Assembly (NCBI GenBank): GCA_964106645.2
Contig: OZ067046.1
DNA from: Podarcis pityusensis
Lineage: Eukaryota
DNA length: 64,000 nt
Reading direction: 5' to 3' (one strand)
Below are positions 1-64,000 of this stretch, piece by piece. Each line of letters opens with the position of its first letter. The stretch's first letter is position 1. Position numbers and translations under genes: made by a program. The notes under the pieces were generated by a model, which was not told the DNA's origin, ran no database searches, and was given only the letters and a program-made list of their open reading frames with translations.

Positions 1-344
1 GGCTGGATCCCTTGCGCATGCACACTCACAAAGGTGTTACTTTACACATGATCCAAGTGCAAAATAAGTATGTTCCAAACACTCAGTTGATTGAAACAGC
101 TGCTGCCACTTCCTTGCCTCCAAAGAACCCACTCCTTTGTGGGTCAGAGGAAGGAGTAGCAGGTACTTCAGGTCCTCAACCCAACATTCTTCTCCCCACA
201 TCTTGCTAGAATTGCCATCCTTTTTGCTGGCCTGCTTCCATGCCTTTAACAGCAGCCTGATATGCTCAAATTAAATAGATGAAAGCTTGCCTATTAGGGA
301 GACAGAAGAATAAATAGGAAAGGAATGGAAAACAGAATTCCCAA

Positions 345-900
345 TATAATACTGCCCTTATGGAAATGTATGGTGAGGCTACACCTGGAATACCATTTGC
401 AGCTCTGGCAACTTCACCTCAAAAAAGTTATTGTAGAGCTGGAAAAAGGGTTCAGGAAAGGACAACCAAAATGATCGAGGGGATGGAGCAAGTCCCCTAT
501 GAAGAAAGGTTGCAACATTTGGGCTTTTTAGTTCTGAGGGAAAGACAAGCAAGAAGAGACACGATAGACGTAGATAAAACTATGCATGGTGTGGGAAACA
601 TGGACAGAGGAGTTTTTCTCCCTCTCTCATAATTCTAGAATCAGAAACATCCAATGAAGCTGAATCTTGGAATATTCAGGACAGAAAAAAGGAAACATTT
701 TATAGAAAATAAATACTATGTGTTATAATATTATATTTTCTATGCATTCATTGCATAGTTAAACTGTGGAATATGCCACCACAATATGTAGTGATGGGCA
801 CCGATTTGGAGAGCCTTAAAAGGAAATTAGACAATTTCACGGAGAATAAGACAATGGTTTTTAGCCATTTTACATTGGAGGTGGTATGCCTCTGAATTTC
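345..900 (+). mobile_element. CR1 LINE 3' fragment (degraded ORF2 C-terminus)
   Basis: Frameshifted translation resembles the CR1 ORF2 end (..KRVQERTTKMIEGMEQVPYEERLQHLG..RRDTIDVDKTMHG..), followed by CR1-type 3' sequence. Confidence 0.85.
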
Positions 901-2481
901 AAGTCTCCATTCTTTTGTGTTTCACACAGTGCTTCTTCTGATGTGTATAAAATACAAAACAAATAACAGCACAAAACAAAGTACCACAAATCCTAAGCTT
1001 GGGACATTTTCTTGCTCAGGTAGATTCACAAGAACCAGGGCAGCCTCCTCTGATAGGCCGTAAAGCCAATTCTTTCCTTAAATTTGCTTTCTACTCTCAC
1101 ATGAGCCCATATTTCAGCTGAGATACCCACCCTCCAATTAAAAGGCTGTTGTTGGAAACTTAGAACCCTATGCAACTGTGGTATTTACTGAGGGTGGTTT
1201 GCACTTCCTCTTAGTTATGGTCTCGCTGGGATTATTTTAGTTCATATGGAAAATAACTCTGTGTTCTTAAACATAGATAATGGCCACACTTTATGGGTGG
1301 TGGAGATATGCATGGTCCAATATTTTGTAGTAATGTTTTTACTAAGATTGTAAAAGGTCCAAGTTGGTGATGCTGAAAGCATTTTTGTTTTGGGGCACCT
1401 CCAGATGAGTGTTTATTATGGCATCTGTGGTCTGCATATCATCTCGGAATATATTTTGCAGCATTCACATGGTATTGTTGGCATCAAAATGCTGGGAAAA
1501 TCTGATAGGTGAAAATATGAACCCCTTTTGCCAATGTCCCACTTGCAATATCCAAATGATCCTTTTCCAAATTAAGCCCCTCACGCCCCAATCTGGGAGT
1601 ACCTTTTGTGTGTGTGAAGGGGACTTTATTAGAAACTAACCTCAGTAACAATTTGAAGTGAGTCCGCATATTGCATTATTTGCATGAGAACCGCAATTAT
1701 CTCTTGACAGCCTGAATGTGTGAAACTGCTAAACTGCTCTCCCCACCGCTGGCAAGATCAGTCATCATTAATCAGCATTGCCACTTATCATATCAGGTAA
1801 TTAACCGACTTATGGGGCCAAACGGGAAGCTAATGAGATTATCATGTTGGTCGACACCTGTCATGTTACATTCATCACTTTTAAATCTCACCTGAAGACA
1901 AACGCTTGCAAAATAATGTGTCACAGTTAAATGAATAGGATAAACCTTCAGGCGAGCAGCTGGCAATCACAGGACTAAGGTTTCCCATTCCTCACAAGGA
2001 AGCATGAGAATCAGAAATGGGTGGAGCAATGAGTACAAATGTTTACCTTTGTGCAGTAAGCTAATTTCTACACACAAGTGCTGTATGTCTTTGAAGTAAA
2101 ACTCCCCTCTTCCCCGATCATTGGCTGTTGTGGCTGGGGTTGATGGGAACAGGAGTCAAGCAAGGTCTGGAGAGCCACAGGTTCCCCATCCATGGTGGTG
2201 GAGGAGAGGAGTACGTACTCCAGCTCCCTGCCTGCTTAACCCCTGACATTCCCACACAGAGGTCTGGGAAAGGCTTAGAAGTGCATTCAGAAGAACATGT
2301 TTAGAAGACACGCTGTGATCAGGAACCCAGCATTATTGGGTTTGCTGATCATGTGGAGCCTTCTAAGCATGCTCAGCTTATATTTGGATTGAACATAATG
2401 CACAATCACAAAATGACAGCTGACAGCAAGGTAATAATAATAATAATAGTCAGTTGATATGGCAGAAGAAGAATGGTAGTA

Positions 2482-2722
2482 CAGTTGGACCTCGGTTGCT
2501 GAACATAATCCATTCCAGAAGACGGTTTAACTTCTGAAACATCTGAAAGCTGAGGCTCAATGGACGGTCGGCAAAATCCATTGGAAAAATGGACAAATGC
2601 CCCTCAGAAGCCGTTCAACTTCTGAGGCGTGTTCAAAAACGGAAGCATTCACTTCTGGGTTGTCGGCGTTCGAAAGCTGAAATGTTTGACTTCCAAAGCA
2701 TTCAGCAACCGAGGTTCCACTG
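2482..2722. mobile_element. Tc1/mariner (Tigger/pogo-like) non-autonomous element
   Basis: TA|CAGTTGGACCTCGGTTGCTGAA ... TTCAGCAACCGAGGTTCCACTG|TA terminal inverted repeats with TA target duplication. Confidence 0.85.
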
Positions 2723-2756
2723 TAATAGGTTCTGGGGCACCACCCTTCACCCAGTT

Positions 2757-2758
<2 letters not shown>

Positions 2759-2797
<39 letters not shown>
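2759..2797. repeat. (AC)n microsatellite
   Basis: Direct reading. Confidence 0.95.
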
Positions 2798-2799
<2 letters not shown>

Positions 2800-3531
2800 G
2801 GCATCTTTCTGTTGGCTATCTACTTTGCTCACAGTGGGCTGCTTCCTTGAAATCAGATCAGGCTAAAAATCCCAATTTATACACAGTAGACTGCTTCTCC
2901 ATCCAGACTTTTGGGGGTGGGGTGGAGCACATTCACTTTTTAAAAAAATGGACATAAGGTTACATGGTTCATTGTGCTCCAGTTTGGAGATGTCAGCCAC
3001 TTTCCAGTTTTGACGTGGAATACTCCTCTGTCCCCTTGCTTTGATGTGATTGTTGAAAGAGATGACTATGCTTTGATGCTGCAATCACACAGTGTGAACA
3101 AGCAACATGCTCTTGTCAAGCTTCTAGTGGTACAGCAATGAAACTGCTAGCACATCTGCAAAGCTAAGCAGGGTCCAGTATGGTTTCAAATTGGTTGAGA
3201 GACTATGTGTTGAGGTCCCTGCATTGCAGGAGGTTGGACTAGATCACCCTCAGGATCCCTTCCAACTCTATAATTCTGGGATGCCTCAACTGATGAACAT
3301 AGGCTAAGGAATTTTGGCATCCTAAATGGGGTATTTGTGAATGATGTACATCTTCCAGAGCAGACATAAGTAACTCTGAAATTTGATATTTGAATATGAT
3401 ATCCTTTTGGTTTAAAAACAAAAACAAACTCTTGGTCACTTCATGGATTTACATATTAACATTCCTATTTATTTTTTAAAGCTGCTCTGCCTACTTTTGA
3501 CATTATTAACTATTTTAATTTGAAACAAACT

Positions 3532-4000
3532 TGGAGGCAGTGTGGCCTAGTGGTTAGAGTGCTGGACTAGAGAGATCAGGGTTCAGTTCCTTAATTAGCC
3601 ATAGGTGGATTTGGGCAAGTCACTGTCTTTTAACCAAAACTATTTTTCAGGAGAGAACCATACCTCATGTATGTCATACAGTCATACCTCATGTTACGTC
3701 TGCTTCATGTTACGTTCTTTCAGGTTATGTCCTGCGGCGACCCGGAAGTACCAGAAAGGGTTACTTCCGGGTTTCGCTGCTCGCACATGCGCAGAAGCGC
3801 AAAATGATGTCACGTGCATGCGCAGAAGCGGTGAATCGCAACCCATGCATGCGCAGATGTGACACTGCGGGTTGTGATCTTTTCATGTTGCGAACGGGCC
3901 TCCGGAACAGATCCCATTCGCAACCAGAGGTACCACTGTACACCAGATTCAGCTCCTTAGAGGAAATATGAGATATAATTAATCTAAATAAATAAATAAA
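3532..4000 (+). mobile_element. Old tRNA-derived SINE (Squam3/MIR-like) interrupted by a MITE
   Basis: A-box-like TGGCCTAGTGG, B-box-like GGTTCAGTTCC and a (TAAA)n tail at ~3985-4000. The MITE sits at 3679-3938. Confidence 0.6.
3679..3938. mobile_element. Tc1/mariner (Tigger-like) MITE
   Basis: TA|CAGTCATACCTC ... GAGGTACCACTG|TA. Internal CATGCGCAGA motifs are repeated. Confidence 0.85.
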
Positions 4001-5582
4001 GCTTATTAATGACTTTTCAACTATTAAAAAAGTTTTTACACTTTATCTACTTTCTAGTGTGTTTCAACTTTCCTGGATTTTATTTCCTGTGAAAGCCTGA
4101 TCTTAAAAATCAAATAAAACAGAATCTATTTCTGTGCATCCGAATTGACATTCATAAATATGTATGCATTTTCTATTATGTATTTATTGTAATGTATTTT
4201 CTGATGTAGCGCACCACTTGTTTTCTCAAGTAAATTTCACTACATTCTGGAGGGATTGCTTCCAAGTAATTATGCATAGTCTTGCAGCCTTAGGAAATAC
4301 ATTGATTGTACAAGTTCAAGAGCATCACATCCCTGCAGATTATAGCCTTAGATAGCAAGCAGATAGCCATGAAGAATTAAAAGAAAATTATAGCCTGTCA
4401 CAATAATGGTTCGTATTTGTTGCTTATAATATTTTAGCATTTCTGATTAAAATAAAATAAAAACAAATTTGTTTTGATTGAAAGGAGGTGAACTGAGCAA
4501 AGGAACTGTACGGTATTTGAATTCACAAATCAGTAGCAAAGAAAATGTGTGAATGGCTGCATTTCCCCACTGCTGTTTTTGATTGCATTATTCTTGTCAC
4601 TTTGCATCTTTGCAACATGCACCCGGCATCTCTTGCACACTGTAGACAGCTGGTCTTGTTTTCCTTTTCTGATTTCTATGCATTCTCTGGCAAGGCTAGC
4701 AATGTTAGAACACAGAAGTACAGACAAATAAGCAGTCACCAAATAGTATTTTTTATTTCCACTTTACTTTAACCATGACCCATGATAGATTCAGATGTCA
4801 GCACTGGAAGAAAACATCTCTTCGTATTAACACAAACTGTGCTACTTTTTCATATAACATTTCTCTGCTTTCCCTACACACATTTTTTTTTTCATTCTTA
4901 AAAAAACATAGCCAGTATTTATTCAGACAGTGTATATCCAGTGGGCATTGATTTCCATAATCATTGCAGCCGTTTTACTTGTACAGAGAAACAATCCTTT
5001 TCCAGAGGCAAAACTAGATGCTTGGTGACATAGACCTGTGTTTGGGAATCTGTTTTGCCACTTAAACACCTGCCAAGCTGGGCAAGAGCTATTTATAGTG
5101 GGAGATTAGAGGGAAATTTGTAGTGTGGGATAGAGAAGGAAAGGATACTTTAAAAATTATTATTACATTTATATACCACCTTTTTCTCCCAAGGAGCTCA
5201 AAGTGGCATATATGGTTCTCCTCTGCCCTCTTTCATCCTCACAACAACCTGTTGCACATCATTTAAATGTATAACATACACATATGCACTCCAGGCTTCC
5301 TAAAGTACCCAACACATAAAAAGCTACATACCACAATGCCTATAAAAGTATAAAAATACTTACTATCTTCCTGCAGCATAATTTTGTAATTATTAATAGT
5401 ATCACGGGAGGCTTTTACATGTAATATATACATGCATTTTGCCTATATTTAATCTGTTTTATTTAAAAAAAACCACACACAGTGCATGAGTGGCTCAGAC
5501 TTAAGTGTGCACTCCACTCAAGATGCTTTGGTTTGATGTGGCCCAAACCCAGTCAGGTAAGAACCACCCATTTCTGTGCATA

Positions 5583-5940
5583 AAAAGGTAAAGGTAAAGG
5601 GACCCCTGACCATTAGGTCCAGTCGTGGACGACTCTGGAGTTGCGGTGCTCATCTCGCTTTACTGGCCGAGGGAGCCGGCGTACAGCTTCCGGGTCATGT
5701 GGCCAGCATGACTAAGCTGCTTCTGGTGAACCAGAGCAATGCATGGAAACGCCGTTTACCTTCCTGCCAGAGCGGTATCTATTTATCTACTTGCACTTTG
5801 ACATGCTTTCGAAATGCTAGGTTGGCAGGAGCTGGGACTGAGCAATGGGAGCTCACCCCGTCGCGGGGATTTGAACCGCCGACCTTCTGATCGGCAAGTG
5901 CTAGGCTCTGTGGTTTAACCCACAGTGTCACCTGCATCCC
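5583..5940 (-). mobile_element. Sauria SINE (POM/Squam1-type), full length
   Basis: tRNA-like head and (ACCTTT)n tail on the minus strand. TSD TTTCTGTGCATA at 5571-5582 and 5942-5953. Confidence 0.95.
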
Positions 5941-7136
5941 TTTTCTGTGCATAGGTTCATTAAAAAGAGGACATTTCCTCCATCCCTCCATCCAACGGCC
6001 AATCTTTTAGACTTCCAAGTACATTAAACAAACAATGAATATTTAGACCCTAAATTCTGTTCAATTAATTTACAAAGCTCGAGCAATTTCTCCATTAGCT
6101 GTGCCAAAGTTAACTTTAATTTCTGACTACGGGAGCTTTGCTGCTTTGAAGCTCAGCGGAATAGTCACCCAAATGGTATCACATCTGGCTTTTATTTTAG
6201 CATACATGAAGATGGCAATTATCTAATCTAACCATCAGTGTCTGTGGGGGGGGGGGGGTGATACCTTTAGCTGGAGATGTTCCAGAAATGCAAACACTCC
6301 TTATTAGCAATAGAGAAAGATAGCCACTTCTTGTGTGTTTTTTTAAGGGAGGGGACAATTTCCATTTGGCCTGAATACCGAAGACAGAGAAGCATCATTG
6401 TTCTGCCTCCATTGACTCACATTCTTTCCTCCAACTCTTTGTAAGATTAGTGTGTGTAGAACTTAGAGCCCCCCCAATTAATCAATTTGCCCCTTTGTCT
6501 TGCAGAGTTTCACTCCTATTCAGTTTCTGAACTGCACCCTGCTTAGCAGTCTTGTAATTCCTTTTCTCTCAGGCTTGCGCCCTAAAAGGAGGGAGTGTAG
6601 GATACAAGGAGAAGAAGCCAGCCATCAACCCGTAGTAGCGACAGATAGCTTAAGGTCCCCCTGCCCCCCACTTTCTTTTCAGCGAGTGCTGAATGGAGGA
6701 AGGTTAGCTGACAAATAAAGGGATGGGTTTTTCAGCTCCTGCCTGGGATTTCAAGGGGACCCCATGACAATGACTCACAGATTAGAGTTTATTTTAGCCA
6801 TTAGTTGCCACTGGCAGCTTAGACATAATGACCCGGACAAAAGAAAGCCCTTCTGAGACCCACAGACTTATTATCTCCCCCTAAATCTTCTCTCCTTGTC
6901 ACATGTTTACCAACACTCCACACTGCCATTGTGGCTGCTGAATTCAAAGCTTTCTCTTGGGTGCAAAATGTTAAATAGGGGAGAAATTACTATTTTAGTG
7001 CTGCCTCCTGTCACACATCCTGTATGAAGCAGGAACGGTTAGTTTATAGCCCTTCTATAACACCTTTGGAAGGAAGGAAGTTTAACCCTGTCAACATTGC
7101 TAGTCCTGCCTTGCAAAAAGTACAAAGAAATAGCAG

Positions 7137-7260
7137 TTCCCAGGCTGTTAGTCTGTTGCAGCAAAATTGACAAGATTCCCGTGGCACCTTAAATGGAGAC
7201 TGACAAGTTTTATGGTGGCCTATGGTTTTGTGGACTAAAGTCCACTTAATCGGATGCAAC
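7137..7260 (-). mobile_element. Penelope-like element terminal fragment with decayed hammerhead motif
   Basis: Same layout as the 15.4 kb element (GTTAGTCTG..GCACCTTA..). The minus strand reads CAT-CCGATTAA-GTGGAC-TTTA-GTCCAC-AAAA, a degenerate CTGATGA/stem II/GAAA core. Confidence 0.6.
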
Positions 7261-7390
7261 AAATAAGTACGTAGTGTTCTCTTCTGTCAAACTACTGCCT
7301 TGCTTTGCCTTCAGGGTTTAGTGAGAAAACTCTTCAGTTTTCTGTGAAAGACTAAAGAGGAAGCCTGAGATTTGCCACTGAAAGACTTCT

Positions 7391-7650
7391 GGAGAGCCAG
7401 TGTGGTGTAGTGGTTAAGAGCGGTAGTCTCGTAATCTGGGAAACCGGGTTCGCGTCTCTGCTCCTCCACATGCAGCTGCTGGGTGACCTTGGGCCAGTCA
7501 TACTTCTCTGAAGTCTCTCAGCCCCACTCACCTCACAGAGTGTTTGTTGTGGGGGAGGAAGGGAAAGGAGATTGTTAGCCGCTTTGAGACTCCTTAAAGG
7601 GAGTGAAAGGCGGGATATCAAATCCAAACTCCTCTTCTTCTTCTTCTTCT
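7391..7650 (+). mobile_element. Squam3-type tRNA-derived SINE
   Basis: A box TGGTGTAGTGG, B box GGTTCGCGTCTC, L2-like 3' part and (CTT)n tail, with a flanking CTTCTGG repeat. Confidence 0.85.
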
Positions 7651-9067
7651 GGTAGATTTCCCTGTGAGAAATAGAAGACCGTTCATTCTGAAGTGATCAT
7701 ATGTGAACCTCCATTCTGAGGCTCTGTTGCTCCTCTCAGCGACACCATGGCACCGCTTTGTACTGATGTTACAATCTTCTAGGGTTTGCAAAATTTGGGG
7801 GCCTAGTGGTCACATTTGGAATGTTTAAAAAGTGCCATGGAGGTGTGGCATAACACTAAATGGCAGAAAAAATAAGACGACAAAAGGGCATGGGCATTCT
7901 CCCATTTCAGTGGGTGGAAAGGTGCCTACATGAGCCATTGTCACACTCCTCAGACAGATAAGCTTTTTCCACCACTCTTCTGTTCAAAACAAAAAGGAGG
8001 GAAGGTCTCAAGTCTTAGTATCCAAGGAAATGTGTGCATATTCAAAGGGGTGTGTTCAATGTAGGAAAGGCCAAGCCAGTGCATGCATGAACTGAGATCA
8101 GGAAGAGCAAATAGTCTCTCATGAACTGTGGATTTTTTAGAGGATATTTACTGAGAAATTTCATGGGCACCATTGGAAACACTGGCAGACACCTGGCCTC
8201 ATCAAACCATGGAATATTTTAAAGAGCTGTTCCAGGGCTCACTGGGAGATGAGGTTCTCATGATGTTCTCTGTGACATAGTCAGGTGTAAACTTCGCTTC
8301 ATAAATATAGCTTTACATTTAAGTAGTTCATGTCCTTTTAAAATGACGCTCTTTAAAGTGCTTTTTGAATGCTGTATGAATGTACCCAAAATATCTTTGA
8401 GGAGAGTCCTTCAGCTGTGGCAAGAGTATAGGCCATCTGTTGCAAGATTAAACTAGTCAATCTCCCACCAACATTTCACAGACGGATGGATTTGCTTTCA
8501 CTGGGTTTTACAGAAAGTCATTAGCAGACTCAAGGACAGAATTAGTAACTCTTCAGTTGCTCTGGTCCCTGATGTATTTCTTGGAAGCGGCTGTATTTGC
8601 AGATAACTTTTCAAAAAACAAACTCTAAAGCTATTCTCACAGCGACATTAACTTTTTTAATGCATTGCATTTATAACCGTTTTAATTCTTGACATTCCAC
8701 TGAGGTTTGGCAACTGTTCCCACCAATGTTTACCCCACATGTACATTTCATGCTTGGAATGATTTTTTTATATAAAAAACCCTTTGGCTATCCCATACAC
8801 TCGTGAAAGATGTCTTGGAGGAATCAGTTGAAAATGAATGTCTATCCCCTTAGTTGTGTTTGGGTTAAACTGTTCTTAAACCAATAATCCATAGTGTCTC
8901 ACTTTGTCCAACATGGGAAACTATGGTTATTGGCTTTGGAACAAGCAAGGATCTTGAAGTAGGCTAAAGATCCTGGTTTGTTCCAAAGCTGGTAACCATA
9001 GTTTTCTAGTCCAGATGAAATGGGGAACTGTGTGTAACTAATAAGAATTTCAGGCTTAATTGCATGC

Positions 9068-9256
9068 ATGTTGGGAAAGATTGAGGGCACAAGGAGAAGA
9101 GGATGACAGAGGACGAGATGGTTGGACAGTGTTTTCGAAGCTACTAACATGAGTTTGACCAAACTGCGGGAGGCAGTGGAAGACAGGAGTGCCTGGCGTG
9201 CTGTGGTCCATGGGGTCCATGAGGTCAGACACGACTAAACGACTGAACAACAACAA
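9068..9256 (+). mobile_element. BovB (RTE) LINE 3' end
   Basis: Matches the 3' end of the 17.6 kb BovB copy and ends in (CAA)n. Confidence 0.95.
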
Positions 9257-10039
9257 GAGGAAGAGTAAAAGGGCAAAAGGCTTTCTCATATCTTGGCCTG
9301 TTAAGCCTGAATCAGCTAACTGTCTCTGCTAATTCTGTTTCCTGCTGGAAGATGACACTTACAGTAGCTCTGTATCTTCCAGAGATAAACTAACCACACC
9401 TTACTCCACTTAATCTAGAATAATTACTCTTTAGAAGAAGAAAAAATGAAAAATGTTGCAAACCTCATTGAAATTATTTTTACTTCCCTTGAAATTCCTG
9501 TGAATGCTGTGCCAGAACTGAAACATGCAAATTCACTTCACTAAGCAGCATCCTATTTCATTTGCCCATGAAAAGTTTTGATGTCATGTGTTCCAATAAG
9601 TCTTTTTAGAATCCATTTTCTTAGAGGACTGGACTAATGACCCTTGAGGGGTCTACAATTCTATGTGTAATAATGGACTGGAAGATTGAACGAAAGCCTG
9701 CAATTTAACCATTCGTGGTTATTTCATGAATATGAATATGAAAAGATACTGAAATAGTGTTAAGTGACAAACAATTTATAATAAGTGGGTTTTTTAAAAA
9801 AATAATTACCCTAAATCTGATGTGCACATCTGCTTAGAAGTCAGTCCCAGCTCTGTTGAGTGGTTTCTCCTATAGATTTTGTGTACAGGGCAACACCCAT
9901 ATTCAACTTACAAATATGATACCTATAATACCTGGGCAACTGTAGTGCTATTTTAGACAGTAAACTGAATATGCAAAGGGAGCCAATGCTAGTGTTAGTG
10001 GACAGAGAAGTGGCACTACAAAATATTCCTTGTCTTATT

Positions 10040-10200
10040 ATTTATTGTAATCTGTGTGGGGCTGTCCCAAGACTGACCTGTAACCTGCAGCTAATGCAAA
10101 TAGAGCAGCTTGACTGTAATAGGGCAGCCTTCCATGATCATGCTACACCACTGCTGAAATTATTGCACTGGCTAGCAACTGGCCACCAGCCTAAGCCTTA
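10040..10200 (+). mobile_element. Degraded L2 fragment
   Basis: Translation ..LQLMQ..DHATPLLKLLHWL.. resembles the L2 HITPVLxxLHWLP motif. Confidence 0.6.
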
Positions 10201-10238
10201 GCTGCAAAGAATATTACATGCTACATGTTCATAAAATA

Positions 10239-10603
10239 AAGAAAGGTAAAGGACCCCTGACAGTTAAGTCCAGTCACGAATGACTCTGGGGTTGTGGCGC
10301 TCATTTTGCTTTACTGGCCGAAGAAGCCGACATTTGCCCGCAGACAGTTTTTCTGGGTCATGTGGCCAGCATGACTAAGCTGCTTCTGGTGAAACCAGAG
10401 CAGCGCACGGAAATGCCATTTACCTTCCCGCCAGAGCGGTACCTATTTCTCTACTTGCACTTTGACGTGCTTTCGAACTGCTAAGTTGACAGGAGTTGGG
10501 ACTGAGCAACGGGAGCTCACCCTGTCACGGGGATTTGAAACGCCAACCTTCCGATAGGCAAGCCCTAAGCTCAGTGGTTTAGACCACAGCACCGCCTGTG
10601 TCC
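10239..10603 (-). mobile_element. Sauria SINE, full length
   Basis: Homologous to the other copies. TSD CATAAAATA. Confidence 0.95.
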
Positions 10604-12966
10604 CATAAAATAGCTGCATTTTAAATCTGATGCTTTTTTAAAAATAGAAGCTGTGCCACCCTTGCTATGAAAATAGAATGAAATCATTTTTATGTACAGT
10701 ATTATTCTATTCAGACCTTCCTAATGATCTTTAACTGCAACACCATCACCAGACACCATTTTAGAACCCAAAGTACCGTAATTATTGAAGCTACAATCAA
10801 ATGTAGTCTGTGTTATTTCAAATGACAGAACATAGAATAGCTTCAGGTAAAATCATTAAGGGGAAAATGTAAGGTAAAAAGGACACTGGCAGGTTAACGT
10901 AAAACAGCATTGACAGGGCAACCTAAATAAAAATATGAAACAGAAAATTTATCCAAAATTAGGAGGGTTTTCTACAGCCATTCTTTTGCAGAATCCCCAT
11001 TAAAACAGTTCCAGACAGCCCATCTAAAGCTGCATTTTTGAGTGAGGCCTCTGCAGTTCTTAGCATCCATCATGCAAAGCCATGTCTGAAATCTATGCAC
11101 GGGATATTTCTGATAACACACCCAAAGTTTCCAAATGTATGCATTCCTGAAAGAGGAACCATGGAAGTGACCCAAAAGGAGATGTCAGACATGGTATAAA
11201 GCCACATCTAACTTTAGCCCAGGTCCAGATAACATGATGCTGTTACATGCTATAGACATGAGTGGAAAGGAGCCAATCAAAAATCACTTGGGAGACAGTT
11301 TCACATGCTCCCAAAAGATGACTATACCCCTCTGTTGTGCCACCATCTTCTGATGTTAGCAACAAAGCAACGGCAGAACCTGCTGTTTTAGCTGCCCCTA
11401 AGGCAATATTCAATCCAACTGAATCAAATGGTTATGGTGCTTCACTAATGTGCTTTTGCCATTTAATGATCTTGAGTCATCTTCCTATCAAGTTAAGGTG
11501 GATTAAATAGAATCCAAAAGACTTATCACTTCTTCCACTAATTAGTTGCTCAAAGATGAAATGATGAAAGGCATCCTGCTGTGTTGGTTCTGGGCATTTC
11601 ACACTTGAAACATAAATTGGACTGATTATCCTTAAAGACACTGATTACTATTGCCGCATGTCTTTCCTTTTTTTTTTTTTAAGTGCCCGGATATGCTAAG
11701 GGTGTTTGGAGCTGTGTTTGGCTTTTGGCAGTCACAAAGGAAGGGGCAGATAAATCCTCCTTTGCATTTCAACACCTTTTTTTCTGCCACTGCAAAATTG
11801 CAATTCAGATTTTTCAAATGTACCTTGGATTTATTTATTTTTTAAAAAGATGCTATGAGAAAAAGCCTGCAAAGAGCATGCTTAAGCTTTCTTTTTGTTT
11901 TTTAAGGTGGATGAGGCAATCAGTCTCCATTAGAAACATTGAGGAAAACATGAAATGTAAGTACAAACAATGTCAGGAATACATTTGCTTGTAAGCTTGA
12001 GGATGTTAGAAACTGCCTAGGATATTGTTTTTATCAAAAATAGAATGAATCCCTACAAAAATGAGAGGCTGGTACATTGTAGCCTTAATAACTTCAGGCA
12101 ACCGACAGCTGCTTCAAGCTCCATTCGGTGCAATCAGATTCCAAGAAAAGTGGAATCCAGGAGCCATTATATTTATATCACGATTGTTGCTTTCAAAACA
12201 AAATATGGAAATTTGGTCAGCTTAAGGAGAACAGGCAAAAAATTAAAGCCAAAACTTGGCATGTGGGGAGGCTCATGATAAATTAGGGGAAAAATGAGAA
12301 ACTACCATGGATGTAGCATTAATTGTGTAAATGAAATTAGCATGCTTATTTTTGCTATGTAAATAACAGTTGTGGGAAACCTGAGCTGCCATGGGGTCTG
12401 GGAGAGGAAGTTCAACTCTTTCCCACCCTGCCCCTCTTCCCACATAAATCTGAGGTGTTGTTTGCATTTCAAGAGACATTCCTGTTGGTTTTAATTACTT
12501 ATCTCCTCTGAGTTACATTTTCTTTATGAATAGCCCTGCAGGGCTTTCACCACCACATGCTCTCCTCTCCTCTTTTAGTACCTCTCCATGCTCCATAGTA
12601 CAAAGCAGGCATTTTTACTAGTGTCCAGTCTTCACACAACCAAAACTGAGGGATACTGAACTCTGGGGGATGACCCTGGTGGTAGGCCCCATTCCCAATG
12701 TCCATGAGTCCATCACCTCTAATGCACAGAGCCATAATTCATACATGCAGGACAGGGATGGTGAACCTGTGTGGCTTTCCAGATCTGTGAAATTACAGCT
12801 CCAAGAAGTTCAGCATATTTGACACCAATTGGTAGCAGCTTTCCATGAATTTCAGGCAGGAGTCCTTCCTACTTGTTGCTGAAGATGTGAGGTATTGAAA
12901 AGCATGTGCTCTACCACCAATCTTTTGAATAAAATAACTTTATAGCATGATAGGGTTGAAAGACTA

Positions 12967-13060
12967 AGCTCAGTTGGGATGACAAGGGGACATGGGACTC
13001 TTAATCTCAGGGTTGTGCGTTTGAGCCCCACATTGGGCAAAAAAATTCATTTATAGCGGG
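12967..13060 (+). mobile_element. tRNA(Lys)-like SINE head fragment
   Basis: AGCTCAGTTGG..GACTCTTAATCTCAGGGTTGTGCGTTTGAGCCCCACATTGGGC. Degenerate and not a functional tRNA. Confidence 0.6.
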
Positions 13061-13321
13061 GAGTGCCAAGAGAGTGAGAAATCTCTTGCTTTGCACAATC
13101 CTCTTTATGGAAGATAATGCATATCAATGTTATCTACCAATCTGTTTGCCAGCTTGTACTTGGACCTCTAGGGAGCAAGATACCCAGTCGCACACACTTC
13201 CCCTCCTCACAATTTTCATATGTCCCACAGTTAGTAGAAAATAAAATATAGTAGGAGCCAGCTTAATGTTTGTGGACCCTGTTTTGACTTTAAAAGGTCA
13301 AATTAGAAGAGACTATGCAAA

Positions 13322-13680
13322 GGGATGCAGGTGGCGCTGTGGTCTAAACCACTGAGCCTTGGACTTGCCGATTGGAAGGTTGGCAGTTCAAATCCCCGCG
13401 ATGGGGTGAGCTCCCGTTGCTCGCTCCCTGCTCCTGCCCACCCAGCAGTTCGAAAGCATGTCAAGTGCAAGTAAATAAATAGGTACCGCTCCGGCAGGAA
13501 GGTAAACGGCGTTTCCGTGCACTGCTCTGGTTCGCCAGAAGCGGCTTAGTCATGCTGGCCACATGACCCGGAAGCTGTCTGTGGACAAATGCTGGCTCCC
13601 TTGGCCTATAGAGTGAGATGAGCACACAACCCCAGAGTCGTACGCAACTGGATCTAACGGTCAGGGGTACCTTTACCTTT
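13322..13680 (+). mobile_element. Sauria SINE, full length
   Basis: GGGATGCAGGTGGCGCTGTGG head and ACCTTTACCTTT tail, with a TGCAAAGG flanking repeat. Confidence 0.95.
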
Positions 13681-15426
13681 CTGCAAAGGAAGCCTGTACC
13701 TGTATTTATGGGTCACATGATCACTTCCCACTGCTGTAGCTTTCCCCTCTGTTGTGAGACCAGCAGCAACACCCCAAATCCCCTTTTCTTTCCTCCTTTG
13801 CATCTAGTCACCATTAGAACGGAAAACTCCCCTATGTGCCCTATGATATAGCCATTTCTGCAGCATAATCTAACAGAAAGAAAGGATTACACGTAAGAGA
13901 TTAGATATGAGGGCACATCAGGGAACACACAATTCAAAGCAACCCCCAAGTGTAACTCGTATCTATTTGGAGGGTGGAGAAACACAATCTAAGAGGTACG
14001 CAATTCTGCTTCTCACAAAGGAAGCAAAGCCACAGCGTTCCACATTGATGATCAAGTGTTGTAAATGAAGACAGCCTAAAGAAGTGTTGAACTCGCTCAT
14101 CCTTTATTAGTTTCTGTCCTATAAAACCACAAAATCCAGCCACTCGTTGGCAGAATGCAAAGTAAACTGGTTAACTGAGGATGTGTTTATGTGTGTGATA
14201 TAGTATATATTCTGTTTGCGGTGTCTGCCTCAAGCCTTTTGAAATGCCATACAGGAGTGTTGGTTTAGTTAATTTCATTTACTGTCCAAGACAGCTTCTG
14301 CAAACAGCCATTGTTCAGAGAAACAATTCACTTGGTGCCGCCTTTGCTGTCATCCTTTACCACCCTCAGCGCACATCTATATCACCCACAGCTGGATTTT
14401 CATGGCAGATGTTTCTGTTCCCTCTGGTATTTCCTCGCACACCCTCTTTCAAATCCCCCATTAGCCTCTAATTCTCCATTCTCTCTGGCATTCCCAGGAT
14501 TTCAGAAGTGAGAATATGTGAAAGAATTACTACACAGATTTCCCCAGGGTCAGAGCAGCTGCCCTTTATCCCAAAACTTTGGAGGATCTGGCCAGATTCT
14601 ATGATTCCAGCTGCTTTGATTTTGTGTTGCTCCACTAAGTTCCCAGTGCTCTTTACATAGAGTTTCCAGGGGATTTTTTTACTAGCTCTTCATAATTTAC
14701 ATATCTTGGCAAGCACTACCAGTGGTTTGTGAAATCCCTTATATGTCAAACATTCACGTAAACACAAAAGTATATTTTATGTATAGAAACTAGCATTCTT
14801 CAATGGAGTGTACAGGCAAGAAAATCAGAGTTGGATTAACATAACTTCTTATGTATGCCACAAATTAGGAGAATTGCATCCACACACTACAGGTACTCCT
14901 GTAGAGGTTATTCGAGACCATCTTTTTACAAAAAGTGCACAAGGTAGCATGCCTTGTGAGTTCAGTGTGTGCCACAGGATGTGCTAAGAGTTAGATCATT
15001 GGTACCCCTCCTGCGATTTCTGTTCATTCTGTGTGTGTTTTAGGGCTGATGGTGAGTTGAAGTATCACACTGTTATTGCTCTACTCGGGGGTGGGGGTAG
15101 GGGGTGTTAAATTTGAAATAAAAATGTGTCTTCACATTTTCTGCCCCACCATCATTTTAATCTTTGGCTAGTATGAGTAGTTATCTGGATAGGAAATTCC
15201 TATTCACAATTCTCATTCCTGACTGCTCCATTTTCACAGCCACTGATACCTAGTGGGAAAAGCAAAAGGTTCTTTTTTTTTAAGCAGTCAACTTGAGTTC
15301 TCTTTTTAATCTAACTTGTCCCAAATAAAGGTATTGTTTCACTTCACCTGAGTTTCTGGGCTTGTTGGAGGATTTTTAAGGAATTGCAAAACAAAAATGA
15401 GATGTGTAAGATGCATACACACAGTT

Positions 15427-15657
15427 CTAGTTAGAGGTAGGTAGCCGTGTTGGTCTGCCGTAGTAGAAACAAAATAAAAAAATTCCTTCCAGTAGCACCT
15501 TAGGGACCAACTAAGTTTGTTATTGGTATGAGCTTTCATATGCATGCACACTGAAAGAATCTGAAGAAGTGTGCATGCACACGAAAGCTCATACCAATAA
15601 CAAACTTAGTTGGTCACTAAGGTGCTACTGGAAGGAATTTTTTTTTAATTTTGTTTT
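15427..15657. mobile_element. Penelope-like element remnant with inverted pseudo-LTRs (palindrome)
   Basis: Arms 15467-15551 and 15569-15657 are near-perfect inverted repeats around a 17-nt spacer. The 5' GTAGCCGTGTTGGTCTG terminus is shared with the 28.5 kb copy. Confidence 0.8.
15557..15594 (+). ncRNA. Minimal type I hammerhead ribozyme motif (Penelope-type)
   Basis: GAAT-CTGAAGA-A-GTGTG-CATG-CACAC-GAAA-GC-TC-ATAC. This gives the CUGANGA and GAAA cores, a 5-bp stem II, a minimal stem III and a stem I with one mismatch. Confidence 0.7.
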
Positions 15658-17116
15658 GCATACACACACAGTAAGCAATATGTTCAAAACAATGTAGAAT
15701 AATTTGTTCAAAACAGGAATAAGATGGATTTCTTTCTCTGCACTTGTCTGCAGAACACAGACAAACCCTGTAAAGCTGCCTAAGGGAAAGGAGAGCCCAA
15801 AACAATATAAGCACAGCCAATCTGCCCCCCTCCAGATACTGTGGGACTTCAACTTCCATCAGCACCAGTCAGCATCACCAGTGGTTAGAGCTGATGGGAG
15901 TTGGAGACCCAAACATCTGGAGGGCACCATGTTGGCTGTCCTACAGCTTGGACATATCTTTGTTTTCAAAGCATGACAAGTTGTTTGAAAAGAGGGAGGG
16001 AGGCGGGGATCATTTTAGGTTTCCTGAGAGCAGTAGCCCACAATATTGTAGCAGAGTGAGAATATCCCTGCAAGGAAGGCATGGCATGTTATGGAAAACA
16101 TAAACATTCCTTATCTTTCTTTCTCCAGTTGCTAAGATTTCCTGGAAGCTGCCATTTCCTCTCTTTGACTGAGGAAACAATGCAAAGCATGTGCCTGACT
16201 CTGTTTGAATAGGTTGCTGCTGGATGTGAAATTGTTCCGTGATCAATTAGAGCTATATACTATCTCTGGGAGACAAAGACCTTGACTGCTACTGTGGCGA
16301 TGAAGGAGAAAGACTTTGCCGTCCATGCAAGACTGCAAGCATATAGATAAGCAGCTAGAAGGGGGGAGGGTGATGTTGTCTTTTCAATTATTGACCATTT
16401 GATGTGTTCTGAGGGCACCCAGCAATTGTAGGCCATTTAAGATGCTCTTGATGCTCTCACACTCAGCAGGCAGCACATCCGCACTTCCGAGACGCAAATA
16501 CCCTTTATCCCTCTTTGACTGGTTCCTTCCTACAGGGCAAAAGGAATATAAAGTCTCACGCTATTAACCCGCCCGAGGAAATATGACTGAATGCATCCCT
16601 ATCGTTATTAAGGCCACTCAGCAGCTGCTTCTGTAAATCACTTTTATATTTGTGCTCTCGGGGAACTGGAGGACAACCTTGTGAATAGGGTCCCCGGGTT
16701 ATTCTACAAGCTCAGGCAAATGCATCTCATAAAACTCTGGCTTTCAAGGTTCTGACCTTGGGTTTCAAAACACTGTAGATCTGGAGTGTCAGGGAGCACA
16801 TCTTCTGCTCCCCAGTGTGGGGGCAAAGAAAGGCCAATGTGTATATTGTTAAGCTTTTGTAACAACCAAAACCCTGCATGACATAATTTGCATGTGTGTA
16901 TTTGTATTTGACAGACAACTTGAAGCTCCACAAACTGATGGCATAGTGGTATTTGAAAGAAAGTCAGGAGACCTGAAAATTATCTAGCAATAAGGTTTTC
17001 AGGCCTCAGCCAAGCTCTAAAACAGAGGGGTCCAAGAGTGTGGTGTGGGTGGAAGATGGAGGGGGTGGTCTGTTGCAAGCAAACAAAGAACCTTAAGACC
17101 TGAAGCAGTTATTATT

Positions 17117-17161
<45 letters not shown>
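17117..17161. repeat. (TTG)n microsatellite
   Basis: Direct reading. Confidence 0.95.
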
Positions 17162-17559
17162 ATGTTTTGTTTATATCCCACCCTCCCCAGCCAAAGCCAG
17201 GCTCAGAGCAGCAGGTCCTTATAAAGGCTTCCCATCCCAGTCAGATTTTCCACCCTGCTTCATTGAGTAGCCACACCAACTCCTGTGTGTTAGAGTTGTT
17301 CACATTTTGTCATGCCAGTTGTCCTTTCTGGATTCTTACCACAAGCCTGCCTTTGATCATGACCCCATCCACACCTTACATACCAGTCACGGCTTCCCCC
17401 AAAGAATCGTGGGAACTGTCATTTGTTAAAGTGCCAAGAGTTCTTAGGAAGCTCCTAATGGAGCTACAATCCCCAGCATCCTTAACAAAAAGTACTTCTT
17501 CAGTGCATAGTTAAACCAGGGAACACACTCCCACAGGAGGCAGTGAGGACCACTAGCCT

Positions 17560-18626
17560 TTTGTTGTTGTTTAGTCGTTTAGTCGTGTCCGACTCTTCGT
17601 GACCCCATGGACCAGAGCACGCCAGGCACTTCTGTCTTCCACTGCCTCCCGCAGTTTGGTCAGACTCATGTTTGTAGCTTCGAGAACACTGTCTAACCAT
17701 CTCATCCTCTGTCGTCCCCTTCTTCTTGTGCCCTCAATCTTTCCCAACATCAGGGTCTTTTCCAGGGAGTCTTCTCTTTTTATGAGGTGGCCAAAGTATT
17801 GGAGCCTCAGCTTCACGATCTGTCCTTCCAGTGAGCACTCAGGGCTGATTTCCTTAAGAATGGATACGTTTGATCTTCTTGCAGTCCATGGGACTCTCAA
17901 GAGTCTCCTCCAGCACCATAATTCAAAAGCATCAATTCTTCGGCGATCAGCCTTCTTTATGGTCCAGCTCTCACTTCCATACATCACTACTGGGAAAACC
18001 ATGGCTTTAACTATATGGACCTTTGTTGGCAAGGTGATGTCTCTGCTTTTTAAGATGCTGTCTAGGTTTGCCATCGCTTTTCTCCCAAGGAGCAGGCGTC
18101 TTTTAATTTCGTGACTGCTGTCACCATCTGCAGTGATCATGGAGCCCAAGAAAGTAAAATCTCTCACTGCCTCCATTTCTTCCCATTCTATTTGCCAGGA
18201 GCTGATGGGACCAGTGGCCATGATCTTCGTTTTTTTGATGTTGAGCTTCAGACCATATTTTGCACTCTCCTCTTTCACCCTCGTTAAAAGGTTCTTTAAT
18301 TCCTCCTCACTTTCTGCCATCAAGGTTGTGTCATCTGCATATCTGAGGTTGTTGATATTTCTTCCGGCGATCTTAATTCCGGCTTGAGCTTCATCCAGCC
18401 CAGCCTTTCGCATGATGAATTCTGCATATAAGTTAAATAAGCAGGGAGACAATATACAGCCTTGCCGTACTCCTTTCCCAATTTTGAACCAAACAGTTGT
18501 TCCATATCCAGTTCTAACTGTAGCTTCTTGTCCCACATAGAGATTTCTCAGGAGACAGATGAGGTGATCAGGCACTCCCATTTCTTTAAGAACTTGCCAT
18601 AGTTTGCTGTGGTCGACACAGTCAAA
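17560..18626 (-). mobile_element. BovB (RTE clade) LINE, 5'-truncated
   Basis: Uninterrupted 336-aa frame with QGCILSP and YADD RT motifs and the typical BovB C-terminus (..HGVTKSRTRLND). (CAA)n tail. Confidence 0.97.
17571..18581 (-). CDS. BovB reverse transcriptase C-terminal part (partial, TE-derived)
   Basis: ORF track 336 aa with RT motifs GVRQGCILSP and LRYADDTTL. Confidence 0.9.
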   Translation of the reverse strand: MGVPDHLICLLRNLYVGQEATVRTGYGTTVWFKIGKGVRQGCILSPCLFNLYAEFIMRKAGLDEAQAGIKIAGRNINNLRYADDTTLMAESEEELKNLLTRVKEESAKYGLKLNIKKTKIMATGPISSWQIEWEEMEAVRDFTFLGSMITADGDSSHEIKRRLLLGRKAMANLDSILKSRDITLPTKVHIVKAMVFPVVMYGSESWTIKKADRRRIDAFELWCWRRLLRVPWTARRSNVSILKEISPECSLEGQIVKLRLQYFGHLIKREDSLEKTLMLGKIEGTRRRGRQRMRWLDSVLEATNMSLTKLREAVEDRSAWRALVHGVTKSRTRLND

Positions 18627-20871
18627 CGCTGGATGGCTTTAAAAGATGACTGGACAAATTCATGGAAAGAGATACTGATGGCTCGATAGTCATCTAGTGT
18701 TTCTAAATACCATTTGCTGGAAACCGCAGGAGGGAGAGTGCTCTTATGTTTGTGGGTTTCCCACAGGAATCTGGTTGGACCCTTTGAGAACAGGATGCTT
18801 GACTAGATGGTTCATTGGCCTCATCCACCAGGACTTTTCTTACGTTCTTGAGTGTTCTAGATCATTGTGGCCCTCCCATGGACCTTAGGATGAAGGATGG
18901 GTAAGAAATCTAACAACAAAAAATCACAACAAAATCACATCAATAATTTTTTTGTGATGCTTTATCAATATGTATAGATACGTATGTTTTGGGGAAATAT
19001 TGCACAAAAAGAATCTTGATGCAGTTGTAGGCATGATTGCATAATCATCATCATCATCATCATCATCATCATTAGTTTTCACCAACGTGCATGTGGTTTA
19101 TCTTAAGTTAACATCTGGGTGAAAGATTAGGAAACTTGCTTGAGCCTTCATAAAGCAGCTGGAGAAGGAGGAGAGGAAAGAGGGTGAAGAAAAAGTTGTG
19201 AGTGGAGGGGGATGCTTTTTCAGTCCTTTGGACCCCCTGGGAAATTCAACAAAGCTGCTGTACCTAGAACTGGGTGTGGAGAGTGCTGATGAATGGGACA
19301 CAGCAGCCTAAGGAAGTGCCATACACCTTGGGCCTGCCCACAAAGAGCAAGTCTAGATTAAGAGACTAAAATTATATCTATTGTTTCCAGGAAGTCTTCT
19401 TGCTTTGAGACCTTTGGGGGGTGAACTGAGAGTTTGTTGGACCCTGGGTGAGATCCCAGAGGCTGAGAGGGAGGGAGTGTCAGAAGGAAAATATATTGAT
19501 GCTGATTTATATCTATTGGTAACCTTGTATTAATGTAACATTTTTGTGTGTATCTACTTATTTTTTATATTTTGTTTGTCTCTTGTTGCTTCAGTATATA
19601 TTAAGCAGTATACAAATTAAATAATCAATATCTTACGAGGAATAGATTTTATAATTGTTTCTCTTTTCCCTTAAACCCTTTTCTTTTTTGAAAATATGCA
19701 TCCAAACTACTTCTGTTAGAACATGGAATTATAAATTAGGGAACTAGATCTCTAAAGCATTAGACTCAGAGAATTCTGTATGAAAGGTTAATTCAGAGCT
19801 AAATCCTTGCGGAATCTAAAGCTGAGGCAGAATCTGTCAGGAACAAACTGAAGTAAACCTGTTATCAGCTGCTACTTATAACAAGGTCAGGTTGGGACAT
19901 AAATAGAAAGCAATCTGGCAGATGTTTGGGGAACTCTGAGCTTAAAAACAGAGCAAAAATATTTGCCAGCAAGCTCTGTGTCAGAATTAGAAAATCAAAT
20001 GTAATATTGAGAAACTGAGTATAGCAAGCACAAATTGCAGTAGCTCATGGCGGTATTAAGAATTCTGTCAGGAAAAACAATCCAGAGGTCTTATTCCAAA
20101 ATATACATTCATAAAACTGGGGAGAATGGAGGTAGCTCAGATTCTGGCCTGCTTCACCCACTGGGCCAGGCCTAGTCAGGCATTTGAGCCCCATTCCCAG
20201 TGTGACTCCATTCATGTAAAAGAGGGGACAGCTGAGAGAGTTGGCCTCAATCGTCCTTCAGAAGTTGCAGTGTTGAACTTCTGCAGTGGAGAGCCTTTTC
20301 TATTTGGGTAGACTCCCCACCACCACCACCACCACCCATGTGATCTAGAACCATGGAAGATCAGGAGTCTAAATCACAAGGGGGACGGGCACTAGACAAG
20401 GCTTACCTGCTGCCAAAGTTCAGACCCCAGTGCACGGAGGGTGACAAAGCCAGTAACAGTGACACAACAAAAGAGATAGGGCTAAGAAGCGTATTCCTGT
20501 TCTCACACACCTGCCCGCCATGACTAGAATCACAGGTGGGGAATGCCTGAATAGGACTTCCACCTTCACTGAATCTCTGCCTTCTGCCTGGTTCCAGCAA
20601 GGATCTAGAAGATTCCTTCCTGAGTCTGACTGTGGCCACAGGTGCTACCATGCTCTGCCTGTGACCAGCCAGCTCAAACCCACACCCATATTGTAATACC
20701 CTAACAGATCCTTGGGACTGAAGAAAGATCAAGGTCAGAGCCAAGTGGTGAGCTAAAAGATGAGGAAGAGAAGTCAATTATTTTTCATCCAAGCAGTAGC
20801 TGATTCAATCCCTGGTATCTTCAGGTACAACTGGGAATGTCCCCTGCCTTAAACTCTGTCTGAGACCTATC

Positions 20872-20961
20872 CATAGCTGTCAACTTTCCCCTTTTCTTGT
20901 GGGGAATCCTATTCGGAATAAGGGAATTTCCCTTAAAAAAAGAGAAAAGTTGACAGCTGTG
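20872..20961. mobile_element. hAT-type MITE (90 bp)
   Basis: TIRs CATAGCTGTCAACTTT / AAAGTTGACAGCTGTG. 8-bp TSD GACCTATC at 20864-20871 and 20962-20969. Confidence 0.9.
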
Positions 20962-22794
20962 GACCTATCAATGATCCTACTTAAAAACAAACCCTTTGTT
21001 AGCAAGAAACCACAACTTTGGGGCAAACAAACTTTCTGGAAAATAACTTCCCCATGGACTGGAAGGTACCACTGCTGATTGTGTTAAAATGAAGCCGCAT
21101 CAATGTAAATACGTAATCAGGGATGCATATTGTTTTGAAAGTGAGAACTAAAAAAAGTGCTACCTACCCCAGGAGTTTGGACTTCCAAAAAAAAAAAAAA
21201 AAAAAGGTGTGAAAATGATCCACCACAAACTTCCTTTCCTCAGCATCACAAGACAAGAGTTTAACAAGTGAGACAAATATAGCATGGACTGTGCATACCA
21301 TTCACTTATATTTGTCTCCTCATTCTCAGGGGTCTTTCATGAGAACCTTGCCCAGGCCCCGTGGGAATGAGTGGAGGCTGCCAAGAAGCCGAGCTTGGTG
21401 GGCTGGGCTCATTTAGAACTGAGTTTTATGCTGCAGAGAACTGTAGTATAAAGCAGCCTTTCTTTGTCCTTCCTTTTCATGAGATTTTTTCAAAGGTCAC
21501 CACTGCACAAGTGTCAGTGATAATTTAAGCACCCAAGTTAACTTACGCTGAATGCTGCCTTTTGTTTTCAGGAAAGCTTGTCAGAATGGTTACAGGCATG
21601 TGTGTGCTCCAGGTTATTTCTGAAGCTCCAGCCATACATAACCCAGGAATGCTTCCAATTTTATGTACAGAAAAACGAAATGTCATTTTTTTAAAAAAAG
21701 GGAATGTGTTGTAAAATGATGCACAATTATATGGGCCACAGTTAAGGGCAGACCTTTAAAGATCAGACAGGCAGCTGCAGTGAGCGTGAAGTGCTATTTC
21801 TAGCCCAGATGTAATACAGTGCAGAATTGTTTTCCAGGCTGGAAAAAAGTATTGCATAGTTAACCAGCTTTAATAAAGATAGCACTGTGACAGTTCCCCA
21901 CCCCCACTTCTCATGTCAGAAAAGTACTCCAATGGCTAGGATGGAAAAGGCAGTATGTGGTTGCTGCCACACATCTAGTCAGTCAAGGTCTCTTGGTACT
22001 TGCCCTAGATAAGCAACTCCTCCAAATGAGGTCAAAATGGGTTCAGTCAGGCTTGCAACTAGTTTCTCGCCTGCCAACCTGGGTGGGGAAAGTAAGAATA
22101 GCTTCAGGATGCTCATACAAAGATGCTTTTGTAAAAGATAGCCACCGCTTTCCTTTCAGCCTATTGATACATCACAAATACCCAGTGTCCCTGTCTGTCA
22201 AGGACATATTTCATCTTTGGTTTGGGTTTTGAAGGAACTATTTGTTAACATTTTGTTAGTGTGGATTGCTGAACTGGTGCCTCTCACAGCTACAGCGCCC
22301 TTCCCGAGTTCTTGAGAAGTGAATTCTGTGAGGAAGGGTGGTAGCGTGAGGTGGATTTTGCATGTCTGGAGTGTGGCCCATTGCACAAAGTTAAGAGTCA
22401 CATCTGTTGTTCCTTCTGCTTTTACCTGTGGCCCAACCCACTTTTGCCTCAGAGCACCCCTACTACTGGTACATGGCCCATGAGGAAATATCGCCCCTGG
22501 ACTGGAAAACGTTCGCCACCCAATGGAGAGCAATAGTAGTCCTCTTCAGATGTTATGACTCTTCTCCATGCACAGACAGTAGGTGGCATCAGCCTCTGTC
22601 TACTACCTTCAAGTCAGAAAGAGAACTTCTGAAGAAAGCTTATGTACTTATTGCATTTCATTGCCATCTCCAGGTGTGAGGGGGCCCTGAGTGGTGTGTC
22701 CTCTGCTCAGGCCCCTCCTCTGTCAGTGGGACCATGGCAGGTTCGCCTAGCTGTGGCAGAAGTGTTCTGAGGAGAGCTTGGGTAGCTGTATCTA

Positions 22795-23149
22795 AGGTAA
22801 AAGTAAAGGGACCCCTGACCATTAGGTCCAGTCGTGACCGACTCTGGGTTTGCGGCGCTCATCTCGCTTTATTGACCGAGGGAGCCGGCATACAGCTTCC
22901 AGGTCATGTGGCCAGCATGACTAAGCCGCTTCTGGCGAACCAGAGCAACGTACGGAAACGCCGTTTACCTTCCCGCTGGAACGGTACCTATTTATCTACT
23001 TGCACTTTGATGTGCTTTCGTACTGCTAGGTTGGCAGGAGCAGGGACCGAGCAATGGGAGCTCACCCCATTGCGGGGATTCGAACCACCGACCTTCTGAT
23101 TGGCAAGTCCTAGGCTCTGTGGTTTAACCCACAGCGCCACCCGCGTCCC
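22795..23149 (-). mobile_element. Sauria SINE, full length
   Basis: TSD TAGCTGTATCTA at 22783-22794 and 23151-23162. Confidence 0.95.
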
Positions 23150-26042
23150 ATAGCTGTATCTAGCTACCCCTTAAATTCCTCAAAGCAAGGTTAGGTCGGG
23201 GCATTGTAGGCAATGAAAATGGCAGCTGTCGCCAGCCTCCTGGTGCTACTCAGAGTACCAGGAGAGAGAGAGAAAATATAAAAAGGGGTCCAAGATAGGC
23301 ATGAGCCATGGGTCTTGCCAGGACATCTGGACCCTGGCAGCTGTCTAAGGATTCCAGGAGTTGACTCTCTTGTATACCTTCAACCAACAAAGCAGACTTC
23401 TTCCTAGCTTTTAAGAAAGGACAGGACAGGCTATTTCAAGGTTTATGAATATTGCAGAGTGCAGAAGACACAGAGAAGAGCCTGTAGCAATATGTAATGG
23501 GGGACAGGCCCTCCTCAAGCAGTGACCCTTGGTAGGAGGTGTACAGATGCATCTCTCTCTTTATCCAATGAAATACTGGGTGGTATGCAAACAAGGAACA
23601 TACTTATGTTTGGACACACTGGCATGTTAAATTGTTTGTGGCCTAATGACTTTTGGAGCCTGATTTGCTAGGCTGGCTTACATAAAAATAGCATTATACT
23701 TCCCAAGGAACGTTACTTGAAGTATTTTTATTTCTGTCGGTTACCTGGCAACTTAAGCACAGTATATACAGCCAGACTGCCAGCCAGTTTAAAACGATCA
23801 TAATCCTGAGGGGATTTCAACCCAAATAAAGCAACGTAGCAATGACTTTGCTGAAAGGCATATCCCGTCTTTCCCCCGCATCTCCTGTGTCTGCGCTCTG
23901 AAGGTGTGTCTGAAACAAGGCAGCATCTTGTGAGCACAGCAGCCTGCTCCTGGTCTCAAGGCAACCCTTAAACCCTAAGGAAATAGGTCTGTGAATATAA
24001 GAGCTGCAAATTGTTTAATGCATATATACAGCCAATTTTTGTTGTTGTGGGCTGTAGAGTTTTATGCCTAATGAGCTTATTAGCGCCAGACGTCAGTGCA
24101 TTTGTAGGACACGAACCCAGGATGTACAATTTGGCACCGCCAGCCGGTCCTGAAGCCACTTACTTTCAGGAGGGGATGCTGTGCTTCATAAATGAATGCC
24201 ACAGTGAGCCAGTAAAGAGATGAAATTAAGTCTGCCGTTCCACTCGTCTTGTAAATTGAATTAGTCCATATGTTTTCACAAGCCACGTGGAGACGCATTG
24301 TGTGTGTTTTCTGCTGTTCTCAGTGGCTGTTTAATAGCTCAGAAAAGATAAGTTAATTATGATACTTGGGCGCACATGACATTCCTATGCATTTTGTCAG
24401 CTTTTTGCAAGTAATGGCAAAATATCCGGGAAGGCACAGTCAACAAGGTAAAACCTGCCTTATCTATTGTCATTTTGTCAGAACAAACAAATGGCCAATA
24501 CCACAATCTTATGCATGCTTACTCACAAGTAGGGATGGGGCAGAAATTCAATTCAGATCCCATTTAAAGCTGAATTTATCAAGGTTGTATTTTCCTCAAA
24601 CATAGCAACGATGCATTATACTGGGAGAAATTGCTTGCATAAATGTGTACATTTATCTAAACTGCAGACAAAAATGGGTTTATTGAGGGGGGGAAAATCA
24701 CATTAAAATGCTGAAGAATTTTCAGTTGGTTTTTTTAATTGTTAATCACTACAGAAACATATAGAGCTGAACTTTTAAGATTGGAAAATGGGAAAATAAG
24801 CTCCAGTGTGTCCAACAGTACTTACTCCCAGGAAAGTGTTCTTAAGAACTTTAGGCTAGGAGTAAGCCCTACTGATCATAGTTGGACTTACTACTGAGTA
24901 AATATGCATAGGATGGTATTGTAAAAGCCTCTCATTCATTCTTGTAACCTTAAAAGCATACTTTGATAACTGTGTTCAAGAAAGATCAGGTCTATTTTAG
25001 GATAAAAAGGAATTCTTCTTTGTCTGCCTGGGATGATTTGCCTCTTCACTGAGGGGGAGAAAGCTAGCTAAGAAAATGACAGCTCCATTGATGTAATGTG
25101 CATCTAAAAATATAAATACCAAGTTGAAAATATTTTGTATTTCTTTCAAAGCATAGTAGGAAACCTTGTACTTCAATAGACGTAATACTATGTTAGCAGA
25201 GCTGACCTGAACACATTTGAGTTGGTATTTTATTTATTTTTTTAACAATCTTGAAAAAGGGCTCTGCTATAGTGTTCACTCACTGAAACTAAGGATAACG
25301 GTTCCTAAAAGCTACTTCATTGTCCCTCAGTGACACATCAGCACATAGCTAAGTCTGATTGGATATAAATGCTTCTGATGCTATGAGTGGACAGGATTGC
25401 CCAGCTAACTAGTCCCAGGAAGAAAACTCAGTAATCACTGGGGAGAAACTACACAAAGCAGCAGCGGTAGGGAAATAATTCCAGTAAAGTGATTTGAAAA
25501 ACGTGGACATTCTTCTCAGAATAACAACAACAACAACAACAACAACAATAATAATAATAATAATTTCATACTAAAAATCAAAATGGGCAAATGTTCAGCA
25601 CAGACATTGTGTTCCCATGAGTCCTCTTCAGTTATATACTCAACCAGAATGTTTGTTCTTTTGTTTTGCAAATATTTTCTAGTTCACCATGACTTTAGTT
25701 AAATCTGTCTATCTATTCTATTGTTGCACTTCCGCCTAGATATCTGATATTTCTTAAGGTACAAATAAATTGCATCCAATCCTGTTCAGAAGCTAGCCTT
25801 TCTATTCCCCAGAAAGAAAATGAGCTCACCATAAGGCAGTCACCATGGAATATACATATTGTTGAATAGTACAGATTTTTTTTTCTAGTTTAAAATCAGC
25901 TCAGAACAACATTTACTTTTCCTAGGTGAACAGATTGTCTACTTCCTGCACGGCAGAGTGCAGCACTCACTGACTGGCCTTTAAATTTAGTAGCTGAAGG
26001 GTGAGTGTTTGTGAACATTCCATGAAAATGCATCTTCAAGTA

Positions 26043-26640
26043 CAGTGGTACCTTGGTTCTCAAACTTAATCCGTTCCAGAAGTCCATTCCAAAACCAAGT
26101 GCGATTTCCCATAGAAAGTAATGCAAAATGGATTAACCCACTCCAGACATTTATCTAACAAGACCACTGATCAATAAAATGAAAGCAATCAATGTACTGT
26201 ACTATAAAATAAATAAGACAGTATTGTAGATAATAAAAATTAATTTTTTTTCTTACCCGCACTGAGATAGTCATTGTTTGGATGGGGGCCTTTTATCCAT
26301 TTCCGCAGTCACACAATCAATCAATCAGTCAGTCAATCAGTAGCTGAACTGTGAACCACACAATCACAAAAACAAATTAACCGAAAAAGCTTCAAAAACA
26401 AAAATGCAACATAAATAGTAAAAACAAAAGGGGCAAACGCAATCCATTCCGGAAGTCCATTTGACTTCCGAAATGTTCGAAAACCAAGGCACAGCTTCTG
26501 ATTAGTGCAGGCGCCCTGGAAACAATAGCCGACAGTGGCATCGGATGTTCGGCTTCTGAAAAACATTAGAAAACCGGAACACTTACTTCCAGGTTTCCAG
26601 TGTTTGGGAACCAAGGCGTTTGAGTACCAAGGTACCACTG
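26043..26640. mobile_element. Tc1/mariner (Tigger-like) non-autonomous element
   Basis: TA|CAGTGGTACCTTGGT ... ACCAAGGTACCACTG|TA. Confidence 0.92.
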
Positions 26641-27665
26641 TAATAGTATGGGTGGAGACTCAGATGCAGTGGGTCCCATGGAGATAAAAGATTTAAACCC
26701 AATCTTCATGTTAGATGCCGCAACATCAGGATGAATTTTCCACAGTATTTTTCTCAGTGAAACATTTGATGGGGGTGGGGAGATGGATCCCAAAGCAGCC
26801 ATTTAGAAGACTTAACAAAATGAATGCAGGGCCTGTCTCCACGATGAACAGATAACCAACATCCTTCTGATAGTGATGCTCTGGATTCAGTTTTCCTGCA
26901 TGGAACAGGAGGATGAACTAAATGGCCTTCAGGAGTCCTTCAGGTGCTATGATTCTAATACCTGTAAATAAAAATGCTCTGCACATTAAAGGAAGGAGGC
27001 AGTACAAAGACATAAAGGACAACTGCAACCTGCAATTGTTCTCTTTTTTTAAAAAAAAAACCAAGCAGTTTTTTTAGAGGATAAACTTGTTAAATAAATA
27101 AAAGGTCACCTGAAAGAATCTTGACTCCTGCCAGTGCTTTGACGGGGGAGTGAACAACAAATGACATCTATGACTGGAGAGACACTTCTGGAATTTTGCC
27201 AGTCCCAAAAATATCGAGATGATTGGTTGACTGCCAAAATATTGTTATGCATGAAATGCCTGCTGTATGCAGGATTGCAGAGCTAATACAGCTCTTAATG
27301 AATGGCAATGAAGACCTTTCCATGGCAGAAAACAGAAGTCTTGCCCCTCTGGTGCTGTCCTTTCTGTTACTGCTGAATTATACAAATTTAATCAAGGGAA
27401 CAAAAGGGGTGGATTCCCCCCCCCCCCGACTGCCAGGTTAACAGTGTGCACTCAAACCAAAATGCACTGTTGCCGGCATGTACAAAATCACCAGCAGGGA
27501 TTCTGCTTTCAAGTCCACGGAATGAGTGGGCAGAAAGATGTCCTAGGCTGCTGCCTTGTTGGTATTCAGACTGATGGATTGTTTTGTGGGTGTATTCCGC
27601 AATATGTCTTTTGATGCAATAACAGTGCATCAGCGATTGATTTAGACTGGACTATCCACACGTTA

Positions 27666-28020
27666 GGGGACGCGGATGGCACTGTGGGTTAAACCACAGA
27701 GCCTAGGACTTGCTGATCAGAAGGTCAGTGGTTCGAATTCCCGTGACAGGGTGAGCTCCCATTCTTCTGTCCCAGCTCTTGCCAACCTAGCAGTTCGAAA
27801 GCACCTCAAAGTGCAAGGAGATCAATAGATACCACTCTGGCAGGAAGGTAAACGGCGTTTCTGTGTGCTGCTCTGGTTCGCCAGAAGTGGCTTAGTCATG
27901 CTGGCCACATGACCTGGAAGCTGTACGCTGGCTCCCTCGGCCAATAAAGCAAGATGAGCGCCACAACCCCAGAGTTGGCCACGACTGGACCTAATGGTCA
28001 GGGGCTCCTTTACCTTTACC
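27666..28020 (+). mobile_element. Sauria SINE, full length
   Basis: TSD TATCCACACGTTA at 27653-27665 and 28021-28033. Confidence 0.95.
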
Positions 28021-28498
28021 TATCCACACGTTATTCTGCGTCATTAGGTGTTTTGTGATGCTCCCCCAATGTGGTTGCATTATTGGTGTCCAGAGGGGCA
28101 CACTAGCGCAGCAGATGCAGGACAAAAAAATAAAATGGAACATTAAAAGTTATAAAAAGTTATAGGATTACAGCAGGAAGCTACAAGATATGCACCAAGT
28201 GGAAATGAAGCAGTATATCTACCCTGAAACTTGGGCAGGCAGGCACAAAAAATATTGAAAACAATTTCACATGTGCTACCCTGATGCCATCAATGAGCAG
28301 GAATCATCATGAACATACAGTAAAAAGGGCATCAGGAGGCACTCTTACTTAACTGTTGTAGTGCCTGCCCATTCTCTTCCAGTACAGAAGCCAAGGCTTT
28401 GCAATCTAAAAGCTTACTTAGCTGGTATTTGTCAATGCTTTTCTCAATTTCACATACCAAATGGTTGTGATTTTTCTACCATTTCCTGACCTAGTTTT

Positions 28499-28654
28499 AG
28501 TTACAGATGGGTAGCCGTGTTGGTCTGCCATAGTCGGAAAAAAAAAAAAAGAAAAGAAAAAAAAAAGAAGAAGAAGTGTGCATGCACACGAAAGCTTATA
28601 CCAAGAACTAACTTAGTTGGTCTTTAAGGTGCTACAGGAAGGAATTTTTTTATT
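28499..28654. mobile_element. Penelope-like element remnant (internally deleted)
   Basis: Homologous to 15427-15657. 13-bp direct repeat CTGACCTAGTTTT at 28486-28498 and 28655-28667. The hammerhead core has lost its CT. Confidence 0.8.
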
Positions 28655-28796
28655 CTGACCTAGTTTTGTTTTCAGTGAAGAATCCTAGCAGGTCAGGCAT
28701 CCCAGCAGACTACAGCTGCTAGCATAGCATATCCATAGTACCCTTTTCTTTTTTCTTCTCCTCTGCACGCCCCCCCCCCCGAATCCTGCAGGTTCA

Positions 28797-28815
28797 AACT
28801 GCCCCCTGGTGGCTG
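28797..28815 (-). promoter_or_regulatory. CTCF binding motif
   Basis: The minus strand reads CAGCCACCAGGGGGCAGTT, a near-consensus CTCF core. Confidence 0.7.
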
Positions 28816-29216
28816 CGCTTGGACTATAACTAAATATTTCTACAGATACGAGTTTTCTTGTCATCCCTCCAGCTATCAAGGTAGTTTCCTATGCTTCCTA
28901 TTCTTTCCCATACCATCCTTCTACTCCCACAGGGCAAGCAGATTGGGGGGAACAAAAGAATTGCCATGTTTCTATGTGCTGGAATGTTCTATGTGCAGTT
29001 GTTAAACTGGGCAGGTTGCATCCATATGCTTGCAGCTACTGAGCTGCATCTTGGCTTCTTCTTGCCATGTGATTATCTGCCCAAATACAGAATTTAATTT
29101 ACCATTATCTCTTATGTAGAGGTGAAAGGGAAGTTCTGAACAGTTACAGAATCATAGAGGTTGAAGCTGCTGATTCAGGAAATCTACTACTAACCGTAGG
29201 AACCTGACGACTGACC

Positions 29217-29908
29217 GTAGGAACCCAGGAAGCTGTCCTATACTGAGTCAGACTACTACTAGTGGTGGCTGGACTGGTGATTGGGAGTGGCCGCTGAGAC
29301 CACATAACACCAGTCCTGAAAGGCCTTCATTGGCTTCCAGTATGTTTCTGAGCACAATTCAAAGGGTTGGTGCTGACCTTTAAAGCCCTAAACAGCCTCG
29401 GCCCAGTATACCTGAAGGAGCGTCTCTACCCCCATCGTTCTGCCCAGACACTGAGGTCCAGCTCCAAGGGCCTTCTGGCAGTTCCCTCGCTGCGAGAAGC
29501 CAAGTTACAGGGAACCAGGCAGAGGGCCTTCTTGGTAGTGGCACCCGCCCTGTGGAAAACCATCCCACCAGATGTCAAAGAGAACAACAACTACCAGACT
29601 TTTAGAAGACATCTGAAGGCAGCCCTGTTTAGGGAAGTTTTTAATGTTTGATGTTTTATTGTGTTTTTAATATTCTGTTGGAAGATGCCCAGAGTGGCTG
29701 GGGGGGCCCAGCCAGCTGGGTAGGGTATAAGTAATAAATTTTATTTTTTTAATTATTATTATTACTCAGTGTTGTTTACACTGACTGGCAGCAGCTTTTC
29801 ATGATTTCAAACAGCTGTCTCTCCCAGTCTTATTTGGAGATGCCAGGGATTGAACTCTGAACCTTCTGCACCTAAGGCAGATGCTTTCATACTGAGCTAC
29901 TGCCCTTC
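29217..29908 (-). mobile_element. tRNA-derived SINE with CR1-like tail (Squam2-like), split by L2
   Basis: On the minus strand, GAAGGGCAGTAGCTCAGT head and a B-box-like TTCAATCCC. The tail resumes at 29217-29260. Confidence 0.65.
29262..29765 (+). mobile_element. L2 LINE 3' end
   Basis: HITPVLKGLHWLP..LVLTFKALNSLGPVYLKERL..RAFLVVAPALW..FRRHLKAALF, followed by a (TTA)n tail. Confidence 0.92.
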
Positions 29909-29909
29909 A

Positions 29910-30560
29910 TCCAGGGTCTGCTTAGTTACCCCTAATGAAACAGAGTATGACCAGTTACCAAAGCAATCTGCTCCACTGTCAAAAAACCTCATGACATTAG
30001 AGGGTTCTTCCTAATGTTTAATCTAAATGCTTCTTCTTTCAATTTTAACCTGTTTGGTTGGCTGTTCCTCCCTGGATCCACAGAAATCAAGTTTTCTCTC
30101 CATCTACTCTTGGACAGCTTTCCAAATGTTTGAAGATAGTTTGCATATCACTGCCTTATTCATCTTTTGCCCAGGCTATGTTGTTTAGTTGTGTCTGACT
30201 CTTAGTGACCCCATGGACCAGAGCACGCCAGGCACTCCTGTCTTGATTGTCCATGGAGTTTTCTTGGCAGGGATACTGGAGTGGCTTGCCGGTTCCTGCT
30301 CCAGGTAGATCATGTTTGGTCAAAACTCTCCACTATGACCTGTCCATCTTGCGTGGTCCTGCATGGCATAGCTCATAGCTTCTATGAGTTATTCAAGCCC
30401 CTCCGCCACAGCAAGGCAGTGATCCATGAAGGGGCTAAACATACCCAATTCCTTCAACCTTTCCTCACAGGATTTCTCCTCCAGACCCCTCACCTTATGC
30501 TTCTTAAACCATGGGGCTCAGAGCTGGACACAGCATGCCAAGTGAAAGGCTCTCATGAAT
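29910..30560 (-). mobile_element. Old CR1 fragment hosting the Bov-A-like insertion
   Basis: ..TTCTTCCTAATGTTTAATCTAAAT.. and CCAGGCTA|AACATACCCAATTCCTTCAACC are typical antisense CR1 sequence. Confidence 0.6.
30179..30432 (-). mobile_element. BovB internal-deletion derivative (5' end joined to 3' end; Bov-A-like)
   Basis: 30179-30243 matches the BovB 3' end seen at 17.57-17.64 kb. The remainder resembles the BovB 5' UTR (GGCAAGCCACTCCAGTATCCCTGCCAAGAAAACTCCATGGAC). GGCTA repeat on both sides. Confidence 0.75.
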
Positions 30561-31934
30561 CTGGGGTACTTCTGGACTTGGAGCAGGACTGAAATTGCTA
30601 TTTAGTCAGCAATAATAGACCCTATAGGTCACCTCAGGCACACAACCAGCTCCAGCTCCCCATGTGTAACCCAATAATAAGTATCAACCTCAGAACTGGA
30701 AACAAAATAAGAATCTCAGCAAGATTTGCACAGAAATAAAATTTCCAACTTGATTAAACAAAGGCAAAAGATGGATAAGATCTAGCAAGTCCATCTAGCC
30801 TAACCTTCCCCAATCTGCTACCCTTCAAATATTTTAGATGCCCATTCATGACTGACTGTTCACCATACTGACTGGGGCTAATGAGAACTGGAGCAGACTA
30901 GCTCGTGGAAGGCTGATCTAATCAGTTTTTAATACATAAAGATCATAAATATGTAAAACAATATAAATAACTGCCCCTGGTTTATTGCTAGATCAATTCC
31001 TTTTGCCTTTATATAAAATGAATTCCATTATATACCATAAAAACCTCTGTATAGTTTTAGAGGAAACTGAATATGTGAATTTTTCATACAATTGAGAACT
31101 AAAGAGCTAGAAATAAAAAATGTAGTTATATTGCTTCTCCTAAAGTATAGCCCTTTTGAAAAGTTTGTTTTTGTGATTGTGTTTTTGCTGCTGAAAGGAA
31201 ATTGGTCTTGATCTAGAGTTATTTCTGTTCCCACAAAACTGTCTATTTATAGTTCCTTGGAATGGAGTCGATTTAGAATCCTTTAAATCTGGGAATTTTA
31301 ATTATGGTGTGTCTGTGAGAAGTATACAACCATAAAATGAATAGTATAAAATATCAAGAGTGTAGAATCATTGGCACAGGGGCCACTATAAGAGGGCTGG
31401 AGAACCAAATTTTAACTCCAAGCCAAACTGAATAGTTAGAACTTCTGTCTGGCAGCCAGAATGTATTACGAAGTCAGTTGGATTTAATTGCGCGCTGTCG
31501 TTATCTGTAACCATGACAACTATCCACAACAACAATTAATGGTTCCATTTAGGACTTTTGAGCCAATTAAACCTTTTATGCTGAAGAAAATGTACTGTAA
31601 ATGGTTCCATGGGAAACAAGAATGCAGGCCTCAGAAGCTGGAGAGGGAACTGCTGCCTCACATTATTGAGTGCAAACTTCTCTGAAGCTCAGATTTCTCA
31701 TCTGGAGATATCCTATTTGTAGCCTAGTCTCTCTCTCACACACCCCCAATATGAACCAGATGCATATAGATGAGTTACCATTTATACCTAAAGAGGCCTT
31801 AATACAGTATCTGAGTTTTTAGTCAGCTTCAATTAAAGGTTCAAACATGGTAGATGCTAAAAGTAGTTTGCATAAGGGTGGCCCAGATGGCCTGTAGCAC
31901 AACAGTAAACCACATGGGTCAGTGCTGTCCCACG

Positions 31935-32062
31935 TAAAGTTACCATACGTCCCCATTTCCCAGGGACAGTCCCTGGATTTACAAATCAGTCCCCTGACAA
32001 AATCCATCTATTTAGTAGTTGAAAAGTGTCCCCGGATTCATTGAAAAAAATCTGGTAACCTT
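31935..32062. mobile_element. Small DNA-transposon-like MITE
   Basis: TAAAGTTACCA ... TGGTAACCTT termini with a flanking GTCCCAC repeat. Confidence 0.65.
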
Positions 32063-32294
32063 CGTCCCACTGCACAGAAGAGGGTCATCATTCATGGACT
32101 CCCTACTTTGGACATTTGGCCTCAAACTGGTGGCATGAGGACCTTAGCCCATTCATCATCACTCACATGTTTCATTTACATGCAAAAAAATAAATAAATG
32201 CCTGAGGACGACTCAAATGCATGTGACTATTGCGCTACTTAGGCAAAGACTTTGCCAGCCTATTGGTTTCACTGTCCTCTCAGTCAGACAACTA

Positions 32295-32520
32295 CAGTGG
32301 TACCTCAGGTTAAGAACTTGATTCATTCTGGAGGTCCGTTCTTAACCTGAAACTGTTCTTAACCTGAGGTACCATGTTTGCTAATGGGGCCTCCCGCTGC
32401 CGCCGCACCACCGCCGTACGATTTCTGTTCTCATCCTGAGGCAAAGTTCTTAACCCGAGGTACTATTTCTGAGTTAGCGGAGTCTGTAACCTGAAGCGTC
32501 TGTAACCCGAGGTACCACTG
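32295..32520. mobile_element. Tc1/mariner (Tigger-like) MITE
   Basis: CAGTGGTACCTCAGGTTA ... TAACCCGAGGTACCACTG. Confidence 0.9.
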
Positions 32521-35500
32521 CATTGAGTGAGAAATACCCAAATGACTGCCGCCACCTATGTGCTCAGATACATGTATGCACCCTGCATCCATATGGGACT
32601 GCAACACAGGCACACAGCTCAGAAGCCATTGTGAGTTCATGGGATGCAAGCTAATTATTCCAGCTGGATATTGTTCTGCTGAACATTAGATTTCTGATTT
32701 GCTACGAAAAAGATCTCAAGTATGCACATGCAGGTGTCAGTTGTCTAACAGTGAGCAAGGAAGAATTTAGGGAGCAATCTTGGCTATAATGATGCATACA
32801 TAACTCCCGCTGGTGTCAGGGCGGGGAGGGGGTATGTGCAATTATGTGGGATTGCACAAAGGAGGAATTCTGTTGTTCATCCTTTTTTATAATATAAGTC
32901 CTAACCATTTGTCAGCAACTGGAAAGCTATCAACAACTGTTCATAAATGTTACGGAATATAAAAGCGGCTCATAAATTGATTCATAATACAGGAAGGGAT
33001 GAATCCAAAGGACCAAAGCATAAAATATAGATGGGCTCATAAAATATAGAAAGGTCCTCCACAGGGTTAGAAACTATTGAAATGAGACCAAAAGAGAATG
33101 TTTATTAGGGCTGACAGCAATAATCAGTATGCTTGTTTAGCACCATCCATGTGCATAGCACTTTGCAGAGCATGAGGGGATAGGCCCCCTGCCCTGAAAT
33201 GCTTCTGAATCAAAATTTAAAATGGGAAACTAAGAGAGGACAGTGAGGGATGTGGAGACAGGGGTAAATAGGAAAGTTGCATGAGTCTGCATCAATTATA
33301 TGTGCTTAATTACAGGCTTAGTTGCAGTTAGTGGTGACTGGTGTACCCTTGTTCTGTAGTGCAACAAAAGCGGGACAAAAATATCCCCCAAACCCCAGAA
33401 CAGTTGTGGTATGAAAAGTCACAGGATTTTAGCACGAAATGGCTAAAATTATTGCAACCAAAACAATATGCTACCCCAAGCACCCCATAGCTTTTGCAGG
33501 TGAAAATGGCATTGAAACCATCCCAATGACATCACAAGCTCAAACAATGCTGAAGGCTCAATAAGAAGGGCCCATGGCGTGATACATCCCTGTGAGAAAG
33601 ATTTTCCAACTTCTGCTCACAATGAATTTGGAAATGAAGAGAATGGGGGAATTCCTCATGCAAAGGTGGAAGACACAGTTAAGCAGGGTATTTTATTCTT
33701 CTCTGCTATAGGAGTCTGGTGGTGCTACATTTCTGACTTTGAAATAAACCACAGCATTGCAAAAAAGAAAAAGAAAAATGAAAAGCACAGACAAGCCATT
33801 ATTATTTTATGATTTTTCTAACATCTGCCCTCCCAGTTATACAGCTTTTGACCCAAATAACCAACTGAGATCCTTGCTTGTTTCTCATGTCAGCAAAAGG
33901 CTCTCAGTGTCCATACCAAAGTCCTGTGAAAACATGAGAATTCAATTATAATATAAAAATTTTAATTTTTAATAGACAGTTTGTTTCAGGCCCAGTCCTT
34001 TGAGCCAGAAGCAGAAATGGCCAAGTGAGGGAGGCGGCTGTAGTTGGGTTTTCCATTTATATTGGTTAACTCAGGGATGATTTGGATTTGACTGCCAAAT
34101 CCAAAGTGGTTGCAATTGCCTCAGTGTTTCTGGTAACTGCCACAAAATTCCTCACTTTCTGGACTGCACTCATGACATGGAGGTTTTCCATACCACTGGC
34201 AGTGTGGACAATAAGCAAATCAAATACTTTTATAACCTACTTTGGCCAGATGCCTCCCCAGAACAGAACCAGTCAAGTTTAGACACTGTGGTTTACCTGA
34301 CCTCCTCAAGGTGTATTTCTAGAATGTCTCAATAAACAAAAAGAAACATTACTCCAAATAAAAATCCTTAATCCATTTCCCTAAAGAATTTTTAAAATAT
34401 AAATGAAACTTCCTGGAATAGTGAGGTTGAGATCCCATAAAATTACGCGGGAGAGGTGAGAATTAAATCCTAGGTATTATGAACTGAGCAAGCATGTTAG
34501 AAATGGTGAATTAGCTACATCATCATTCAAATTTAAAATATTCCCTGGAAGTAGCTATTTCGTCTGAAGCTCATTATCATCATCATTAAAAAATAAAAAT
34601 CTGCAGGTGTTTAACTTTCAATAATTTTTTTTTTATTGCAACAGTTTTGAGGCGGCCATATCACTGTTTCTGGTCAGTGCATCATCCTGTAGCTTCCTGC
34701 TGAAATCCTTTAACTTTTCATGCCGCAAATGTTCTGCTTTTGTTGCTAGCGCAGGAGTGCTCCTCCAGATGGCTAGAATGAAGTATCATTCGGGAAGGAT
34801 CGTGGAACTAACAAAGCGGAATGATGTGCAGTGTGAATCCACCGCTAAGGCACCATTACCACATCAATGACACGTTGCAGAATACACCACCCAAAAACAA
34901 ACACACACAATCTGGAGGAGCTCCAAGAAACATCAAAAAGAAACTGTTGGCCAAGAACCTAGTCTATGGTTGCAGACCAATGCACATGTACCTGGGGATA
35001 AGCCCCATTGAACTTAATAACCCTTCTCAATAGACCTGCATAGAAGTGCAATGTCAGCCTTGTGTTTTAGATAAATCCATCACACAAGTCTGCCATTGTA
35101 CAATTCCAGAAGTGTTATTTTGAAGTGATAACATGGATAAATGATCATTTGTGGCATTATATAGCAATAACCTTGGCCAAAAGTGCAAAGGTGTTTTATG
35201 AGGAGTCAGGCAGGTCATCCTACTATCTTTACCATATGACCCTTTAGATTTGACACCTAAAGTACCCCTCCACTCCCACAAAAATATCTCCCCAAACCAG
35301 GGACGAGCAAGACTCAGCAATTGGCTGAGCAAGCAGTGCCCTCTGTTTATTTTAAACACTAGTGTATTTTTATTTTAAAGTGGCTTTTCCTTCCTTTTTG
35401 CCTACCATTCCCTGTGCTTTGCAGGTTGGAGGTGACAGCTAGACACATTTGCATTGCTTCCACCTGAGCAGCTCCCAAATTATCTCTTCCAAGTATCGCT

Positions 35501-36230
35501 AATTATGTTTCAGAGCGAACAGCTGTAGTTAAGCTATAAAGATTTTAAACTTGAGTCTCATTTCAACCAAAATAGAAACTGACTTTTTAATAGACTGTGC
35601 TCAAAGGTGTAAGAGGTGAGGAAATCTAGCAGTCGGGGGAATGCAAATAGTTTGGGTTGCCAGCTTGTAACAACAGACATTCACAGCCGGTTTGCAGAAA
35701 TACTGGATGTGCTAATGGGCAATAGTGAGGGGAGAATGAAGGGGGGGGGGATGATGGTAGAAGCACCCTCTACATGTTGTTATTTGCTCTTGTGCTCAAT
35801 TCTTGCTTGAGGGTCCCCACAGGCATTGGGGAGCATTGTGAGAACAGGATGTTGGACTAAATGACCCATTGGCGTGATCCAGCAGGCTTTTCTTGTGTGA
35901 TTACAGTTTATAGGAGAACTCTTAGGAGCCTATCAGAGGAGACTGACAAGAAAGAATCGAGGGACTCTCTGAATGATGAGAAATGTATGACTGTTGACTA
36001 TGGGGGATGCAGGACTGCTAGGCTTCAGCTTTGACTTTTGGGATGGGGAAAAATACAGGTAGGGTGTTTTTGCCCTCACTTTGCCCTCAAAAAACAATAT
36101 CCCATGGAGCAAACACCACCCTCAACTTGTTGTTATCTACAGTTGACAGGTGGGCTCTGGGGATGCTAAGAGTGTCTTAGCTGTGTGTGCTAATTCACAA
36201 ATTGCAAAATGGTTGCATGTTTAGACCTTT

Positions 36231-36995
36231 TAACCTCCCCCTTAAATAAATTCAGACAAGACTCTAATTTTGGTTTGGTTTTTGGCAAAATTTATTGATT
36301 ACATCAAGTGAGTGGTTGCATAGTCTCTGGTTCGGCTAGCTCCCTGCACCATGGCAGGTAGCACTGACCCAGGGCACCAGCATAGGTCAGCCTAGGGTGA
36401 ACACCTGGATAGGCAGAAAGCCATGGTCAGGCTAGTCCACCACCCAGATGTCCCCCTGGACTCAGGCACAGGCACAACCCCCTCTCAGGGTTGACCAAAC
36501 CATTGACTCCCTGGATTCCTTTAATTTAATACCCTTCTCATAGGGGTGGCAAGAGTGTTCCCCCATCCCTATCACCTGAACCAGAGCCTATCCGCAACCT
36601 TACAAGTTGTGATGATTTGCTATGCAGCAGGCAAAACCCAAATGGCAACAGCCAATCAGCCAAGTGGGGAAAATTCCTGCCGTGGCCCTGTCTCAACAAT
36701 AGCCAACACACGATGGCATAGCAAGGTCAAGTGCCAGCCCTAAATATAGGGAGAGGGGGGTGGGTGTTCCGAATAAATGTGCCGAAAGAGGAAGCTCAGG
36801 GTCATGTGCATGGGCATATATAGGTCCCTTGATTTGTTTGGCTAGCGTCCCATTGGCCTGATTAAACCCAGCATCGAGGGACCTACCAATAGGGTGTTGT
36901 GGCTATCCAATCATACCCACCTACAACATAGGGTGTTGGTTGTCAGGTCGCACCGCAACACGTGCCCTCTTTGAGGGAGGACGCAATATGGCCTG
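36231..36995 (-). mobile_element. Solo terminal-repeat/LTR-like unit (possibly Ngaro/DIRS-type)
   Basis: The minus strand has CCAAT boxes, TATATA (~36816-36821), a pyrimidine initiator and CAATAAA (~36291-36297). It shares blocks with 52.0-52.75 kb. The family assignment is tentative. Confidence 0.6.
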
Positions 36996-37019
36996 GCTTT
37001 AGCATTCCCCAAACTGTAA

Positions 37020-37545
37020 TACATGCTGCCATTGGAAACTATTCAGAAAACTCCCATTGGTTCAAAATGCAGGCAAAGATGCTCAGTGGCTCCCAGGTCA
37101 TTTCAAGGAACAATTCAAAATGGTTGTTTTAATACAGTATTTGAAAGTCTCAGTAGCCTGTCTCCAGTATATCTCTGGATGCATCTTCCCCATATAGACC
37201 ACCTATCTTCTCTATCTACTGTTTGGATGGTGGAGAGAAGCAGGGAACCTGATCAGTGGTGGCACCCTTTCAGAGGAATTCCCTTCTCAGGCTAACTCCC
37301 ACCCAACTTTTTCAGAAAATTGTGAAATTCTTTTTATTTCAGCAGGCCCTCAGAAGGCTAGGAATTATTTTGAATTGGAGTGGCCTCTTTTATTGTCTTA
37401 GGTGCTCTTTTGAAATGGCTGGCATTTTACAACACTCTGATCTTAGGTTTGAGAGTTTTTAATGAATATTAGATTGTTGTTGCCCTTATTTGTGTTATGT
37501 TGTATACTGCCTCGAGTTAATTGGGTGGAATAGAAGTTCTTAATA
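37020..37545 (+). mobile_element. Degraded L2 3' fragment
   Basis: ..LETIQK..SKC.. followed by TCAGTGGTGGCACC..GGAATTCCCT, resembling L2 ORF2 ends. Confidence 0.55.
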
Positions 37546-38137
37546 ATAAAAAAATCAAGTGAATTCTATTTCACATTTCTTTAAATGCAGAAAGTATGCA
37601 AGGTGCCTTCTCTTCAGGTAGATGCTATTTCTAGCCTTATCAAACCCTACATAATTTTTAAAAGATTCTTCATTCATCTTAATTTAAGACCAATCAACAT
37701 AATCGTATTACAGCTTTTCCTATCAAGTGCTAGGAAATGAGCCAATTTGATCAAATGAGGTTTAAATTGGAGCCAGGAGAGTATATTTAACACTTAATCA
37801 GGATGAAATAAATCCAGAGCTCATATAATTTGAGTGCCATTTCTTTGAAAGTACAAGCTTTATACTGCTGTACAACTGTTACCATGTGACAGCCTGATCC
37901 ATAGCCCAGTTAAGCTGAAGTACTTGGCTTTTATTTGAATGATTCTCACTGAAGCCCCGTACATTAAACAGGCTTGGTTTAGCTTGATGGGAGATTAGTC
38001 TTACCACAGAGACACCAAAGAATATTCTCAGGTTAAATAAGAGTTCACCCATCTATAGGCACTCCCTTATTTAAAAAGACATGCATATGATACTCTCTTC
38101 CACATAGGATTTTCATTGTCTATTGGATTTAGGATCA

Positions 38138-38318
38138 TAGCAATCTGCATTATACTGAGTAAGACCATTGGTCTGTCTAGTATTGTCTATATATTGACTG
38201 GCAACAACTCTTCGGGAATTCAGAAACTGACCTCTCCCAGCCCTACCTACGGATGTTGAGGATTGAAACTAGAACCTTTGGCATGCAAACCAGATGCTCC
38301 AACACTGAGCTATGCCCC
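38138..38318 (-). mobile_element. tRNA-derived SINE (Squam2-like), degraded
   Basis: Homologous to 29217-29908 and 63715-63885. Confidence 0.65.
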
Positions 38319-40575
38319 CCAATTTATGTGGGCTGTAGGGTAACATCATCAACGGCCCTGCTGTGAAGCTGCTTGGGGTTTCAGGATAAAAGTTTCAACG
38401 TTAGTAACTCAAAAGTATCCATTCCAGTCCTGCCAAAATACAGTGGACTGTACTTCAAATCAATGTCAACATGGAGAAGTTCCACATAAAGGTCTAAGTG
38501 GACTGTGATCTCATCACATTCCAGTGGTGGTCCGCATTTCAAGGAATTCAGGGTACTTAAGCTAACTTGGAAAAGGTCATTGAGGAGCTGTAAAACCAAG
38601 TTTTCCTCTTTTGGGGCTTCACTGCTTCCCATGCCAGCATGTGCTTGCATAATTCAAGGGGGATTCTGGGAAGAGAAAACATGTGGTGGCAACCAGGCAA
38701 ATAAGGAAGAGCCACCACTGTAACAGTAGGTGACATTGTTTTTACACAGTTTAAAAAGGGTATTTCAAATTCTTCCCCCTAAACTATCTGTAACATTTCT
38801 TGCTGCCATGCTGAAAACCACTGATATGGTGGTCCCATTTTGCCATCTGGGAACACCAATGGATTGGTTGAATTGGGGAGGCAATTTTCAACTCATCCTC
38901 AATTGAATCTTCCTGTTTAGCAACCACTTCTGCTCCTGTAGAGGAGTTTGGAGTCTTCTGTAAAAGAGAAACTGGGCAGATCTTAGAATAGTATTTCCAG
39001 GCATGGATCATGGTCCCACCCCACTGAAGTTTATTCCCAAGGTGCCATCTGGTAAAGGTTGTGGTGTTTGATTCCTTTGGGTTGGAGTAGGGAGCGCAGG
39101 GAGCACCCAGAAGCATTCTATTACAGAAAACAAGGAAGAGGCAACATTAAAAACTCATTGCAGATGCTCAAACAAAAGCCCCGAGAGGTTGAAGCTGCTC
39201 TTTCACATACAAATCATGGCAAATAATTGAACGGAGTGCAGTTTGTATTTCATAAGCACTGAGGTCTTGGAAAATCTTCATATACAAAATGATAACAGCT
39301 GCTGTGCATTATGCATGGCGTACTGCTGCTTTGTAGTTATGCTACAAAAATTGGTTTCTTGCTGCTGCAAAGCAGGAGTATTAGTTTACAAAAAAGGACA
39401 AAATAAAGAAATTCATAAAGGGGCTGCTGATTATGTTAATAGACCTTAGCTAGAACAGAGAACATCCAGAATCGGGGGGGGTGTGTGAGTATTCAGTCAT
39501 TCAACATGCATTCTGTTCTTCTAAACTGGTGTGCAACAACTCTTTCCATTCACACTGTAGGCTGGTTCATGTAACACTCTCGAAGGAATGGGAAATCTGT
39601 GACCCTCAGAGGTTGTTGGACTTCAGCTCCCATCAGCCCCAGCCATAATGGCCAATGGTCAAGGATGATGGGAGCCCGAAATCTAACAACATCTGTATTC
39701 TTATTGTAATCTGTGGAAACAGTTATCACTTTTGTGTACCTTTCCAGATTGCATAGGGTCAGTCTACCAAGAAAATCTGTGTGGAGCTTATGTATAGGGT
39801 CAACTTGCATAGATCTTTGATGTTAAAGGCTTTACATGTGGTTGCAGAAAATGTATGAGGCTAAGCTTGACTGTGTGCTCTGCCCCACATTCCTCCTCAA
39901 TGCTCAACCCTGCATTTTTCAGAATCAAGTATGTAGTTTGTTCAGGAATGGGTAAGGTGGGCAGGAAGAGTTAGAGTGGATGTGTACCTTTGAGGAAGGC
40001 TGAGGATGGATTCACATTTGCAATGCTTCCATTTCATAATACTGGTAAAAACACTCTTATGCTTTCCTCTTGCACAATGCTACTTCCACCAATTAATCTT
40101 ATGCCAGCTTTTCACCATGCATCTTAAATGATGTTGGTGCTTACTGGGGCTGATGTTCAGCAACATCTGGAGGGTGAAAGGTTTCCCACATCTGCACTAG
40201 ACTATCCTGATTCGAATCAGTGTGAGTACTTTAAAATAAACAAATTAGAGATATCAGTTGGGTTTCTCAACTGTTGCAACTCAGCCAAACATCTTCATCC
40301 CTGGCTGAATTATGGCTTTAATCCCAAGGAAATTAGTCTATGCAAAGTTTCAAGACAAAAATTAATTGGCAGTTCTTAACCTTCTTCATGTACAATAAAT
40401 AAACACATGGGGTGTGCAGCTGTTCCAGATGTTTGTTTATACTCTCTGGAAGAAATGGCCTTGGAACATTACATAAACATTGGCAAGGATTTTAATGTTC
40501 ATATAAAAGAAGGGACTGTATACTGTAAGATCATTTTTAAATAATGCATCTACTGCTTTTAAAAATTTAGCTAGT

Positions 40576-41331
40576 TGTCAGAGCTGCTTCCAGATCCTAG
40601 CTCACAGAGGATCACGCTAGCCAGCGATCATTAAAATAAAGTCTTTATTGAGTTACAGTTTCCATTCTCAATCTGCTGCGTGCAACTCTACGTCTCATGG
40701 TTAGATCGGCGAAGCTCCGTCTGAGTCTCCGCCCCTTGTACACCAACTTAATATCCTAGCCCTGCTCCACCTTTTCCGCCTGACTGTTCTTCTCTGGGTC
40801 CCTCTGCCCCCCGGGGTCTCTTCCTTCCGGGATTCTTCTGACGCCGACCCCCCGGACCCTCCTGTCTCCTTGCGCCGGGCTTTAGGACCTGGCTCCCTTT
40901 CCGGGCTGCCTACTGCGCCACCTTCCTGTGCATTTGAACTTGGCGCGCGCGCCAAACCTTCCACCTTCCGTCTGACCGTTTCTTCGCTCCCCGATGGAGG
41001 TGTGGCCACTCCTGACTCGTGCCCTCCCCCCTGTTGTGAGCTGCCAGCGCTTGATCCCTGGCGCCCTTCCTCTTCCCTGCTCTCTGGCGGTGACGCTGGT
41101 CCCGATTTCCAACTGCTCCCCTCTGAGTCCCCTCTGGCTCTATCTTCCTGGGGTGTCCCCCTAGGCTCCCCCCTTGCCCTGGCCACTGGTGCTCCTTTCT
41201 GTGAATCTTCTGATTCACTGGAAAGACTCGGAGATCTCGGGTCGTCGTCATCACTCATCTTTTCTTCTGCCTCCTCCCCCTCGCTCTCTGTTTCCTCCCT
41301 TGCCCTTGCCTCTGCTCCTGAACCCCTGACA
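40576..41331 (-). mobile_element. Solo LTR (Gypsy-like), 756 bp
   Basis: TGTCAG...CTGACA termini with a perfect 5-bp TSD CTAGT (40571-40575 / 41332-41336). AATAAA on the minus strand near 40645. CpG-rich, suggesting a young insertion. Confidence 0.9.
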
Positions 41332-41806
41332 CTAGTGAATAGTTATGATACAGCCCATAGCTCTCCCTTCCTTTCATAATTAGAACTGCAGGAGTTACTT
41401 GGAGCCACATGTGAGACCAAGTGAAACTCACTTTAGCTGGAATTTCATTAGAGTCCTGAAATTTAATTCTGGATAGAAAACCAACTTTGAATGATCCTGA
41501 GCCAAGTTATGGCTTAGGGTGAAATCCACAAGAAACTTAATTATTCTGGCTCATTGTTGTCCAGCAAAGCGGGGGAGGGATACTCGTGCCAGTACATTTT
41601 CCTTTATGGCTAATTCTGCCTTTGGCTCTGTGGTCACAGAGACAGGATGGGCTCTTCAGAATGGCAGAGGAGAGGAGTATTCAAGTCCGGTGATTAAGAA
41701 CCATTGGTGTTCAATATCCCACTTCCCCTTGGCACAAGCTTCATAGGCCCGCATTGTAAGCTAGAAAGGAGGAGAATAGTTGGAACAAATGCTGAGTGAC
41801 CAGGAA

Positions 41807-42157
41807 GGTAAAAAAGGGACCCCTGACCATTAGGTCCAGTTGTGACCGACTCTGGGGTTGCGGCGCTCATCTCGCTTTATTGGCCAAGGGAGCCGGCGTA
41901 CAGCTTCTGGGTCATGTGGCCAGCATGACTAAGCTGCTTCTGGCGAACCAGAGCAGCGCACGGAAACGCTGTTTACCTTCCAGCTGGAGCGGTACCTATT
42001 TATCTACTTGCACTTTGATGTGCTTTCGAACTGCTAGGTTGGCAGGAGCAGGGACCGAGCAATGGGAGCTCACCCCGTCACAGGGATTCGAACTGCCAAC
42101 CTTCTGATTGGCAAGTCCTAGGCTCTGTGGTTTAACCCACAGCGCCACCCACATCCC
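41807..42157 (-). mobile_element. Sauria SINE, full length
   Basis: TSD TGACCAGGAA at 41797-41806 and 42158-42167. Confidence 0.95.
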
Positions 42158-42839
42158 TGACCAGGAAAGTAGATTGTCTCTTTTTGGAGATATGAACACA
42201 CACACACACACACACACATACACACTTACTTCAAGTGAACCTCCTTTTATTTAGAATAGCACCATCCCAATGACCAGCATAAGCAGTAAAACGAATACCA
42301 CCTCATCATCCTGGTATTATGGCACAGCTATGCAACTGTAAAGGCAGGTGATGGTATTTGTCTACTTTTTTTCATGGCATATCCCACAACTGTCCGGAAA
42401 AACTGGGACATCTCATTTTTTTCCTGCAAGAGAACGGTGGCCATTTGGGTTGCTGTGATTTTGCAGTGAAAAATGCACTTGGAGGGGGGTCGTATTCTTT
42501 CATAGTGCCCCCAAATGCCCATTTTTGAGTGCCATGCCCCCAGTGTGAAAATGGTCTCTTTGCGCTCATGATATAAAACTGGAATATGGCATGCGGGAAG
42601 ATGGCGTCCCAGATTTTGGTTTCAAAGTGTTCAGCTAAAGACGTTGTTTCTAAACATTGGTCCAGAACTTCTGAAAACCATGAACAACTAGTGGGTCAAA
42701 TGATCTTTGCGTGCAGCACCCTAAAATTCATGTGGTGCCACCACTACCTGATTCTGTCATGATTCTTAACTGCATCTTGCACATCATTCAAGCAAAAACT
42801 GCCAGTGATTACATCTTAAATGTGATGATCAACAGCTGA

Positions 42840-43200
42840 AGCCTTGTTGGTGGTGCTGACACCAAGGGCTGCCCTATGACAGGGCCTTTTCCGTGGTGGT
42901 TCCCTGGTTGTGGAATGCCATCCCTAGGTGAGGTGCACCTGTCCGCATCATTACTAACTTTCAAGAGAGGTTTGGAAACATTCCTGTTTACCTAGGCATT
43001 TGATGACTGGAGAATACTCATCTTGCCATCCCAAAGATCACTGAATGAAATAATGTTTTTAACTGAAGTTGGTTTTTTAGACTTCTAAGTGTGTGTTTTT
43101 TAAATGCTTTTGCTTTGTTTTACTTTTTAAAATGTTTGCTTGTTTGCTGCTCAGGAAGAAGGGCAGAGGATATAAATGCAATAAATACAGAATAAAATAA
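42840..43200 (+). mobile_element. Degraded L2 3' end
   Basis: AGGGCCTTTTCCGTGGTGGTTCCCTGGTTGTGGAATGCC (RAFSVVxPxLWN) followed by an A-rich tail. Confidence 0.7.
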
Positions 43201-43996
43201 AAGTATATGAAGCACACATCTCTCCTACACTTGCTGGTGCAAGAAAAAAGGATTAATTCAATGGTGTTTCTTCTTCAATACTTTTAAAATTATTATTACT
43301 TTTTATTGGGTGGTTTTGTGTTACAAAGCAAATAGATAAACAGGAAATGGTACATCTATTGTCTCCACTTTCAGTTTATAGTCTTTTTCACAGTTTGTTT
43401 ACATCTGGTGCGAGACATTTTTGGCATAGACATATTGCAGTTGGGGGAGAGAGATGGGGATATGGTTTTTTTTTTTTAATATTCTATTGCCTATTCTTAG
43501 TGCAGGGGGTGTTGTGTCAGCATCACATGAGTAGGTCCTTTGTGTATTTATTTATTTTCATTGATGTTGCAAGAGGTTAGGGGTTCCTGAGCTTGGTTGG
43601 TTGTGTTTAGTTGATTGCGGTGTGGCTTATTTGTGTGAGGTTTCTTCTTCCATATTGTCAGGCAAGTGATCTAGGATGTTGACAGTACTGTACTCCTGTA
43701 TTACAACCACATTTGTCACACCCTTTCCAGCTAATGTTCATTGGAGTGACATTGGGGAAACACATTAGTAAAAGCCTGAATGGCAGGATGAACAAAAAAT
43801 GCCAGCATGCAGTGCTGACTCTCCAAAAGGTAAACACAAGTGCCTCCTAGTGGAAGACACATCCTTCTTTTTGAGAGAACTGAAAAGCTACGGCAATGGA
43901 CAATTGTGTAGAAATGCCAAACACTGGAAAGCAAACCTCCAGAAACAGGCTCTAGTTAATTTTGATTATTATTCTTTAGCTTCATTTTTTGCCTAG

Positions 43997-44390
43997 TGTC
44001 AAGGACTGGTTGAACGCAGAGGCATGGTGGGAAGAAGCGACTGGGGAAACCCCAAGAGAAGAAAGCTCAGAGCCTGGGGAGTGGTGGTGGGACAGTAATG
44101 AGTGGTCAGAGGGGAGAGAGAGAGAGAGAGAAGACTGAGAAGAGAAGGTGTCAGAAGCTGAAGAGGTAACAGGGTTTAGGTAGCAGGGAGAGTCTATGGC
44201 AGAGAGCCATCCAGAATCAGAATCAGGAGATGAGGAAGGCCAAGAAGCAAAGAGGAATCTGGATGGTGAAGGAACCAGGGTGTCTCCCCATCTTGCTGCG
44301 ACAAGAACAAGGAGAGGCATGAAGAGAGAGCAGAAGTTAGCTTCCTGCAGACACAGTCTTAGATTGCTGGGGAAGCAGCTACATGAATAA
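43997..44390 (+). mobile_element. Truncated Gypsy-like LTR
   Basis: Starts with TGTCAAGG and has a purine-rich body like the 40.6 kb LTR. The 3' CA end and TSD were not found. Confidence 0.55.
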
Positions 44391-44810
44391 TTCTGGTTCA
44401 GCAGGTTATCATGCTCTTTGTACAGAGGGGGTGCCACAGTAGTGCAGAAAGTCAGCAAACCAACACAATGTGATATTTTTCTGAAGCTCGAGCCCATCTG
44501 GAAGTCAATCTCTTTGATGTGGTAGCACTTTCTCCTGGCCTCAGATGTATAAGGACTGTAGGGTGATTGGTTAGGGAAAGGAGCTCCAGGCATGTTCCAA
44601 GGAACTGTTCTCAGCATGCTTATGTCACTGCTCACAGGACTGCCTCTGCCAGGCCTCTTGTCTCAGGATCTTTGGCTGGATTGAGAAGGACTCAGATCAA
44701 GATGATTCCCATGTGATCATAAAAATCTCTAAGTAGCTTCCATCATCCTCAGAGGCTGAGGGTGACTCCTCTGCAGCCTCTTCTGCAGGAACATGTGACT
44801 GAAAAATAGT

Positions 44811-45306
44811 TTGTTGTTGTTTAGTCGTTTAATCGTGTCCGACACTTCGTGACCCTATGGACCAGAGCACGCAGGGCACGCCTGTCTTCCACTGCCTCCC
44901 GCAGTTTAGTCAAACTCATGCTGGTAGCTTCAAGGACACTGTCCAGCCATCTCGTCCTCTGTCGTCCCCTTCTCCTTGTGCCCTCCATCTTTCCCAATAT
45001 CGGGGTCTTTTCCAGGGAGTCTTCTCTTCTCATGAGGTGGCCAAAGTTCTGGAGCCTCAGCTTCACGATCTGTCCTTCCAGTGAGCACTCAGGGCTGATT
45101 TCCTTCAGAATGGATAGATTTGATCTTCTTGCAATCCATAGGACTCTCCAGAGTCTCCTCCAGCACCATAATTCAAAAGCATCAATTCTTCGGCGATCAG
45201 CCTTCTTTATGGTTCAGCTCTCACTTCCATACATCACTACTGGGAGAACCATAGCTTTAACTATACGGACCTTTGTTGGCAAGGTGATGTCTCTTGCTTT
45301 TTAAGA
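44811..45306 (-). mobile_element. BovB LINE 3' fragment
   Basis: Closely similar to 17560-18057. Confidence 0.96.
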
Positions 45307-45686
45307 TGGTGCTTTAAAGATGGGTGCTTTAAAGATGGCTTACAGTTCTTGTAAGGGCTGGGACCAGTGCAGCCCTGCCAGCCTTCTGAAACCCTTAACT
45401 GATTCTTGTCCTTGGCTGACATGCCTTCCTTAACTCAGTCAGCAGGGCAAACTGGGAGCTGCCTTGCCTTGCCATGCCCTAATCATTTCAATTTCACTTG
45501 TAGGGCTCCAGCAAAGCATGACAGTGTTGAAACTTTCTAGGGTGAAACTCTGCTGAACTTTGGTTCAAATCAAGTCAAGTCGGTTCATTTCAGTGAGTTC
45601 TTTCAACATGATGCTACATTGAACAATGATGATAATACTCTGAAACATCAGTATTCCCCCCCCCCCCGTTATGAGCTGCCCAATTG

Positions 45687-45989
45687 ACACGGGTGGTGCT
45701 GTGGTCTAAACCACTGAGCCTCTTGGGCTTGCTGATCAGAAGGTCGGCGGTTCAAATCCCCGCGACGGGGTGAGCTCCCGTTGCTCGGTCCCTGCTCCTG
45801 CCAACCTAGCAGTTTGAAAGCATGTCAAAGTGCAAGTAGATAAATAGGTACTGCTCCGGCGGGAAGGTAAACAGCGTTTCTGTGCACTGCTCTAGTTCGC
45901 CAGAAAGCTCCCTCGGCCAATAAAGCGAGATGAGCGCCGCAACCCCAGAGTTGGCCACAACTGGACCTAGTGGTCAGGGGTACCTTTAC
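45687..45989 (+). mobile_element. Sauria SINE with internal deletion
   Basis: Lacks the GCGGCTTAGTCATG..GTACGC segment found in the other copies. Confidence 0.92.
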
Positions 45990-46566
45990 TAATATTGGAA
46001 ATAATCTATAGAAATCCCCACTGAAATCTGGTTAAGTAATATTTGGAATGTAGTTCTATGGGAATACCTAACTCACCACAGAAGGGTAATTAAAGGCACT
46101 TGAAGGATAGACATTTTGGTGTGACTTAGGTTCCTTCCTTTTCCTTTATAAACGAGACAAAATATACTTTTATTCCACCCTCAACACAAGAATCTCTGTG
46201 GATACTTGAACTGATAATACATAAATAAACATATTGCTTATGTACTGTGTACTGCATATGAAACTTAATAAGAATGTACTACTGGACAAGTAACTGTAGT
46301 TATGCTGTTCTTGAATTTACATGAAAAACAATAATAAAAAATGGGGGGGGGCACATCAAGGTCTTTGTTTCTTTTTCCTGCAGAAATGATAGTAAGAAAT
46401 TAATTCAAAGTTAACACCACAGTTCTGGTGATTTGGTATTTTGACTACTTTAATATTGCAACTTCCTGGGAAAAAACACAACCCTTTTCTATGAATCTGA
46501 GGAAGATTGTTGGATTTTTGCACTTCAGTTTTTCTCAAGACCAATCCAATTGCATTGAGACAACTA

Positions 46567-46990
46567 CTGTACTTTTCCGTGTATAACATGCCACCATGTA
46601 TAAGACGCCCCCTATTTTTCAGGACTAAAATTTAAGGAAATGGGGGAAGATGGCTTAGAATTGTTGAGATTTTTGGGGGAGGGATTGCCCAGAGTTGTTG
46701 AGTTTTTTTAAGGGGGATTGCAGAAAACCGCTCAAACACACACAGCGAAAAATCCACCTCTCATCTGTCCCTTTGCTGGCAGAAGCCGCCAATCACCCGC
46801 CCAATTGCCACAGCGTCAACCAATCAACACCAGCCCTTGACACAGCAACCAATGGCATGCCCAATAGCTGCTGCCAGCCGCAGGAGCAACCAATCAAACA
46901 TCCACCCTATGCATTACCCATGTATAAGACTCCCACTTTTTAGCATGATTATTAAATAAAAAAACCAGTCTTATACACAGAAAAGTACAG
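46567..46990. mobile_element. Tc1/mariner (Tc2/pogo-like) non-autonomous element
   Basis: TA|CTGTACTTTTCCGTGTATAA ... TTATACACAGAAAAGTACAG terminal inverted repeats. Confidence 0.85.
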
Positions 46991-47147
46991 CATACCCAAA
47001 TTGTTATAGTGTCTGAAGTTTATTATATAGATTTTTCTTTGTTAGGGGGAAATAGCACTGATTACTTAAGAACAAAACACACTGTATGGTATTTATTTCG
47101 CTGTAGTTATAGTCATAAATGCTCAGAATGTGATTCATTAGTTCATT

Positions 47148-47166
47148 GTTCCACTAGATGGCACAA
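47148..47166 (+). promoter_or_regulatory. CTCF-like motif
   Basis: TTCCACTAGATGGCACAA matches the CCACTAGATGGCNC core. Confidence 0.55.
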
Positions 47167-47500
47167 AAGTCCTATCTTTTAGCTTTTCCCAGAGGATATT
47201 CTAGAAGTTAGCAGCTATTTTAACAAATTAACCTGGAGGACAAACTGTGATCCTTTTTAGAGGCAGTAAAAAGCTAAAGTAGCTTATTTTTCTGCCATTC
47301 ATGGCAAGATGTGCATATCCACCGAAACAAATATATATAGCACAGAAACATTTGAAGTACCTAACAGGATAGATATAAGTATCCATGAATCTAACCAAAC
47401 ACAGTTGTTCCGCAGGTCTCTTTTTTTCTAAAGTAGGCTAAGCATTTATAATGTGCAGCTTTCAAAGAGAAGATGTTTCAGTCACATGGGATGTAGGGAG

Positions 47501-47925
47501 ATTAGTGATGAGGGACAGATTTTATTTGGTTTGCACTGAAAGGAGAATCAACCCAGTTCACACTTTCCAAAGCAATCTGAGAACCAAAATGCAGCCATTC
47601 TTTGAAATTTGCACTTCTCTGAATTTTGCCATGCTGTTTTCCAGGCAAGTGACATGCGCTGGGATAAAGTGTGCATATTAATGTATGTATTAGTGAAACA
47701 AACATACAAAGATATGTTCTATTAGAGAAAACTGCTTTGCAAAAATAAGCACTAGTTGACAAAATTGCCTACAAACATGTGCATTTCACACTAAAATGGT
47801 GGTGGGTTTCCAAAAGGGCTTCTTTCAAAAAATTGCTAACCAGTGTGGAAATGTGGAGACCTGAAATTATGACTGGAAAAAATGAGAAATGGAGAAAACC
47901 CAAAATTGACAGATCCGCCCATCCG
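47501..47925 (+). repeat. Old interspersed repeat, unclassified (related copies at ~24531-24800 + and ~48250-48540 -)
   Basis: The three copies share AT-rich blocks (GAGAAA..TGC..GCAAAAAT.., ..GAAAAATGAGAAA..). Confidence 0.5.
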
Positions 47926-48543
47926 TAGAAGAGATAGAGAGGCGCATGAAATAATTTTATGTTTTATTTCAGTGACTTAGCTTGATTGCTGCTTTTGGAA
48001 GTGAGGAACCCAAATTTCAAATATCTGTAGTAATGGCATTTACCAGGTAGCTTTCAGTCATAATTCCTCAAGTCCATATCACAAATTCAAACTTTAAGTC
48101 AGACACACCAAGACCAAGAGCCACAAGGCCTCTCTGATCAGATTTTTTAAGGTGGCTTACAGATCAGAACAAGAATCACTAAAAACATAGAAAAATCAAA
48201 TATATGTAAAACAAAAAAGCAACAAAAGCCAGTAATGAACACAAGACATTCAAGTTCATTAGGTTCCCATTTTAATTTGAACCTATTGAATCCACACTTC
48301 TCCAACTTTTGCAGTGTAGTTCTCCATCATAAAAGCATGTCTGTTAGTGACAATGACACTCAAAAATGCATTTTATTGTAGCAAATTGCCTGCAAAAAAT
48401 GCGTACATTGTGATATTTTTGTGTGTGTGTGTGTGCGTGTATGTAAAGATAAATAGAGAGAGAGAAATGGGGTAGACTGAAGATTGAAAAATAAGAAACT
48501 GAGCAAAACTGAAACTGAACGATTCGTTCATCTCTAGTCAATG

Positions 48544-48545
<2 letters not shown>

Positions 48546-48576
<31 letters not shown>
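48546..48576. repeat. (TG)n microsatellite
   Basis: Direct reading. Confidence 0.95.
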
Positions 48577-48579
<3 letters not shown>

Positions 48580-51500
48580 AATATCAAACAAATTAATCAG
48601 AGGGGCTGCAGAAGTGTTCTTTACAACCCTCTGCTCATTTCACCCTCCACTCCTAACATACAAGCACAAAACATTCCCACACTGCAGCCTGGACAGCTAC
48701 TCCCCTTCCTGCCAAGTTGGGGCTCTGCCTGCCTCGGGGCATAGCTTGGAGAGTAGGACGTGAGTGAAACAGACGCCCAAAATATTATCTTTCAGGAGAC
48801 AACTTGATGTTCTGACACTACTAGTTTTTGGCAGAAAATAATATATTTAATTCCATCCTTCTGTTTATTTTTTTAAGTTGTTTTTTTTTTAAAACCTGTG
48901 TTGTTTTGGCAGTTAAGAATCTGACAGCCTTAAAACCAGAGATTAAAAGAAAGGGTTGGGTGTGCTTTTGTTGAGGGCGAACTGTCAACTGTGGAACGTC
49001 TTCCTGACATTATAAAGTTTCAATATTGCCTTGAGATATTTAATGGGAAGCAATCCATAAATGGAAATAAGCACACAGGATTGCAGGCAGAAGATGGCCT
49101 GTTGGAGTTCAACGTCTTCCATGTTAGAAAGATAATGTTTTGGATCCCTAGAAACACGAGCAAGAGGAAAATAGTTGGTGGTGATATGCTCCAAAAACAT
49201 GTTCAAGAAAGATTTGATGCAGGGCTGTAAAAGGGTTAGGATTTCCAAAAGTTTTCCCATGAGCAGAAGGTACGTTTGATCTAACCCATTAACTTCATTA
49301 AAATTCCAGTGGAGATCTTCAGAAATCCTGAATGGGCATTTCAGGAAATTGTTTTAGGAGTTACAGAATTGCATTGGTGAAGTAAAATTTTCTTTCTTGT
49401 AGATCAAGTTTTGGAACTAAACAAACTATCTGCTAGTTGTATCTTAATCAAAGCTGCTTTGATGATAAAATAGTTTATTTGATCTTCAAGCATCCTTCTA
49501 GTGAACTTCTTGAGCACACAATGCAGATTTCTCAAAAACGGTTCAGCCTTTTAAATTTTATTAGTCATACCCCTGCTTTATGATTTAGCTCCGACAACCC
49601 ATTTTCCTTCATTTCCCTTAGTGATGCCACATGATCCTAACTTCTTCTTAAATTGTTGTTGATTTTCTTCTTGCATACAATCATTAACTGTAGCATTTGG
49701 ACTCCTCCCCCCTGTAACAATCAGATTACCAATAAACTGAAATCTTAAAGACAGCGGAGAGTAAATTCTGTAATTTTAAAAAATTGATAATGCCCTGGCA
49801 TCTTTCCATTCTGCAACAGGTGACTATTGGGGGTCTCTTCTACCAAAGCAAGCTTAGACTTAATTACCTCAATCTGATACCAAATCGTTTTAAGGATTTG
49901 GGATCCTGTTAGGTTGGTGACTGGTTATTATTCCGCATTTTCTCTAGCTGCTGGTGTACAACTGAATTTCAGCAAAGAAATAGTGAAGTCTAAGCTGATT
50001 AACAGCCCAGTAATAAGAATCTAGCTTTTTTCAGTTGCCTTGAGTAGAAGTAAACCCTTCATCTCAACTGGGTTATGAATTTGACTGTTAGGTATTAGAA
50101 ATAAAATAAACCAGTTGCTGCAATGTTTATATCTGTCAGTCACACTATTAATAATTTGAATGAATACCTTACATTTGCAAATAACAATGGTGTCATTTCT
50201 GCTAAGGGTCAGTGGGAGTTTTGCTGCTAACGTGACACAAGAGTAAGGAGTAAATTCAGTTTTTACCTCTCAGGCACTGACATGAAACATGCTCCTTATA
50301 AGGATGGTATTCTTCTGGCCACTTATATGTCACAGGATGTTATTTTCATAGAGTTGGTAGTAGCAAGTGTTAACGTAAATCCCATAATTGACAGGTTAGT
50401 GGTTTGTGGAGGCAGTGACTTCCCCAGAGGGGATTTCTTGATTAATTGTGATGGCAGATTTAAGGCAGACTGGTTGCCAGTGGGAGGCAGCTGATTACAC
50501 AGTGTCTAATTACAGACTTTCCACTTTCCAGGGCAATGTAGTGTCATGCGTAAACCTGCCAAAATTCTTTCAAGACAGGAAATGCAGGGGAAGCTAGGCT
50601 GACCAAAAAGAAAGACACTGCTAGCAAGGCAAATCTTTGATGGATCATGTATAAACAAGAAGCAGGGACAGTGGGAGACAGTGAGCTCATTGACAACATT
50701 GCGAGGCAGTCCGTGCAGTTGGGGTAGAACCAAAAGCACCAAAGGTCAAAATCTGAGATATACTTCAGCTATGGGTAAGTCCCTTTCTCTCCCTCTCTCA
50801 GATTGATTTCTGTACCTGAAAAACAGGAATATGGGGCAATTCTCAAATGCTGTTAACATAAAAAAATACATGCCAATGCTCATACTGTATAGTACAAAAA
50901 AATGGGATCTGCAACAAATTGTCCGTGTGGTGTGTTCCTGTCTATTGCTGCAGTTGGTCAGCCTGACCCTACAGAAGACTTGATTCCATTTCCTTATCTG
51001 CCATATTTTCCATTTTCCCTCCCCACAGCCAATCAGCTCCTTGGTCAGTCCTCATTGAGTTCTTTTAGAGTTCTTCCCACTCTGGTTTTATTTCTTTTCA
51101 AAATTGCAATGCTACAATCCTTGTTGTTGCCCCAAACCTCCTGATAACCCCCTCTTGTGCATGTGTAAGCCATGGCATCTCACCTGAGCATCAGAAATTA
51201 GACAAAATGACTCCATTGCATGCCAAAGTGCAAACAGCCTTCTGGGTTATAAATGATATATCCTGTGTAATTTGTAGACTTAATGGGTCTCCTTCATTGA
51301 GAAGGACAGCTGAAGGATATATTGTTCCATCATGACTGATCTTCCTCTATCTATAGTTCACAAACAGCCACAGGGATACATGAGAGGAAACACTCTCAGT
51401 TCAAAATAGGTGATGGTAAGGTCCAATGCTCTGCCTTGTGAAATGAGGGTTTACCTAAGAACATGTCCCCCAAGATTCTCTGTAATGTACAGGGTCTCTG

Positions 51501-51984
51501 TTGTAGAAGTTTCTTGGCAGTTTCTTGGCAGATGCTGATATGGATGATGTTGCATGGTGGTAAAAAATGGAAAAACACACACACACTATGCTATGCAATT
51601 CCATGTCAGCTGTCAGCACTGCCAGATGTTTATTACCATTGCAGGTCAATGATCAAACATTGCAAATTACGTATCAGATATCAAAACCAAACATCATTTG
51701 GCTGAAACACAGACATCTACGAATATTAGGAAACTATTCCAACATTTGCTGTTGTTATCACTGAATAATTTACATCATGAAACTTTAATTAAAGTACATG
51801 GTGTTCCCAGGTGATTTCCCTCCAGAGAGAAATACTTTGAGAATATTCAGCATCAAAATCATCCACAGAAGAGAATTTTGAGGACAATTTTTGTTTTATT
51901 TCAGCTGCAAATGTTTCACAGGTAACTTGGATTTTTGTAATCAGTTTAAGTCCTGCTCATTGCATGTCAAGGCACTGTGCCACC

Positions 51985-52750
51985 CACCACCCCATTTTCC
52001 ACAGCAATAAACCAGGCAGAACACAGTGCTTTTTGGATCAAATAAGGCCACAACTTTATTGATTGCAGATGTTAGAGGTTTGGCATAGGTATTGGATACA
52101 GCCATTGACTTCAAGCCCACCTGCCGGAAGTATACCCAGGGTCAATCCAACAGCAGGGGAGTCCTATGACTTATATCAAGTAGGAGTACCCCACAGGATG
52201 GCTGTCTTGATGAGTGCTGTGGCCCTAGCCCCCATCTAGGACAAAAGCAACTCCTCCCATATCTCTTTAGTGGGATATCCTTTTCTCATAGGGACAGGCA
52301 GAGCCACAACCTCCCCTCCAGCCAAGACTAAGGCTTATCCAATGCTTAAACCACCAAAGTTGTGATGACCGCTGTGAGGTAGACAAAAACACCGGAGTGG
52401 AACAAATTTGCTGGGTGGATAAATTTCTACCCAGCCCCGAATACGGTGACCAATGAAGTCCACAGCAAGGCCAAGCAAGCATAATTAAAAGCTGAAAACA
52501 TAGGCAGGGCTCAGGGCTGTCTGGCTTTTAAGCCCAAGGAGTGGGCCCAAGGGAAGCCTGAATGCCCATTGGGCCTGCTTCTGAGGAGAACCTGTCTCCA
52601 GGCCCACCCATGACTGGGCAATTTGCAGGCAGGCCTGAATCCAATGCCCTGGCCATTGACGCAAGTTGTTAGGTCCAACGTTCAGTGCCAGCACCAGAAG
52701 TGAACTATGGCGGCTGCGCCAGGCTACAACACCGCCTGCCCCCTAAGTGG
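51985..52750 (-). mobile_element. Second solo terminal-repeat/LTR-like unit (possibly Ngaro/DIRS-type), divergent relative of the 36.2 kb element
   Basis: Minus-strand CAATAAAGTTGTGGCC near 52050 and a CTTAAAAG TATA-like motif at ~52525-52532. Blocks TTCTCATAGGG and AAGTTGTGATGA are shared with 36.5-36.6 kb. Confidence 0.55.
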
Positions 52751-53739
52751 TAAGTGGACTTGATACAAATGTACTCTGTTGATGCTTTGACTACTCGGCC
52801 AATGCCAGACAATAATTGACCAAATATTTCTTTGCTGGTTGAGTTTACAAATAACTGTCCCATCCTAATGCAGTCGGGGATTGTTACACTCCTAGAACAA
52901 GAGAGAATGGAGTTGATTAAAGATTGAAGTATAAAGTATGTTTTGATGGCGTGAATCACATTTAAGTAATTTGCAAAATATGCTTTGCTCAAAAGGAGCA
53001 ACCAAAGCTTTTCTCTGACCTTCCATCCACACACCTGTGGGGTTCTCCAGGATCACTATCTGCTGGGATGTACAACACATCCTCTCTCCCTGTTCCTCTC
53101 TCTTCCCGTTAGCAGGTGATTTACGTGACCCCCATTGGCTTCTGTCAGTTACCTTTGATTTGTGAACAAGCTGGAATGAGCCCAGGGCTGGTGGGATCGC
53201 ATGGTGACAGAGGGATGTTTGAAAGAAAGGTTACATGCAGCCTTTCACTCCTGTGAAAGCCAAACATGCCATTTTTCATAGCTGTAGCTCTGTGATTTCA
53301 CCTTGCTCACTCGTTTGGCAGGAAGCACAGCTACCGCCTGATGACAGTTCTGAAACAGAAGCAATTGAAAGGGCTTCTTTATTATCTGGAGGTCAAAATA
53401 ATCAGAAAGTGGAAGAGAAGCAGACAGTGTGACATACAGAATGAACCAGGGTTGCCAGACCCTTATTTTAAATTGAGGGTGAAGGGGAAAGAAAATTAAA
53501 GAAACTACTCTGATGACAGTAATAGTCCCATGTCAACAGAAAAGTGCACTTTTATTATTAGTGGAGAAGGAGAATCCAGTGGTTTCTTTCAATGGGGTTA
53601 ACTTTTACCTGAGATCGATTTGCCTCTTGACCTCAGAGTTCAGCAGTAGTCAAAGCAGAATTTGCTCTGTGTGTATCTTTTTAGAAAAGAAACCTTATTT
53701 TTAACCATCAAATAAAGCATGGTATGTAGTAGGGTAAAT

Positions 53740-53990
53740 GATTGAGCGCAGTCCCATTGAGTTCAAGGAGACTTGCTCTCAGGTATAGGATTGGAGCCTT
53801 AAAATAGTTTTTATAGGTCAATCCTATGCATGTTTGATCAAAGGTAAGAAATTCTGACTTCAATTGCACTTACTCCCGAGTAAGCAAGTATAGGACAACA
53901 GCCTAGGGCTGTAAATCTAGATGCACTTAGATGCACCCATGGTGAGATTTCCTAATATATACATATATATGCATAGAACTGTAACCTTGC
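53740..53990. repeat. Cluster of ~80-bp palindromic mini-elements (CAATCCTATGCATG..ACTTACTC..ATAGGAT family)
   Basis: About three adjacent degenerate hairpin units. Relatives occur at ~9810-9895, 24820-24925 and 34965-35055. Confidence 0.5.
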
Positions 53991-54129
53991 AAGTCTTGAT
54001 TTCATATTCTTAAAGATATGCACTTATTTATTTAGCCTTTCACCCACCTTGTCCCCCAAGGTCAATGTGGACTGAACATCAGAAAAACCAGATACACAAC
54101 GATGTGGTGATTGCTAAAAGTCACCTGCT

Positions 54130-54698
54130 GCAAATCCACCCCTTTCCTTTGCATCAGTTAATATCTTAAATTTTATTCTGGGCTTCTTGCCCTGCCAGAC
54201 AAATCTAGAGATGTCTCTCTGCCACTTCTTGAAGCAATCCATTTTGTCCACAATTTGCAATGTTTGAAACAAAAATAACATTCTAGGCAATACATTCATT
54301 TTTATCGCAGCAATACGACCCAGTAGTGAAAGCTTTAAATGTGACCAAATTTCTAAATCTTTTTTCACTTCAGCCCAGCATTTTTCATAGTTGTCTTTAA
54401 ATAAATTCCCATTTTTTGCTGTCATATTAATCCCCAGGTATTTCACTTTCTTAACCACTGTTAAACCTGTTTCATTCTGAAACCTCTCTTTCTCAATCAG
54501 TGTTAAGTTTTTCTTTAAAACCTTGGTTTTTAACTTATTCAGTTTAAATACAGCAACCTGACCAAATTCTTGAATCAGTTCTAGAACCCTTTTGGTACTA
54601 GATTCTGGCTCCTGTAACGTCAGTACTAAGTCATCTGCAAATGCTCTCAATTTGTACTGTTTAGCTCCGACTTGTATACCTTTAACCAACTGGTCCCT
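54130..54698 (-). CDS. L1 ORF2 fragment (RT FADD region), inverted segment
   Basis: RAFADDLVL, KYLGI, GRIAAIKMNVLPR, ending in ERGGFA. Confidence 0.9.
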
Positions 54699-55054
54699 TG
54701 TGGGAGTCATAAAGCCACGGTAAAGGCTTGTAATATTGCAGGGTGCCCCCTGACCTCGGCTGACCAGCACTCTGAGCTTTACAATGTATTGGAATGTATT
54801 GCAGTTGTGTTTCCTCTGGGCAGTGATTGACCTTATATGGTGAAGGGGGCAATAATAGCCTTGACCGGATGAGGTAACGTGAGACATTGGAAAACAGCCA
54901 TGCGGCTGGAGAGAGAGAAAGGAGAGTAATAAAAGTAGCTGCAGGAGGAGAGGGGAGTTCGAAGGGAGCTGCTCCTACCATCATGAAAATATTGCTGGCT
55001 CTCTGTGTCATAATTTTATGCTAAACTTCGCCATTTGTACGGCTGGCTCCGACA
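54699..55054. mobile_element. Solo LTR (ERV-like), 356 bp, nested in L1
   Basis: TGTGGGAGTCA...TGGCTCCGACA imperfect inverted termini (9/11) with a 6-bp TSD GTCCCT (54693-54698 / 55055-55060). Removing it restores ..NMIRRDQLVKG.. Confidence 0.9.
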
Positions 55055-55060
55055 GTCCCT

Positions 55061-55846
55061 TCTAATCATATTCAGCAAAACCTCCAGGACCGATATAAAC
55101 AGCAATGGGGAAATTGGGCAGCCTTGTCGTGTCCCTTTATCTATCTTAAATTCTTCCGTCACCACATTATTTACAATTAGTTTAGCCTTTTGTTCTGAAT
55201 AAATTGCACTTATACCTTGGCCTACCCCCATCCCCTGTAGGTTCTTCTTCATAAAACTCCAAGAGATATTGTCAAAAGCTTTCTCCGCGTCCACAAATAT
55301 CAAAACTGCTTTAGTATTTATGTTCACTTCTAGTTTTTCCAAAATATCCATTATATTCCTCATATTGCCAGACAAGTGTCTTCCCGGGAGAAAGCCCGCT
55401 TGGTCTTTATGGATCTCTTCCATCAACACTTTTTTCAATCTCTTAGCCAAAATGTCTGCAAAAAATTTGTAATCCACATTAAGTAATGATATGGGGCGGT
55501 AGTTCTTAAGCTGAGTCTTTTCAGTCTCTGTTTTCGGTATAAGTGTAATATACGCTTCTTTCCATGACTCTGGTGCCCTTTTCCCTTCCAATATTTCATT
55601 ACAGACTTCCTTTAAAGGTTGTACTAACCACTCTTTCAAGGATTTATAGTATCTAGAAGTCAGCCCATCCGGTCCTGGAGATTTGCCCAATTGCATGTTT
55701 TGAATGGCACCTTCTACTTCCTGTTCAGATATTTTATAATTCAACATTAATTTACTTTCTTGAGAGATTTTTTGTAATCCATTTGTCTTCAAAAAGTGAT
55801 CTATGCCCATTTCTTTCTGTGGCCCTTGTGTGTATAATTGTTTAAA
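55061..55846 (-). CDS. L1 ORF2 fragment (Z-domain and N-terminal half of RT), inverted segment
   Basis: KSPGPDG, NYRPISLLNVDYK, DAEKAFD and GTRQGCPISPLLF motifs. Confidence 0.9.
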
Positions 55847-57004
55847 GGTGGATTTGCCCTGCCAGACTTTAAACTTTACTATGAATCAGCAGCTTTTTGC
55901 TGGTTGAAAGAATGGCTGCTTCTTGAAAACACTGACATTTTGGACCTAGAAGGTTTTAATAATGTATTTGGATGGCATGCATATCTGTGGTATGATAAGG
56001 TCAAAGCACATAAAGCATTTAAAAACCATATTGTCAGGAAAGCATTGTTTAATGTTTGGATAAGATATAAGGACTTATTGGAAAATAAAACCCCAAAGTG
56101 GCTATCACCGATGGAAGCGAAAGCTCTGAAAAAGCTCAATATGGAGGCCAAATGGCCGAAATATTGGGAAAATTTGGAACAAGATGGAGATAGGCTGAAA
56201 TTGCAGAGTTTTGAGAAATTAAAAAACAAAGTGCGAGACTGGCTTCATTATTATCAGATAATGGAGGCATATAATTTGGACAAGAAAATTGGTTTCCAGG
56301 TGGAAAAATCAAAATTAGAAACAGAACTGTTAGAACCCAAAACTAAGATTTTGTCAAAGATGTATAACTTGCTGTTGAAATGGAATACTCAGGATGAAAC
56401 GGTGAAATCTGCTATGATCAAATGGGCACAAGATGTTGGACATAACATAATGATGGCTGACTGGGAACAGTTATGGACCACAGGTATGAAGTTTATGGCA
56501 TGTAATGCCTTAAGAGAGAATATTATGAAAATGATATACAGGTGGTACATGACCCCAGTCAAGCTTGCAAAAATTTATCATTTGCCCGATAACAAATGTT
56601 GGAAATGTAAAGAAACTGAAGGTACATTCTTTCACCTTTGGTGGACGTGCCCAAGGATTAAGGCTTTCTGGGAGATGATATATAATGAATTGAAAAAGGT
56701 ATTTAAATATACCTTCTCGAAGAAACCAGAGGCCTTTCTCCTGGGCATAGTCGGTCAATTGGTGCCAAAGAAGGACAGAACTTTTTTTATGTATGCCACA
56801 ACAGCAGCAAGAATACTCATTGCAAAGTATTGGAAGACACAAGATCTACCCACTCTGGAAGAATGGCAGATGAAGGTGATGGACTATATGGAACTGGCGG
56901 AAATGACTGGCAGAATCCAAGACCAGGGAGAAGAGTCGGTGGAAGAAGATTGGAAGAAATTTAAGGACTATCTACAGAAATATTGTAAAATTAATGAATG
57001 TTAG
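55847..57004 (+). CDS. L1 ORF2 C-terminal fragment with CCHC motif
   Basis: GGFALPDFKLYY start and CWKC-x8-H-x4-C zinc knuckle. Open to the native stop. Confidence 0.9.
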   Translation, partial: GGFALPDFKLYYESAAFCWLKEWLLLENTDILDLEGFNNVFGWHAYLWYDKVKAHKAFKNHIVRKALFNVWIRYKDLLENKTPKWLSPMEAKALKKLNMEAKWPKYWENLEQDGDRLKLQSFEKLKNKVRDWLHYYQIMEAYNLDKKIGFQVEKSKLETELLEPKTKILSKMYNLLLKWNTQDETVKSAMIKWAQDVGHNIMMADWEQLWTTGMKFMACNALRENIMKMIYRWYMTPVKLAKIYHLPDNKCWKCKETEGTFFHLWWTCPRIKAFWEMIYNELKKVFKYTFSKKPEAFLLGIVGQLVPKKDRTFFMYATTAARILIAKYWKTQDLPTLEEWQMKVMDYMELAEMTGRIQDQGEESVEEDWKKFKDYLQKYCKINEC

Positions 57005-57445
57005 AATGATGTTGGATAAAAATTAAGTGGTTTTCAGCTGTAATACTATAAGGGAATATGAAAAATGGATTATTAATAGGTAAAAATTTAACGTTACAAT
57101 ATTTTAAGATTAAAGATTAGGATAAACAAGAGGGTAAGGATTTGCTGAACCAACAAACTGAACTGGAATACAAAAAAGGGAGGCGTGAGGAGGTCCGGGA
57201 AATAAGCTAATGAAAAATAAGCAATGGAAAGATTGAGTTGTTTTTAGCCATTTTTATTTTTGTACTTTTTTCTTTTTTTGTTTTTGTTTTGTAACATTTT
57301 GAAAATCTTAATAAATATCTTTAAAAAAAAAAAAAGTCACCTGCTGCAAGATGCCTGCCCAGCTTCTTCTGAAATATTTCAAGGGAAAAAGTTATTTGCT
57401 TTTTAATTAGGTCAAGTGTATCTGTGCGGTATGATTAATTGCCAT

Positions 57446-57796
57446 AAAGGTAAAGGGACCACTGACCGTTAGGTCCAGTTGCGGACGACTTTGGGTTTGC
57501 GGCGCTCATCTTGCTTTACTGGCTGAGGGAGCCGGCGTACAGCTTCCGGGTTATGTGGCCAGCATGACTAAGCTGCTTCTGGCGAACCAGAGCAGCACAC
57601 GGAAACGCCGTTTACCTTCCCGCTGGAGCGGTACCTATTTATCTACTTGCACTTTGACATGCTTTTGAACTGCTAGGTTGGCAGGAGCTGGGACCGAGCA
57701 ACGGGAGCTCACCCCTTCGCGGGGATTCGAACCGCCGACCTTCTGATCGGCAAGCCCTAGGCTCTGTGGTTTAGACCATAGTGCCACCCACGTCCC
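57446..57796 (-). mobile_element. Sauria SINE, full length
   Basis: Homologous to the other copies. Confidence 0.95.
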
Positions 57797-59227
57797 AATA
57801 TACTTCATAATCCACTCTTATCCAACAATCCTATCCATAATTGTGCTCCTACCAATAAAAGCGCTCCCTGACCCCAAAGGGACATCAGCATACTCAGGCA
57901 GCAATAGGTCCAGATAGTTTTCTCTCTCGAGGTTGAAAGTAGACCAGGCTTACAAAAATTTTCTACTCCCAACCTCTTAAAATATATGTTACAAATTGAT
58001 AGCTATTTATCAATGGACAATACAATTTGGAACTCATGATGATAGTACAAAGTAAAGGCTTTCCTATCCCAAATTTAGGCTCTGCATTCAAACTAGTTAT
58101 TCCCAATGCAAAATCTTTTTACAAATTCATTTTAACAAACTGATTCTATCTATGAGACATTTTCAAATGTAACTTCTGTAAGTAAGTCTTCAACAAAGTT
58201 TAGTTTCACTTTTACACATGGTATCCTGTTTTTCAACAAACCATGGTTAGTTATACAAGCTTGCTTTCTCACCTATGGCTTGAACTTTAGCAACTCATAA
58301 TAGTTTAGGATTCTATGCAAAGATGGCTAATGCTAAATTTGACAAGTTCATGCAACTCAGCATCTGTTAGCAGTGCCTGAATGTCCAACCTGGTGGTCTG
58401 ACATTAATGGAGCTCTGACGTGCCAGTACCATCCTAATCTCTTCAATCATATTGATCCGCTGAAGAGCTGAATCAAGTTTGAGTGCTTCTTATTCATGTT
58501 GTTTTTGTAGCTGCAGTTTGTAGTTTGGGTGATGGGCCAAAAGATGACAAGTCCTTTACTCCACTTGAAATGGCTAGTGAAAACATTTTTTAAAAATAAA
58601 AAAAATCAATTATTGCTTCTGCAAGGTTTACACGCCACTGAAAAAGTTTTGTAACTCAGCCAAAATGATCAGTTTTTCAACAGGACCAGCCCTTACAAGT
58701 ATCAGATATGTCTGAAAAAAGCTCTGCTCTATTCTGCCTTGCAGTCACAAATGGCTGACGATATCCCTGTTGAATGATGTTGTTGAGTGATGGAAAACAT
58801 ACAAGTAGTACTCAGGACAAATGTCAGAATGGTACTTTGTACCCTAAAGATCTATTGCAGACTTGTGCAATCAGGAAACACTGGAAAAAGGCAGCCACTC
58901 GATAGCTCCAACGCTGGAGAAAATAGACTCTGAAGACACTTCCCAGTCACCTAGCTTGATGCCTCATCACCCAGGTTCCTTTTTCCCAACGTCCATTGAG
59001 GCAACAGTGTTTAGGTAACATGGGCTTTCTCTGCACTAAAAAAGAAGAGGGCTTACAGTGTTTTCCCACTTGAATAGGGCAGCATTATGATCTCAATGGA
59101 GTCAGATGGAAGTGGAGAGATAGACATGTGTGAGCACCCAGAGGCATTTGAATGATGAAAGGAGGATTACACAAGTCAGCCATTCAGTGGGGAAGGACTA
59201 TTGCTAGTAGCAAAGCACATGCCTTCA

Positions 59228-59785
59228 AAGAATCATAGAATTGTAGAGTTGGAAGGCACCCCAACGATCATCTAGTCCAAAGCCCTGCAATGCAGGAATC
59301 TCAACTGAAACATACATGACAGATGGCCATCCAACTTCTGATTAAAAACTTCCAAAAATGGAGAGTCCACCACCTTCTGAGGGAGTCCGTTCCACTGTCA
59401 AACAGCTCTTACTGTCAAAAAAAAGTTATCCCTGATGTTTAGTTGGAATCACCTTTCTTATAACTTGAAGCCTCAGTTCAGTATACCTGAAGGAGCGTCT
59501 CCACCCGCATCGTTCTGCACGGACACTGAGGTCCAGCTCCAAGGGCCTTCTGGCAGTTCCCTCACTGCGAGAAGCCAAGTTACAGGGAACCAGGCAGAGG
59601 GCCTTCTCAGTAGTGGCTCCCGCCCTGTGGAACACCCTCCTACCAGATGTCAAAGAGAAAAACAAGTACCAGACTTTTAGAAGACATCTGAAGGCAGCCC
59701 TGTTTACGGAAGCTTTTAATGTTTAATAGACTATTGTATTTTAATATTCTGTTGGAAGCCGCCCAGAGCTGCTGGGGAATAAATA

Positions 59786-59829
<44 letters not shown>

Positions 59830-59990
59830 GTTCATGTCCTGCCATCCAGAGCAGTAGAAAACAAGCTTTTTCTTTCTTCCATGTGACACCTGTTGAGATC
59901 TTTGAAGACTGCAAAGAGTAGACACCTGCTACACCAGGGATCTGATGGTTTGTCCAAGGACAAACCATCCTATTCAAGGTGTCCACCTAT
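59228..59990 (-). mobile_element. CR1 3' end split by an L2 insertion
   Basis: AGAATCATAGAATTGTAGAGTTGGAAGG is the antisense CR1 tail. The element continues after 59826. Confidence 0.75.
59473..59826 (+). mobile_element. L2 LINE 3' end
   Basis: Closely similar to 29395-29720, with a (TTA)n tail. Confidence 0.92.
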
Positions 59991-62900
59991 TCAAGGTGAG
60001 CATCAGGAGATGCCGTTTCCTAACTCTCTTCGTGGTAGCAAATGCACCAGAGCTGAGTTAGGGGAGAGATTGCCTTTGGCTAGTTGACTGCAAATCAAAC
60101 ACATACGTCAACAAGGCTGTGGCCCACAACTGAACCCATTTGCAGTGCCTTGTGTTTTCATTCCAGGGGTGTGGGGGAGGGAAGGCGGAAGCAATCATGT
60201 TTTAGGTTGGAACAAATTAATACAAGCAACGCTAGGCACATGTGACACGGTGATCATGGAAACGCTGGCACAGCTCTAAGTATAAAAGAACCATCTGACC
60301 ATGCTTTAAAAACCACAGTACACTGTAACTCATTATCAAAGAGCTGATATACAAACAATGGATCAAAGTCTCCCAGCATTCCCATGCTATGGGTAGGAAA
60401 GCCCGGCTTTCTTCCGTTTCAGATGAACTCAAGATGAAAATGCTGCAGTGAATGAAACCTTTTCCACTGATGAGAGAGAGGGAGAGCAATAACTTAAGAA
60501 GCCTTTACTGATGTTAAGCTCTCAGGTGTTGCCTTCAGGCAATTTTTGTGTGTTGTTGATTATTAATCTTTGTAGCTTAATCACTATAAACACGGATGAT
60601 AATTATCTTAAAAGGGAAAATGCTTTCTTTGTTGTCTTCAGGACAACATTAGGTGTGTGTTTTTTTTACTCTTCCCTTAGACTGTAAACCACACTATCTA
60701 AACTCTCTCCGCAGTAAGAAATATAATCCTCTAAAGCGGAGCAAAAGTATTTTAGCCAGGAGGTGGTTGTCAAAGCTGTGGCAGTTGGTAAAGCGCTCTG
60801 CTCCTGCAGGAAAGCCTTTTGCTTGAACCAATTGGAAATCTTTTCTTTTTGTGCTTCTGTATTTTAAATGTGCACACATAAACGGCCTCAGCTCTGCTCT
60901 CGTCATGGGCAACAAGTCATGTCCCAGAATGGCATCTGCACCAAAAGGCACATTCAGCCGGTTCAATGAAAACCATGTGGTCACTGCAATGTAGGTGGGA
61001 ACAAGTGGAACCTGCAGCAAAATGTTGTAGTGTGGAGTGCTGCCCTTCACAGCTCCAGCCAGGCAGCTATGCCCCTTTCCAGGATACTCCATTCCGTTCC
61101 CGTTCCCACCCACTGTTTTACACTTCCCATTTTCCTCCTACTCAGCAGTAAGTCAGCATTCCATGTCCACCAAGCTCAGTCTCACTAGCCTGCTCTGTGA
61201 TCCACACCTTATTTTTTTGCATGTGACGGGGACATCTGCCCTTATATTTCTGGTGGGATCTGATTAGACTATCCTCACTTTCAATTCTATGAATATATTA
61301 AGAAAATAATATTTTTAGAAGTGCTAGACTTCCAGTTTTGGTAAACATCCCAAAGATGAAAAAGCTATAGGTGAAGAAGTTAGTACAGATCCTTTGGTGC
61401 CTTTGAAAGTCAGGCCAAAAGTAATTTGCCTAAAGCTGTGCCGATTGCCCCAGGAATTATTCAAGCTCTCTTGACTTTAATTTAAGGCTGATTTATGTGG
61501 TACATTTTTGTGGCCAAACCTCACATGCACCGGATTGTGTGTGTGTTTGTCTTTCCCAATCAGCAGCTCCTCTGCTGACTTGAGAGTCTCCACATTCAAA
61601 AGTCTTTCAAGCTTTAAAAGCTGTCTTGCGATTCATGCAACAGTTTTGCTGTGGAATCAAAATTGATCCAAAAAGCTCCAACATGCCATATGTAGCCCTC
61701 TTTCCAGTATGTCTGAGCAACAGACAAGAAATCAGGTTTTGTAGGTGATTTGTCTGCCTCTTAAAATGTCATGTGCATTGTCGTGCAAGATAACAGATCT
61801 TTGGTGATCGGTTCTCTGATACTTTGCCTTCTAAAATTATTCAAAGGCATGCCCAGATGTGCCTAATTTCAGTGATGATATCCTGCTTGGGGAAGCACAT
61901 TTACTGAATTTGGGATTTACATTCAATAGCATGCACTGACTCCCCCGCGCCTGACCACCATTCCCCATTCCATTTGTTGCTGGGCAATCTGCCAATTGGA
62001 GCTCCATTTTAAGGCTTGAGTAGCTAAGCAGCTTTCCTTCACATGGAGCTGAATTGACAGGTTTGCTCCTGAATTAATCACACACATAGTTCTTTTGAGA
62101 CAAAATTGCATGTGACAATATTAAACCCTGGTCACCTTTGATGTAAAGATCAGACAATGAACCCATGAATGGCAAGGTTACACCACCATGCTATTCGCCA
62201 GTAATTCTTTTTTTACTACAGACGGAGATCAGAAATGCCAGTTTCTGAACCAATTATGAGTTGCTGGCTTAGGAGAACTTCCTATCAAATCCAAATGTGG
62301 GCTATACTCCATCGTCTATATTCACAACTGTAACCAATATCTTCCAGAATTGGTTAAAGGTTTATAAAAGTGGAATCTTAACATTTTGTGGACAGACTCT
62401 AAGAGTACATGGATCTATTAGAACAGAGGAAGGCAGAGGTGCCAGCTTCTCAAGATGATGGGGAGCCCAACGCAATGTCCTGACTTTGCACATGCAACAT
62501 CATGAGGAGCCAGGGGGCGGAGCCAAATGCCCTCTGAACATTAACATTGGGAGCCCCAAAGTGCCTTGGCCCCCAGGAGCTGGCTCCTATGGAGGAAGGC
62601 TTGAGACTACTGTTCAAAATATTGGGAGAAGTTCAACATTGCACCAAGATGATCATTCCATGAGGGCAAACACTTCGGCTTGCCTGATGGAATGATCCCC
62701 TATGATGTTGTTGTTGTTGTTTAACTTTGTTAGTTACTTTATCTTGCTCAGGACAACTGAAAGTGACTTACAACCAACCAAACAGATAATAAACCCCACA
62801 TAAATACACTAAAACCAAGAGAAGGGCCTACTGCATGAGGGAAATGTTTTTCAGTTGGATGACCACACTCCCTCATGGGTGGTGGCGGGTGTTCTAGGCA

Positions 62901-62997
62901 CCACAGATGAGTGGCAGGAAGGGGCAGGGGCAGGGGCAGAACTGGGTGGAGCAATGGTTGTGACAGCAGACTACAATCCAGCCATGTGGAAATCAAA

Positions 62998-63009
62998 TGC
63001 GCGCGCGCG

Positions 63010-63062
<53 letters not shown>

Positions 63063-63066
63063 ACAC
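62998..63066. repeat. Compound microsatellite (GC)n(TC)n(AC)n
   Basis: Direct reading. Confidence 0.95.
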
Positions 63067-63555
63067 TCCATCCAGGTGATCAAAAGGCATTGTCACATCA
63101 CAAGGGCATTCTAACCAGGGTAAACATTTGAGCAGGGCTGGTGAAGGGTTTGGTCTGCGAAGGGTTTCAAGGGCTAAACATTGAGGGCTGGAGGATTGTG
63201 TTCTGTCCTTCTCCCACCCCAGGCTAAGAATCCTTATCCCTGAACTATAATATAGGCTTTTATCCTAAATAAACAGCTCCTGTTGGGGCACCCTCACTGA
63301 TAATGTGCTACGGGTTGCAATCCCAGTGAGCACAATGAATAATTATCAGGTTATACTTGGGTCTTCCTTCCCTACATTGCTCCTCCTTCCCTACATTGCA
63401 ATTGATTTGCTTTTTTGCTAATTGCCCACTGCTTTCTTAACCCTGGGTTGTTGTTGGGTTTCTTTACTGAATTCCCCAGTCCTAAACACTTAAGTGCTGA
63501 AGACGAACTGAATTAAACAGTGTGCTTCTTAATAAGGCAGCTTTGATAGGCCATG

Positions 63556-63574
63556 TAACAGCAGATGGCACTAA
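63556..63574 (+). promoter_or_regulatory. CTCF-like motif
   Basis: AACAGCAGATGGCACTAA has one mismatch to the CCAGCAGATGGCACTA core. Confidence 0.4.
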
Positions 63575-63714
63575 CACACTAATAATAAACACTCCACAAA
63601 ACAGCACCATATTTACACCACATCTACCAACCCATACTTTTCAGCTAGCATTTTAAAACACTCTTTTCTATAGATCAAAGAAGGCTGCAATAAACCAGGT
63701 CAAGCTATTTGCAC

Positions 63715-63885
63715 AGTCTGCTTAGCCCGCTATATTGTCTGCTTCTCTTATAGGGCAGCAGCTCTTCAAGGTCTTAAGGCAGACATCTTTCAAATCACCT
63801 GCCACCAGATCCTTTTAACTGGAGATGCCACAGGTTAAATCTGGGGATTTTTTGAAGTGGTCCTCTACCACTAAACTATGGCCCT
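63715..63885 (-). mobile_element. tRNA-derived SINE (Squam2-like), degraded
   Basis: ..GGCAGCAGCTCTTCAAGG..CTGGAGATGCCA..CTCTACCACTAAACTATGGCCC. Confidence 0.6.
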
Positions 63886-64000
63886 CCCTCCTTTCATTTT
63901 TATTTAGCACTCAGTCTGAACGTTACCTATTTATTCCTCCTTTTACTAGCAAAGGTAATGGATTTATTTTCTGAATGGTTCAACATTTCCTAAGTAGATA

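Follow-up and report, generated by a model that had tools for sequence, protein, structure and literature searches.

A larger predicted RNA fold shared by two divergent retroelement terminal repeats, with a testable link to the poly(A) signal

Two divergent repeat elements on the minus strand of this locus were proposed in an initial annotation to share nested stems at the start of their transcripts, which raises the question of whether such a structure is real, how far it extends and what it might do for the element. The window, the whole stretch of 64,000 nucleotides analysed here, is repeat-rich, non-coding, vertebrate-type DNA of ~42% G+C containing RTE- and L1-like reverse transcriptases. 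Fragments of an RTE-type LINE, which we take to be of the RTE/BovB family, lie at 17571-18638, 44810-45311, 9068-9260 and 30180-30244, with an RVT_1 match in the longest. An L1-like element at 54114-57004 has reverse transcriptase frames (54114-55885, minus strand) opposing its C-terminal frame (55838-57004, plus strand), and from this frame order its 5' part is inverted. A decayed tRNA-like sequence at 29835-29906 (minus strand, 30.9 bits), the sole Rfam match above threshold in the window, is probably a SINE head and has a weak relative at 38195-38317. Self-inverted, MITE-like hairpin repeats were seen at 15467-15656 (relative at 28493-28657), 8918-9004 and 20870-20963. A canonical solo LTR at 40576-41331 (minus strand), with TGTCA...TGACA ends, a perfect 5-bp target duplication and AATAAA near its 3' end, was used as a control; its 213-codon open frame (40701-41342) is rich in acidic residues and serine and has no Pfam match. 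A SINE-like repeat of ~350 bp, which along with the RTE fragments suggests a squamate host, is present in eight copies, 77-93% alike:

5575-5954, 10226-10608, 13319-13683, 22794-23157: copies of the SINE-like repeat
27652-28021, 41801-42158, 45686-46006, 57433-57797: remaining copies of the SINE-like repeat

The two elements of interest were delimited as follows.

36213..36986, minus strand: unit A, a solo terminal repeat of a high-copy retroelement, 774 bp, with ends TTGCG...TGCAA
51960..52664, minus strand: unit B, a divergent homologue of A with the same end motifs, 705 bp, its 5' end (52664) placed by analogy with A

Units A and B are homologous. Their local alignment score is 194.5, compared to 70.8 ± 9.6 in shuffles, with 0 of 300 shuffles reaching 194.5, and of 4160 pairs of window tiles one reaches the A/B score (presumably A/B itself), the next best scoring 138.5. 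The aligned region extends from the promoter as far as the common 3' end, where the final eight bases are identical. Single-sequence nhmmer did not link A to B, and neither nhmmer (with the single copies and both alignments) nor motif scans gave a third copy in the 64,000-nt window. Unit A is a high-copy repeat, with 2464, 3071, 5725 and 151 public contigs aligned to it in four runs and low-agreement loose ends of contigs at 36213 and 36982, near its edges. Contig depth is maximal at 36582-36680 in all four runs, a weak sign of a core common to most relatives. Searches elsewhere returned 0 matches in viral contigs with three motif patterns, 2 motif matches in metagenome contigs, both bacterial chance matches, and, in prokaryote genomes, 17 matches at chance level with one pattern and 0 with another.

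Two further features of the contigs were seen. First, loose ends at 36579-36595 mark additional relatives that match the core up to a 12-mer and then diverge, one of them continuing in B-like sequence, which argues that more families carry the same core. Second, at 36929-37080, contigs of X1 and X12 continue past the edge of unit A into unique flanking sequence, and those of X2 span both flanks, so that the insertion of unit A seems common to three organism codes.

Both units carry motifs of transcription start and 3'-end formation in the same order.

36794..36856, minus strand: likely promoter of A, with CCAAT at 36852-56, TATA at 36817-22 and CCCTGAGC, common with B, at 36794-801
52509..52572, minus strand: likely promoter of B, with CCAAT at 52568-72, TTAAAA at 52526-31 and CCCTGAGC at 52509-16
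36279..36296, minus strand: poly(A) hexamer of A (36291-96) and CCAAAAA (36279-85), read from the sequence
52030..52060, minus strand: poly(A) hexamer of B (52055-60), partner strand of helix LR1 (52048-58) and likely cleavage site CCAAAAA (52030-36)

CCAAT, TATA and the shared CCCTGAGC lie within the first third of each unit and AATAAA ~80-100 nt from its end. The order of the motifs makes a promoter function of both sets likely, and transcription would run from this CCAAT/TATA promoter along the minus strand; CCAAAAA, with its ~20 nt spacing, is the likely cleavage site. The stems had been placed just after a TATA-like motif, but the motif 25 nt upstream in A is not the positionally shared one: the TATA common to A and B by position lies at 36817-36822 and 52526-52531, 98 and 63 nt before the stem.

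The stems of the initial annotation form the first domain of the fold.

36617..36724, minus strand: domain I of A, with outer stem P1 (36716-24/36617-25) and a variable arm, P2
36626..36681, minus strand: inner part of domain I of A, with inner stem P3 (36676-81/36626-31), U-rich internal loop (36670-75/36632-36), upper stem and RAUU hairpin (36650-61)
52369..52468, minus strand: domain I of B, with P1 (52461-68/52369-76) and P3 (52426-32/52377-83)
52384..52425, minus strand: inner part of domain I of B, with U-rich loop (52418-25/52384-89) and RAUU hairpin (52401-12)

All stem coordinates originally given proved exact. The outer stem has 9 Watson-Crick pairs in A and 8 pairs in B, two of them G-U, with one A-U swapped for G-C; the inner stems were also as described, with one further G-U possible in each, and AAUUU/UUUUG does adjoin the inner stem in both copies. 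Over the 18 pairs of P1, P3 and the small RAUU-loop hairpin, 13 letters differ between A and B and 0 pairs are broken; random change left these pairs unbroken in 22 of 200,000 trials, a figure that overstates the case, the helices having been picked with both copies in view.

The sequence motifs reported beside the stems were less constant than first thought. The third base of the supposedly invariant 12-mer, and one base of the likewise invariant 11-mer CCCUAUGAGAA, is another letter in most relatives of A, and the fourth U of UUUUG is C in about half of them (91% by depth in run X15), leaving three U. The GGAUARGC motif is probably a misalignment: by homology of the 3' partner, UAGGC of A corresponds to UAAGC of B, ten bases further upstream. 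Nor did the span first marked show extra stability over shuffles (z 0.25 and 0.08); the structure runs ~250 nt past those coordinates, and the stems are, in the predicted fold, the first quarter only. Domain I folded alone scores on both strands, with z of -1.9 and -3.5 on the minus strand and -2.5 and -4.0 on the plus strand. The pairing probability of P1 in A is 0.06-0.33 or 0.73-0.92, according to which span is folded, while that of P3 in B is ~0, this stem costing 11 kcal/mol relative to a competing hairpin; the automatic A/B alignment misaligns the inner stem. A pseudoknot between the U-rich loop and GGAUA was considered and dropped, being possible in B and finding no support in A.

The predicted fold measures ~450 nt in total, with nested long-range helices (LR1 to LR3) closing a ~330-nt domain downstream of P1/P3.

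36604..36612, minus strand: LR1 5' strand in A (UCACAACUU), its partner after the hexamer absent in copy A and present in relatives
52355..52365, minus strand: LR1 5' strand in B, 11 contiguous pairs with 52048-52058
36314..36599, minus strand: domain II of A, with LR2 (36596-99/36314-17) and LR3 (36578-90/36321-33, 12 of 13 pairs)
~36540-72, 36515-30, 36458-510, 36394-457, 36363-91, 36339-62, minus strand: hairpins enclosed in domain II of A
52077..52352, minus strand: domain II of B, with LR2 (52349-52/52077-80) and LR3 (52336-48/52086-98, 11 of 13 pairs)
52290-317, 52259-78, minus strand: hairpins of domain II of B, the remaining interior not alignable to A

The strand UCACAACUU is the complement of AAAGUUGUGG, which overlaps the poly(A) hexamer. 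In B, LR1 has a mean pairing probability of 0.74-0.88 and covers only 3-4 of the 6 hexamer bases, the last three of which are unpaired with probability 0.36, 0.18 and 0.02. Among 385 random window 371-mers, with hexamer overlap not required, at least 11 contiguous pairs were found in 4 and an equal duplex energy in 16. The LR1 partner in relatives of A, seen in loose ends at 36291 (15 records in X2, 15 in X12 and 2 in X15, three runs), keeps the same spacing to CCAAAAA as in B. LR1 is without variation, and hence without covariation, and the four pairs of LR2 are identical in A and B. LR3 forms 12 of its 13 pairs in A and 11 in B, with 4 changed on both sides. Its register was set by homology of the 3' strand; slid registers give at most 8 and 7 pairs, and an equally good helix turned up in 0 of 385 and 2 of 381 random 330-mers.

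Only two full copies, A and B, could be aligned, by hand and with no proper covariation statistic; of their 48 aligned pairs, 27 are the same, 10 are changed on both sides, 5 on one side and 6 are broken. For the 4 pairs broken in copy A, the other letter listed among relatives would pair. Most of the domain II interior could not be aligned between the two copies. On the automatic A/B alignment, RNAalifold recovers P1, the RAUU hairpin and a local AACU/GGUU hairpin, a competitor of LR1 and LR2, and misses LR1-LR3. A second GUUGUG in domain II (52300-52310 and 36473-36479) could pair with the 12-mer; the predicted folds place it in local helices.

A span that begins at the stems and ends beyond the poly(A) signal has a z of -2.87 in A and -1.87 in B; for the domain closed by the long-range helices it is -3.46 and -2.79 on the minus strand, compared to -1.5 and -1.6 on the plus strand. 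The promoter side gave 0.36 and -0.90 on the minus strand and -0.96 and -2.72 on the plus strand, and the control LTR -1.4 and 0.3. Because of this strand bias and the G-U pairs, the RNA is read as minus-strand, in the direction from TATA to AATAAA.

Evidence from relatives, which consists of public contigs aligned to copy A only, was scored against the fold predicted from copy A alone. The best 40 of 206 listed differences comprise 25 in the folded part, 11 on the promoter side and 4 in the flanks. Among the 25, 7 gain or strengthen a pair, 5 are kept as G-U, 1 breaks a pair and 12 are unpaired, whereas random placement would give 1.4 gains and 8.7 breaks (P ~0.0002 and ~0.00005). No simulation out of 220 with a drifting unstructured ancestor reached the observed pair-keeping. 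Scored on the plus-strand fold, the differences gave 7 breaks and 3 gains, and on the promoter side 9 of 11 were unpaired, 1 was kept and 1 was a break (P=0.11). Folding four different spans, each with domain II in it, left the result intact (1-3 breaks or none). For domain I alone, its 8 differences gave no significant result (1 gain, 1 break, 2 kept and 4 unpaired; P=0.22), and P1 and P3 contain none of the best 40 of 206 listed differences.

On the predicted folds and these comparisons, we consider it highly probable that the structure is real and has been selected as RNA, with a stronger case for domain II than for the inner stem first described. What holds of the proposed conserved cis-acting RNA is thus a strand-specific structure in a terminal repeat, supported by homology, pair-keeping and minus-strand stability. 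The linear motifs, in turn, lose their role as single-stranded signals, being predicted 5' strands of long-range helices, one of which would pair with the poly(A) signal.

What kind of element carries this fold? The termini of A and B are TTG...CAA, one base beyond TG...CA on both sides, and relatives of A match to 36213, one base past CA. An integrase-type solo LTR has a TG...CA terminal inverted repeat and a target-site duplication of 4-6 bp, whereas A and B have TTGCG...TGCAA; the control LTR in the same window combines TG...CA ends with a perfect target duplication, and A and B lack a clean version of both. No target-site duplication was found in B, whose 5' end is placed by analogy, and 4 of 5 bases match in A. 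Ngaro/PAT-like elements are not known to make a target-site duplication, and TTG...CAA ends without a clear one fit a tyrosine-recombinase element. A recombinase or RNase H domain was found in 0 of 58 open reading frames scanned, as expected for a solo unit, and the same scan gave no coding frame with a Pfam match inside A or B. No end-to-start joint is present among 15 of 20 contig joints. One contig of 2526 nt, a single record, joins unit A at 36731 after 2357 unmatched bases, the sole hint of an internal border. The parent was somewhat more probably than not a Ngaro/PAT-like element, an integrase-type LTR element being less likely.

A retroelement whose ends are duplicated has to pass over its first poly(A) signal, and its intronless RNA needs protection. 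Our best reading of the fold, held tentatively and at somewhat short of even confidence, is that of a 3'-end control module: the transcribed part of the repeat would fold into a conserved two-domain RNA that controls the 3' end of the transcript. LR1 would cover half of the poly(A) hexamer from 300 nt away and so mask the upstream copy of the signal, as would be needed in either layout, whether in the R region of a 5' LTR or in the inner repeat of an A1-ORFs-B1A2B2 arrangement; in the open state, the local AACU/GGUU hairpin would replace LR1. Cleavage would occur at CCAAAAA, ~12 nt past the LR1 3' strand. LR1 starts three to four bases after P1; because it adjoins P1 and cleavage would lie ~12 nt past it, the tail would start out from the base of the P1/P3 stack, which carries the U-rich loop. 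This loop would then probably bind the poly(A) tail as ENE elements do, a short U.A-U triple helix in AAUUU/UUUYG slowing deadenylation of the intronless RNA. Of this, the analysis shows the homology, the repeat nature of the units, the complementarity of UCACAACUU to the hexamer region, the pair-keeping differences and the strand bias. In a wider form, which we regard as improbable, A and B would represent an undescribed class of ~450-nt RNA modules in the terminal repeats of reptile tyrosine-recombinase (Ngaro-type) retrotransposons, in which a single long-range helix would pick between two identical poly(A) sites and also dock the 3' end at a U-rich clamp, linking RNA stability with read-through and the onset of reverse transcription.

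The long-range helices could also serve replication, a possibility to which we give less credence. They would join both ends of the full-length RNA, with the 5' strands in one repeat and the 3' strands in the other, and make the 3' end available to the reverse transcriptase, allowing self-priming or template transfer, with domain I as a binding site for reverse transcriptase or Gag. The predicted helices do set the 3' end beside domain I; the TTG...CAA ends without clear target duplication fit a tyrosine-recombinase element by the rule given above, and the single 2526-nt record joining unit A at 36731 points the same way. Excerpts of PMC7192593 give the primer of DIRS-order elements as not known, and stem-loop priming is postulated in excerpts of PMC3601003. 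However, nothing specific to priming was found, the 15 of 20 contig joints hold no end-to-start joint and the 58 reading frames no recombinase or RNase H domain, and a replication signal alone leaves the pairing of the most constant helix with the hexamer unexplained.

The loop itself allows another interpretation: domain I would serve export or packaging by binding a protein, much as a constitutive transport element does, the protein recognising AAUUU/UUUCG through its non-canonical pairs and the long-range helices doing no more than insulate the domains. The stems on either side covary around retained loop letters, as is usual where a protein binds, and the C in the 3' run suits a non-triplex loop better than an ENE. 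Against this, Rfam gave 0 matches to export elements and the pairing with the poly(A) signal is unaccounted for, and we judge this role distinctly improbable.

Still less probable is an explanation by inherited sequence and DNA-level signals (a CCAAT-like box inside a hairpin of A, the promoter and poly(A) motifs), with the stems due to chance or to neutral template-switch palindromes. It would account for the near-zero z of the span first marked, the disfavoured P3 of B, helices chosen by eye and a domain I that folds equally well on the plus strand (z -2.5, -4.0), but would leave aside 1 break where 8.7 are expected, 0 of 220 simulations, a strand asymmetry with G-U pairs, 10 of 48 pairs changed on both sides and the fact that B retains the hairpin without the CCAAT box. 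Finally, a self-cleaving ribozyme or IRES, raised by the initial annotation and prompted by a large multi-branched predicted fold near the transcript end and by the ribozymes that retroelements carry in known cases, is very improbable, as no such Rfam family occurs among matches up to E=10, a hammerhead core scan for CUGANGA came up empty on the transcribed strands of both units, the conserved motifs already serve as predicted helix strands, and the units contain no Pfam-matching frame.

In agreement with the original view that this is no recognised motif, an Rfam search gave no family reaching threshold in A or B. The H/ACA snoRNA SNORA48, at 22.6 bits in A against a gathering score of 50 and without a match in B, was rejected, as were other weak matches below threshold. 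The literature searched, including the available parts of PMC9210276, PMC6681497, PMC3783388, PMC4157794 and PMC4350176, holds no description of the motif or of an RNA structure in such repeats; Tycowski 2016, Goodwin and Poulter 2004, Dfam and Repbase lay outside its scope. The predicted fold of A and B appears to be a real structured RNA, larger than first reported, with a putative function and a testable link to the poly(A) signal. It specifies exact base pairs, and the family offers thousands of natural copies. Were the loop an ENE, poly(A) triplex elements would extend to a land vertebrate with a new, long-range positioning of the tail; should neither the 3'-end role nor the ENE likeness hold, a well-supported structured repeat of modest interest remains.

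Among known systems, A and B resemble the solo LTRs of Metaviridae and endogenous retroviruses in TATA, length and solo occurrence, and in AATAAA followed by a GT-rich stretch (PMC3601003, in part). Solo AB repeats of Ngaro elements are also on record (PMC8547959, in part); like A and B, these are isolated promoter-plus-poly(A) units resembling solo LTRs and are without integrase-type TG...CA ends (PMC8547959 and PMC9210276, both in part). The units differ from them in length, at 705-774 bp compared to 236+152 bp in Xenopus DIRS-53_XT, and the split-repeat layout and coding regions of Ngaro were not seen around A and B. The available parts of the same two papers describe no RNA structure for Ngaro repeats.

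A repeat that places the poly(A) signal twice in the RNA requires the upstream copy to be ignored (PMC12789967, in part), and in HIV-1 a hairpin over AAUAAA represses the 5' poly(A) site (PMC2645353 and PMC12789967, in part). LR1, as predicted, would resemble this polyA hairpin in pairing over AAUAAA in a repeat at both RNA ends. The HIV-1 hairpin is local, whereas the LR1 partner lies ~300 nt upstream; LR1 covers the 3' half of the hexamer only, and repression by LR1 is our proposal.

The AAUUU/UUUUG loop resembles, with an imperfect fit, the poly(A)-binding loop of ENEs. According to excerpts of PMC7583470, PMC13541005 and PMC12501189, transposon RNAs are stabilised by U-rich internal loops that adjoin G-C pairs and take up poly(A) in a triple helix. 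Transposable-element ENEs (Tycowski et al. 2016, as reviewed in parts of PMC7583470 and PMC13541005) are noted within LTRs, both 5' and 3', and in a single fish retrovirus (same reviews), and are known mostly from plant and fungal transposons beside that retrovirus (PMC7583470, in part); in the ENE of the Evade retrotransposon, the flanking G-C pairs are essential (PMC12501189, in part). Like these, A and B place a U-rich internal loop, bounded by short helices, within a retroelement repeat and upstream of a poly(A) signal. The ENE-type layout is present in both, with the lower stem disfavoured in B. Beside the loop, A has two G-C pairs below, after an AA/G step, and three C-G pairs above, and in B the first lower pair is A-U. 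With 3-4 U per side, and often C in the 3' run among relatives of A, the U runs fall short of a stack of five triples as in KSHV PAN (PMC7583470 and PMC13541005, in part), and each copy has one loop where a double-domain ENE has two U-rich loops in series. A descriptor of the ENE-like loop, composed after the loop had been seen, matched only A and B on the minus strand of the window, compared to 0.5-1.9 matches per shuffled strand; on the plus strand it gave one unrelated match (50219-50264) without any other motif. The loop lies 337 nt (A) and 325 nt (B) upstream of AAUAAA, a gap that the predicted long-range helices bridge. Despite its likeness to both, we do not file the A/B module as an ENE or a polyA hairpin because it would form neither a five-U loop, nor a double domain, nor a local hairpin. 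It is set apart from ENEs by the AA/G step below the U runs, the placement on a three-way junction, a putative triplex whose loop is tied to the hexamer by predicted long-range helices, and a reptile-like host.
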